From assembly GCA_965233585.1 (NCBI GenBank), contig CBDDTI010000030.1, positions 1 to 38,079 on the forward strand: a stretch of 38,079 bases of DNA. Direction: 5' to 3'. Position 1 is the stretch's first letter, and each line of letters opens with the position of its first letter. The position numbers and the translations under genes were made by a program. Below, in pieces: positions 1-38,079 of the stretch. Source of the DNA: a bacterium. GTDB taxonomy: Bacteria; SAR324; NAC60-12. The notes beneath the pieces are model-generated. The model saw only the letters and a list, made by a program, of their open reading frames with translations. It was not told where the DNA came from and ran no database searches.

Positions 1-170
1 GCGTTTTTTTGCATTTCAAGATGTCACATTTTTTGTGGCGGGGTTTTCACAACGCACGGGAAAAGAAAGAGGGAACGCGCGGTTATTTTTGCCTTTTTTG
101 CCAGAACGCACACAAAAAAAAGCTATACATGATAGCTAGGGAGTTTGAATTTGTAGTTCGTTGAATGTAC

Positions 171-390
171 TAATGGCATTAGAGCATTTTTTGCTCGAAG
201 CTAAAGAAATTATTTCATTTGTTGCCGTAAGGAGCTTCTCATGAAGCTCACTCCTCAAAGAGTGAGTCACTCGTTTGCTACGCTCACTCGTGACGTCACT
301 CTTTGACTTGTTCGCTTCATTCTTAGCTCATTACGGCGACTCATGAAATAATCTCTTTAGCATCTCGCAAATCATACTCTAATGTTACAT
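171..390. repeat. Long imperfect palindrome (foldback/MITE-like element)
   Basis: Arms pair across ~200 bp (CATTAGAG/CTCTAATG; GCTAAAGAAATTATTTCAT/ATGAAATAATCTCTTTAGC; TCAAAGAGTGA/TCACTCTTTGA). Shares end motifs TAATGGCATTA...TGTTACAT with 24485-24632. Confidence 0.6.
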
Positions 391-845
391 CGTGTTCACT
401 CAGGTATAGGGTCATTAATGGGCTGCCTTACATTTCAGGAGAAGTTAAGACACTCCACCCCTAAATAAAAGGTGGCAGGGAAAAATTGTATAGGGTTGAA
501 AAGTGTATTGGTTTCTCTTGGTAATTTACAACCTCTTTGCAAGAGTCCCTTGATGTCTAAGGGAGAGAAGGGTTGAAGCATCCTGGAACCTGCATGGTCA
601 GAAAAATTAGAGAAAATTTTATGTCACACTTTGCAGACTGCGATAGCAATGAGTGAAGAAACTAAGTGAAATATCTTCAAGGGTGTGGAACTTTTGTGTA
701 TGTAGCACCATGCAGCATATGGTTGGCTACCGCTAGACTAAAATGGAAGAAACATACATCCCTTTCATTCTAAAACCCCTTCTTCAAGTCTCTTTACTTT
801 TTACTTTTCCTCTGTTTAAATTGAATACTGGTTAATTCGATGGAA

Positions 846-1000
846 GGGGCCATCCACAAACTACGTAGACACTTTTCAGGAATTTTGACCCCCCTCTCCC
901 CAATCGCAGACAATTTTAGATTTTTTGCAATAAAACCCCCTAAAGTAGACAATTGGCTGACCCCCCTCCCCCTAAGTGTCTAGGTAGTTTGTGGACAGCC
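846..1000. mobile_element. MITE with ~25 bp terminal inverted repeats, possibly PIF/Harbinger-type
   Basis: GGCCATCCACAAACTACGTAGACAC at the left end is the imperfect reverse complement of GTGTCTAGGTAGTTTGTGGACAGCC at the right end. Non-coding interior. The right end abuts the Polinton TIR. Confidence 0.65.
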
Positions 1001-1541
1001 GGGTAATGTCCCTACATCACTCTCATTCGAGCTTGTTACGCTCTCAAAACACCTTAAAACGTTCTCAAAACACCTTAAAACAGGCTGAAACCGTCTTTCA
1101 ACCATCCGTTTACCGATAAAAACCATCTTGATGCGCTCTCAAAACACCTTCCTGGCATCTACATTGAGCCTGTTTCAACCTGAAATCGGCTTGTAATCGT
1201 CTGCAACCGGCTTGTTTTCGTCTGCAATCGGCTTGCAACAACCTCAATCGAGCCTGCAATCGGCTTGTTTTCGTCTGCAATCGGCTTGCAACAACCTCAA
1301 TCGAGCCTGTAATCGGCTTGTTTTCGTCTGCAATCGGCTTGCAACAGGCTCAATCGAGCCTGTAATCGGCTTGTTTTCGTCTGCAATCGGCTTGCAACAG
1401 GCTCAATCGAGCCTGTAATCGGCTTGTTTTCGTCTGCAATCGGCCTGTTGCAAGCCGATTGCAAGCCGTTTGCAACCTCAATTTTTCCCCACTTTCCACG
1501 TCTTGAATCAGTTCGGGGGCGCGAAGAAAGGTTCTGAGAAC
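1001..1541 (+). repeat. Left terminal inverted repeat of the Polinton
   Basis: GGGTAATGTCCCTACATCAC... to ...GGTTCTGAGAAC is the reverse complement of 23347-23886. Only a few differences seen (TTCGAG vs TTCAAG near 1029; homopolymer difference near 1485). Confidence 0.95.
1185..1478 (+). repeat. 53-bp tandem repeat array inside the TIR (mirrored at ~23410-23702)
   Basis: Unit CGGCTTGTTTTCGTCTGCAAT-CGGCTTGCAACA..CTCAAT-CGAGCCTGYAAT starts at 1208, 1261, 1314, 1367 and 1420. It is built from TGCAATCGGCT-like subunits. Confidence 0.9.
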
Positions 1542-1960
1542 GTCAATGTTTGAATTTCCGTTCTTCAAAAACAAACACAAATTAAAGCGCGACTCGTTTT
1601 GCATCAACAAATTATAATTCGCGCCAAAACTATTGTCATAAACAATAATTTCCGCTCGATAATTTTATCAAAAATAAACACATGTTCAACTTTTCAACAG
1701 TTATTGTTTATCAGTGTTTACGAAAAGATTCTCAACTCAACCAAATGTCGCAATTATTTATTGACAGAAAAAATCACGTTTGATTTTATTTTGATTTTAT
1801 GGATGATTTTTCTGCTACTGTGTCTAATTTTTAAGTAGCAAACTATTATCCTTAATTTTAAAATAAAAGAGCGCGCTTAATTTTAAATTTATTATTTTTA
1901 TGTCATAAACTATTTCAGTAATACATCATACGTCTTTGTATAAACATTTGCTGCAACTTC

Positions 1961-2305
1961 ATGGTTATCAACAACAATCTCACGTATCGACATTTTAAAA
2001 ATTCCCACGCTTTGTTGCGAAATATCTCAATTCTTCTCAACAGGATCAACAAAATCCTAAAGTCGTTGGATCAACGAGTATTTGCGTATCGTAAAAACGT
2101 TAAGGACCGCACGTGTTTCTTTTATATTCCAACATATGATTCCGAAACACGCGCGCGAATCATTTTTGCCATTCAAAGAGAATTACGAGTGTACCATTAT
2201 TATAAAAAAATAACCATCAAGTTTTTGTCTAAAACGTTTTGTTCGAAAAACAACGACATTTTTAATTATGTGGAGCCACGACTCGCCTCCCGCCAATCGC
2301 CGTAA
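1961..2305 (+). CDS. Hypothetical viral protein (114 aa, basic)
   Basis: ATG-initiated ORF in the left arm; no recognisable motif. Overlaps the next ORF, so the two may be one frameshifted gene. Confidence 0.4.
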   Translation: MVINNNLTYRHFKNSHALLRNISILLNRINKILKSLDQRVFAYRKNVKDRTCFFYIPTYDSETRARIIFAIQRELRVYHYYKKITIKFLSKTFCSKNNDIFNYVEPRLASRQSP

Positions 2306-2522
2306 TTGTGTCCGGAGAAATAGAGATGGAGAAGATCCTTTTAAATATATTTATTTTGTAAAAGACACCATTTCTCCTTGGCTTTTAGTTTTTCTTTGGT
2401 CTTTTTTAATGCTGCTCGGTCTATACGTTTTATTTGAACATGAATACAAATTATGGAAGAATATAAATGTTAACAACAAAACTGTAGATTTTTCTATCCC
2501 TCAAAATACAAATGTGTTGTAA
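2268..2522 (+). CDS. Small predicted membrane protein (84 aa)
   Basis: Hydrophobic stretch WLLVFLWSFLMLLGLYVLF. Confidence 0.35.
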   Translation: MWSHDSPPANRRNCVRRNRDGEDPFKYIYFVKDTISPWLLVFLWSFLMLLGLYVLFEHEYKLWKNINVNNKTVDFSIPQNTNVL

Positions 2523-2833
2523 GCGCGGTGTGTTTTACATTCTCAGCGTGAGTTTTCCCGTTTCTTTGCGTAAATTTCGCTCAACCCTCCCTTTGCGAAG
2601 TGTTTTTCATAAAGAATCTTTCGAAGCATTTTTTTGTATGAAAAAGTTCTTTTTATTTAATTTAGACAACAACTTCTAACTTTATTTATAATAAATGTAC
2701 AAATGTTCGCGTGTTTGACCGCCCGCTTTTATTATAGAAAATAAATAATTTCAAGTTTGCGATTCAAATACTTCACTTTATTTTCAATTCTTGAACATTT
2801 CAAAGTTCAAAGTAAATTTTCAAATCTGACACA

Positions 2834-3891
2834 ATGAACTTCAACATTATTATCGTCTTTTTCATTGGAGTCTTTTATTTGGCTTCATGCGAGGAAGACA
2901 TTATTTTATTAAAAAATCTTCTCGCTAAAATAGTCGGTTCTTCCAATTCTTCCGAAACAACCATCACGCCTACGATTGACTTTGCATCAACCACTTCTTT
3001 CACTTCAAGCACCACGTCCACTTCAAGCACCACGTCCACTTCAAGTACCACGTCCACTTCAAGCACCACAACTTCCACCAGTACTACCGCTGTCCCGCCT
3101 ACTACCTCCGCTACCACTGTCACGAGCTCTACCCTCTCAACCACGACTTCACCCGTGCCTGTGCTAGAAACAAGCACCGGTTCTGCCACCACTTTCAATC
3201 CGCCGATCTTTTCTGCTTCACCTAATGTAACAACCACAGATAATAGTTTCTCCTTCGCGGGTTTTGACTCCGCAATTTTTGACAGTAAGTATTGATTATT
3301 TTCTTTCAAGTCAACCTTTTATACAAATATCTTATTATTTTCAGATGTCTTCAAAATATTCGTAGGATCGGTGTTCGTCTTCATTTTTGTGACGTTCGCC
3401 ATTATAATGTATCAATTAAGAAGACTAAGCCATAATCACCAACAACCGTCTAATGTCGAAGTATGATTATTGCATTTTATAAAATATTTTGTCTACTCTA
3501 TATTTTTTTTTAGCCTATTGAAATGATTTCAATACAAGCTGCTGCAGATTCATCGACAAACGGTGAGGCTGTAGAAGAATCAAACGTCGAAATTTTGCCG
3601 GTTGAGTCAACCGCATCGGCGTTGCCGACCGACGCAACTACTTTTTCGCCAATTCCGAAAAAGTAGATCAAGCGACCAACACGGAGTATACGGTAGGAAA
3701 TTTATTATTATCTTTTAAATCGCTTATTAAATATAATTTATTTTTAGGTTTATCATAGACGACCGTATTTTTCAAGCATGATTCCTCCGTTATTTAACAT
3801 GCCTCGGACGGAACCTGCGGCGGCTTCTTCAATAAACAATGACCCTTCTCCTCCTCTTTGCGCCAAGCAAAATCTGTCTACTCCCGTATAA
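2834..3891 (+). CDS. Spliced type I membrane protein with Ser/Thr-rich mucin-like ectodomain
   Basis: Signal peptide MNFNIIIVFFIGVFYLASC and STTSTS repeats. GT-AG introns 3285-3344 and 3461-3513 join in frame to the TM segment IFVGSVFVFIFVTFAIIMY-QLRR. As written it stops at 3666; one extra T in the run near 3642-3646 extends it through intron 3693-3747 to TAA at 3891. Confidence 0.75.
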
Positions 3892-3999
3892 TATGTATAT
3901 ACAATATAGTTTTTATTTTTATTTGAATAAAATAAATGCGCATTTCATTTTATTTCTCAAAATACATTCATGCCTATGTACATTTTTGGTCGTTTTATT

Positions 4000-5209
4000 T
4001 TATTGTTGGATATGAGGCAGTTTTTTCTTGATGCCAAAACACAATTCCATGAAGGCTTTTGTTATTTCCTCCAGCCCTCTTAGCGGTACTTGAATCTTCA
4101 TAATCTTGGTCGAATACTGTTGGTTGTTTTCGTTATACTAAAAAAAAAATGCCTTTTTAGATAAAATTTTTCACGCGATTTGACGTACTTACGTGTTCCT
4201 TTTTCACATAAATCACCGGCCAGGCTGATAGTCCTCCGGCCTTTTGAATATGCCTCAACCCGGTGATTCCAACGGTCACTTGCGGATTAAGGTATACTAC
4301 CTTGTACATCGGCTTGATTGGAAGGCTGATGCTTTTCTCATCCACTTTTTTTGTCTTGATCAGCTCAATAAATTTTTTGAGCGTGGCTGGATTTATGTAC
4401 ATATACTAAAAAAAAATAAAATTATTTTAATTCATCAAATTAAGTTAATGTAAACTTACATTGTCTGGACCAAAAAAGTAGGCTTCTCTTGTTGAATGTT
4501 CTTTTTGCCATTCAGCAAAATCGATATCCCTTGTCTCGCATATTTTTTCGGTGGTCCAATTTCGAAAATATTGCTTTTGCTCATCTTCGTCCATTAAAAT
4601 TTGATACGACATCAATGACGCACCTTCATAGACCGCATGATTGTTGATTTCATTGTCCACCAACAATCTTTTTTTATTTGACCTTTTTCTTTTCTTTCCT
4701 AAAATGTCTTGAGTCTGCTCATTAAGATCTTCCTCATCATCATCATCATCATCATCATCATCGTCATTGTCATCATTTTCTGAACTTTCAACGCTTAACT
4801 CCTCCGCATCGGTTGAAACATCATCATCAGATTGATCAGTCGAAATTTCTGACTCTGATTCTTCTTCCGTTTCTTCATTCACAGACTCTGGTTCTGATGA
4901 TGAAATGTCGTGGTTTCTTTTTTGTTTTTTTCCTTTAATTATAAAATTTTAATTAATTGTAAAGCGTGTAAAAACCGACTTAAAATTAAAATTACCTGAT
5001 TTCAATTTATGTTTTTTATTTGTATTCTTCTTGGATTTTCCATTACCAATCTTCTTTTTATTAGTCTTTTTATTTTTCTTTTCCGCCTCTGACGTATTTT
5101 CAGCCTTTTTTTTCTTCTCATCATCAATGGTTTTATTATCAATCTCTTGCGATTTGCCATTTTTATTGGCTGTGTTAGGCTTTTTCTTTTTTGCTGGTGA
5201 TTTCTTCAT
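4000..5209 (-). CDS. Four-exon protein (~345 aa): Lys-rich N-terminus, Asp/Glu tract, NLS-like KKRKR, globular C-terminus
   Basis: Exons 5209-4996, 4932-4460, 4405-4193 and 4137-4000 join in frame through GTAA..AG introns of 54-63 nt. This unites three separate ORF-track entries. Confidence 0.8.
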
Positions 5210-5952
5210 CTTATTGCTTTAAATGCGGGTGATTTATTCCGACAATAAATCTGTACTGGCGTTTGTCATCGAATGTAGGTTCTTTTTAAATCTTTTTAAG
5301 TTCAAGGGAGTGTCAGTATGGCAATGTTCTAAGGGGCTCTCAATTCCACATGCGCGGGCAAGTAGCTGATAAGTTTCATCAATTTTGATTGGTTACACAG
5401 CATAAATAAGCTATCGCGCTAATGGTTGTAAATTTAAACGATGCTGAACGCGTTTGAGGTCAATTCTTATTAATGTTTTTGGTTCATCCTAAATTATAAC
5501 GCGTCAAGTCGTTAACAGACAATGGCCTAAGGAAATTATAGATAATTTTTTGTTTTTTGAACATGTTAAATTGTGAATTAAACAATGGTTCAAGAAAATT
5601 ACGGAAAATGAGTGCTCTTTGTGTGCGTGTATTTTCCATTAATTTTTCACATTCGACTAGTTAATATTTGTAACAAATTATATTTGTCAAAACTCGATCA
5701 AATCACCATTAATTTTTCTAAGTACTTAATGTTTCTCATGCTCAAGATTTGTAATTTGCTGTGGATATCCTTAATTTTTTTGTGCTTAATTTGTCATTAA
5801 TTTTTTCTCATGCAATTGGCTCGTAAATGCGCCAAACTATTTCCCACCAAAAATTGTATAAAAACGCGGTCATATTTTCAAATTCATCCATTATAAGTTC
5901 GAACATTCGTTGAAAGAAGATCTTCTGCCGTTCGCTATCAAAGGTAATTAAA

Positions 5953-6780
5953 ATGTCTAATTCACCAAATGATTCAAACAACCCTCGCCAAGTTTTTCTT
6001 GGCCCTGCAGGGTTAAGAATAAGATTTCATCTAAGAAACGCTGATGATTTAACATCACCGCCATCTCCACCGGTTGTGCCAATTGGACGAGGTCGAGGGG
6101 ATTTAAGGTCAAATGATGGCCCAAGTTCCTCTCTTCCTGCTCGCGGTGTTGGTCGAGGCCAGACAACATCTTCCTCGTTTAATCAACGGGGTCGAGTATC
6201 TGAACCGATAGTTGTAAACCCCGAAGGATTTGGAGTTATGGTTCAAATCAATAACAATCCAGTCGATGATTTAACATCGACCAATAACTCCGCCGATGAT
6301 TTAACATCGCCATCATCAAACAACGCTGTCGATGATTCAACATCGAGTTCCATGTCTCAAAGAATTTTTGCTGAGCGCAACACCTCAAACACTTCGGTCG
6401 TTGGTCGTGGTGTTGGTCGGGGACAAAATATTTATCGCCCCTTCAATCAAACGACTTCACCCTCGATTGGACGAGAGGTCAGACGTGGTGTTGGTAGGGC
6501 CGGAAGATATTCTTCTCCTTATCAACGTCCAAATCGATCAGCAGAAGAAATACAAGAGGAAAATTATTTCCCCACACCTTCAAATTTAGAAAGATCGAGT
6601 GACGGTCGTTTAGCCTCTTTTATTCTCGATTTAATCGATGCTGAAGGAGGCTCACCTTATGATTTGTTCAATCGTTATGCTGAGTACGTATTGCGTCAAC
6701 GCATTCAAATGCTTGAGCGTGAACGCGAACGCTTACGTGCTCAATATCAAAGATTATTGCGTCATTTTAGACAAGAATGA
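5953..6780 (+). CDS. Disordered RG-rich protein with C-terminal coiled coil (275 aa)
   Basis: Repeated GRG/RGVGR motifs and ADDLTSP repeats; ERERERLR coil; upstream TATAAAAA at 5857. Confidence 0.75.
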   Translation: MSNSPNDSNNPRQVFLGPAGLRIRFHLRNADDLTSPPSPPVVPIGRGRGDLRSNDGPSSSLPARGVGRGQTTSSSFNQRGRVSEPIVVNPEGFGVMVQINNNPVDDLTSTNNSADDLTSPSSNNAVDDSTSSSMSQRIFAERNTSNTSVVGRGVGRGQNIYRPFNQTTSPSIGREVRRGVGRAGRYSSPYQRPNRSAEEIQEENYFPTPSNLERSSDGRLASFILDLIDAEGGSPYDLFNRYAEYVLRQRIQMLERERERLRAQYQRLLRHFRQE

Positions 6781-6895
6781 TTTGTATTAAGTAATTTGTT
6801 TATATTTTGTCTGAGCTATATAGTTTTAATGTGTTTGTATATATTATTTCCAAAATTCATGCGTCAATAAATTTTGTTTCAGAATTTTAACAGAA

Positions 6896-7651
6896 ATGTC
6901 AAAATCCTACGTCTGCCGTGAATGTCAAAAATCGTTTGCTAGAAAATCTTCCCGAGACAAACATGAATCGTTTCGTCATCGTGAAACATCGTCAAAATTC
7001 CAAAATCGGACTCCATTAAATCAATCGCTTCAGTGCCCGTTTTGTAAGAATGAATTAAGTTCCTTTAAATCAAGAAAAGATTTGGTCTCTCACATTGATT
7101 CCTCTCATTTAGAAGATTTAAATTATTCTCTTTTTAAATCTGCTTTGAACGGTAAAATTAAAATTTTTCGGAAACATATATTTTCTACAGAAACGCTTCA
7201 CGCCTTTGTTGTTAATAGAGCAAATAGACAAGAAATTGTTGATGTTATTCGTCATGAATTGAGTAAAACCTTTACAGTAAAAGTTGCTTTAATTTTATCA
7301 GCGGCGTATCAAATTCCTGATTTAAATTCAGCTACAAAAGACACTGAGACGGAAGCCGCTGTTGATAATACTTCAACACAGCCTCAAACGGTTGTTAGCA
7401 ACATTGATAATTCAACTGAAAAAAGTCTTGATCAGTCGTCACATGAATTAATGCCTAGCGATCGAGATGTCTTTGCTTTAAGAACCGGCTATATTCAATT
7501 TACGTCTTTTGATTCTTCTCGCTCGTTAAAAGGTAAAGTTCAAAAATTATTAAACAATTTAATAAGTCGAGAAGAGGATTTGTTGATGAGAGGTTCCGGT
7601 TGGAGATTTGAATCTCTGTCTTTTAGCGACATCCAAATTACCAATATTTGA
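6896..7651 (+). CDS. C2H2 zinc-finger protein equivalent to the N-terminal (putative terminal-protein) region of Polinton PolB
   Basis: CRECQKSF..H..H and CPFC..H...H fingers. Ends with the GSGW motif that normally lies within the N-terminal part of Maverick PolB. Confidence 0.75.
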   Translation: MSKSYVCRECQKSFARKSSRDKHESFRHRETSSKFQNRTPLNQSLQCPFCKNELSSFKSRKDLVSHIDSSHLEDLNYSLFKSALNGKIKIFRKHIFSTETLHAFVVNRANRQEIVDVIRHELSKTFTVKVALILSAAYQIPDLNSATKDTETEAAVDNTSTQPQTVVSNIDNSTEKSLDQSSHELMPSDRDVFALRTGYIQFTSFDSSRSLKGKVQKLLNNLISREEDLLMRGSGWRFESLSFSDIQITNI

Positions 7652-7701
7652 TTTAAAGGACTTATTTTGTTGTATATAAAAAATTCAAGTAAGCTTTGGA
7701 A

Positions 7702-10700
7702 ATGGATTTTATAGAAATTCCGCGAAATTTAAAAAGATCTAACTGCTTGGAATGGAATACTCGATATGATAAATTCAACTTTCTTTATCTGTACATTAGA
7801 CATCTTTTTCCAGAAACTGCTTCCATTACAGATTTTCGTCAAATACCAGTAAAATATCTTAAAAAATTTAACATAAAAGGTTTTACGTTTCCTCTTCAAT
7901 TTTGTGATATAAAAAAATTTTTGTATAGAAATCGTCATTTACCAATTTCAATTTCCGTACTTTATGAAAGTGAAGGTCACGTTTCAAAGTTAGGGTTTAT
8001 TACTAACAAAAACAACGATAGGAGAGAAAATACTCTACATTTGTTAATGATAAAACACGATCCTAAAATCTCTTCCGATAAAATTTCTAGTAATTCCCGT
8101 CCCAAAAAATCGAGTTTTCCTTCCAAGTTTCCTAAAAAAATTAAAGATTTAAATCAACAGCATCATTTCTTTAAAATTACAAAACTCCAAGGTTTTTTGA
8201 ATAATCGGGCCGGACTGTTGTCGATTAACAAAGCGGGTCAACAGAAGTACATCCACTGTGAAAAATGTCTGCTGCGTTTTCGATCAAAATCCAAGAAAGA
8301 AAAGCATGAGCGGATTTGCTACGATAAGCAACGCACCATTTATCCCGGCAAAAATGCTGCTATAAGTTTTTCTAACCACAAACATAAGTTTAAAGCGCCT
8401 GTTGTGGGATTTTGTGATTTTGAAAGTGTACTTCAAAGAAACAAGGAACGATCTAAATGTCAACTTTGTTCTAAATTGGAATGCTTATGTGCTTTTCCCA
8501 CAAGTGACGATATAAATGTGCATAGACCGGTAGGCTACAGCCTGATTTTTGTGGACTCTGAAAATGAAGTATTCTTTCAAGAAGAATATTTAGGAGAGGA
8601 TGCAGCTAAACGTTTTTTGGATCGGATACCTCTCTACGAAAAAGTTGTTGAAGAAAGAAAACAAAAATTTAGAGATGTTCTCAAAACTCAAGCTACCCAG
8701 GAGGAATGGCAAATGTTTCGAAAAGCAACCGTTTGTCATATATGCGGTCTTCGATTTGCTACCCATCCTAAAAAGTATAGAAAGGTTTTGGATCACGATC
8801 ATGTCACAGGAAAAATAATGGGTGCGGCTCATTCGCTGTGCAATTTGACAAGATCCGGACCCTATCATACGCCAATTTTTTTTCACAATGCTCAAGGGTA
8901 AAATTTTTTATTTATTTTATTTTTTGCAATTAATTTTACAAATTAAACGTTTCAGATATGATTTGCATCTGATCATAGAAGAGTTAAACATTCGCCGATT
9001 TAAAAGAATGCCGGAAGTCTTGGCTAGAAACAGCGAGAAATTCCGCACTCTTACATTAGGCAGATTTAAAATTCAGGATTCATTAGAGCACATATCTGCC
9101 AGCTTAGACGCTCTTGTCCAAGATTTAAATCAAACTTCAAACTTTTCTTTCCCTATTTTACAACAAATGGAAAGATTCAAAAAAATTCCTATCCGTCAAA
9201 AATCAAAAGCTTTTAAACTTTTAAAAAGAAAAGGCATTTTTTGTTACGAGCATTTTCAATCATTACAAGAAATGAAAAAGAGTCGAAATCTCCCAACCAA
9301 AGATGCTTTTTATTCTGAATTAAATGAAGAACACATCTCAGAAACGGATTATTCTCATGCGCAAGAAGTCTTCAAACTGTTCAAGTGCAAGAATGTGGCG
9401 GATTACATGATGCTTTATTGTTCTTTGGATGTTATCCTGCTATGTGAAGCGTTTCTTCAATACAGAAAAATGGTTATGGAACATTTTCAATTGGATCCAA
9501 TCTATTACTTAGGTAAATTTCTTTTCTGTTGCTTGACATATAAAGTTTAAATATGAAATTTATTTCGTTTAATTTAGGAATTCCTGGACTAAGTTTTGAT
9601 GTTATGCTTATGTTCTATCAAAATTCTGAACGAGCTACAACAACAAAAGATAACCTCGCGGGTGAATCTTCCAAACCTCCAGGATCTCTGGATATCTATT
9701 CCGATCCTGAAATGGAGCACTTTTTCACAAAGGGTATCAGAGGCGGACAAAGCTTTATCTCTCAGCGTTATGCAAAAGGAAACAGCAATCCGAGAAAAAG
9801 CGGCGATCATTTACTTTACATTGACGGTAATTTTATACTGCATCGTTTGATTAATCTATTTATTTTAAATCAGTGACTTTTTAGCAAACAACTTGTACGG
9901 GAGCATGGAAACTTTAAAATTGCCAGTTTCTGATTTCGAGTGGGTTGCAAAAAAAGATCTTGAAAAATGGACTGCCAAAGATATTATCAAGATTCCTTCT
10001 CAAGACGAGACCGGGTACGCATTCGAAGTTGATTTGCATTATCCTCCTCATCTTCACCCGGTAAATCTGATCTTTTTAACACGTTTTGCATTTTGATAAA
10101 CGGTAAAATATTTACAGAAACATGATCAATTTCCGCTGGCTCCGTATACAGACACGGTTTCTTACAAACATCTGTCTCCTTATAATCGTCGTTTACTAAA
10201 ACATCTTAACCCTCGAGATTATAAGAACAAAAGATACCGAAGCAAGAAACTGTTGAGCACTTTTTATGATCGAAAAAAGTACGTGGTGCATCTGGAAAAT
10301 CTACAATATTATTTGAAAAAAGGCATGAAACTGTTGAGGATAAGAAGAGCTGTGAAGTTTCGGCAAAAAGCTTTTTTAAAAGAGTTTATTGAAAAAGTCA
10401 CGATGCTACGATCAAACGCTCGCAACGATTTTGAACTTCGGCTTTTTAAGCTTTTTGCCAACTCTACTTTTGGAAAGTTTATCGGTAAGTAAATATCCGG
10501 ATTTAGAATCTTTTTTGTATTTTTATATTTGCACAAGCGTGTGGTGGTACTGCCAATATTTAGTGCAAAATGTATTGGCAGTACACACCACACGCTCATC
10601 CGCATCTTCAATGTCGTTGTCGGGGGGCGCGTGAATCTCAGCCTCCACGGTGATGACCTCCCCGTCAAATTCCGCCATCCGGTTTTCCGCCGCCCGGATT

Positions 10701-12616
10701 TTGGCCAGACGGACAATTTCCGTTGCCCGACGTCTGGCGGCAAAAGATCTGTCGTCAGCGGGGATTCTGATGGGGATGGGGGCCTCGATGGGGTTGTCAG
10801 CGGGAATCTCAATGGGAAACTCGATAAACGCCTCGGTGGGCGCCTCGGTGGGGACGTTGGAGGAAATTTCGTTGGTGGGGGCCTCGATGAGCATCTCGAT
10901 GGGGGACTCGGTGGGAGCTTCGATGAGCGCCTCGGTGGGGACGGGGACCTCAATTAGCACCTCGGTGGGGATGTTGGAGGAAATTTCGTTGGTGGGGGCC
11001 TCGATGAGCATTTCGATGGGGAATTCGGTGGGAGCTTCGATAAGCGCCTCTGTGGGAACGTTAGAGGAAATTTCGGTGGTGGGGACCTCGATGAGCATTT
11101 CGATGAGGGATTCGGTGGGAGCTTCGATAAGCGCCTCGGTGGGAACGTTAGAGGGAATTTCGGTGGTGGGGACCTCGATGAGCATTTCGGTGGGAGCTTC
11201 GATAAGCGCCTCGGTGGGAACGTTAGAGGGAATTTCGGCGGTGGGGACCTCAATGAGCGTCTCGATGGGGGACTCTGTGGGGACGTTGGTGGGGAGATCG
11301 ACAAGAATGTCGGTGGGGACGTCAAATTCAATAAAATTTTCGTTTTGAAGGCCTCGGACAGCGCGACCGCTGCCGCCTCCGCCACCGCCAGCGCCAGCGC
11401 CGCTGCCCTCTCTGTTGACGGCAAGCACAGCAACGCCAACAGAGAGGGCAACGGCAGCGGCGCTGGCGGTGGCGGAGGCGGCAGCAGGCGGCGAAGCATC
11501 AAAAATGTCGGCCACGGCCGACCGGATCCGCCGGATCAGGCCCGGTCTCCGGTTCTTTTTCTCCTCCTTCTCCTCCTTCAGCAGCCACTGCTCGTCGTCG
11601 TCCTCCTCATCCTTCAACCTCATGTACCCCCTCTTCATCATCATCATCATCATCATCACTGTCCTCTTTCTTTTTTGTTTTGAAAGTTTGTTTTGAAAAT
11701 TGCAACATGGTTTTAGGAAGTTTTTAAAAAATAAATCTCCAAACTCCCACACACTTTATAATGAATTTTTATAAAAATGTTGTATTCTTTATAAAATATT
11801 TATTTAATTTTATATTTTTCAGAAAATGTTCGAAATTACATCGAAGTGGTGCTTTGTGGAGATGAAAAAAGCTTGAGAAAAGCCAGTCTTGGTCAACACA
11901 TCAACAATTTTCAAATTATTAATGAGAATTTGGTGGCTGTCAACAAGAAGCCGGCAATGATAGAGCTTAGAAAGCCTTTAGCCGTCGGATTTTCCATTCT
12001 GGAGTTGTCTAAGTTGTTCATGTACAGATCATACTATGACACCATTCAAAAACATTTCGGCAAAGACAATGTGTCTTTGTGTTTTTCGGACACAGATTCT
12101 TTTCTTTTAAAAGTTACATGTAACAATTTGGAAAGGGAAATGAAGAGATTGAAACACATGTTTGATTTTTCAAAGTACCCTAAACAACATCCACTTTTTG
12201 ACAACAGTAAAGCCAATCAACTTTTTTATTTCAAAGATGAATTAAAAGGTAGAGCGGCTATTACTGATTTTATAGGCTTACGTCCAAAATGTTATTCTAT
12301 GAAAATAGTTGATTTTTTGGACAAAAACAAAATTGATGAGAAAAAAGTATGCAAAGGTTTAAAAAAATCTAGCATAAAAAAGCAATTAACTTATGCAGAT
12401 TACAAAAAGTGCTTAAAACAAACTGTTGTAATTTACAAATCTTTTAAAAATTTAAGATCAAAGAATCACAAAATCCGAACGTGTTTTCAAAGAAAAATTG
12501 CGTTGTCGGCAATGGATTCAAAAAGATATGTTTTAAATTGTGGATGTCACACTTTATCGCTAGGAAATTGCCTTATTGTTAACAACAAAATGTCTAAATG
12601 CCAAATTTGTAAATAA
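7702..12616 (+). CDS. polB: Protein-primed family B DNA polymerase, 6 exons, ~1112 aa
   Basis: Exons 7702-8897, 8956-9512, 9578-9826, 9885-10060, 10118-10484 and 11823-12616. Splicing restores ExoII HNAQGYDLH, motif A YIDANNLYG, HDQFPLAP and motif B KLFANSTFGKFIENVR. ExoI CDFES, motif C SDTDS and an EndoVII/HNH-like insert (CHICG..DHDHVTG..AHSLCN) are present. Confidence 0.93.
10523..11656 (-). CDS. Nested antisense ORF in PolB intron 5: ~377 aa with a hydrophobic segment and Pro/Thr/Glu/Ile tetrapeptide repeats
   Basis: One open frame spans the GC-rich intron interior from an (ATG)7 run. Repeat length variants keep the frame. TATAAA lies ~100 nt upstream on the minus strand. Confidence 0.6.
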   Translation of the reverse strand: MMMMMMMKRGYMRLKDEEDDDEQWLLKEEKEEKKNRRPGLIRRIRSAVADIFDASPPAAASATASAAAVALSVGVAVLAVNREGSGAGAGGGGGGSGRAVRGLQNENFIEFDVPTDILVDLPTNVPTESPIETLIEVPTAEIPSNVPTEALIEAPTEMLIEVPTTEIPSNVPTEALIEAPTESLIEMLIEVPTTEISSNVPTEALIEAPTEFPIEMLIEAPTNEISSNIPTEVLIEVPVPTEALIEAPTESPIEMLIEAPTNEISSNVPTEAPTEAFIEFPIEIPADNPIEAPIPIRIPADDRSFAARRRATEIVRLAKIRAAENRMAEFDGEVITVEAEIHAPPDNDIEDADERVVCTANTFCTKYWQYHHTLVQI

Positions 12617-12673
12617 AAATCATTACTTTTATTTAAAAGAAAATTTTGTAGTTTCTTTTTTAAAATTAAAAAA

Positions 12674-13369
12674 ATGAATGGTTTTGATTTGAGGTTTAAT
12701 ATTCCGTCTAACATGTTGGTTGTCGGTCCAACATCAAGCGGAAAAACAACGTGGTTAAAACATTTAGTGCTTCGTCGACACGAGTATTTTGCAACTCCGC
12801 CTGAAACAATGTTGTTGTTTTACAAGGAGCCGCAAAAAGCATATCAGTACATGGAAGATGACATGAACGAGGGCAAAGGTTCTGACACGCAATTTCCGTC
12901 TTTTCGTAAATTCAAAAATATTCCAAATTCAATCGAAGAGTTGAAAGATATTTTAGAATTATATCCGAGAAAAATGCCCAAATTGATTGTTTTTGACGAT
13001 TATTTAGACGATGTTGGGCAAATATTAAAACATTTTTTTACGGTTTTGACTCATCATTACAATTGTTTTACCGTTTTTCTTTGTCAAAATTTATTTGACA
13101 AAAAAGGCGATTTACGGACATTGAGCATAAATACGCAATACATGATCCTTTTTAACAATCCACGGGACAGAAGCGCCATCACACATTTGGCAAAACAAAT
13201 TTTTCCCGGTCGTGTTGGAATTTTAAATAAGGCATATAGAGAAGCAGTTAACGGCCGAAGTCACGGATATCTTCTTCTAGATTTCCATCAACAGCAAGAC
13301 GATAAAGTCAGAATTCGAAGTAACATCTTTTCTTATGAAGGATTAATGAAAGCCTACGTTACTGTTTAA
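12674..13369 (+). CDS. FtsK/HerA-family (A32-like) genome-packaging ATPase
   Basis: Walker A GPTSSGKT, Walker B LIVFDD, and Maverick-type THHYN..FLCQNLF..RTLSINTQY..FNNPRD. Confidence 0.93.
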   Translation: MNGFDLRFNIPSNMLVVGPTSSGKTTWLKHLVLRRHEYFATPPETMLLFYKEPQKAYQYMEDDMNEGKGSDTQFPSFRKFKNIPNSIEELKDILELYPRKMPKLIVFDDYLDDVGQILKHFFTVLTHHYNCFTVFLCQNLFDKKGDLRTLSINTQYMILFNNPRDRSAITHLAKQIFPGRVGILNKAYREAVNGRSHGYLLLDFHQQQDDKVRIRSNIFSYEGLMKAYVTV

Positions 13370-13416
13370 AAAATTTCATATCTATTTAAGAAAAATTAAA
13401 AACAATTACTGTTAAA

Positions 13417-13791
13417 ATGTCAAAAAAATTAGAAAAAGCTAGTTCGCTTTTTAATGCAATAAAAAAATTAAAACATCAAGATTGCGCAAATTTTTTAAAT
13501 TATTTGGACGATCGCGGCGTTGAATTGCTTTGTCGTATTTTACACTACGTTTTGAACGGTGAATTGCCCTTACATGGCGAAGTGCGAACACGACTTCAGA
13601 AAAAAATAAGAGCTCATTTAGGGGAGTTTAGACGTCTTGCCACGCCGCCTCGTCGCTCTTCCGACATTTCAAAAAAAAGAATAATACTACAAAGGGGCGG
13701 AATTTTAGGGACTTTATCAACAATTGCCAGTATTATCGTCCCTATTTTAGCTCAAATTATTGCAAAAAAAAGCTTGCAACATCGTCGTTAA
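13417..13791 (+). CDS. Small basic virion-core-type protein with C-terminal QRGG plus hydrophobic helix
   Basis: KKRIILQRGGILGTLSTIASIIVPILAQII resembles the QxGG-hydrophobic tail of small Maverick proteins found next to the ATPase. Confidence 0.7.
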   Translation: MSKKLEKASSLFNAIKKLKHQDCANFLNYLDDRGVELLCRILHYVLNGELPLHGEVRTRLQKKIRAHLGEFRRLATPPRRSSDISKKRIILQRGGILGTLSTIASIIVPILAQIIAKKSLQHRR

Positions 13792-13795
13792 AAGA

Positions 13796-14641
13796 ATGAG
13801 TTCAGGCGTGAAAAGAAAAACAAATGATGAAATATACTCTATGTTTTTAGTCCCCAAAAGGCTATATCATTCTTTAATAAAAAATATAGAAGATAATGAA
13901 ACAAAAAAAGAACTTATTTCTATGAATGAAAAACCAAATACAACCAATTACATTGAAAATGCCATTAATTTTAAAAATTTACAAGACAGGCAAAAAATGA
14001 ATCAAAGCGGCGATAAATTGTATCGTTTTGGTTCTGATAATATATCGAATGTTATGCCGCCAGTACAAATCGATAGCAGTGCAGGTCGCACGTACCAATC
14101 TATTTCAAGATCAACAACCGCTCAAACTCCCCAACAAAAAGAAAATACCGCTCAGTTTTCACCCACTACTCCCGTTATGGAAAGAGAACCCGATCCAGAC
14201 TTGTTTTATACTGCTTCAAAACCAAAAAGCAAGGACGATACTTCAACTCCTGACGTGCCAGAATGGCGAAATTCGCCTGTTATAAAGGCATTGACACAAA
14301 AAAATTCAGACGGCAAAATAGTTTGTCCCTTTAGCGCATGCGGGAAGCAGTATGTTGACGATGCGCAATTCGGCAAACACCTTGTAAGAGATCATATGAA
14401 AGAATTGTCTATATTTGACACAGAAAAAATCGGTAAAGATATAGCCTCGGCCTCTTCACAAGCATCAAAGTCCCCTTCGGCTTCAATATCATCCCTCAAA
14501 ACAGGATCAGGAGGTGCAAAAAAGAAAACTTTTACTATTTCTCCTGTACAAACTAGATCTAAATCAAAAAAACTTTCAAAAACTGATGCAGATGCTGTTA
14601 AAAAAAAATTACTTTTTCCGGGAAAATACCCAAAATTATAA
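13796..14641 (+). CDS. Hypothetical protein with a single C2H2 zinc finger (~281 aa)
   Basis: ATG 4 nt after the preceding stop; CPFSACGKQYVDDAQFGKHLVRDH finger; basic C-terminus. Confidence 0.7.
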   Translation: MSSGVKRKTNDEIYSMFLVPKRLYHSLIKNIEDNETKKELISMNEKPNTTNYIENAINFKNLQDRQKMNQSGDKLYRFGSDNISNVMPPVQIDSSAGRTYQSISRSTTAQTPQQKENTAQFSPTTPVMEREPDPDLFYTASKPKSKDDTSTPDVPEWRNSPVIKALTQKNSDGKIVCPFSACGKQYVDDAQFGKHLVRDHMKELSIFDTEKIGKDIASASSQASKSPSASISSLKTGSGGAKKKTFTISPVQTRSKSKKLSKTDADAVKKKLLFPGKYPKL

Positions 14642-14658
14642 TAAAAGTAAAATATATA

Positions 14659-15141
14659 TCATCGTTTATTTTCAAGTTTTTTTATAAAATGAGTTACAAT
14701 TTCATCATTTTTTATTTTGGGTTTTTTTACAAATATTTTAACAAATTGTTGAGGAGACATTAAATTGTTGCCCACAGATAAACAAAAAGCGGTCACGTAC
14801 CAGCCGCAAAACAATGAATGAAAATCCTGAATGGAGTAAGACAGAATTGTTTTGAATGAGTTTTTTTCTATCCAAGGTCGTAAGAACTTCATTAAAGATC
14901 GATTCCATATCGGCGGTAAAAAACCGAATGAATCAAAATAATAGAGTTGATTTTTTCCGTTAATATACATCGCTATGAAATGTGATCCTTTTTGATTTTT
15001 TTTGGATAAGTTAGTGATTAAGCAACAAGGCAACTTAAGCGAATCAGACGGCAAATTATCGCTTGAAAAAACCCCGATGAAATATTTACATCTTGGTTGA
15101 ATATAATTGGATAAAAAGATATTTGATAATCCGTTTTCCAT
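14659..15141 (-). CDS. Adenain-like cysteine protease (capsid maturation)
   Basis: Catalytic motifs GSHF, YFDSFG and IQ....LFCG; N-terminal FIGVFSSDNLP. Confidence 0.92.
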   Translation of the reverse strand: MENGLSNIFLSNYIQPRCKYFIGVFSSDNLPSDSLKLPCCLITNLSKKNQKGSHFIAMYINGKNQLYYFDSFGFLPPIWNRSLMKFLRPWIEKNSFKTILSYSIQDFHSLFCGWYVTAFCLSVGNNLMSPQQFVKIFVKKPKIKNDEIVTHFIKKLENKR

Positions 15142-15144
15142 GAT

Positions 15145-16488
15145 TTAATTTGTTCCTTTTATAACTTGTTGGAATTGATCTATTTTGATGCCGGAGTTGA
15201 AAACAGAAAAAGCCAGGACGTATATAGGATGAGGAGTTATTACGGAAAAAGCCAGTTCTAAATCTAAATTTCCGTAATTTTCTGGATGCACGTGGAACGA
15301 ATTACATTGATCCGGTGTTAAATCGGCCGCTAGAAAAAATCTTCCTTTTAAATATTGTTCATACGTTAAACCGATGGATTGATTGCCGTGCGAAATGCCA
15401 ATACTGTCGTATAAATGCCGATACAAGTCAATGGCATCCCCCTCGTTTATATTAGGTTGAAATGGTCTGGGAAATACGCATTGACCGTTCTTTTTTAAAT
15501 TAAAAGTAGACAGATTAAAATGTTGAAAGTTGAAAGGGTTTTTGTCCGGGGCGTGTGACATGGCTTGATTGTGAACCATCACAAAAAACACTTGTTTCGG
15601 TAAAGTACCATTAGCGATATTGGCGATGTTGAAGGACGACACACCTTGAGGAATAACATAATGTCTTAAACGTGTGGCGCTAAAAGGTAGGTAGCACGGT
15701 TCTTTTAAAAGTTTGTTTTTAAAACTTTCTCTCAGCAATAATGTGGGCAACACTTTTCTCATATGTAGTTTAACATCTTTTAAAACAATTTTAAAAGGTT
15801 TTTCTGCCGCAGCATCTTGAAGCAAACCAAACTTTTCGGCGGATCTAACCAGCTTGATTTTGATATCCACATTTGGAGGTAAAAATCTGTCGGTGTCAAA
15901 CAGATCAACGGCTAAGCGCGTATTAAAATACACTTTTTTACCGTCCATAATTAACTGCTTTCTTTTATTCAAAGAAGGTGTGGCGGCTGTAACATTTATG
16001 GTATCAACTTCGTCAGCATTTTCAGGATAATACCCTTCAGCAGCCAGATAAGTTTTTTTCACCTCTGAATTGTAACTTAAGAATGATTGTATAAACATTC
16101 TCCAAGGATAAGTGACCGCTGAACTTAAATCAGCTACTTGGACCCCGTTTAAATATACTTCTACTTGGCTGAATAGACAAGCGGCAAAATGATTAGCCAG
16201 TGTGGCTTTAGTATCATTTTTTACCTGTTCACCATCGTCATTTGTCACTACAAAATAGCCGCTAAGTCTGGTTTGATTCAGTATAAAAGAGCATTCGTTA
16301 TCGCGAGGAACAAGAAATTCGACCGGTCCGGTGTTGGTGATAGAAGCCACGCTATTGTAAATAACGTGAGCTCCATCTAATAAACCCGTTTCTACTTCTA
16401 ACGGTGAGTGAAGCGCTAAACCACTTTCGGTACCGTCGTTTTGTTCAACGGCCAATCCGGCAATTCCACTTTTTTCAGGTACGCCCAT
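15145..16488 (-). CDS. Major capsid protein (double jelly-roll, Polinton PY/hexon-like), ~447 aa
   Basis: Maverick MCP-type motifs GPVEFLV, LFSQVEVYLNG, LPKQVFFVMV, NPFNFQHFNL, FFLAADLTPD and GNLDLELAF. First plausible ATG is at 16488. Confidence 0.92.
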   Translation of the reverse strand: MGVPEKSGIAGLAVEQNDGTESGLALHSPLEVETGLLDGAHVIYNSVASITNTGPVEFLVPRDNECSFILNQTRLSGYFVVTNDDGEQVKNDTKATLANHFAACLFSQVEVYLNGVQVADLSSAVTYPWRMFIQSFLSYNSEVKKTYLAAEGYYPENADEVDTINVTAATPSLNKRKQLIMDGKKVYFNTRLAVDLFDTDRFLPPNVDIKIKLVRSAEKFGLLQDAAAEKPFKIVLKDVKLHMRKVLPTLLLRESFKNKLLKEPCYLPFSATRLRHYVIPQGVSSFNIANIANGTLPKQVFFVMVHNQAMSHAPDKNPFNFQHFNLSTFNLKKNGQCVFPRPFQPNINEGDAIDLYRHLYDSIGISHGNQSIGLTYEQYLKGRFFLAADLTPDQCNSFHVHPENYGNLDLELAFSVITPHPIYVLAFSVFNSGIKIDQFQQVIKGTN

Positions 16489-16494
16489 AACAAA

Positions 16495-17037
16495 ATGGAA
16501 GTGTTGGTCAGCAATGTAAAAATTAGTTGTAAAGTTCATCTTATCAACAGCGACGAAATCTCTTTTAATACTGATAATACAATAAAACGTTATAATAATT
16601 TTGTTGTAATAAGAAAAAAATATTCCTTTATTATATTTACCAAAACAAAGCAAAATCGTCATTTTCACGTAAACATTACAAAAATCCCCTCTACAGAACA
16701 CATTGCGAAAGCATTAGACGAACTAAAATTTATTATAAGTAACGAATTTGTTGTTGAAATATTTAAAGTAGAAAACATGACGTGTTTGTATCAATCAAAA
16801 GAAGAGATTAAATTATTAAAATTATACAACCATTTAAAATCGAATAAAAATTTTGAAATTATTCTTAAGAGATATGATCCAGAAAAATTCCCAGGCGTAT
16901 TTTTAAAAATAAAAAAATGTTCAGCTTTAATATTTTCGTCAGGAAAAATAGTTATAATTGGAGCCTCCAGCGAAGAAGATGCTAAACAAGGAATAAGAAT
17001 TATTATTAAATTATTAAAAAAATATAAAATCGAATGA
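16495..17037 (+). CDS. TBP: Virus-encoded TATA-binding protein homologue (180 aa core)
   Basis: Two TBP half-repeats: VSNVKIS..NNFVVIR..FIIF and VENMTCL..YDPEKFPGVFLKI..ALIFSSGKIVIIGA, matching the TBP consensus YEPELFPGL / LIFxSGKxVxTGA. Confidence 0.85.
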   Translation: MEVLVSNVKISCKVHLINSDEISFNTDNTIKRYNNFVVIRKKYSFIIFTKTKQNRHFHVNITKIPSTEHIAKALDELKFIISNEFVVEIFKVENMTCLYQSKEEIKLLKLYNHLKSNKNFEIILKRYDPEKFPGVFLKIKKCSALIFSSGKIVIIGASSEEDAKQGIRIIIKLLKKYKIE

Positions 17038-17093
17038 TGTGAATAATGTTTATTTAGTCGAGTTTTGATATCTATACAATAAACATCGAAATT

Positions 17094-17852
17094 ATGCACG
17101 AGAAAGTAGATTATACTAAAATATGCAATCATCAATATCCAGTAGAAGACACCAGGCAAGGAGACGTGGTGTGTACCGAGTGTGGATTAGTTATTGATAA
17201 AATATATTGTTATAATTTAACAAAATCAAATTTGGAAACAGAATGGGACAAAATAAAAACATTTGATAAAGAAATTAAACCAAAAAACCAGCATTTAGAG
17301 AAAGAAAAAAATATTTTAAAAATTTTATGTAATAAATTACATTTAAATAATGATGTTACAAATGTTATTTTAAATCTATGGTCAGATATAGCAGCGTGGC
17401 ATTATCAAAAAGGTGGAAAAATTAAAATGGATGCTAAAGGATTGGTGGTAATGACGTTGTATCAGGGGTTAATAAAAGAAAAAATTCCCCGCCCGATAAG
17501 TCATTTGTGTCAAGAAGTCGGCATTAATCCAAAGATAGTGTGGCGTTGGATGAAATTATACAGACGGGACTTGACTGACATGAATAAATTAGACAATTAC
17601 ATAAAGGCAAAAGATATGAAAGAATATTTTTTACAGCCGCTGCAGTTAAATTATCAAGAAATGACGTCCGTTGAACAAATATTAAAAAAAAATGAAAATA
17701 GTTCTTTTGCTCCAAGAACTTTATTAGCTGCATGCGCTTATGCCTTTTTAAAAGAATCCAAATTGAGGTATTTAAGCGTCAAAAATATGGCTCACATTTT
17801 AGGCGTCAGTGTTATGTCGTTGTACAGATGTCGTAAAAGTCTAAATCAATAA
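17094..17852 (+). CDS. TFIIB: Virus-encoded TFIIB-like general transcription factor (252 aa)
   Basis: Zinc ribbon CNH...VEDTRQGDVVCTECGLVI and two cyclin-fold repeats (LCNKLHL..LYQGLIKEKIPRPISHLC; RTLLAACAY..MAHILGVS). Confidence 0.87.
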   Translation: MHEKVDYTKICNHQYPVEDTRQGDVVCTECGLVIDKIYCYNLTKSNLETEWDKIKTFDKEIKPKNQHLEKEKNILKILCNKLHLNNDVTNVILNLWSDIAAWHYQKGGKIKMDAKGLVVMTLYQGLIKEKIPRPISHLCQEVGINPKIVWRWMKLYRRDLTDMNKLDNYIKAKDMKEYFLQPLQLNYQEMTSVEQILKKNENSSFAPRTLLAACAYAFLKESKLRYLSVKNMAHILGVSVMSLYRCRKSLNQ

Positions 17853-17861
17853 AATACATAT

Positions 17862-18263
17862 ATGAATTACCACAGCGGTTTACATTGGCAACGAGGTTCG
17901 GGAATTGGATCGCTTTTTTCCGGAATTTTTCGCGGATTAATGCCGGTAGCAAAATCAACGATAAAAACTATTGGACGTGTAGCTAAAAGCGCCCCGATAA
18001 AATCTGTAGGAAAAGCTTTAAAGAAAGAAGCGACAAGAGCGGCTGTAGAAACGGCAATAGAAGCTTTGGAGGGTCAACCGGTGGGCAGAAAAGCAAAACA
18101 ACGTTTGAAATCCGCTACGCGAGGTATTTTGCTTAACGCTGCCCGACAAGCCGATAGCAACGACGATTATCGAACTCAAAATTCAAACAAAAAAAGGAAA
18201 TCCTCGTCAATCACGCAATCTAGGAAAAAAAGGCGCAAAATTTCTAAAGAACCTTTGTTTTAA
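17862..18263 (+). CDS. Basic virion core / amphipathic-peptide protein typical of Polintons
   Basis: N-terminal QRGSGIGSLFSGIFRGLMP motif followed by an amphipathic helix; Lys/Arg-rich tail. Confidence 0.8.
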   Translation: MNYHSGLHWQRGSGIGSLFSGIFRGLMPVAKSTIKTIGRVAKSAPIKSVGKALKKEATRAAVETAIEALEGQPVGRKAKQRLKSATRGILLNAARQADSNDDYRTQNSNKKRKSSSITQSRKKRRKISKEPLF

Positions 18264-19352
18264 ATGTCGATAACAACGAAAGAGACTTTTTTAAAAGAAT
18301 ACGCGAAACCGGGTTCACCAATAGCTTTTGCGTCTCCCGCGCTAATTTATCATTATTATGGGAAAAAAATCCCTCTGACGTCAATCGAGGAGTGGCTAAA
18401 AGGAACAGACTCTTACACATTACACAAACAGGCTAAATTTCCCAGACCGAGAAATCCAACATTTGCTTATCGGAAACGGTATCAGTTTCAAATTGACCTT
18501 ATAGATTTAGGAAATTTGGCTGAACAAAATGATTCTAATAGATACCTTTTGACAGCCATCGATATTTTTACACGATTCGCCTTTGTAGAACCACTTATTA
18601 ATAAAACGGCAAAAACATTTATGGAAGGGTTTGAATCTATTATGAAAAGAGCAAAACAATTTCCGCGTAGAATTTTAGCCGATAAAGGAGCGGAAATTAA
18701 GAATAAATTATTTCAAGCCTACTGCAAAAACAATAACATTCTTTTGTTACACAGCAATAATTTTGTGCACGCCCCCTTTGTGGAAAGATTTAACCGAACT
18801 TTAAAAAACCTGTTGTTCAAATACATGACTCACGAAAATACTGACAGGTACATTGACGCGTTACCATTTCTTGTCCATACCTACAACAATCGTAAACATC
18901 GCATGATTGGAATGACACCCGCTGAAGCAGAACTCCCTGGAAAAACTTATCAAATTAGAAGAAAACAAGAATTGGTTTATTCAAAGATTAAAAGAATGAA
19001 ACCAAAATACAAAATCGGCCAAACCGTGCGTATTAGCATTATGAAGGGAAAATTTGACAGAGGATTTACACCGCAATTCAAAGAAGAAATTTTTAAAATA
19101 AAATCAATTTCTACACGTTTGCCAAAACCCACTTATGAGTTGGAGACTTTAGAACAGGATGAAACTTTGGAAGGAAATTTTTATGAGAGTGAACTTACAC
19201 CCGTAGATGAGCCAGAAGTATTTGCCATCGAAAAAATTCTTCGGACAAAAAAAGATAAAAAAACCGGAGAAAAAATGGCTTTAATAAAATGGAAAGGGTA
19301 TAAAAACCCTAGTTGGACATACGAAAAAGACATAGTTGATATGCCACAATAA
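18264..19352 (+). CDS. int: Retroviral-type (rve/c-integrase) DDE integrase with C-terminal chromodomain
   Basis: QIDL..LTAIDIFTRF, ADKGAE, VERFNRTLK; chromodomain-like IEKIL..IKWKGY..SW. Confidence 0.94.
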   Translation: MSITTKETFLKEYAKPGSPIAFASPALIYHYYGKKIPLTSIEEWLKGTDSYTLHKQAKFPRPRNPTFAYRKRYQFQIDLIDLGNLAEQNDSNRYLLTAIDIFTRFAFVEPLINKTAKTFMEGFESIMKRAKQFPRRILADKGAEIKNKLFQAYCKNNNILLLHSNNFVHAPFVERFNRTLKNLLFKYMTHENTDRYIDALPFLVHTYNNRKHRMIGMTPAEAELPGKTYQIRRKQELVYSKIKRMKPKYKIGQTVRISIMKGKFDRGFTPQFKEEIFKIKSISTRLPKPTYELETLEQDETLEGNFYESELTPVDEPEVFAIEKILRTKKDKKTGEKMALIKWKGYKNPSWTYEKDIVDMPQ

Positions 19353-19358
19353 CACGGA

Positions 19359-21098
19359 ATGGATTATAATATTTATTGCGTGTCAAACGCTAGTTCCGAT
19401 ACGGATGACAAAAATACTTTGAATTCTTTTACCAATTTATTTCCACAAAGTTTAGACTTGAAAAATAGAGAATGGGAAATTGGGGTAGTGTCTATTGGAT
19501 TACATTACAATTACAACCAATTGACTTTGTCAAAAGGCCAACCTTGTTTCATCACGCTAAAAAACGAATTAACATCTATAAATTCTTCGGAAGAAAACAT
19601 AAAGTCCGAAATTTTAGACCAGACAAAATCCATTTGGGTTTTGCCTAATTTAGATGAAGATGTATTGACAGTGCATAGACTGATGCAAAACTTGATGCAA
19701 TATATTTACAAGGAAGGAATGAGATTGTATCATTTTGAACCCAAATCGGGGGGTAAAGATGAAAAAGCTTACGTAATAGATGAAAACCCGAAAAAAGAAA
19801 TGGAAAATGAAAATTACAATTATAATAGATATTTTTTGATACATAAACATTTTATAAAAATTTTAAATTTAAAATACTACCAAAACGGTTTTGTATCCTC
19901 CCAAGCAAAATCAATCAAATTTTTTGACAACGAATATGTATATTTTTCTGTAAAGAAAAATTTTGCGCTTCTAACTACAGCAATTAAAGTGTATTCCGTT
20001 TTGAAACCCGGTCTGGTTCAAATAAAATCAAATATTATTTCTGACGTTCCCAGCGGAAATAGTTACTCCACAATTATGTTTACAACGACTTTACCAAATC
20101 AAATGGAAGGTCATTATTTTTACCATAATGTAAAAAATATCAGATATTATCAAGTGCGACAATCTAATATTGAAACGATAAACACTCAATTTACAGATTC
20201 TTTTGGGAATCTTTTAAGTTTAAACGAAGGTCAGCCGTCTATAGTGCATTTTCATTTAAAAGAAAAAGACAAAAATATGGATTACGAATTAACGCACGTA
20301 CGAATCGATTCACAAGTAGATACCAAATTGAACTACGAAAATACGAATAGTAGTTTTTGGGCACACTTAAAACATCCGATAAGTTTAAATCAAAACGCAA
20401 AAATAGCCTTGATGGATATATCTTTTCCCAACACCATATGTAGCATTCCAAAATCAATTGGAAGGAATCCGTTTATCTTAAATGTGTTGATAAACCAGAA
20501 CGAAACAAAAAAACACGTCGTGGAAATACCAGAACTTTATTTCTGCAACTCCGATGATTTAACAACATCAATGAACCGCCTGTTATCCGAAGAACTAAAG
20601 AAAATTTTACATTTTGAAAATTTTAATGGGTTCTTTAGGATTGTGGCTAAAACAAATAAACCTTTTTCAATAAGCATTCCCAAAAACTTTTGCCCGTTTT
20701 TAGGAATGTACGATTACTCGGAGAGAGAACTTGCAAGAATTGAGGAACGAGGTGATTACGTCACGCTTGCAGTGGCTAAGGAAAGATTTTTTGAAGCACC
20801 AAAACCAATGGACGTTTACAAATTATATCCCGGAGTTATGATATGTTATGCAAATTTTGTTCAACATTCCATTATTGGAGACAAATTTTACCCAATATTT
20901 AGAGTTATACCAACAATCGGTCAATCCACACAAAATGACTACTGTTCTATCCATTTCGAACATTTAGAATTCATAAGATGCAATGTTGATTATTTAGACG
21001 ACATAAAGATCGAACTCAGGAGATTAGACGGAAATTTGATTGAATTTAACGACGATCGAAGAGTAATTTTAAACATTGTAATTAAAAATCCAATTTAA
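19359..21098 (+). CDS. Minor capsid (penton-like) protein made of two tandem penton domains (579 aa)
   Basis: Domain 1: SNAS..NTLNSFTNLFPQSLDL..EWEIGVVSI..VHFHLK. Domain 2 (from ATG 20277): NTNSSFWAHLKHPISL..IALMDISFP..SIIGDKFYPIFRVI..IELRRLDGNLIEF. Confidence 0.82.
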   Translation: MDYNIYCVSNASSDTDDKNTLNSFTNLFPQSLDLKNREWEIGVVSIGLHYNYNQLTLSKGQPCFITLKNELTSINSSEENIKSEILDQTKSIWVLPNLDEDVLTVHRLMQNLMQYIYKEGMRLYHFEPKSGGKDEKAYVIDENPKKEMENENYNYNRYFLIHKHFIKILNLKYYQNGFVSSQAKSIKFFDNEYVYFSVKKNFALLTTAIKVYSVLKPGLVQIKSNIISDVPSGNSYSTIMFTTTLPNQMEGHYFYHNVKNIRYYQVRQSNIETINTQFTDSFGNLLSLNEGQPSIVHFHLKEKDKNMDYELTHVRIDSQVDTKLNYENTNSSFWAHLKHPISLNQNAKIALMDISFPNTICSIPKSIGRNPFILNVLINQNETKKHVVEIPELYFCNSDDLTTSMNRLLSEELKKILHFENFNGFFRIVAKTNKPFSISIPKNFCPFLGMYDYSERELARIEERGDYVTLAVAKERFFEAPKPMDVYKLYPGVMICYANFVQHSIIGDKFYPIFRVIPTIGQSTQNDYCSIHFEHLEFIRCNVDYLDDIKIELRRLDGNLIEFNDDRRVILNIVIKNPI

Positions 21099-21106
21099 AT
21101 TATATT

Positions 21107-21412
21107 TCAATAAAACAATTTATTTGAAAATAACGAATTATTGGTGAGATTTAATAAAGAAATATCTACTAAAGTTTGATTCACAAAATTAAGCGCCTTT
21201 AAACCGTTATAAGTTAGATCGTACATCAACCAAAGAAAAACGGAAGTAATGACAAAAATTGATAAAATCATTGCGCACACGCTACAACAATCGTTTTTTC
21301 CACAAAGATCAGGAGATTGCAAATCTTGATGAAACGTATCATGGTCTACTTCTTTGAAACAAGATTTTTTATCTCGGTCAGAGCTCGTCGTTTGGCGCAA
21401 AGAGACGCTCAT
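21107..21412 (-). CDS. Small predicted membrane protein (101 aa)
   Basis: Cys cluster followed by the TM-like segment AMILSIFVITSVFLWLMY; ATGA overlap with the upstream ORF. Confidence 0.55.
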   Translation of the reverse strand: MSVSLRQTTSSDRDKKSCFKEVDHDTFHQDLQSPDLCGKNDCCSVCAMILSIFVITSVFLWLMYDLTYNGLKALNFVNQTLVDISLLNLTNNSLFSNKLFY

Positions 21413-21810
21413 ACTTCTACTACTTCTTCACGAATTGGATAATGTTCTAAACAGAAATCTTTACACAACAATTTCATGCAAAATGACGCATAAAAATGAA
21501 ACACTTTCATTTCATTTGAAATTTCACGATGCCACCACAATTTGGTATCGGAGTCGCGTGAATTATTGAGTTTGCCGAGAAGTTTGTCTTTAATGCAAGC
21601 CCTGTACTGCACTAATTCACTGTCCAAAGATTCCAATGCTTCGTTGATTTTACGAAGATGCGCGCACATACGACGCAAAGAATGATGCACAACGCGGTTC
21701 GGGTCGGAAGTATCATAAATACCGGTAACATCAGGACCGGTATATTCGTCTCCCCAGTCGGAATTGTGCGACGATGATGATTTTGACTGCTTGTTGTCTT
21801 GACCACTCAT
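21409..21810 (-). CDS. Hypothetical viral protein (~133 aa)
   Basis: ATG-initiated ORF with a coiled-coil-like middle and Cys-containing C-terminus; no family recognised. Confidence 0.55.
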   Translation of the reverse strand: MSGQDNKQSKSSSSHNSDWGDEYTGPDVTGIYDTSDPNRVVHHSLRRMCAHLRKINEALESLDSELVQYRACIKDKLLGKLNNSRDSDTKLWWHREISNEMKVFHFYASFCMKLLCKDFCLEHYPIREEVVEV

Positions 21811-21856
21811 GATGCACAACTGAAACGATACGTTACACAGACATTTCTAATAAATA

Positions 21857-22189
21857 TTAAAAGCGCGCTCGAAGTTCCGACGTGGTTGTCACAATTTTCA
21901 AATTCTTGCACGTGACTTGATAAATTAAAATCGAGCCGTCGTACAGGAATTTAAAAAGCATGACCGATGTTCTTGTCAATGAAGTCTTGCGCTTGAATGT
22001 GCTTCCGACGATGTAGATTGCTTCCAATCTCAAGGCATTTGTAGGGCTCAAATTATTTTTAAAAAATTTGAGCTGTACAATTACCAAAAGAACGAGAAGC
22101 TGATGTTCACAATTAATGATGAAAACAATCACAAACGCATTTGCTAATATTAACACATATTTGACGAAGTATTCGAAGTAACTTCTCAT
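21857..22189 (-). CDS. Hydrophobic hypothetical protein (110 aa)
   Basis: Hydrophobic N-terminal half; has a decayed tandem paralogue at ~22280-22490. Confidence 0.4.
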   Translation of the reverse strand: MRSYFEYFVKYVLILANAFVIVFIINCEHQLLVLLVIVQLKFFKNNLSPTNALRLEAIYIVGSTFKRKTSLTRTSVMLFKFLYDGSILIYQVTCKNLKIVTTTSELRARF

Positions 22190-22279
22190 GGTTTATAAAC
22201 CGTAGAGTATTTGCTTGATAAAATAAAATTTAAGCAAATAATCGACGGCGAAAAACCCTGAGAGAATAATCTTCTTAAT

Positions 22280-22490
22280 GACGATGTGGCGGATTATTTA
22301 CAATCTTAAGGCGTTTGTGAAACGCAAATAATTTATGAAAAAAATTTGAGCTTCACATACTGCCAAAAGAGTGTAAAGAACGGTATTCTTGATGGATGAT
22401 GAAGAAACCACTCACAAATTAAATCAACATGTCACATTTTATAAAATTTTATTCGGCGGAGTATTTGAAGTGCTTTCTCATGATTTATCG
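22280..22490 (-). pseudogene. Decayed paralogue of the 21857-22189 ORF
   Basis: Colinear DNA similarity (CAATCTYAAGGC.TTTGT, AAAAAATTTGAGCT, CCAAAAGA). Translation MRKHFKYSAE* versus MRSYFEYFVKY. Confidence 0.5.
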
Positions 22491-23346
22491 GCCCTTGGGT
22501 AGAGCTTAATAAAATAATTTAGCAGCTACACAAAGGTCAAAAAAGCGCGAGAGAAAATGTTCTTGACAATTAGGATGAAGATATTCCGCTGTTTATGATT
22601 TTCTGGTTTTTTGCGTACAAAATAGACTGAGAAATTCCAAACTCATTCTAAAATGTACACAAGGACCAAAAAATCGTGAATAACAATCTTGGCAACAGAA
22701 AAATAATGATTAAAAATTAAAACAAAATTGTAGATTGTTTGACGTTTTAAAGTGATTATGAAAAATCTAAATAAATTTGATAAAAATTTAAACCCTTCAT
22801 ATTCACTAAAAAACATGAAACGTTGTAATTTTTTCTGAGTCGAGGATGTGTGTTTTGATGAGAGTTGATGGTTGATCATAATTTTATTGTTTGTTGGAGA
22901 TCTGAATTATTTTTTGAAAACTTTCGGACCACGCAGCCAAACAATAAAAGCATGAAACCTAACAGTTTTTTCTTTTATCACTTTCAAAAATATTCGGTTG
23001 TTGCTTGCTCACAATGTTGTGGCATTCGTGAAAATCCAAAATAAATTTAAAATTTGGAAATTTTCAGGATTGCCACGAAATTGTAAGGTAAGTGCCGAAT
23101 TTCTTGATACGTGTTGAATTTTGGATTGATCAAAATTGACTGTGAAATCAGTTACATCAATGTTGAGGAAAAGCATTTGGACACCCCTTCCCCTAACGTG
23201 ATTAAAATTTGAGCCTAAATCTTTGCTTACGGCGCGAATTGAAATTTAAAACGCGTTGGCGCGCGAGTTGGTTTAATTTTAAAGACATGAAGTTTGGACA
23301 TGAAAGGATATATTTGAGTCAAACCGCACGGAAAAAGATGTTTTTA

Positions 23347-23886
23347 GTTCTCAGAACCTTTCTTCGCGCCCCCGAACTGATTCAAGACGTGGAAAGTGGA
23401 AAAAATTGAGGTTGCAAACGGCTTGCAATCGGCTTGCAACAGGCCGATTGCAGACGAAAACAAGCCGATTACAGGCTCGATTGAGCCTGTTGCAAGCCGA
23501 TTGCAGACGAAAACAAGCCGATTACAGGCTCGATTGAGCCTGTTGCAAGCCGATTGCAGACGAAAACAAGCCGATTACAGGCTCGATTGAGGTTGTTGCA
23601 AGCCGATTGCAGACGAAAACAAGCCGATTGCAGGCTCGATTGAGGTTGTTGCAAGCCGATTGCAGACGAAAACAAGCCGGTTGCAGACGATTACAAGCCG
23701 ATTTCAGGTTGAAACAGGCTCAATGTAGATGCCAGGAAGGTGTTTTGAGAGCGCATCAAGATGGTTTTTATCGGTAAACGGATGGTTGAAAGACGGTTTC
23801 AGCCTGTTTTAAGGTGTTTTGAGAACGTTTTAAGGTGTTTTGAGAGCGTAACAAGCTTGAATGAGAGTGATGTAGGGACATTACCC
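23347..23886 (-). repeat. Right terminal inverted repeat of the Polinton
   Basis: Reverse complement of 1001-1541, ending ...GTAGGGACATTACCC. Confidence 0.95.
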
Positions 23887-24484
23887 TCATCTGCCCAAGG
23901 TTGGTGGAGGATTCTGAAACTGGCATCCACCAAGCCACCATGGCCAAGATTAAGTTGTAAGCAGAAAGGCTGGATGACTTCACCATCAAAAACTGCTTTG
24001 TTTCCCCCTTCATGGTGGCCGAAACGGAATCAAAATACAACCTTGTGGGTCTGCCTAGCATTAGTGTGTTGATAAACCGGGATGGGAGGTGTTCCAAGGC
24101 TGTGTTGGCAAGCAAGATGATGGATGACCTAGCCAAGATAGAGTGGGATCACTCAGGGGAATGGTCTGGCACCCAATAACCATCAACCCAAAAAGGTCTG
24201 AATCCAAAGGTCATTGCCAGTAATGTAATTATAGAAAGGTTGGTGTGTTCTTTGCCAGAAAATTTAATATGAGGGGAGGAAAAGAGGGAGATTAAAACAA
24301 AAAGAGGGAGATAAAAACCAAAAGAGGGAGATAAAAACTACTTTACTGTTCAGTTTTATGAATGGGTTTGCCGTGCAATAAAAACCTTCCATCATGTAAA
24401 CATGTTATTATAAATCAGGGTGGCAATAATGTGGAATAAACATTATTGCACTTTTTGCAAAATTTTGAAAAAATTTTGGTGTAA

Positions 24485-24632
24485 TAATGGCATTACACCA
24501 CTTCTTACTGCGACGGTAATGTGCCACTCGTCCACTGAGATGTTAATTGTTCCCTTTGGTCACTCGTAATGTCTCAGGGGACTCGTGGCGACTCACGTTA
24601 CCTGTCTTGTAACTCGTGGTGTATTGTTACAT
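24485..24632. repeat. Imperfect palindrome related to 171-390
   Basis: TACACCAC/GTGGTGTA arms, central TCACTCGT and the same end motifs. Confidence 0.5.
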
Positions 24633-25094
24633 AAGCTGTGCTTATGAAGTCATGTCTAAACATTGAAAGTTTATGAACATTAAGAAACTCAAGATGCTTA
24701 TTTCAAAACACAAGAAAAACATTTGAACAGGTCTATAGACAGTAAAAATCAAAGTTTGCCCTTTTAAAAACATTTATTTGTCAGTAAAATCAAGCTGTAC
24801 AGTAAAAATCTAACTGTACCCATTTGAAAATGTATATTTGACATAGCATGATATAAAATTTGTCAGAACAGTCTCACTTTCAAACTCTCTGAGGAAGGAC
24901 ATGGAAAAACTCAAAAAGTGTTTTAGCCCTCAAACCTTGGTTTCAAAAAAAGGCCACCTTGTGGAGGGTCCCAATGTGAGGCCGAAGGACCCTCCAAAGG
25001 CTGGGCAAAGGCCCAGGAAGAAAACGACTCCAAGCTCAGGTTCTGCCTCGTGCCGGAGTGGCCGGCGTTGAAGGCGGCGGAAGGTGCCGAAGGA

Positions 25095-25280
25095 ATTTTG
25101 TTGACATATGTCCCTCAACCTTTTGCCAAACAGTGAATTCTTCTTGGCATCAATGTTCCAATCACCCATGGCAATGAACCGTTTGATTTTGGAAGCATTA
25201 AAAATGTCTTGAAGGAACTCCAGTTCCTCCTCTGCAAGAGTCTTGTTTTCTGACCATTGCCAATAGACCAACACCACTAC
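25095..25280 (-). pseudogene. Relic of a non-LTR retrotransposon APE-type endonuclease
   Basis: VLVY...FIAMGDWNID resembles the GDFN motif of APE/EEP endonucleases; short and isolated. Confidence 0.35.
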
Positions 25281-25379
25281 TATTGGTTCATTTTCTTTAG
25301 GCTTTAGGATATCTATATCTATATCTATATCTATCTATCTATCTATATATGTACACACATATACTACCAACATACTACA

Positions 25380-25703
25380 CTCTCTGATTGGCTAATCAAT
25401 TGAAGACCAAATCTGTCTGACATGATGCTTTTTATTTAATTGCTTTCCTACATGAAGAAAATATTTCTTAAAACTTAATGAGTTGCTCTCTGTCAGTGAT
25501 ATGATAAGGAGGTTTCAGTGATTGCTCTAAAACTAAGGGCACTATAAGAAAAGGTCTGTCTAAATTCAGTGCAAGTAGATAAGAAAAATAACCCTCTCTG
25601 ATTGGGTAATCAATTGAAGACCAAATCTGTCTGACATGATGGTTTTTATTTAATTGCTTTCCTACATAAAGAAATTATTTCTTAAAACTTAATGAGTTGC
25701 TCT
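25380..25703 (+). repeat. ~110 bp direct repeat pair (25380-25489 and 25594-25703)
   Basis: CTCTCTGATTGG.TAATCAATTGAAGACC...TTAATGAGTTGCTCT occurs twice; an ATATCT microsatellite lies just upstream. Confidence 0.8.
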
Positions 25704-28669
25704 ACTTAAAATTTCTTTTGACAGGAATATACTTTTAACTTGCACAAAGAAACCTGTTAAAACAGAATTTCAATTTTCAACCTCAAAAAAAATCTATTAT
25801 GCCTAAAAGTTCACTTAATAACTTGTGAAATGCTTTGAATTTCCCGCCAAAGTTTTTCCAAAACAAAAAATGGTTTGTAAATTAAGTAAGAGACACACAA
25901 ATCAATGTAATGCAGTGAGTCAACTGCAGTGCACAGTCCAGGCAGCTTGAGTTGGAGAAGCAAGGAAATTCAGGCAATTTGGAAAATTGATGTAATCTGA
26001 TTGGTTTTTAACCTCAAAGCAATGCCAATGACACCTATTTTTGTCTCCCAGTTTTCCTTGTGCAGCTTTCCCAGGATCACTTTAAATTATTGGCGAAACC
26101 AGTCTATGAATAAATTGGTGCAAACAATTATATTTTCCAATGCTGGCTTTTTTATTATCTAATGAACTGAAAATCAATATGACACCCTAATTTCAACCTT
26201 TTTTTATTTGGAAATTACAGCTCATCATTTCCTCATTCCATCAACAAATTTGTACCTTTGTGCTAATCATACATTTAAGGTCAATTTTTATTTGAGGGGT
26301 ATCTGTTCTGTTATATGCAATTATTGTTTGGCCTAGAGGCAACTTTTTTATAAAATTTTCTTTCACAAAGATGCATTCTTCAACATGGGCAAGGGCCATC
26401 ATTTTTATTTGAAGGCCAGACATTGTCTGTAGCATAGATTTAAAAACAACCTTTTCTACACCAGATGACAACAGTATTTTCAAGAGATGATTAAGATTAA
26501 TTTCATCGAGATGGCTTAAAGGTAGACTTTAGGACTAAAATTAATAGTTGTCCAATGACAAAAAATCATATCAATATGTGGTCAATGCAGTGTGGGCAGT
26601 CCCCCCAAATTCAAGCCCCCATTGACCACCCACCAATTCTTAATTGCATTCAAAATCCAAAAATTTACTTAAAATTTTTCAGTAGACATCTGTAAAAGCC
26701 CTGATACTTGAGTGAGACAATTTTATCAATTTTAGAAATTGCCTGTTTTGAACTCTAAACTTTGAGTCTATACTTCAACAGGTTTTTGTGCTCTTTATAG
26801 TTGCAGCTTGACAACCATCTGTTTTTACTTCAAATCAAAGAACACTTTTTGTGCCAACTTTTTCAATGTTATAGGAAAATGCCTGATTGAGTCTTCCATT
26901 TCAAAGAAGCAAACAACTAAAATTAAGATCATGGAGATTGGTCTATGGTTGTTGTAATGTCTATCTGCAATCAATGCATGAATGAAACATCAAACTTATC
27001 ATTACAAATCTTTCTGAGGCTTTAAACCTATATCCATAAACTGTCCTTGGAATTTGATACAAAAAAGGAACTTGAATAAGAAAAAGAGGGAGGAGGAGGA
27101 GGATGAGAATACCAACACTTCATTCCTCAAGACCATATCATGATTTTCTTTCTTTCATGAGTTGTGGCAAGATTTTCCCTCGGGCAAAAAATGAATTCAG
27201 AAAGAAATCCTCATATCTTGAATACCCTGCCTTGATCCACTGGGTATAAACTTCACATTTTTTCCCTGGAAAACCATCCAAAGTGTCACTTTACAATGAA
27301 GAATTATTTTCTGGCAAAAATCAATGCAAAACCAAATTATTGAATAGGAATAATCATCTCCAGTAAATGACAATTTATATCTTCCATCCTATAAATGGGC
27401 AGGTTGGCCAACTTGCTGTGGTCAGCCACGATGCTGCAGTTGTTGATCTTGAGTTGTTGACAAGCCCTAATCCCCCCTAACATGAAAATTTTGACAGCAC
27501 CTAGCAGAGGGCAAAATTTCAACACCATTTGCCCTTTTAAATTACTCCTCAAGGAAAAATATTGGCTTTGGCAGAAATTTTTTTTATTTATAGTAGCCTT
27601 AAGAAAAGTAGCAGTTTTTGGAAAAATATACATAAATTAATCAATTATCGGATCAAAAAGATAATGTATAGCAAAATACCAGTTTGAAATACAATTATTT
27701 GATACTTTTATTAGTATATAAATTTTCCGTATAAAACCCAACAGCACGGGCAGAATCAGAAAATTTACAGCACCCCCTTAGAATTTTAAAAGAACACCAC
27801 AGGCATCAAACATTAACCTTGCACATGTATGATTGCATGGTTACCTTATTTTTGGCAAAGGCCAAACTTAAAAGGGCAAAAAACCTTCTTAAATCTGAAT
27901 AAACTGAATTCACCTGAAAACTGAATCTGAATGCATCTGAGAGACCAATCTCAATGAAACTTGGCATGGAAAGAAAATCTACACCTGGTACATTGCATGA
28001 GAACCTTAATTTTTGCAAAGGTAAAAAAAAGACCAAAAACCTTCTTAAATCTTCCTAAACAGGGGTTTGCAGTGGGAGAAGGATATGCAGAGGGAGAGGG
28101 ATTAAACCAAGCAACCCAGGCATTTTTGCCAATACTTTATATTTGCTACCATTAACATACAAGATTGAGTTGGAATAAGGCAAAATTGATTCAATGCTTG
28201 GTTCAGTCAAAATTATCAATCATCTCCAATCACCTCTTAAAATGTAGATGAAGGAAATCTAATCTTAAGGTAGTTGTTTAGAGTTGTGAGCTCCCCAATG
28301 CTCCTTCCTTTTTGATTAGTGAGCCATCTTTTAATGCTATTGTTGGTTTCAGATAAGATTGACACACAAAAAAATAGCAAAGCAAATTTTGATCTGACTC
28401 TCCAATGTTTTGATAATTCACATTCAGTGACACCTGGAATCACAAAAGGCTATTTTCCATGGGAATACAATTGTTCCCCCTAAGGATTAATGTCAAATTC
28501 TGTTGTCAATTTTTCTGTTGACAATTGCAGTCATACAAATGCCATTGGTTCATTTGACCTCCAAAAATAAATTATTATTGCCACCCATTTAAATTGCCTG
28601 CTATTCCAAGTTCAGGGAGTCATTTTAACAGTTACCTCCTATTCAAGTGACTTCATCTCATTGAATTAA

Positions 28670-30000
28670 CATGGCTAACAATGCTAGGGAACCAGGTGAG
28701 AAATACAGGACATTGTGGAATACAATTTCTTTTAGAAAGCTTCATCAGCAAACATAAGGGATGTGTGGATAGCTCAGTGGTAGAGCATCAGCTTCATGCC
28801 CCCTGGACCCGGGTTCAACCCCCGGCCCAGGAGCCCAGGTAAGCAGAAGCTGATGCTTTTTTGAGCTAGACCACATCCTTGGGGAGGGAGGTTGGCAACT
28901 CCTGTAATTCTTGCAACTGAGAACACAACCTGCTGGTCGAGGGTGAGGTAAAGACTACAGCATATATCTAAGCCAGAAATGTGCTGTCATCGCTCTGAGA
29001 GCCATGAACACCTTTGGAGCTCGCTCGAGGGAATATCCCAGCGATCAATATAACATAACAGCAAACATAAATATCATTGCACTACATGCTCCTGGACATC
29101 TTTATGGTGAAACTGTAAGCAACTTCCACATCTGAGATGAAACTAAACCCCATGCAAAGACCATGAAGGCTGCCAAAGTTGGGAGACGAAGATTGTCATT
29201 CGTGGTTGTCGAACATACTCAAAGGCTGTTGATGACTCAAAGAAAAAGGTCACCAGGGCAATGTCCTCTTCATATGCATTGTGAGTGGGTTCTCTGGAAT
29301 TGTCCTTCTAGGAGGCAATGTCCTCTTGTTGGGTTTCTCCACTTTGGGTGGTTTGAATTTTGGAGTTGATGCCTGTTCAGTGTGAGGAAAGGTCAGTCCC
29401 TTGCCCTTCGATAATGCTTTCTCCCTAAACTGTAGGATTTATGATCTTCTTGCCGTCAAAGTTGCACAGTTCAATGATGGCAAAATCTCAACACTGCTAG
29501 CAATGCTTAGGAAATAAGTGAGAAAATACAAATGCAATTTCTTTTAAAAAGCTTCATTGGCAAGAATACACATCATTGTATTAGATTCTTCTGGCCATCT
29601 TTATGGTGAACCAATAAGCAATTTCAACAGCTGAGATGAAGCTGAACCCCATGCAAAGACCAAGAAGGCCACCAAGTTGGGAGATGAAGTCGATGATTGT
29701 CATGCGAGATTGTCGAACATACTCAAAGGCTGTTGATGACTCAAAGAAAAAGGTCACCAGGGCAATGTCCTCTTCATATGCATTGTGAGTTTGTTCTCTG
29801 GAATTGTCCTTCTAGGAGGCAATGTCCTCTTGTTGGGTTTCTCCACTTTGGGTGGTTTGAATTTTGGAGTTGATGCCTGTTCAGTGTGAGGAAAGGTCAG
29901 TCCCTTGCTCTTCGATAATGCTTTCTCCCTAAACTGTAGGATTTATGATCTTCTTGCCATCAAAGTTGCACAGTTCAATGATGGCAAAATCTCAAAACTG
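28670..30000 (-). pseudogene. Two decayed tandem copies of the ENaC gene 3' end
   Basis: Sequence from 30085 onward recurs at 29581 (offset ~504 nt) and at ~29081 with deletions and frameshifts. The distal copy is interrupted by the SINE. Confidence 0.85.
28758..29058 (+). mobile_element. tRNA-derived SINE with 12-bp target-site duplication
   Basis: A box TAGCTCAGTGG, B box GGTTCAACCCC, ~230 nt non-tRNA body, AACAT-type tail. CAGCAAACATAA occurs at 28746-28757 and 29059-29070. Confidence 0.85.
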
Positions 30001-30084
30001 CCAGCAATGCTTAGGAAATAAGTGAGAAAATACAAATGCAATTTCTTTTAAAAAGCTTCATTGGCAAGAATATACACCATTGCA

Positions 30085-32741
30085 TTAGATTCTTCTGGCC
30101 ATCTTTATGGTGAACCAATAAGCAATTTCAACAGCTGAGATGAAGCTGAACCCCATGCAAAGACCAAGAAGGCCACCAAGTTGGGAGATGAAGTCGATGA
30201 TTGTCATGCGAGGTTGTCGAACATACTCAAAGGCTGTTGATGACTCAAAGAAAAAGGTCACCAGGGCAATGTCCTTTTCGTATGCATTGTGAGTCGGTTC
30301 TCTGGAATTGTCCTTCTTGAAGATGATGTCCTCTTGTTGGGTTTCTCCTTGGGTGCGTCGAATATTGGACTTGATGTCAGTAAAGGATAGGGGTAGGTCA
30401 GCCCCGTACTCTTCCTTAACACTCGCTCCCCAAACTGGAGGATTTATGATCCTCTTGCTCTCAAAGTTGCACAGTTCACTGATTCCAAAGTTCTTCCTGT
30501 CACACTTCCTGAAAGGGGCAGCTGACACAGAAGCTTCAATGAGAGTAGATGAGCAGTCTGGGAGGCAGTGAAGGCATTCAGAGTCAGGTACATCTCTGAT
30601 GTGGTCTGCAAATTCAAAGGCAACCCATGGATCACACATCTGGAGAGTGTTGTTCCTGATGGGAAAGTACCATGGGATGCAAGACCCATTCATCTTCTGA
30701 AGGCTGTAGTGAAGACTGCATTCCAACATGCAGTTAGACTGTGAGTACTTTTGGTGAAGCTCCAGCTCTTTCTCATGCTCAAAGTAACACTGCCTCTTTA
30801 CTGGGTCAATATTAGCAAGGTCCTCAGCAGATGTCACTTTAGTAGCTTTCAGTGACACCATATTTTCATGCCCTGGTCTAAGAAGCAAAGATTTCTTAAA
30901 GGTCAATGGGTATTGATTGCTGGACTCAACAATGGCAGAGAACCCTTGGACATCCTCCCTAACTGAGCTGCTAGCTACCTTTTCTGAATGAGCATCCAGG
31001 ATCACAGTTAACCCCTTGGACATTCCAGCCTGAGGCACAGGTCTCTTGCCATTCTCAAATGGATCCTCCCAGTTTGGTTTGAAATCATCAGGAAGGTCAG
31101 ATAGTTGGAAGCTGTACTTCCTGTCTCTCATTTGCATCTTGTCAATGATTCTGGTGAAGGGTCCCTCCCTGAACATGGTCTCTGCAGCTTCAAGGTTGAA
31201 GGTGCAGCACATTCCCCTGTCTGTAGGAGATGTCTTGAAGATCAAAGCACATGGTAATTCCTTACCCCTCCAGTAGCATGCTTTAAGCATTCCATGTTCC
31301 ATGTCCTTGGTTGATGTGGCTTCCTTCACATCAAAACATGGCTGCTGAGTATACCACAGCAGCTCAAACAGGCTCTCATAGCTCCCAGTCATGTTCATCT
31401 GTCTGAAGTTTTCTGAGATCTTTTGTTTTGCTTGCATGTGAAGTGCTTTGGCCTGCCTCCTCAACAGTTTATCAAAAACATAGGCAAGGGATGTTGGTTG
31501 GCTGTGTCCAGATTGCCTCTTCTCCCTTTTCTTACCTGAACCAACTGATGAGCATGCCCCCAATTTCTTGTGGCATATGTCCATGGTTTGGCCTTCAAAA
31601 TCATCCCCACATTTTGCCATTTCAAATCTAGTGTTTGTCCCATCAGGTTTGAAAGCCCTAAGGCCACAGAATGCAGTTGTATTTGGCAAGATCCCATCAG
31701 ATGAGGGGAGAGGTGGTCACTCACCTTCTCTAGAGTCTCCACAAAATAAAACTGACCTTCTGATTCAAAAGCATTCAACCAAAAACCAATGTCACCACTG
31801 CCACCAGGGTTGTCAAGGATGCCTGCAACAGTGTCAAATGTCCATAAAAAATGCCTCCTGAGAATCACCAATAACTTTACCTGGTTCACTCCCCATAAAG
31901 CTCTCAAAATCCTGAGTATAGTTACCCCCACCTCCAAAATCAATCCTTTTGCCTCCAACCTCAAGACAAGTGTCATGTTCAAAGTCCGTGAAACCTCTGG
32001 CCATGAAGCAGTGGGAGGATCCAGAAACTAGGCTTTTCCATCCAGAACCACAATCATTGTCAACATATCCATCAACATAATCATCACAAGGGTCTTGGCC
32101 TTTATTGACAGCAATCTGAAAAAAAAAATATGAAAGTCCTGTCCCATGAACACTAATTTGAAGATGTGGCTGGTTACCTCAGACTTCAATGTGGAGTCTG
32201 GATTCAATGATGCCATGGACTTGACAATCTTTTGAATAGGATCTTTTGCTCCAGGAAAAAGGTCCAATCTAAGTTGAAGAATGAGGTTGACCTTTTTCTC
32301 TAATGACACTGTGGTAATGTTCACATCTGGGTGAGAGGCTGCAACATAATCCATGAACTGCTTGTTCTCTGCCTTGTCAAGCACTTTCTGAATCCAACCT
32401 TGGCTACAAATAGTGATTGCTGGGTAGGCCAATTGACTGATTGACTTTCCTGTGGAATGGACTGATGTTATCACTGGGAAGGTCTGCCAAGCCACATATG
32501 CTTCAACAATCCAATAGATTGCCAAGGTGATGGTTGATGCAAAGACCAGAGTCCAGAGGAAGCGCTCCCACCAGATAAGCTTGACATCACAGGCATAGCT
32601 GATGCCATGTATGCTGGTGATTTCGGCAAACTCATGAAAGGTGTTGCTGATGGTCTTCTTTACATTCTTGTTGTCTACTTTGTTGGACTTTGGAGGGTAA
32701 TAAATAGCAGGTTTTGACTCTAATTGTTTGCTAGACTGCAT
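30085..32741 (-). CDS. DEG/ENaC (pickpocket-like) sodium channel
   Basis: TSIHGISY gating motif, TM1, YPAITIC, TDRGMCCTFN, Cys-rich thumb, DFISQLGGLLGLCMGFSFIS TM2. Introns 32177-32116 and 31880-31823; one apparent 1-nt frameshift near 31705. Confidence 0.9.
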
Positions 32742-33739
32742 TTTGCATATCCAACCTTTCCAACCAAGGGTTCATCAATGACTGAATGATATTTGATTTT
32801 TGATAACAAATCAATTTGCTGGTATATGCTATTTATTGCCATTTCATGTACTCACCCACAGAAAAGCAAATTTATGAGTATTTAAAACTGAAAGCTAAAA
32901 TTGCAAAAAATGTGGATAGTTTGATGAGTTGATTGAGGCAAGTGTAAACATCACAAAGTTTCATTTGGCCTTGCAGACAATTCTGATTAGGTGCCACAAT
33001 GTGCAGGATATTTCAGGAATACTCAAGGAATATTCCAAAAATTACTTCATAAATCAGCTGTTGCTCATGAGCAGAATATTCAATGGAATATTCACCTGTA
33101 TGCAGCTGTTTGTCATGTTATTGTTCCATTTCTAATGGAATATTCCATGAATATTTTGCAGGTTAGACCACCACATAAAGGTTATGCAAATTGATAATTC
33201 TATCATGCCTGATCATAATTATACTGGTATGACCAATTATTTGTGTTTTTTTTTTTGCTTGAATTCTTAATTGCTTGTCATTTTCAAAGTAATGGCCATC
33301 AATAAAAACATGATTGTATGTGAATTTGCCACTGCCAGCTGTCACTCGGCATTTGGACATTGGTCAACTGCCATTAGACCAATTTGACCGTCAAAGTGGG
33401 ACCCTCATATCTTTTGCAAGAGACCACAATATTAATTAGCAACACAGGAAGTGTTGATATCACTAAAGGTATTGTTTAATTTATTAATAATTAGATATAA
33501 TTATAATAAATTAGATGAAACTGTTTAACATTGGTAAATCATTGTATTGTCCTTGCAATTAGTCAATCTTATAAGTTATACAACTTCTTTTCAGATCACT
33601 ACTTGTGGTGATCACTACTTGAGGACAGCCCACCCAAATCCCAGCCCCCATCCAGCCCACCTGCTTGCCCTCAAAGCTTCCTAAATCTAGACGAACCTTC
33701 GAAACAATTGAGCTTATGTCCACATGATTAATTTGTTTT

Positions 33740-34150
33740 CAGTAGAAGCCACAATGTGGGCAGCAATGATGTCAATGTCATCTTTCTGCCAAAGCACTTT
33801 AGATACGAACACACCCTGAAGCTCGGCTATCTCATCAACCTTGCTCCCAATCTTCGCACGCTGTCTATCATCATCATCAGATCCTTGTTCAACTCAAAGT
33901 TCTCCTGCTCCTACAACAGAATCTCTTCATTCACAAACACCTCGAGTGACACCTCATTATAATCATCTGATGAGTAAAGGTAACCTTTACTGGACGGGGG
34001 GGGAACTGGTGTGCTTCTGTTAACACTTCTTTTTCCTTCTTCCCTACTACGTGCTGTGCAAATCTTCATCACCCATGCTACCCATTTCTTCTTTCTGTTT
34101 TGGTCTTCGTTGCCTTGGGGTCTTTGACCTTCAGCCTTGAAAACCACAAC
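33740..34150 (-). pseudogene. Decayed partial copy of the syntaxin-18 3' exon
   Basis: NRSTPVPPPSSKGYLYSSDDYNEVS matches NRSTPVPPPSGTGYLYSSDDDNEVS of the intact gene, with stops and frameshifts. Confidence 0.85.
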
Positions 34151-34326
34151 ATTAGTGTCTGCAAGTATGTGTGTGATGTCTCCCCCTTTTTATGTAACAA
34201 GGCAACATTCAATATGTACACACCCACACAAAAAAGAAACAGAATCTTAGTGAAAACAACCAGAGGCTGTGCTAATTAACAAAAAATATTCATTTTCAGA
34301 AAAGATATCACAGTTGTCAGACAGAA

Positions 34327-35453
34327 TCATTCATTGTACCAGTCCAAGAACAACAGAGAAAATGACATGACCAGGAGGAAGAACAGAATGTATACCCTGA
34401 TGCTGGCGTTCCTTTGGATGGCCCGTCGAAGCTCCTCGTTGCCATCTTTGATGTTTTCAGTAGAAGCCACAGCGTGGGCAGCGATGATGTCAATGTCATC
34501 TTTCTGCTGTAGCACTTTGGATGTGAACACATCCTGGAGCTCGGCTATCTTAACAACCTTGCTCTCAATCTGTCGCACGCTGTCTTTCATCGTTATCAGA
34601 TCCTCGTACAACTTGACGTTCTCCTGCTCGAGCACCTGGACCTCTTCGGTTGAAAAGGCCTCGGGTGACACCTCATTATCATCATCTGACGAGTAGAGGT
34701 AACCCGTGCCAGAGGGAGGGGGAACAGGTGTGCTTCTGTTAAGGCTCTTCTTCTTCCTCCTCCTGTGCCGCGTGCTGGGCGAACCTTCATCATCGCCCTC
34801 GCTGCCAGTCTCTTCTTCCTCCGTGTTGGTCTTGGTCACTGTGGACCTCCTAGCTTTCACCTCCAACCTAGAGAACCTCTGCATCTCCAGCTCCTTTTCA
34901 ACTCGAATCGCCTTCTGCCTCGAGTGAATCTCGCAAACGGATCTTGAAGGAAATAAATTGTTCTTTTAAAAATGATTGCGCTATAATATCAGGAAACTAT
35001 CAAGTACCTTAAATAGTCATCTAAAATGTCCGTCACTGCCTCAAAATGTTTGATTCTCTGGCTCTTCATTCCCTTGATTTTTTCCTTTAAATCCGATTTG
35101 AATTTCGACAAAAGGGCGTTTATGGTTTTGACAAAATTTTGAGCCCCGGCGTCGATCTTGTCCCTGTCGATATCCGTGATGGCGTCGGCTAGACACTCGT
35201 TGTTCATAACATCAAGGTAAGCGTTCCGGTTTTCCCCTAAAAACTCCTTCAGGCGCGTCACATTCTCTACGATGATTCTGCCGCGGCTCTCAAAACTGTC
35301 GTCGTGTTTTCTCTTCTTGGACGTCGGGAGGATCCGATTCTTGTCAGGAACCGGGAAAAGATCCGGATGTTCACCCTCTGACGCCGAACTTTCATCAGCG
35401 TGCCTTTTCTTTGCCGCCTTAACGGCCTCTTTGAAACTAACCGTGCGATTCAT
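34327..35453 (-). CDS. STX18: Syntaxin-18 (ER Qa-SNARE), ~353 aa, two exons
   Basis: Exons 35453-35008 and 34942-34327. DRDKID, QKAIRV..SRLE, SNARE helix VRQIESKVVKIAELQ..ENIKDGNEELRRAI, and C-terminal TM ending LLFLDWY. Confidence 0.92.
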
Positions 35454-35913
35454 CGATTTATTTCGAAGTCTATCTTCGACTTTGCGGAATTTCCTCAAGG
35501 CGATTCCCCTTCCAGAAAAAAACAAAATCTTCGAATTTTAACAAAATCTAGATGTTTGACGTGTCTATCTTCCGTAATAGAACTGGGCAGAAAAAAATGA
35601 GACCATTGCTTTATTCCCAGATCCACGGTCGCAAAAAACACCATTTCACGTTTTAAAATAACCTCAGAGACCCCAAGGTTACCTCATCTTACACCGTCTC
35701 TTCGCTTTTAGAGAAGCGGTCGTATTTTTACAATAAGCATTTTTTAAGTAGTAAAATATTAAGTAGTAAATAAACGGTGCTGCTGTTCGCCGAAAAAATC
35801 GTGGAAAATTAAATCGACATCTTTGGGTGAAAAAAATGAGTGCGTTCATTTTAGTATTTCATTAACTTAACTGCATCTATTTTTGTTAACTCCAAATTTG
35901 GTTCCGGACGAAG

Positions 35914-36600
35914 ATGATGCGGCTAGCGCTAAGGTCTTTGCCCGCGTCGTGGGGATCGAGGGCGTTGTCGACGTCCGGATGCGACATGGTGATGTGGCCG
36001 GCCGCCTTCAAAGATCCCATTTTGCACAAAAAAGACATCAAGGGTGCCAAGGAATCCGGGGAATTCGAGATCAGGGTGATGAACCCGGTGAAAGCGGCTC
36101 CGGACGTCGCCACCTGCTCCCTGTTCAAGAACGAGAGGGCGGAGAAGTTCTATCGGCTGGTTCGGATGTACGCCGACAGGGAGGCGGCCGAGTGGCAGAT
36201 GCAGAGCACGTTCCGGCTCATGAAAAAGGCGCAGTTGGCGAAATGGCGCAAGACTTCCGCTGAGAAGCGCCATCAGGTGATTGTGGACCCCACCAAGCTC
36301 CTCCTGACGGCCCTGGACAACGCCCAGCCGCTCATGTGGCTAGAGAAGGTCAAGGTGGGTGCGGTGGAGTACACGGTACCGGTGCCAATCCTCAAGGAGC
36401 GAGCAGAGTTTGAGGCAATGAGGTGGATCATCAATTGTGCAAGGGACAGGGACAAGTCCAAGTCATTTTTCTTTGAAAAACTGTCCGAGGTCATCCTGGA
36501 GACGGCTGCCTACACGGGCAGGGTCATCCAAATCAAGGACGATCACCACAAGACTTGTGAAATCAACCGGGCCTACGCTCATTACCGGAGATCGAAATAA
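35914..36600 (+). CDS. MRPS7: Mitochondrial ribosomal protein S7 (uS7m)
   Basis: Presequence-like N-terminus, PVKAA, YTVPVPI, AMRWII, HHKTCEINRAYAHYR; divergent from STX18. Confidence 0.9.
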   Translation: MMRLALRSLPASWGSRALSTSGCDMVMWPAAFKDPILHKKDIKGAKESGEFEIRVMNPVKAAPDVATCSLFKNERAEKFYRLVRMYADREAAEWQMQSTFRLMKKAQLAKWRKTSAEKRHQVIVDPTKLLLTALDNAQPLMWLEKVKVGAVEYTVPVPILKERAEFEAMRWIINCARDRDKSKSFFFEKLSEVILETAAYTGRVIQIKDDHHKTCEINRAYAHYRRSK

Positions 36601-37522
36601 TTTATTACTATTCTTTTTTTATACGTAGATGCGAATAAAGTTTCATTCAGCCAAAGAATATCATCAAACATGGAGTCAATAGTGGTTTGAGTTTGGGCCG
36701 GAAGAAAATTTCTGACTTTTCGAGGGATCTAACATGGAATTCTTCTTTTCTCGTTTGCCATACGTGAATTGAGACGCAACAATTTTTAATGAGGTGGATC
36801 ATTCCTGCATGAAACGGAGAAAAGTCAAAGTCATTTTTCATTGAAAAACTAGTTGAGGTCATCCTGGAGAAACAGACAGGGTCATCCGAATCGAGGATGA
36901 TCACCACAAGACTTACAAAATCAACCAGTCCCATGCTCGTTACCGGAGAAGAAAATAATTTAAGATTTTTCTTCTTTTTTTTATGGGGAGTTGATAAAAG
37001 TTTTGATTCAACAAAAGAAAGTCATCATCGCACTCGGCATCGTTTACTCAAGCTTCAATAATAAGAAGTAGATGTTGGTCTGAGTTTGAGCCTGAAAAGA
37101 TAATCCATTTTGAAGGATCTAACGTGGCATTCTTCTTCTCCCCTTTGCTGGATGTGAATCGAGGCTTCAAGAAATTTTACTGAGGTGGATCATTGACACA
37201 TGAAACAGAGAAAAGCCAAAGTCAGTTTTCTTTGAAAAACCAGTTGAGGTAGTACTGGAGACGGATACCTACATGGGCGGGGTCATCAGAATCAGGGACA
37301 ATCACCACGAGACTTACGAAATCAACCGGTCCCACGCTCATTACCGGAGTTCTGAATAATTTATCATTTTTCTCTTTTTTAAAGGGGAGCTAATAAAAGT
37401 TTTGATTCCACAAAAGAAAGTCATCATTGCACCCTGCATCATTTATTCAAGCTTCAATAATAAAAAGTATATGTTGGTTTGAGTTTGAGCCTGAAAAGAT
37501 GGTCCATTTTGAAGGATCTAAC
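36600..37522 (+). pseudogene. Two decayed tandem copies of the MRPS7 3' end and downstream flank
   Basis: TGAGGTGGATCAT...TTACCGGAG recurs at ~36790-36950 and ~37181-37350, each followed by the repeated 3' flank. Confidence 0.85.
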
Positions 37523-37542
37523 CTCAAATTCTTATTTCAGAA

Positions 37543-38079
37543 ATGAGTGGGTTGAGAGTTCTTTTCCTCTGTGCTGGATATGGAACCAGGCTGCAACAAG
37601 ATCTGGAAAAAGATGAGAAATGGAACCATTTGAAGAATCTTCCAAAAGCTCTCCTTCCAATTGGTGGAAAACCCCTGTTGACCAGGTGGATGGAGATGCT
37701 TGAAGATTTGAGTGTTGAGGAGGTGGTGGTCATCACCAATGATGCATTCCTGGATCAGTTTGAAAGGTGGGCAAATGTTAGCGAGTGGATCCAAGTTGGT
37801 GGGAGACGGGTTGGTCTCGGAAAGAGAACTGAGAAGATGTTTGTGGTATCTGATGGGACCCTTTCTAATGAGACCAGGGTAGGGGCCATTGGGGACATGT
37901 TGCTCGGGATCAATTTTGAAACGGGGTGTGACATAGACAGGGTGCTTGTTGTGGCTGGTGACACTTTGTTCAGGACAGACTTTGACCTCAAAGGCTTCAT
38001 CATGGACTTCAAGGGTCATGGCCTTATCACTGAGTGTCCTACCAGGGAGGAGGAGGTTCATCTGAGGGGGATCATTGAG
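37543..38079 (+). CDS. Sugar-phosphate nucleotidyltransferase (NTP_transferase family), truncated by the window end
   Basis: Not in the ORF track. Reads MSGLRVLFLCAGYGTRL..LPKALLPIGGKPLL..VVVITN..DGTLSNETRVGAIGD..LVVAGDTLF. Confidence 0.88.
   Translation, partial: MSGLRVLFLCAGYGTRLQQDLEKDEKWNHLKNLPKALLPIGGKPLLTRWMEMLEDLSVEEVVVITNDAFLDQFERWANVSEWIQVGGRRVGLGKRTEKMFVVSDGTLSNETRVGAIGDMLLGINFETGCDIDRVLVVAGDTLFRTDFDLKGFIMDFKGHGLITECPTREEEVHLRGIIE

Follow-up and report, generated by a model that had tools for sequence, protein, structure and literature searches.

The locus discussed here raises the question of whether a viral family B DNA polymerase (PolB) gene whose reading frame lies in fragments is a decaying relic or an intact gene cut by introns and, in the latter case, how such introns arose. 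The gene is located at 7702-12616 on the + strand of the window, which is the whole 38,079-nucleotide stretch of DNA analysed, and consists of six exons and five introns. The explanation that best accounts for the whole, and that is very probably correct, is that of a provirus with a spliced polymerase, in which introns were gained, some were subsequently lost and intron 5 grew. The element would be transcribed in the host nucleus, where the host U2-type spliceosome would excise the five GT-AG introns to give an mRNA encoding a 1112-aa polymerase.

The element and its polymerase gene

The window contains a young Polinton/Maverick-type provirus (approximately 1001-23886) with near-perfect terminal inverted repeats (TIRs), located by inverted-repeat comparison at 1001-1541 (left) and 23347-23886 (right). 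The TIR arms are 100% complementary over 489 nt (1001-1489 and 23398-23886), an identity that is counted toward the activity of the element, and continue as 1483-1541 and 23347-23405 with 97% complementarity. No 6-bp target-site duplication is present at the tips as delimited, where the six bases beyond the two TIRs differ, although the true tips possibly lie a few bases off. The same TIR tip is found on other contigs, where it adjoins different flanking sequence. An rve integrase with a chromodomain is encoded at 18264-19349 (Pfam PF00665, E 1.3e-8, plus Chromo), and the element has the combination of rve integrase and pPolB, as well as the long TIRs, by which Polinton/Maverick elements are recognised. 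It also carries TBP-like and TFIIB-like genes, a packaging-ATPase-like gene (Pox_A32 and FtsK Pfam matches, all sub-threshold) and ORFs at 14662-16542 that have no match in Pfam. Among the further hallmark proteins of the group, namely a double jelly-roll major capsid protein, a penton protein, an adenain-like protease and an FtsK/A32-type ATPase, Pfam thus gave these sub-threshold ATPase matches. The contig is taken to be eukaryotic, probably metazoan, DNA that ended up in a bacterial MAG through mis-binning.

Within this 12-Mb assembly, exon 6 gives 58 matches; the assembly contains about 50 paralogous copies, which are drawn from a metagenomic bin and may derive from more than one host individual or species. 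Based on identity, they are divided into lineages A (93-100% nucleotide identity), B (~82% nucleotide), C (~64% amino acid) and D (35-42% amino acid).

The five introns proposed in the first-pass annotation are all reproduced in the sequence: each starts with GTAA, ends with AG and has an exonic G before its donor, and the phases of introns 1 to 5 are 2, 1, 1, 0 and 1. Their removal yields 3339 nt, or 1112 codons and a stop, with zero internal stops. Exon 1 (7702-8897) comprises a variable N-terminal part, Exo I (FCDFES), an inserted Endonuclease VII/HNH-like domain (PF02945, E 1.2e-5, residues 332-383) and the first half of Exo II, inside which intron 1 (8898-8955, 58 nt) is located; this intron is 58-61 nt long across the 24 copies of lineages A and B and is found at the same position in lineage C. 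Exon 2 (8956-9512), which contains the second half of Exo II and the Exo III region, is followed by intron 2 (9513-9577, 65 nt). The last residue of exon 3 (9578-9826) is the motif A aspartate, intron 3 (9827-9884, 58 nt) being inside motif A, and exon 4 (9885-10060), which aligns colinearly, is followed by intron 4 (10061-10117, 57 nt), which contains an in-frame stop. Exon 5 (10118-10484) ends three residues past motif B. Intron 5 (10485-11822, 1338 nt) has a GTAAGT donor, a T-rich CAG acceptor and a G+C-rich interior, and exon 6 (11823-12616) supplies motif C (SDTDS), KxY, the C-terminal part and the stop.

Joining of the exons rebuilds Exo II at junction 1 (HNAQG/YD), motif A at junction 3 (YID/ANNLYG) and the flank of motif B at junction 5 (FGKFI/ENVR, three residues beyond the motif B glycine), with the residues that had been claimed for them. 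Exo I, II and III and motifs A, B and C occur in order in the exon translations, and the motif strings coincide with invariant columns in an alignment of 15 uninterrupted homologues. For the labels Exo II, A, B and C we take these motifs to be those of the textbook definitions of family B polymerases.

In tblastn alignments the spliced frame is colinear, across all five junctions, with uninterrupted protein-primed PolB homologues of 1,200-1,300 aa, as expected of the joined protein in the earlier annotation. For example, residues 238-579, 572-756, 755-816, 815-988 and 989-1246 of homologue P0023 align to 7780-8919, 8954-9514, 9574-9831, 9884-10483 and 11822-12613 respectively. The PF03175 profile has no match to any single PolB exon; it matches four of the 15 full-length homologues (best E 5.5e-23), one of which, P0092, aligns to the window at E 4e-63, and the PF03175 membership of the window PolB is assigned via these homologues. 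A profile of the homologues matched no polymerase among solved structures by sequence. A collection of 5.8 billion proteins holds none of at least 462 aa with more than 63% identity to exon 6, and thus no transcript-derived spliced product is recorded in that collection.

Upstream of PolB, an ORF at 6899-7651 (+ strand) encodes C2H2 zinc fingers (weak Pfam matches) and is homologous to the N-terminal domain of the uninterrupted PolBs: in the frame from 6830 (stop-to-stop), residues 27-270 align to residues 3-192 of P0002 (E 5e-6) and 10-235 of P0089. In lineages A, B and C the ORF is followed by TGA, a 22-50-nt AT-rich spacer with 1-2-nt indels and a conserved ATG. By this homology, the polymerase has its ancestral N-terminal domain encoded apart from it, in an upstream ORF of its own.

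The introns have the character of U2-type GT-AG spliceosomal introns, with splicing predicted from comparison: they combine GT/AG and a pyrimidine-rich 3’ end with a restored colinear frame and an interior that is unconstrained relative to the constrained exons, with the exception of intron 5 and its antisense ORF. Four DNA-like contig runs span the introns unspliced, with zero joints. Group I and group II introns were considered and rejected, as no group I or II model of Rfam matched at E up to 1 across 6500-13500, and four of the introns measure just 57-65 nt. Introners were rejected likewise, introns 2 and 3 matching only PolB copies in the 12-Mb bin searched; a few extra isolated matches, on four other contigs, involve introns 1 and 4, both A+T-rich, and the five introns share no mutual similarity beyond words of at most 11 nt. 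The short introns had been likened to host introns of 58-65 nt in the window, a size comparison that rests on two introns identified by ORF joining, both GT-AG, of 58 nt (31823-31880) and 65 nt (34943-35007), in an ASC-channel gene and a syntaxin-18 gene; a third candidate, of 67 nt, gave no clean join.

Probable gain and loss of the introns

Lineage C shares all five intron positions and phases with lineages A and B, with GT and AG ends, and the positions are conserved although the intron sequences are too diverged to align. Within lineage C, intron 2 is exactly absent in 10 copies (subgroup C1), with one Gly codon in place of the split codon, and intron 4 is exactly absent in two copies (subgroup C2), both subgroups reading as the predicted spliced junction at the site concerned. 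The PolB copies of lineage D and the nearest outside homologues are uninterrupted. On the PolB tree, lineages A, B and C form one clade (SH-aLRT 100) whose sister is the uninterrupted P0002, with lineage D and 30 other uninterrupted homologues outside it; the tree is a quick search, midpoint-rooted and with several long branches, and its outgroups were picked as ORFs of at least 1100 aa and are hence uninterrupted by selection.

The intron gain suggested by the first-pass annotation agrees with this distribution, in which the intron clade is nested among uninterrupted homologues. Since introns are lacking both in the distant copies and in the closest homologues from outside, gain within the A+B+C clade is supported as a better reading than ancestral retention. 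The five introns would have been gained in the common ancestor of the three lineages, and introns 2 and 4 would later have been lost exactly, in separate subgroups, as may be expected of recombination with reverse-transcribed spliced mRNA.

The earlier account does need amending in three respects: intron 5 is no ordinary long intron, since it carries another ORF, the N-terminal domain is encoded separately upstream, and predicted introns in such PolBs are not unique to this element. Other metagenomic relatives have GT-AG introns, including one in motif A just 5 nt away from the site of intron 3, which together with the exact intron loss seen in this family and the selection of uninterrupted outgroups would suit a history in which a wider PolB clade had the introns from the start, lost them many times and simply retains them in the window. 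Such a history is unlikely, as the sister P0002, P0023/P0028, lineage D and the other homologues of 1100 aa or more lack introns at all five positions. Furthermore, the motif A intron of the relatives L017-L019 is in phase 0 after AN, compared with phase 1 after D in the window, and the second outside intron position falls within exon 2 of the window, which is uninterrupted there. Retention is also disfavoured by the ancestry of protein-primed PolBs in phages and plasmids, which are not known to have spliceosomal introns.

Selection on the exons and the contents of intron 5

Selection was assessed on the 24 copies of lineages A and B. At each of the five introns, the GT donor and the AG acceptor are present in 24 of 24 copies. 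The exons contain seven indel events in 2545 nt, five of which are multiples of three and the other two single-copy 1-nt events, compared with 21 events in 238 nt of intron, 17 of them not multiples of three. Between the window copy and the lineage B copy C523, the first, second and third codon positions diverge by 0.113, 0.078 and 0.305, respectively, and the introns by 0.336; the introns thus keep pace with third codon positions. Within lineage A and between A and B, dN/dS is 0.05-0.11, with dS up to 0.93, and the frame is open through exons 1-5 in 22 of the 24 copies and through exon 6 in 23. Because the exon-intron structure was conserved as the lineages diversified, the spliced product would appear to be the functional one, its structure kept by strong purifying selection across at least three lineages.

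Strong purifying selection and host-like introns would also be expected if the PolB had been domesticated by the host, gaining its introns after co-option and no longer being mobile. This is very improbable, as the gene resides within an element that has the 489-nt identical TIRs, the rve-chromo integrase, the packaging-ATPase-like gene and others. There are, in addition, 24 or more near-full copies with 82-100% identity on different contigs, and the shared TIR tip adjoins differing flanks, whereas a single, syntenic copy would be expected of a domesticated gene.

Intron 5 differs greatly in length between lineages, from 1077-1351 nt in A and 1583-2322 nt in B (13 copies with all five intervals; 941 nt in one further B-type copy without the upstream exons) to 55-74 nt in C and 0 in D. 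Its length is due to an antisense ORF (10523-11656, − strand) of 377 aa from the first Met, which is repeat-rich and acidic/proline-rich, matches no Pfam family and has an invariant C-terminal Cys/His motif. Its pN/pS is 0.18 and 0.37 in frame, compared with 1.0-2.3 off frame, and by these ratios the putative gene is under purifying selection. Tandem repeats with periods of 87, 117 and 75 nt (10843-11281) lie inside both the intron and the ORF and differ in copy number among paralogues. A G+C-rich long hairpin (11364-11490) has 57-nt arms that are 88% complementary; its folding energy ranges from −67 to −120 kcal/mol over all 11 lineage A copies, and its miRNA-precursor-like matches in Rfam are all sub-threshold. 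The antisense ORF and the hairpin might serve in polymerase regulation or give rise to small RNAs. In two lineages, uptake of the antisense ORF would have expanded intron 5 from an original ~55-75 nt to a length of 1.1-2.3 kb.

The presence of an antisense ORF with the evolutionary pattern of a coding sequence also allows the view that this 1.3-kb gap is never spliced and that an inserted gene divides the polymerase into two polypeptides (exons 1-5 and exon 6); the N-terminal domain is already a separate ORF, such that gene fission does occur in this lineage. Two polypeptides are nevertheless highly unlikely, since the first 46 codons of exon 6 precede any Met and are still constrained by codon position, while the last 41 intron bases next to them are 43% diverged. 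Moreover, all 24 copies retain a donor of GTAAGT or GTGAGT and a CAG acceptor that is pyrimidine-rich, and lineage C has an intron of 55-74 nt at the same site, where lineage D has none.

That the gene is a decaying pseudogene, in which GT and AG pairs restore the frame by chance, would fit the fragmented ORFs usual in endogenous Polintons (96% degraded in vertebrates, according to PMC8097293), but is hardly credible given that frame, splice dinucleotides and codon-position pattern persist over dS ~0.8, that intron positions are conserved at 64% protein identity with unalignable intron sequences, and that copy divergence and different flanks speak against assembly duplicates of one locus. The earlier judgement of an intact spliced gene is upheld by the complete set of splice dinucleotides, the low dN/dS, the near confinement of frame-breaking indels to introns and the exact losses at predicted junctions. 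Fragmentation of the PolB ORF in an element of this kind is, on its own, no evidence of decay.

Implications and comparison with known systems

What is new here is a core polymerase gene with introns in a kind of element whose core genes are normally described as intron-free. The lineage offers dated cases of a DNA element gaining introns and losing them exactly, and of an intron as a landing site for a further gene. A replicase made only via host splicing, and kept in this form over dS above 0.8, would indicate a long-term nuclear, spliceosome-dependent life style. It is conceivable, if still tentative, that the protein-primed PolBs of Polinton-type elements in aquatic eukaryotes acquire spliceosomal introns again and again and that these become lasting, selected parts of the genome; this is suggested by two or more additional intron positions among unrelated metagenomic relatives, by the renewed loss of introns through exact, cDNA-like deletion and by the use of an intron as a safe cargo site, with the antisense ORF and the very stable hairpin of intron 5. 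If such gain is general, surveys that apply prokaryotic gene finders to endogenous viruses would class as degraded many elements that are in fact intact.

Polintons are regarded as virus-like elements of the nucleus that are ancient and stand at the base of several groups of eukaryotic DNA viruses. The adenoviruses, which are related to Polintons, also have a protein-primed PolB, whose mRNA (E2B) is spliced in the nucleus; the polymerase ORF there is essentially uninterrupted, and what splicing attaches to it is leaders or a tiny first exon. Unlike those of adenovirus E2B, the introns described here cut through the catalytic core.

The element resembles the animal Polinton/Maverick elements (polintoviruses, adintoviruses) in being TIR-bounded and ~23 kb long, with a protein-primed PolB, an rve-chromo integrase, a packaging-ATPase-like gene, virus-like ORFs and many young copies; it is unlike those described in that its core PolB has five introns, one of which holds another ORF. 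The statement in the first-pass annotation that Polinton core genes are usually described as intronless is borne out by three sources: the ORFs of intact vertebrate Mavericks are reported as intronless (PMC8097293), nematode Maverick core genes are called intronless, with introns in cargo genes only (preprint 10.1101/2022.07.12.499685), and large surveys apply prokaryotic gene callers, relying on intronless core genes (PMC10120064).

A viral family B polymerase gene cut by a nuclear spliceosomal intron is also found in an algal giant virus, whose replicative PolB, as described in PMC7019647, has one intron of ~100 nt that is conserved in position in some related viruses and absent in others. 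In the algal case there is a single intron, splicing is experimentally known and the polymerase is neither protein-primed nor part of an integrating element, whereas the five introns here are recognised by sequence comparison. Dinoflagellate maverick-polinton-like proviruses contain introners inside full-length proviruses, and these are characterised, in PMC11957031, as multi-copy intron-generating transposons that were mostly acquired post-integration. The introns in the window differ from the dinoflagellate introners in that they predate the divergence of three element lineages.

Structure of the probably spliced polymerase gene

The PolB gene at 7702–12616 on the forward strand is made up of six exons, which together span 3339 nt and are open throughout, and five introns located at 8898–8955, 9513–9577, 9827–9884, 10061–10117 and 10485–11822 (58, 65, 58, 57 and 1338 nt long, in phases 2, 1, 1, 0 and 1 respectively). 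They lie exactly where the first-pass annotation placed them, and each begins with GTAA and ends with AG, as described there. Each also follows an exonic G; when left unspliced, every exon frame meets a stop soon past the donor. Removal of the introns rebuilds the catalytic motifs, as had been proposed, with junctions within Exo II (HNAQG/YD), within motif A (YID/ANNLYG) and in the flank of motif B (FGKFI/ENVR), the last of these lying three residues past the motif B glycine. All three motifs are invariant when 15 uninterrupted homologues are aligned.

A search with exon 6 (11823–12616) identified 105 longer homologues, 31 of which are single ORFs of at least 1100 aa. The joined protein is colinear with these polymerases, as predicted: tblastn of uninterrupted homologues against the window shows that no residues are gained or lost at any junction, and for one of them, P0023, the residues across the gaps are 579/572, 756/755, 816/815 and 988/989. 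Among the 15 full-length homologues, four match Pfam PF03175 (best E 5.5e-23) and 11 match Endonuclease_7. The same Endonuclease VII/HNH-like insert is located at 8695–8850 of the window (residues 332–383, exon 1), between Exo I and Exo II; an HNH insert is known from the protein-primed polymerase pPolB2 of nematodes and oomycetes, as a passage of PMC10748475 describes. A sequence-profile search for relatives of solved structure returned none that was relevant, and a large protein collection contains no protein of at least 462 aa with more than 63% identity to exon 6.

Conservation of the gene among copies

PolB copies of the same assembly (GCA_965233585.1) include four lineages: A, to which the window copy belongs (11 complete copies, 93–100% nucleotide identity), B (13 complete copies, about 82% nucleotide identity), C (14 copies, about 64% protein identity) and D (11 loci, 35–42% protein identity). 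In an alignment of the 24 copies of lineages A and B, the donor GT and acceptor AG are kept in all 24 at each of the five introns, and introns 1–4 vary between 57 and 67 nt in length. The exons contain seven indel events in 2545 nt, five of which are multiples of three common to whole lineages, the remaining two being 1 nt each and found in single copies; the introns contain 21 events in 238 nt, and 17 of these are not multiples of three. The window and C523, a lineage B copy, differ by 0.113, 0.078 and 0.305 at the first, second and third codon positions and by 0.336 in introns, and the respective values within lineage A are 0.014, 0.011, 0.097 and 0.071. Nei-Gojobori estimates of dN/dS are 0.05–0.11, both within A (dS about 0.15–0.18) and between A and B (dS 0.74–0.93). 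When spliced at the same sites, exons 1–5 are open in 22 of the 24 copies, both broken ones belonging to lineage B, and exon 6 is open in 23.

DNA variants from public runs agree with the indel pattern of the paralogue alignment; among those listed, single-base indels fall in introns 2, 4 and 5 or in intergenic sequence, and the one indel that falls in an ORF spans 6 nt. Logan contigs of four public runs (X1, X2, X3 and X6, from two studies, kind unspecified) cover the introns unspliced and contain no joints, and so carry no information on expression.

Indirect evidence for the precise splice sites is strongest in lineage C. The predicted introns there have diverged too far to be aligned with those of the window, yet they occupy the same five positions in the same phases and are bounded by GT and AG. 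All five are present in two copies (subgroup C3). The ten copies of subgroup C1 are without intron 2, a single Gly codon replacing the split codon of the window, and the two copies of subgroup C2 are without intron 4, with K-R read across the site. In both subgroups the deletion follows the predicted boundaries exactly, as would result from recombination with reverse-transcribed spliced mRNA. The evolutionary evidence from splice sites, indels, dN/dS and lineage C thus lends good support to the original proposal that the fragmented ORFs represent an intact spliced gene rather than decay.

The gene is also altered at its 5′ end. An upstream ORF with C2H2 fingers (6899–7651, forward strand) aligns with residues 3–235 of the uninterrupted homologues, which identifies it as the polymerase's ancestral N-terminal domain. 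A sixth intron joining this ORF to 7702 was considered and rejected, as no GT..AG pair links both frames. In all three of lineages A, B and C a stop closes the ORF and is followed by an A+T-rich spacer of 22–50 nt with 1–2-nt indels and then by a conserved ATG. Uninterrupted homologues carry the zinc-finger domain as part of the polymerase; in the window and in lineages B and C it has become an ORF of its own by gene fission, with no intron involved, and the polymerase proper can reasonably be taken to start at 7702.

Intron type and the ORF nested in intron 5

From their sequences, the introns fit the ordinary U2 type. A self-splicing nature was rejected, as no group I or group II model of Rfam matches and four of the introns are too short for RNAs of this sort. 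The short introns are unlike one another and, in a search of the 12-Mb bin, belong to no repeat family, which speaks against their having come from introners; their size is similar to that of two inferred host introns (58 and 65 nt).

Intron 5 differs greatly in length between lineages, at 55–74 nt in C, 1077–1351 nt in A and 1583–2322 nt in the 13 copies of B that have all five intervals, and measures 941 nt in one more B-type copy that is without the upstream exons. In the window its interior is G+C-rich and contains many tandem repeats of 75–117 nt. It is not a dispersed transposon, as a search of the whole bin found the sequence only within PolB copies. Nested within it on the reverse strand is a repeat-rich ORF (10523–11656) of 377 aa from the first Met, which evolves under purifying selection in lineage A. 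Across the 11 copies of that lineage, pN/pS of this ORF is 0.18 in the C-terminal third, 0.37 in a stretch in the middle and 0.58, giving no clear signal, in the N-terminal part, and the two other frames give values of 1.0–2.3; indels common to many copies are multiples of three. Intron 5 of lineage B contains a shorter ORF of the same build with a related C-terminus (36% identity over 36 aa, E 3e-4), together with a second repeat-rich ORF. A Pfam search of the antisense ORF found no family, and four public proteins of 235–318 aa match it at 51–62% identity, all sharing with it an invariant 22-residue C-terminal Cys/His motif. We conclude that a short ancestral intron took up an antisense gene.

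A very stable G+C-rich hairpin with 57-nt arms (11364–11490) lies within both intron 5 and the antisense ORF. Its predicted stability is −120 kcal/mol in the window and between −67 and −120 kcal/mol in all 11 lineage A copies, and its miRNA-precursor-like matches in Rfam are sub-threshold only.

Three observations argue that this interval is still an intron rather than a split of the polymerase into two genes: donor and acceptor are conserved, lineage C carries a short intron at this site, and the exon 6 codons that precede any Met are constrained. Exon 6 opens with 46 such codons, and their divergence is 0.068, 0.045 and 0.200 at the three codon positions versus 0.43 in the last 41 bases of the intron.

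The element and the origin of its introns

The contig is of eukaryotic origin. Genes for an amiloride-sensitive channel (PF00858, E 1.5e-58), syntaxin-18 and mitochondrial uS7 lie on the right side of the element, and these flanking host genes contain short GT-AG introns. A search with mitochondrial uS7 returned five proteins, the best relatives having at most 59% identity, and a protein atlas gives the host only as ‘Eukaryota’. The assembly (12.0 Mb in 747 contigs, all of 30–50% G+C and all but five of 35–45%) is treated as a SAR324-type bacterial genome and contains many eukaryotic contigs, with 58 matches to exon 6 that represent no fewer than four Polinton lineages. Users who take the bin for a bacterial genome should be aware that it is contaminated or chimeric.

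The element (~1001–23886) is a Polinton/Maverick-type provirus, whose bounding inverted repeats show 100% identity over 489 nt. Its products include a chromodomain-bearing rve integrase and a packaging-ATPase-like protein (sub-threshold Pfam matches only), as well as a TBP-domain protein (16420–17034, forward strand; PF00352, E 3e-19, above the cut-off) and, adjoining it, a TFIIB zinc ribbon protein (17094–17849, forward strand; PF08271, E 1.2e-6, just under the cut-off). Basal transcription factors of its own would accord with life in the nucleus and dependence on Pol II; a literature search on TBP and TFIIB gave no mention of Polintons among the matches listed. A 6-bp target-site duplication was not found at the tips of the terminal inverted repeats as delimited here (995–1006 and 23881–23892), and several other copies of the element have a tip slightly different from that of the window.

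None of the five introns is present in lineage D or in the uninterrupted homologues from outside the assembly. In a quick maximum-likelihood tree of the exon 4–6 region (64 rows, with seven A and nine B near-duplicate rows omitted), lineages A and B group together (SH-aLRT 97), as do the members of C (99) and A+B+C as a whole (100). The sister of A+B+C is P0002, an uninterrupted homologue (SH-aLRT 99), with lineage D and further uninterrupted proteins lying outside. The intron-bearing clade thus sits among uninterrupted relatives, and the intron gain suggested by the first-pass annotation is the better-supported polarity on this tree. The simplest history would be five gains on the A+B+C stem, with C1 later losing intron 2 and C2 losing intron 4.

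The outgroups were only the 31 homologues of at least 1100 aa, a choice that favours uninterrupted genes, and a related lineage from metagenomes was therefore examined at 11 genomic loci. Four of these (L010, L014, L015 and L016) are uninterrupted, and the gene in L011 is represented by its 3′ end alone, which lies downstream of the two intron positions seen in the others. L009, L012, L013 and L019 contain a GT-AG intron of 106–230 nt at a position within exon 2 of the window gene, and L017, L018 (58–59 nt) and L019 (330 nt) contain one in motif A, in phase 0 after AN and 5 nt downstream of the phase 1 site of the window. Introns in this polymerase family are thus not confined to the clade of the window, and the differing positions fit repeated gain better than deep retention.

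Polinton core genes are usually called intronless, as the first-pass annotation stated, and passages of three sources bear this out. Intact vertebrate Mavericks are described as having intronless ORFs, in stated agreement with Kapitonov and Jurka 2006 (PMC8097293); the core genes of nematode Mavericks are called intronless, with introns in cargo genes (preprint 10.1101/2022.07.12.499685); and a large survey selected a prokaryotic gene finder, endogenous viruses being held to be without introns (PMC10120064). No report of spliceosomal introns within a Polinton pPolB gene was found among the papers listed by full-text searches. As for introns in comparable systems, passages of the respective papers report introners in dinoflagellate maverick-polinton-like proviruses (PMC11957031) and a spliceosome-processed intron within the gene for the DNA polymerase of chlorovirus PBCV-1 (PMC7019647).

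Follow-up and report, generated by a model that had tools for sequence, protein, structure and literature searches.

An antisense accessory gene probably nested in a polymerase intron of a Maverick element

The GC-rich interior of the fifth intron of the polymerase gene (PolB) of a Maverick/Polinton element is probably a separate, lineage-specific accessory gene, read on the strand opposite to PolB and encoding a selected modular protein; we put the probability of this reading at roughly 0.7. The earlier note on this DNA had proposed a minus-strand gene inside the PolB intron, and the proposal gains support from frame-specific dN/dS, codon-position periodicity, indels in multiples of three and diverged homologues.

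The element spans positions 1001..23886 of the window (the whole stretch of 38,079 nucleotides that was analysed). It is bounded by terminal inverted repeats (TIRs), and we read it as a Maverick/Polinton, which is a virus-like transposon carried by an animal. The left TIR (1001..1489) is a 489-nt arm with 100% complementarity to the right TIR (23398..23886), and TRF finds a tandem array inside each, at 1201-1444 on the left (a 53-bp unit in 4.6 copies) and at 23443-23686 on the right. No target-site duplication was seen at the ends of the element, where the flanks are ACAGCC and TCATCT. An rve integrase at 18264-19352 matches PF00665 with 35.4 bits (cut-off 32.6) and has a chromodomain (Pfam), and a packaging ATPase candidate at 12674-13369 has sub-threshold Pfam matches to Pox_A32 (E 0.0029) and FtsK_SpoIIIE (E 0.0093). 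Candidates for the adenain-like protease and the jelly-roll capsid proteins, at 14659-15141, 15145-16701 and 19359-21098, had no match in Pfam.

In our scripted gene model PolB lies on the plus strand, with exons 1-5 at 7702-8897, 8956-9512, 9578-9826, 9885-10060 and 10118-10484 and a last exon at 11823..12616. The spliced model is a single open frame of 1111 codons that carries exonuclease motifs, DxNNLYG, KLFANSTFGK and SDTDS. We take KLFANSTFGKFI, contained in exons 1-5, to be motif B and CFSDTDSF, contained in the last exon, to be motif C, and the exonuclease motifs are presumed in the same way. The last exon is intact in 12/12 copies of the element family that we call A and has a dN/dS of 0.02. 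Pfam DNA_pol_B_2 matches 10202-10483 with E 1.9e-5 (24.2 bits over a 94-aa exon, against a cut-off of 25.8 that applies to the whole protein), and a second match at 8972-9511 (E 0.063) is colinear with the first in the profile; the N-terminal exon has an HNH insert (Pfam Endonuclease_7, E 1.1e-5). PolB is a protein-primed family-B polymerase of the Maverick type, and intron 5 falls just past motif B.

Intron 5 (10485..11822, plus strand) is 1338 nt long and in phase 1. It runs from GTAAGT to TTTTTCAG, with the GT at 10485-10486 and the AG at 11821-11822, and splits a glutamate codon into G and AA. The other four modelled introns are short (58, 65, 58 and 57 nt), likewise GT..AG, so that intron 5 is about 20 times longer. 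Followed by hand, the exon frames from 10253 and from 11846 read on across the junction without a shift, and homologues that have no intron read ...GK TME NVRN... uninterrupted across the site. As judged from these sequence features (GT..AG ends, a restored frame, colinearity with intronless homologues), intron 5 is spliceosomal. Contigs of public runs over the locus, for which the kind of contig is not given, hold no exon-exon joint. The GC content is 23.5% at the 5' edge (10485-10535), 58.8% in the interior (10536-11662) and 20.6% at the 3' edge (11663-11822), with 34.8% in the rest of the element; the description in the earlier note of a 1338-nt PolB intron with AT-rich edges and a GC-rich interior is thus borne out (21-24% versus 59% GC).

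The nested ORF occupies 10523..11656 on the minus strand (377 aa plus stop). It begins with seven ATGs (11656..11636), about 55 nt downstream of an out-of-frame ATG, and stops at 10523-10525. Its product reads, in order, as a basic/acidic N-terminus, an Ala/Val segment (residues 62-80), a poly-Gly run and a repeat core, and closes with a conserved C-terminal module. The N-terminal module (11491..11656, minus) comprises (Met)7, KRGYMRLK, an acidic run and GLIRRIRSAVADIFD, with the consensus RGY..., acidic run, GLIxRIxxAVAxxF. Tandem repeats at 10843..11281 (minus), with periods of 12/24/75/87/117 nt, encode a hypervariable core, acidic here and with abundant Pro, Thr, Glu and Ile; residues 106-290 include 0 K/R, 39 D/E, 28 P and 33 S/T. 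The C-terminal module (10526..10780, minus) consists of the last 85 codons, ends in ...VVC..C...YHHxLV and has 93% mean nucleotide identity among copies. TRF counts 3.9 copies of the 87-nt (29-aa) unit, so the minus-strand ORF described earlier, with its (ATG)7 start, acidic/basic patch and repeat units of about 29 aa, is present as a frame of 377 codons with an 87-nt period. AlphaFold2 gives the product a mean pLDDT of 32 with no residue above 50, and the helix that it draws at 51-78 has pLDDT below 50. Pfam yielded no match for the product and the protein atlas no usable one (low recognition of 1107). GC3 is 0.71 in the nested ORF, 0.28-0.34 in the core Maverick genes and 0.51-0.78 in three host genes on the contig.

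An open frame alone is weak evidence in this setting, because, of the six frames, three have at most two stops; another minus frame stays open over 182-337 codons. Across dinucleotide shuffles, the mean length of the longest open frame is 176 codons. At least one shuffle in a set of 500 attained the observed length (maximum 380), and in a set of 2000 none attained 370 codons and 23 attained 300. The ORF length is just moderately above chance for a composition this poor in stops. We therefore considered the interior as a non-coding GC-rich minisatellite with palindromes, in which the ORF would be a by-product of stop-poor 3n repeats. The shuffles and the open frames speak for this explanation, as do the weak AlphaFold prediction and the fact that all repeat periods are divisible by three. 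The last point also qualifies the earlier observation that repeat length variants preserve the frame: the variants are indeed multiples of three but, since the length of each repeat unit is already divisible by three, they are not independent evidence of coding. On balance we find the minisatellite unlikely, and it is conservation, more than openness, that is the real evidence for a gene.

That evidence comes from 11 family-A copies, the 12th ending at a contig end. Over the last 85 codons dN is 0.035 and dS 0.223, an in-frame dN/dS of 0.16; four of the other frames give 1.59-3.84, and the plus-strand frame that has its wobble sites in common gives 0.24. Variable sites in this module fall 13/9/32 over the three codon positions (p 2e-4), compared with 10/12/11 in the AT-rich flank and 3/1/15 in a PolB exon. 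In the non-repeat segments of the ORF 11/15 indels are of length 3n, against 1/14 in the AT-rich flanks (Fisher p 5e-4). These signals count against a minisatellite, since the substitution pattern belongs to C-terminal codons that are not repeated and there is an excess of 3n indels outside the repeats. The same signature recurs in the two genes of a second family, B, where dN/dS is 0.38 in frame versus 1.3-2.5 off frame for a short ORF and 0.33 versus 1.1 for a long one. Frame-specific purifying selection is a property of the C-terminal module only: the first 50 codons in family A have 16/18/19 variable sites and a dN/dS of 0.69, and this lack of coding periodicity is a point for the minisatellite. 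So is the state of the ORF among the 12 copies, where it is colinear-intact in five, interrupted in six and, in one, open throughout with two compensated out-of-frame stretches; seven are thus not colinear-intact, even though almost all of these copies retain ten core genes intact. The C-terminal dN/dS is 0.15 in interrupted and 0.19 in intact copies, and as the ratio is no higher where the frame is broken, the breaks either arose recently, are tolerated, or stem from misassembly of the repeats. Frame-breaking indels in sister copies, which the earlier note had set against a gene, do therefore occur (6/12 broken, one compensated), but the substitution pattern still favours coding.

A plus-strand ORF at 10650-11348 (232 aa) could in principle serve PolB as an alternative exon or be expressed by intron retention; its 232 codons are open, and the wobble-sharing frame has the low dN/dS of 0.24 noted above. 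This value is nevertheless worse than the 0.16 of the minus frame, and the PolB exon, with 0.02 in frame and 0.12 in its mirror frame, exhibits a like mirror effect. The plus-strand ORF also excludes the conserved terminal modules at 10526-10649 and 11349-11656, and homologues found by protein search align with the minus-frame product from end to end. We regard a plus-strand product as very improbable. The minus-strand call rests on 0.16 versus 0.24 together with the conserved termini that extend beyond the plus-strand ORF.

The nested gene is a fast-evolving orphan. Its family amounts to 7 proteins among 5.8 billion clusters, with 9 matches at E ≤ 0.001 among 1.84 billion representatives. Two homologues, P0006 and P0003, are about 52% identical to the window protein and alike in architecture, with 67-73% amino-acid identity over the last 90 codons. 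A third, P0013, is of A type at its N-terminus (43% identity over 46 aa, E 2e-6) and of B type at its C-terminus (E 1e-19), with a third type of repeat between them; between the window protein and the family-B tail there is a match with E 3e-5. Relatives at 26-52% identity have thus retained the two ends of the protein, with repeat cores of three unrelated kinds between them, which also argues against a minisatellite.

Within the source assembly, a short-read bin of only 12 Mb with many near-identical Mavericks, the nested-gene family is found in PolB introns only (12 A loci, about 14 B loci, C224 and C258). At the codon of intron 5, five distant loci have no intron and 14 have one of 55-74 nt; family A has one antisense gene there and family B has two. 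Short and long intron alleles, which the earlier note had suggested comparing, hence both exist at the same PolB codon (55-74 nt versus 1338 nt), and the elements with the short form make up a sister clade. A search for the insert elsewhere, also suggested there, found full-length copies between PolB exons only in the 12-Mb assembly. Placement in PolB introns alone, the short-intron sister clade and the GC3 of 0.71 support the idea of added cargo in the polymerase intron; the tree leaves gain and loss of the nested gene equally parsimonious. The nature of the assembly and a depth that is lower over the interior than over the exons could point to a chimera in which foreign GC-rich DNA was joined into a repeat family. 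However, 12 copies were assembled separately, with interiors that are 74-96% identical and flanked in every case by the same PolB exons. The 5' junction is spanned by a contig from a public run (10355-10561), a second study's runs extend over pieces of the interior, and the lower depth fits exons that are common to other families. We give a chimera almost no credence. The ends of intron 5 carry no terminal repeats or target duplication; the sole candidates were a direct repeat of 19 nt, AT-rich, and an inverted repeat of 14 nt in the exons. An introner or transposon insertion that created the intron was considered and found unsupported, given the lack of terminal repeats and the restriction of full-length copies to sites between PolB exons in the 12-Mb assembly.

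Two hairpins lie within the ORF. Hairpin 1 (10536..10596) has a stem of about 26 bp over the last ~22 codons and adjoins the stop; the fold of 10520-10610 has -44.4 kcal/mol (z -8.9) and forms in 11/11 copies that extend so far. Hairpin 2 (11364..11490) is an inverted repeat with 57-nt arms (11364-11420 and 11434-11490, 88% complementary); the fold of 11355-11500 has -131 kcal/mol (z -14.8), and it is found in 12/12 copies at -58 to -131 kcal/mol. Its palindrome has been enlarged through mirrored insertion in the window copy and in C77, a mode of growth that fits the minisatellite explanation. The Ala/Val segment and the poly-Gly run remarked on earlier are both encoded, but they are simply the two arms of this inverted repeat. 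A hairpin of -131 kcal/mol within a coding region is unusual and counts against a coding reading, as do the out-of-frame ATG ahead of the start, the low pLDDT and the empty Pfam and atlas results.

These structures raise the question of whether the working product is RNA, either hairpin small RNAs or antisense control of PolB splicing or expression and hence of copy number, with the protein secondary; antisense regulation of PolB was a possibility raised in the earlier note. Both z scores hold on either strand, and both hairpins fold in every copy that reaches them. Hairpin 1, which is about the size of animal pre-miRNAs, is 97% identical among copies, equal to the PolB exons, compared with 93% for the remaining ORF. 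Family B retains a hairpin at the same position with a different inner stem, along with its own GGC/GCC palindrome, and C670 has a compensated, two-sided change in hairpin 2. On the other hand, no Rfam family is hit at gathering score: the 19 matches listed from Rfam 15 are all below threshold, and the best of them, MIR7526 (68 bits versus 110), is what any long hairpin would give. Palindromes can also persist at the DNA level without selection, and purifying selection on the protein reaches well beyond both hairpins, with dN/dS still 0.18 when hairpin 1 is left out. We consider a primarily RNA product improbable; it is, in any case, not exclusive of the accessory-gene reading.

The accessory gene invites comparison with several known arrangements. 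Nested genes in animals are whole genes in an intron of a host gene, often antisense and with a promoter of their own. The likeness is a complete gene in an intron on the opposite strand (here the promoter is a putative one). What differs is that the outer gene belongs to a mobile element, as its replication gene, and the nested pair therefore transposes together. In sister elements, moreover, the intron either measures 55-74 nt or contains one such gene or two. For family A, type II membrane attachment proteins whose stalk is acidic or mucin-like offer an analogy, with the same order of basic N-terminus, hydrophobic segment, Gly linker, Pro/Thr/Glu-rich repeats and C-terminal module. In contrast to such proteins, the "TM" segment of the window protein is one arm of a palindrome and is absent from family B, and no fold is predicted. 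The Kyte-Doolittle 19-residue mean reaches its maximum of 2.12 in that segment, whereas the maximum is 1.39 in family B and 1.12 in B224; in P0013, judged by eye on an unscored sequence, there is no hydrophobic stretch.

Among mobile elements, the accessible part of one report describes cargo genes in nematode Mavericks (bioRxiv 10.1101/2022.07.12.499685). As far as that part goes, the common trait is the presence of non-core, lineage-specific genes on a Maverick whose core genes and TIRs are intact, and the difference is that here the gene is antisense within a spliceosomal polymerase intron and belongs to an orphan repeat-protein family that has no Pfam match. A full-text literature search returned no report of a cargo gene antisense in a Maverick polymerase intron. 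Introners occur in Maverick-Polinton-like proviruses of dinoflagellates (PMC11957031, accessible part) and resemble the present case in that additional DNA in Maverick genes is spliced out as an intron. As described there, they are short, non-coding, intron-creating transposons, whereas here a short form of the intron exists and the interior gene is under selection. pPolB2-type Polintons with an HNH domain are described from nematodes, oomycetes and molluscs in the accessible text of PMC10748475, in which the words 'nested', 'cargo' and 'GC-rich' do not occur; the likeness to them is the HNH (Endonuclease_7) match in the N-terminal exon alone.

We suggest that a TATA-type promoter of the gene itself, situated at the intron's AT-rich 3' edge, would drive the nested gene. 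The 5' flank of the gene (11657..11822, minus), a putative promoter and 5' UTR, has 92% mean identity among copies; it includes four minus-strand TATAAA(A/G) motifs at 11754-11814, candidate promoter elements by position only, and a 60-nt stretch that shares 79% identity with the sequence 5' of the short gene in family B. The transcript would stop close to the stem-loop conserved at the stop codon, some 40 nt short of the 5' splice site of PolB, and PolB expression would need nothing but the splicing-out of the whole 1.3-kb unit. With less certainty than any other step, the product may be mostly disordered and act in host or element interaction, its repeat core under diversifying pressure, and the family-A product, much as the earlier note had proposed, may span the membrane once in type II orientation and carry an acidic stalk.

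A more far-reaching view, which we regard as doubtful, is that the intron is a dedicated, expandable cargo bay for one or two antisense genes with conserved ends and swappable cores, a module of protein and hairpin RNA that would tune the polymerase or meet host defence. Its transcripts would bear conserved, near-perfect hairpins, one of 26 bp beside the stop codon and another of as much as ~60 bp within the ORF, and the polymerase might be tuned via antisense or small-RNA control of copy number.

On the accessory-gene reading, intron 5 may be a safe site for cargo, because an insert there breaks no gene of the element and remains in linkage with the polymerase; in family B the same intron contains two such genes. 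A gene in this position shows that extra genes can be housed within the intron of a mobile-element gene that is itself essential.

The nested gene lies in intron 5 of the polymerase B (PolB) gene of a Maverick/Polinton element at 1001-23886. This PolB is of the protein-primed type, with six exons in the spliced gene model, and we identify it by the colinear Pfam DNA_pol_B_2 matches in two exons (E 1.9e-5 and 0.063), by an HNH match in the N-terminal exon (7696-8901; Endonuclease_7 at ORF residues 334-385, E 1.1e-5), and by polymerase motifs that are legible in the spliced model. The pPolB2 polymerases of Polintons from nematodes, oomycetes and molluscs are described as having an HNH motif too (PMC10748475). 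Intron 5 starts right after KLFANSTFGKFI; it is 1338 nt long, opens with GT at 10485, closes with AG at 11822 and interrupts a Glu codon in phase 1; the four remaining modelled introns are 57-65 nt each. The AT-rich edges and sharply GC-rich interior reported in the earlier note are borne out (21-24% and 59% GC, with 35% in the remainder of the element), and all of the features it described are present in the 377-residue minus-strand ORF at 10523-11656, including the seven-ATG start. Tandem periods of 12, 24, 75, 87 and 117 nt were found by TRF across 10843-11281.

An open frame in such a sequence is by itself weak evidence of coding. The intron interior is poor in TA dinucleotides, three of its six frames have two stops or fewer, and the longest frame left open by dinucleotide shuffling is 176 codons on average; at least one shuffle in 500 matched the observed ORF in length, and none of 2000 reached 370 codons. 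The case for coding therefore rests on conservation. The entire intron is found 12 times in the assembly, always between the same PolB exons, and we refer to these copies as family A. Their mean pairwise identity is 97% in the flanking exons, 92-94% in the AT-rich intron edges, and 93, 86 and 84% in the C-terminal, repeat and N-terminal parts of the ORF, respectively. Over the last 85 codons dN is 0.035 and dS 0.223, a ratio of 0.16 in frame, as against 1.59-3.84 in four other frames and 0.24 in the plus frame that shares wobble sites; a control PolB exon treated in the same way gave 0.02 in frame and 0.12 in the mirror frame. Variable sites in these codons fall 13/9/32 on positions 1, 2 and 3 (p 2e-4), compared with 10/12/11 in an AT flank and 3/1/15 in the PolB exon, and indel length is divisible by three in 11 of 15 cases within non-repeat ORF segments, as opposed to 1 of 14 within the AT flanks (p 5e-4, Fisher test).

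Other observations count against coding. The first 50 codons are without periodicity (16/18/19) and have a ratio of 0.69, and the ORF is colinear in only 5 of the 12 copies, whereas ten core Maverick genes keep their full length, without stops, in almost every one of them. Of the remaining seven, one is open but leaves the frame over two stretches, and the other six carry interruptions; a contig end additionally truncates one of these six. Frame breaks in sister copies, which the earlier note had taken, in combination with a missing minus-strand transcript, as the mark of a minisatellite, thus do occur, but the C-terminal ratio in frame points the other way. Because that ratio is alike in interrupted (0.15) and intact (0.19) copies, the breaks fit an origin that is recent, tolerated, or due to short-read errors in the repeats. 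A second minus frame (10309-10953 and 10954-11502), Pro/Ser-rich with an SPPxxFPP... pattern, is open across most of the interior; it runs for 182-337 codons in several copies, and the interrupted copies switch into it. No purifying selection was seen on this frame (ratios 1.6-1.8).

Two strong hairpins lie within the coding region. What had been described as an Ala/Val segment and a poly-Gly linker correspond to the opposite arms, 57 nt each, of an inverted repeat at 11364-11490 (hairpin 2; -131 kcal/mol, z -14.8), and the last ~22 codons, with the stop, fall within another at 10536-10596 (hairpin 1; -44 kcal/mol, z -8.9). Hairpin 1, at 97% mean identity, forms in every one of the 11 copies that extend to its site (-42.6 to -44.4 kcal/mol), and hairpin 2 in 12 of 12 (-58 to -131 kcal/mol). 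The window and contig C77 both have an extra mirrored insertion in hairpin 2 that lengthens the stem and adds residues in frame, and on contig C670 a change is compensated on both arms. Sister elements with two antisense genes in the same intron (family B) have a hairpin at the ORF 3' end whose outer stem is shared and whose inner stem differs (-50 to -53 kcal/mol), and their own GGC/GCC palindrome at a conserved motif. Rfam returned no family above threshold, only generic hairpin matches below it. Such conserved structures in a coding region raise the question of RNA structure under selection versus palindromic DNA that propagates itself: they may be RNA elements acting in 3'-end formation, as small-RNA precursors or in translational control, or they may be palindromes that copy themselves. 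What looks like 'protein' conservation at the extreme C-terminus may thus in part reflect a conserved nucleic-acid stem; with hairpin 1 left out, the C-terminal ratio is 0.18. An analogy to integron cassettes, with one hairpin per gene, was rejected because the long family-B gene has no strong 3'-end hairpin.

The window, which is the whole of contig C30, is animal DNA; the assembly it comes from, 12 Mb in 747 contigs, is filed under prokaryote genomes. Host genes past 24 kb (30085-31689, 32028-32741, 34989-35525 and 35914-36600) include syntaxin-18, a mitochondrial-type ribosomal protein S7 and a DEG/ENaC channel (Pfam ASC, E 1.4e-58), whose closest relatives are metagenome proteins; as to the host, a protein atlas gives 'Eukaryota, commonest Arthropoda', and the splice sites give a nematode-like impression. 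This host portion also contains, at 36718-37533, 2.1 copies of a 399-nt tandem unit that match at 81%. At least 51 Maverick PolB loci occur on 44 of the 747 contigs, and an assembly labelled prokaryote contains animal DNA rich in Mavericks. The element itself is bounded by 489-nt terminal inverted repeats (1001-1489 and 23398-23886; 100% complementary), each with a 53-bp tandem array of 4.6 copies; no target-site duplication is present in the six bases flanking them (ACAGCC / TCATCT). Besides PolB it encodes an integrase with rve domain and chromodomain (Pfam) and an A32/FtsK-like ATPase for which Pfam gave sub-threshold matches only. An ORF with one TBP-fold repeat (16441-17037; PF00352, E 2.8e-19) adjoins one with a TFIIB zinc ribbon (17094-17852; E 1.2e-6), a pairing which suggests that the Maverick supplies its own basal transcription factors; no paper linking Polintons to TBP or TFIIB was among the matches listed in a full-text literature search. 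The ORF at 2834-3295, low-complexity and relatively GC-rich, has a hydrophobic N-terminus and a Ser/Thr-rich body of 18/36-nt repeats.

Searching the assembly with the exon peptides that flank intron 5 gave 51 loci, among which the same codon shows a graded series from no intron, through a short intron, to one and then two nested genes. Five distant PolBs (43-46% identity) read through without an intron (...GK TME NVRN...), and 14 loci have a 55-74-nt GT..AG intron at the identical codon and phase. One locus has a 941-nt intron, 11 family-A loci have introns of 1077-1351 nt (in the twelfth copy the upstream exon is missing), 13 family-B-type loci have introns of 1583-2322 nt, and in seven the downstream exon match is absent nearby. 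The family-B intron holds two GC-rich minus-strand genes with a spacer of 14-21% GC between them. The first, of 149-169 aa, is a homologue of the window's gene, with which it shares an RGxY start, GLIxxIR..A..VADF, (DVIPA)n repeats and a ...CVV..C..C..YHHALV tail (E 3e-5 for the tail match); a 60-nt stretch upstream of the window ORF is 79% identical to its upstream flank. The second encodes an unrelated repeat protein with GAWSSS and ERPVAPAWPSRTPYKSVPQKS repeats; of the 14 family-B-type loci examined, 7 have it intact with 396 aa, and it occurs on contigs C523, C288, C579, C705, C411, C96, C228 and others, in introns of up to 2.3 kb. Constraint on both genes is specific to the frame: in-frame dN/dS is 0.38 for the first gene and 0.33 for the second, vs off-frame values of 1.1-2.5 overall and 1.1 for the second.

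Protein searches of the assembly place the nested-gene family in PolB introns only, which, together with the short intron at the same codon in 14 loci, supports the idea of cargo parked in the polymerase gene. A flanking-exon tree of every locus with both flanks (194 columns, 40 rows) sets the intronless loci apart as outgroup and recovers a short-intron clade (100/100) as well as a B clade (96/90) without resolving the family-A rows; it favours neither gain nor loss of the gene. Gain into a short intron is plausible, and we lean towards capture because the other four introns are short and GC3 of the nested gene (0.71) is like that of host genes (0.51-0.78), not core genes (0.28-0.34). By eye, no promoter motif shared with other element genes was evident in 160-nt upstream stretches.

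Homologues are few. Among 5.8 billion protein clusters the family comprises seven proteins, all from metagenome contigs or this assembly (two low-complexity matches were also returned), and a profile run against 1.84 billion representatives gave nine at E <= 0.001. Two of the homologues, P0006 and P0003 (~52% identical), have the same order of parts as the nested protein, with P0003 starting late and lacking the N-terminal module. Another, P0013 (153 aa), combines an N-terminus of the A type (43% over 46 residues, E 2e-6) with a family-B-type C-terminal tail (E 1e-19), the two being separated by repeats of a third kind. These architectures point to a family of conserved ends with a replaceable repeat core. 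A search with the C-terminal alignment, in a set that leaves out the window's own genome, returned one JGI metagenome locus and two GTDB-genome loci, all chance matches of 12-20 residues without such an ORF; Pfam gave no match to the nested protein, and the protein atlas no usable one.

AlphaFold2, on a 7-row alignment, produced no confident structure (mean pLDDT 32, pTM 0.17), and its helices at 7-22, 35-48, 51-78 and 298-320 each have pLDDT <50. The results speak neither for nor against the membrane-anchored stalk and the antisense regulation of PolB that the earlier note raised as possibilities. Residues 62-80 pass the Kyte-Doolittle threshold (2.12), but family B falls below it (1.39), and no hydrophobic stretch was seen on reading P0013, so that a membrane anchor would at best be a family-A feature. 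The repeat core has a net charge of about -39 and much Pro, Thr, Glu and Ile, as would fit a segment that is extended and disordered. In our working model, the nested protein would be element-encoded, largely disordered, and engaged with host or element partners, its core undergoing diversifying turnover. A look for RNA datasets over 9000-13400 turned up none, and no exon-exon joint was found in contigs from four public runs (of unspecified kind and without strand information).

We put the probability that the nested ORF is a real, lineage-specific accessory gene, with putative expression and function, at roughly 0.7. Nested genes in animal introns are already described. Cargo genes on Mavericks are reported as well (bioRxiv 10.1101/2022.07.12.499685), and so are introners inside Maverick-like proviruses (PMC11957031). 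Here, in contrast to Maverick cargo and animal nested genes taken singly, both are joined, with a selected gene in the intron of an element's own polymerase; no such report was among the matches listed in full-text literature searches. If true, this would be an orphan protein family in which the ends are conserved and the repeat core between them is exchanged as a whole, as is usual for molecules under diversifying pressure, and introns would let virus-like transposons add genes while leaving the compact genome undisturbed.

Follow-up and report, generated by a model that had tools for sequence, protein, structure and literature searches.

A Polinton-type element carrying adjacent genes for an asymmetric TATA-binding protein and a TFIIB homologue of reduced architecture

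The 38,079-nt stretch of DNA analyzed herein (the window) contains a virus-like transposon of 22,886 bp, located in an animal genome assembly, that carries genes for a TATA-binding protein (TBP) and a TFIIB homologue. The two genes lie between the capsid and integrase genes and occupy 5.7% of the 22.9-kb element, whose measured size agrees with the ~23 kb proposed in an earlier note on this sequence. The TBP-TFIIB pair is a core module in this Polinton-type clade, whose members were found integrated in one animal genome and in many environmental metagenomes. We consider it probable that the pair is functional and virus-owned, and that it is a core, vertically inherited module of these Polintons/Mavericks that recruits host RNA polymerase II (Pol II). 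The broader proposal, in which the 19–23-kb clade possesses a founding, vertically inherited minimal initiation platform that acts as a self-amplifying, TFIID-independent switch handing over host Pol II, is offered tentatively and is in our judgment rather doubtful.

The element is bounded by terminal inverted repeats at positions 1001–1541 and 23,347–23,886. The main arms (1001–1489 and 23,398–23,886) are 489 nt long and 100% complementary, and an extra pair of 59-nt arms (97%) prolongs the repeats to 1541 and 23,347, respectively. The left repeat, which has internal tandem repeats, is also where the repeated-DNA profile of the window begins, while the right one was delimited by arm pairing and its end was read directly. 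The six bases outside the two ends are acagcc and tcatct, so no target-site duplication is seen at this copy. On the plus strand, positions 18,264–19,352 encode a retroviral-type integrase with a C-terminal chromodomain (Pfam rve, 1.3e-8; Chromo, 8.1e-5), whose score against PF00665 (rve), 35.4 bits, passes the cut-off of 32.6; the homologue in the IMG/VR contig L013 matched the same two domains at 1.6e-10 and 5.6e-11. The gene of a putative protein-primed family-B DNA polymerase (7702–12,616, plus strand) is split over four or more ORFs or frames, with a GC-rich insert of 1.3 kb separating motif B from motif C, and it is broken up in the window copy and in every related copy. Five of its segments are collinear with an intact 1343-aa polymerase-like protein of another Polinton (contig C492), and what we take to be the Exo and A/B/C motifs were read directly, with ExoI, ExoIII, B, and C at 8410, 9416, 10,448, and 12,083. 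Searches with the polymerase against Pfam and PDB returned zero matches.

Three further genes were tentatively assigned to virion functions, all of them from weak matches under curated cut-offs. The first, at 12,674–13,369 on the plus strand, is a putative genome-packaging ATPase of the A32/FtsK-like type (Pox_A32, 0.0029; FtsK_SpoIIIE, 0.0093), the L013 homologue of which matched Adeno_IVa2 at 0.0011. The second, at 14,659–15,141 on the minus strand, is a putative adenain-like maturation protease that matched Peptidase_C5 at 0.031, and its L013 homologue did so at 0.0026, likewise under the curated cut-off. The third, at 15,145–16,488 on the minus strand, is a putative double jelly-roll major capsid protein: PF21738 (DJR-like) is present in 15–24% of the members of its nearest ESM-Atlas clusters and in one of 16 relatives (at 0.014), and its profile matched no PDB entry by sequence. 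Two conserved proteins complete the right half. One, of 133 aa with a basic tail (17,862–18,263, plus strand), has no family match and is always located 3′ of TFIIB; it follows TFIIB in all three lineages of the host assembly and is annotated in 57 environmental ORFs. The other, of 579 aa (19,359–21,098, plus strand), has no assigned function, is syntenic in environmental loci, and has as its nearest ESM-Atlas clusters hypothetical proteins of Preplasmiviricota. With its inverted ends, rve-chromo integrase, fragmented polymerase, and putative capsid, protease, and ATPase genes, the element is of Polinton type. As had been noted before, no RNA polymerase subunit was recognized, none appearing among the 25 ORFs scanned.

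The TBP gene (16,495–17,037) and the TFIIB gene (17,094–17,852), both on the plus strand, are adjacent and intact, and coordinates, Pfam and PDB profiles, and AlphaFold/Foldseek comparisons all agree with the earlier reading of a 180-aa TBP next to a TFIIB. The TBP matched Pfam PF00352 with an E-value of 1.6e-19 (70 bits; cut-off, 22.9) over residues 90–177, that is, over its second repeat only. By phmmer against PDB, 35 distinct sequences were retrieved, every one of them a TBP, with an archaeal protein at the top (1pcz, 1.1e-18); archaeal TBPs scored 79–82 bits versus 52–59 bits for eukaryotic ones. A sequence profile of the first half matched no canonical TBP, and Pfam was likewise silent on the first repeat. 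The AlphaFold model has a mean pLDDT of 88.7 and a first repeat without the first helix, and all 44 of its Foldseek matches in PDB at E ≤ 0.001 are TBP chains, aligned over 191–199 columns with TM scores of 0.55–0.73. Because these alignments span the full length, the fold, although not the sequence, identifies the first repeat as one half of a TBP; two tandem repeats are thus predicted in one saddle, the second by sequence and the first by fold only. Profile searches and the structural model together confirm the predicted product as a true TATA-binding protein homologue with asymmetric repeats, the second canonical and the first highly diverged.

TBPs are distinguished by two pairs of Phe that kink DNA and by two Asn at the pseudo-dyad. 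The four Phe of intercalation type pointed out in the earlier note, F36 (NNF), F48 (IIF), F132 (EKF), and F147 (LIF), are invariant in 21 relatives, as are N7 and N94. In the alignment with Pyrococcus TBP, F132 and F147 coincide with the Phe of its EQFPG and LLFSSGK segments, while F36 and F48, placed only by the strand register of the model and by what is generally known of TBPs, are presumably the kinking pair of the first repeat. Among 42 relatives with 27–49% identity, F132 and F147 remained invariant and F48, N7, and N94 were at least 90% conserved; at position 36, conservation is below 90% in the wider family. The family-specific first half was found in 107 of the best 150 representative clusters, so the asymmetric family amounts to at least 107 protein clusters, and 40 canonical clusters stand separate from it. 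Only two eukaryote-like TBPs were present among the 150 representatives.

The 252-aa TFIIB-like protein was described before as having a zinc ribbon and two cyclin folds, a description borne out by the structural model, by Foldseek, and by the family profile. In the window protein itself, the ribbon scored 28.4 bits against PF08271, 0.6 under the cut-off of 29, and the cyclin repeat was below PF00382 detection in the Pfam scan; among 20 relatives, 14 matched PF00382 at E ≤ 0.001 and 14 matched PF08271. The L013 homologue scored 42.9 bits, above the curated TFIIB-repeat cut-off of 23.6, and hhalign paired it with the TFIIB family of the window at a probability of 99.4%. The family profile matched human TFIIB at 1.8e-7, and a wider alignment did so at 8.9e-21 in a single stretch running from the ribbon through both cyclin folds (human residues 23–287). 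The AlphaFold model (pLDDT 73.6) shows a three-stranded ribbon and ten helices (residues 69–251). TBP and TFIIB chains head the respective structural matches of the two models at E ≤ 0.001, and the TFIIB cores 5wh1, 1c9b, and 1vol were among the structures found. In the ribbon motif C11-x-H13...C27-x2-C30, H13, C27, and C30 are invariant and C11 is at least 90% conserved in 25 relatives; these ligands and the C-terminal helix-turn-helix are conserved over 18–54% identity. Profiles and model thus confirm the predicted product of 17,094–17,852 as a TFIIB homologue.

In cellular TFIIB, the B-reader and B-linker contribute to DNA opening and to selection of the start site. In the human protein, ~53 residues were left unmatched by the viral family, which indicates that most of this region is absent. 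In its place, the window protein has ~30 poorly conserved residues (fewer in the environmental relatives), and model residues 37–65 have a pLDDT under 50. Since most of the B-reader/B-linker is missing, we class the protein among TFIIB homologues of reduced architecture rather than with canonical TFIIB, and it is not assured that it is a fully competent initiation factor. A complex prediction for TBP with the TFIIB core, run without controls, scored 0.00 and is uninformative either way. The TBP scored best against archaeal proteins and the TFIIB against the human one, a split within the pair.

These comparisons also bear on the idea that the pair serves another machine, either in the transcription of an unannotated small RNA, in the manner of TFIIIB (Brf-type) or of a Pol I factor, or as an origin-binding accessory that aids protein-primed replication at the AT-rich genome ends. 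Host transcription factors do assist replication at the adenovirus origin, the same element carries a polymerase gene, the TFIIB profile matches Brf1 at 1.5e-6, and Brf1/Brf2 chains appear in Foldseek from rank 25. Ranks 1–24, however, are all TFIIB/TFB, and with the wide profile human TFIIB reached 77.8 bits, whereas Brf1 (31.3), Brf2 (26.8), yeast TFIIB, and archaeal TFB all lay between 26.8 and 31.3. Moreover, the viral protein stops right after the second cyclin fold, without a Brf-type C-terminal extension, no tRNA or Rfam RNA was detected in the element, and no TATA-like run occurs in the first 60 nt of the inverted repeat. We therefore hold a role in another machine to be quite improbable.

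The host assembly contains ~40 copies of the pair in three deep lineages, with 28–100% identity, nearly all intact and with the same gene order throughout. Full-length ORFs were present in 37 of 40 copies extracted for TBP and in 39 of 41 for TFIIB. Estimates of dN/dS, computed for copies inside each of the lineages A, B, and C and for A against B, were 0.15–0.22 for TBP, 0.17–0.24 for TFIIB, 0.06–0.15 for the capsid gene, and 0.06–0.11 for the integrase gene; TBP and TFIIB are under purifying selection.

Among metagenome and IMG loci with room downstream of TBP, TFIIB adjoins it in 62 of 64, and a divergent capsid gene lies upstream in 57 of the 59 with room on that side. The arrangement of the window, protease-capsid on one strand and TBP-TFIIB-small protein-integrase on the other, recurs in contig L013, and in the environmental relatives TBP opens a long rightward unit that also holds the integrase and packaging genes. 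These relatives were recovered by the wider TBP alignments only, the close TFIIB alignment (A1) having found none in IMG/VR, GTDB genome contigs, or JGI metagenomes. For 27 distinct elements, the identity matrices of TBP, TFIIB, capsid, and integrase were correlated (Spearman 0.84–0.87; Mantel p 0.001), from which it follows that TBP and TFIIB co-diverge with the capsid and integrase. As a separate observation, one member of the clade is now filed within a "giant virus" bin.

A recent, neutrally decaying capture of host TBP/TFIIB genes, unique to this copy or host, is refuted by the selection, the intact copies, the synteny, and the co-divergence with the capsid gene, and we give it practically no credence. 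The homologues are indeed cellular-type proteins, and nothing further favors a capture, while identity to solved eukaryotic proteins is low (20–22% for TBP, 15–20% for TFIIB) and each of the 41 PF00352 matches obtained in the host assembly belongs to a copy of the element. The synteny and dN/dS checks suggested earlier thus turned out in favor of a pair that is neither unique nor decaying.

Upstream of TFIIB, at 17,023–17,058 on the plus strand, we found what we take, by comparison with the consensus sequences, to be a TATA box and an initiator. The TATAAAA (17,023–17,029) overlaps the last TBP codons, and the A of the initiator-like TTAGT, at 17,056, is 33 nt from it and 38 nt before the TFIIB ATG. 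Lineages A and C have the same TATA-to-CAGT spacing, ~30–33 nt. In the environmental relatives, 28 of 51 distinct upstream regions contain a TCAGT no more than 60 nt from the TBP ATG (background, 5.7%), and 12 of these 28 also have TATAWA at −31 to −34 (background, 0.3%). The YAG-like motifs that precede TBP and TFIIB had been considered candidate splice acceptors, a reading that was dropped; because TCAGT keeps a fixed distance from TATA in the environmental comparison, they are read as initiator elements. Within the window's element, two TATA+initiator composites were seen versus 3.2 expected from shuffles, and one of the two precedes a gene.

The canonical combination was found only before TFIIB (window) or before TBP (environmental relatives), and no shared promoter signal was found on the other genes of the element. 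The capsid gene, whose start lies 6 bp from the divergent TBP start and abuts it, has TCAGT in two of 53 upstream regions and no recognizable TATA/initiator promoter. Neither the cross-lineage upstream alignments nor an inspection of the codons at the 5′ end of TBP, where a capsid promoter might be hidden, gave anything decisive. The earlier suggestion that the pair redirects the polymerase to late or capsid promoters is therefore unsupported, the promoters found being those in front of the pair itself.

In the mechanism that we favor, viral TBP and TFIIB would together form a minimal platform on promoter DNA of the element itself, to which the zinc ribbon of TFIIB would draw host Pol II, and viral transcription would thereby be freed from host TFIID. 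The analysis shows the identity, fold, conservation, selection, and synteny of the pair and the promoter before it; that the two proteins bind DNA and each other and recruit Pol II, and at which promoters, is what we infer from this. Since the gene or genes of the pair stand behind a host-type TATA+initiator promoter, the module can be read as a self-amplifying switch: host factors would fire this promoter first, and the products would then boost transcription of the element. Both proteins are pared down, with regulatory parts gone, the first TBP repeat rebuilt, and the B-reader/B-linker mostly missing.

The same reductions, together with the missing TATA-type signal on other genes, would also suit a decoy, in which the pair competes with host TBP/TFIIB for TATA boxes, partners, or Pol II and so damps host or antiviral transcription, with some other route serving to express the element. 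A TFIIB that has lost most of its B-reader/B-linker fits such a role, and so does a rebuilt first TBP repeat, the surface of which binds regulators in cellular TBP. The zinc ribbon ligands and the C-terminal helix-turn-helix are, however, both kept, which is more than a pure decoy should require, and the four DNA-kinking Phe are kept too; the strict inheritance of TBP and TFIIB as neighbors likewise suits a cooperating pair. We thus judge host shut-off unlikely, albeit the strongest of the alternatives to recruitment of Pol II to the element.

If the broader proposal is correct, all other viruses known to bring basal transcription factors of their own would be far larger than these. Polintons/Mavericks rank with the most widespread eukaryotic virus-like elements, and their transcription is essentially unstudied; two small expressible proteins and a defined promoter would offer a handle on the takeover of Pol II by a small DNA virus of the nucleus. 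The pair may also represent a natural minimal eukaryotic initiation platform, with no TBP tail, a rebuilt first repeat, and hardly any B-reader/linker, and it can serve as a marker for spotting the clade in genomes and metagenomes. Polinton-like viruses have been hypothesized to be ancestral to giant viruses. If so, the module could be related to the TBP and TFIIB genes of the latter, and it bears on the debated links between the two groups.

That TBP and TFIIB fall outside the canonical Polinton gene set, as the earlier note stated, fits the searchable literature, while in this clade they are core genes. Its supposition that the pair was unreported was nearly right: the sole printed precedent found is a gene labeled "TBP" in the Fig. 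5 legend of Starrett et al. (2021; PMC8502044), and no paper in the literature searched mentions TFIIB in Polinton-type elements. The virus concerned, a mid-size linear dsDNA (MELD) virus with an adintovirus-like PolB, resembles our element in being Polinton-related, in size, and in possession of a TBP-like gene. In the portions of that article available, TFIIB is absent and TBP is neither discussed nor surveyed, a supplementary text has no mention of the TBP gene, and the legend does not settle whether the virus belongs to this clade.

Among cellular systems, the closest likeness is to the TBP-TFIIB(TFB)-DNA complexes of eukaryotes and archaea (PDB 1vol, 1c9b, 1ais, and 1d3u), which have the same folds and exactly the chains that our models retrieved. 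The element's TFB-sized protein of a ribbon and two cyclin folds and its TBP of ~180 aa, which has no N-terminal tail, are similar to the archaeal minimal set. In contrast to these complexes, the first TBP repeat of the element is beyond sequence recognition and the linker between ribbon and core is far shorter.

Among viruses, adenovirus uses one promoter, the major late promoter, for many late genes, through host TBP/TFIID, and to our knowledge it encodes no basal transcription factors. The environmental relatives similarly have one TATA+initiator promoter heading a packed one-strand gene block, whose multi-gene transcription is putative, but they encode basal factors of their own. The NCLDV, especially algal giant viruses without RNA polymerase (prasinovirus/chlorovirus type), likewise encode a TBP-fold protein and TFIIB and need host Pol II. 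In BFVD, the structures closest to the TBP model come from TBPs of NCLDV, with that of a Heterosigma akashiwo virus at the top (E 1.6e-10), and no named Preplasmiviricota protein was present among the matches, many of which are unnamed. NCLDV genomes are ~10–100 times larger than this 22.9-kb integrating element, which also differs in its distinct asymmetric TBP family and in a TFIIB without most of the reader/linker.

Beta- and gammaherpesviruses, also without an RNA polymerase of their own, supply a TBP-fold protein (UL87, BcRF1, ORF24) that recruits host Pol II to viral promoters. BcRF1, UL87-domain, and U58 proteins were weak structural matches to our TBP model (E 5e-4 to 1e-3), and by this comparison the element's TBP is not a member of the UL87/ORF24 family and would at most work alike. 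The herpesvirus mimics are large, their TBP fold is cryptic, and they act with several viral partner subunits, and we know of no TFIIB homologue in their pre-initiation complex; the element, in contrast, has a minimal 180-aa TBP saddle and, next to it, a true TFIIB homologue.

The identity and fold of the TBP–TFIIB pair, the selection acting on it and its synteny across a whole clade of elements could all be demonstrated. The TBP gene (16495–17037) was matched by PF00352 over residues 90–177 of its product (E = 1.6e-19, 70 bits), and phmmer found 35 TBP sequences in the PDB. A profile built from 21 relatives scored archaeal TBPs at 79–82 bits and eukaryotic TBPs at 52–59 bits, always aligning to known TBPs through its second half only. 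The AlphaFold model showed a complete two-repeat saddle (pLDDT 88.7), with no predicted helix between strands one and two of the first repeat, and all 44 Foldseek matches in the PDB at E ≤ 0.001 were TBP chains aligned over their whole length. Because the sequence matches cover the second half alone while the model contains both repeats, this TBP is asymmetric: its second repeat is canonical, whereas the first has been rebuilt to the point that sequence searches no longer recognise it. The four phenylalanines and the asparagines at positions 7 and 94 were invariant among the 21 relatives and largely retained in 42 relatives of 27–49% identity.

For the TFIIB (17094–17852), the Pfam match to the zinc ribbon fell 0.6 bits below the cut-off. 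A profile of the close family nevertheless matched human TFIIB at 1.8e-7, ribbon and core aligning in the same order, and a wider profile, in which environmental members were included, did so at 8.9e-21 in a single stretch (profile 13–210 to human 23–287), without a match for about 53 residues that separate ribbon from core in the human protein. Against Brf1, Brf2, yeast TFIIB and archaeal TFB, the wider profile reached just 26.8–31.3 bits. The model (pLDDT 73.6) comprised a three-stranded ribbon, ten helices and a low-confidence linker at residues 37–65, and TFIIB/TFB chains occupied Foldseek ranks 1–24. PF00382 and PF08271 were each reached by 14 of the 20 family members, and the metal ligands and the C-terminal helix-turn-helix were conserved across the family. 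The protein is a TFIIB homologue whose architecture is reduced. The earlier note had described a two-repeat TBP with four phenylalanines and a TFIIB with a zinc ribbon and two cyclin folds, and both descriptions were borne out. The two partners also differed in their affinities, the TBP family favouring archaeal over eukaryotic TBPs and the TFIIB favouring human TFIIB far over archaeal TFB and yeast TFIIB. The reader/linker missing from the TFIIB and the rebuilt first repeat of the TBP leave room for the pair to act as a decoy rather than as initiation factors.

When the TBP profile was searched against 1.84 billion representatives, 3261 matches were obtained at E ≤ 0.001. Among the best 150 of these, 107 matched the family's first-half profile, 40 were canonical symmetric TBPs and three were fragments, the sets of 107 and 40 having no overlap. 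A sub-alignment of the family led to one IMG/VR contig (L013), filed under a giant-virus bin, and to 104 JGI metagenome relatives, from which 80 loci were retained and their ORFs annotated with HMMs made from the host copies. A TBP ORF was present in 78 loci, 64 of them with at least 500 nt downstream. TFIIB adjoined TBP in 57 of these 64 by the distance rule and, with five more that overlapped by 66–67 nt, in 62/64; the misses were L075 (a 560-nt gap with no ORF match) and L093 (weakly matched and in a different context). A divergent capsid gene lay upstream of TBP in 57 of the 59 loci with room for it, mostly 22–60 bp away. The capsid–TBP–TFIIB–integrase synteny proposed for survey is clade-wide. 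Leftward the order was polymerase, protease and capsid, and rightward TBP, TFIIB, a protein of about 125 aa, integrase, a protein of about 600 aa and ATPase, with tiny or negative gaps between genes. The identity matrices of TBP, TFIIB, capsid and integrase were correlated (Spearman 0.84–0.87, Mantel p 0.001, 27 distinct elements). The contig L013 (20.6 kb, named as a giant-virus MAG) carries the complete order polymerase, protease, capsid, TBP, TFIIB, integrase and ATPase; it is probably a small virus that was wrongly assigned to the genome of a giant virus. Its TFIIB scored above Pfam's curated TFIIB-repeat cut-off and matched the window's TFIIB family with an hhalign probability of 99.4%.

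In the host assembly (G000), 43 TFIIB and 42 TBP matches were found, each set on 35 contigs, with more than 80% of the query covered in 39 of each; all 41 PF00352 matches were element copies. By identity to the window's proteins, the copies formed three lineages, A, B and C (93–100%, 72–77% and 28–41%). ORFs were full-length in 37 of 40 TBP and 39 of 41 TFIIB copies. By the Nei-Gojobori method, with non-independent pairs and with comparisons involving lineage C saturated, dN/dS was 0.15–0.22 for TBP and 0.17–0.24 for TFIIB, whether copies were compared inside a lineage (A, B or C) or between A and B, and 0.06–0.15 for capsid, 0.06–0.11 for integrase and 0.05–0.10 for ATPase. The suspicion of decay unique to this copy is answered by these values, and a one-off capture of the two genes was rejected given the full-length copies in three lineages, the constraint and the clade-wide synteny. 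G000 is filed as a prokaryote genome of 747 contigs and 12.0 Mb, three contigs being 0.6–1.1 Mb and the other ~740 small (33–46% G+C), many of the small ones with Polinton copies; it appears that repeat-enriched host-animal DNA was binned together with a bacterium. The right flank of the window contains exons of an amiloride-sensitive sodium channel (30085–32741, minus strand; Pfam ASC, 199.7 and 67.2 bits). Genes of this family belong to animals, so the contig itself most likely comes from the host animal and was placed in a bacterial bin.

Self-comparison of the window revealed inverted repeats at 1001–1489 and 23398–23886 (489 nt, 100% complementary), lengthened to 1541 and 23347 by an extra 59-nt arm pair. 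The interior was repeated in G000 (about 10 copies at ≥90% identity, 20–40 at lower identity) and the flanks were single-copy, so the element measures 22,886 bp. Despite the perfect inverted ends, no target-site duplication was found at the window copy, the hexamers at 995–1000 and 23887–23892 being different. A 133-aa ORF near the right end (21409–21810, minus strand) has a partial inverted copy near the left end (2006–2242, plus strand; 34% identity); the two appear to be the remains of an ancient extension of the terminal repeats that has since diverged. The integrase (18264–19352) combines an rve domain, above the Pfam cut-off, with a chromodomain, while a putative adenain-like protease and a putative A32/FtsK-like ATPase gave weak matches only. 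The putative capsid protein (447 aa) had no match in the PDB; its nearest ESM-Atlas clusters have a double-jelly-roll domain in 15–24% of members, and just one of 16 capsid relatives reached the corresponding Pfam family (E = 0.014). In lineage C (C98, C382, C593, C58, C93 and C435), two tandem putative capsid paralogues, about 52–57% and 38–42% identical to the window's capsid, lie directly upstream of TBP. Always 3' of TFIIB is a 133-aa protein (17862–18263) whose N-terminal part is amphipathic and rich in Gly and Ser and whose tail is very basic; it may resemble adenovirus protein VI. The ORF at 2834–3466 (plus strand) has a signal peptide-like start and a long run rich in Ser and Thr, a hydrophobic stretch lies in the next open frame, and together they may encode a spliced mucin-like membrane protein of the element. 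As first read from the sequence, no RNA polymerase subunit was recognised in a scan of 25 ORFs. The element yielded no tRNA or Rfam RNA, which, with the low Brf1 and Brf2 scores, makes a Pol III-type role for the pair less likely than one in Pol II initiation; an origin-binding role is likewise less likely.

The putative protein-primed polymerase gene is fragmented into at least four ORFs or frames (7702–12616) and was recognised neither by Pfam nor by the PDB search. Five pieces (8194–12568) run collinear with a polymerase-like protein that is intact (1343 aa) in a different Polinton, on contig C492, and what we presume to be ExoI, ExoIII, motif B and motif C appear in that order. Between motifs B and C lies a GC-rich, low-complexity 1.3-kb insert (about 10500–11800) holding a minus-strand 377-aa ORF, variable between copies. 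The split is common to all three host lineages and the environmental relatives, in which the final 150–300 residues form a separate ORF, and such conservation points away from decay and towards introns or a gene that is truly split. The C492 locus (149–4177) belongs to another Polinton family of G000, unrelated to the first. Its polymerase-like protein, whose polymerase domain went unrecognised by Pfam, contains a Rho_N (SAP-like) domain and an endonuclease-VII-like insert and has at least 8000 database relatives, with named ones in a scallop, a coral and a sea spider.

Within 60 nt of the TBP ATG, TCAGT occurred in 28 of 51 distinct environmental capsid–TBP spacers (background 5.7%), its A lying a median 13 nt 5' of the ATG, and 12 of the 28 also had TATAWA starting 31–34 nt upstream of that A (background 0.3%). 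TATA plus initiator is the classical Pol II core promoter arrangement. Other genes seldom had it (integrase 0/41, protease 0/31), and TCAGT lay upstream of the capsid gene in just 2/53 environmental regions. The late promoters of the first reading found no support. In the window, the likely capsid start codon and that of TBP stand back to back (16486–16497) with 6 bp between them; therefore at least one of the two promoters must overlap the coding sequence of the adjacent gene or lie at a great distance. Here the composite precedes TFIIB (TATAAAA at 17023; TTAGT, whose A at 17056 lies 38 nt 5' of the ATG), with similar spacing in lineages A and C, and across the window's element composites were not enriched (2 seen, 3.2 expected). 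Judged from these motifs, upstream of TBP in the environmental loci or of TFIIB in the window, the pair's own genes carry a host-type promoter.

Within Polinton, Maverick and adintovirus full texts, the sole relevant item on TBP, TATA or TFIIB was Starrett et al. 2021 (PMC8502044). The legend of its Fig. 5 names a 'TBP' gene in a mid-size linear dsDNA (MELD) virus with an adintovirus-like PolB, and no TFIIB. The relevant passages share their content with the preprint 10.1101/697771; the supplement searchable as text has no mention. The TFIIB passages of 10.1101/2022.05.25.493380 are confined to giant viruses, and the term matches in the searchable text of PMC12220804 to its reference list. No further report of TBP or TFIIB in Polintons appeared in the searchable full texts, though subscription journals and other supplements could hold one. 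We infer that, at promoters of the element, the pair would nucleate the complexes with which host Pol II initiates, because the DNA-kinking residues, the ribbon and the helix-turn-helix are retained, because the element has no recognisable RNA polymerase gene, and because this is what the TBP and TFIIB folds do in cells and in archaea.
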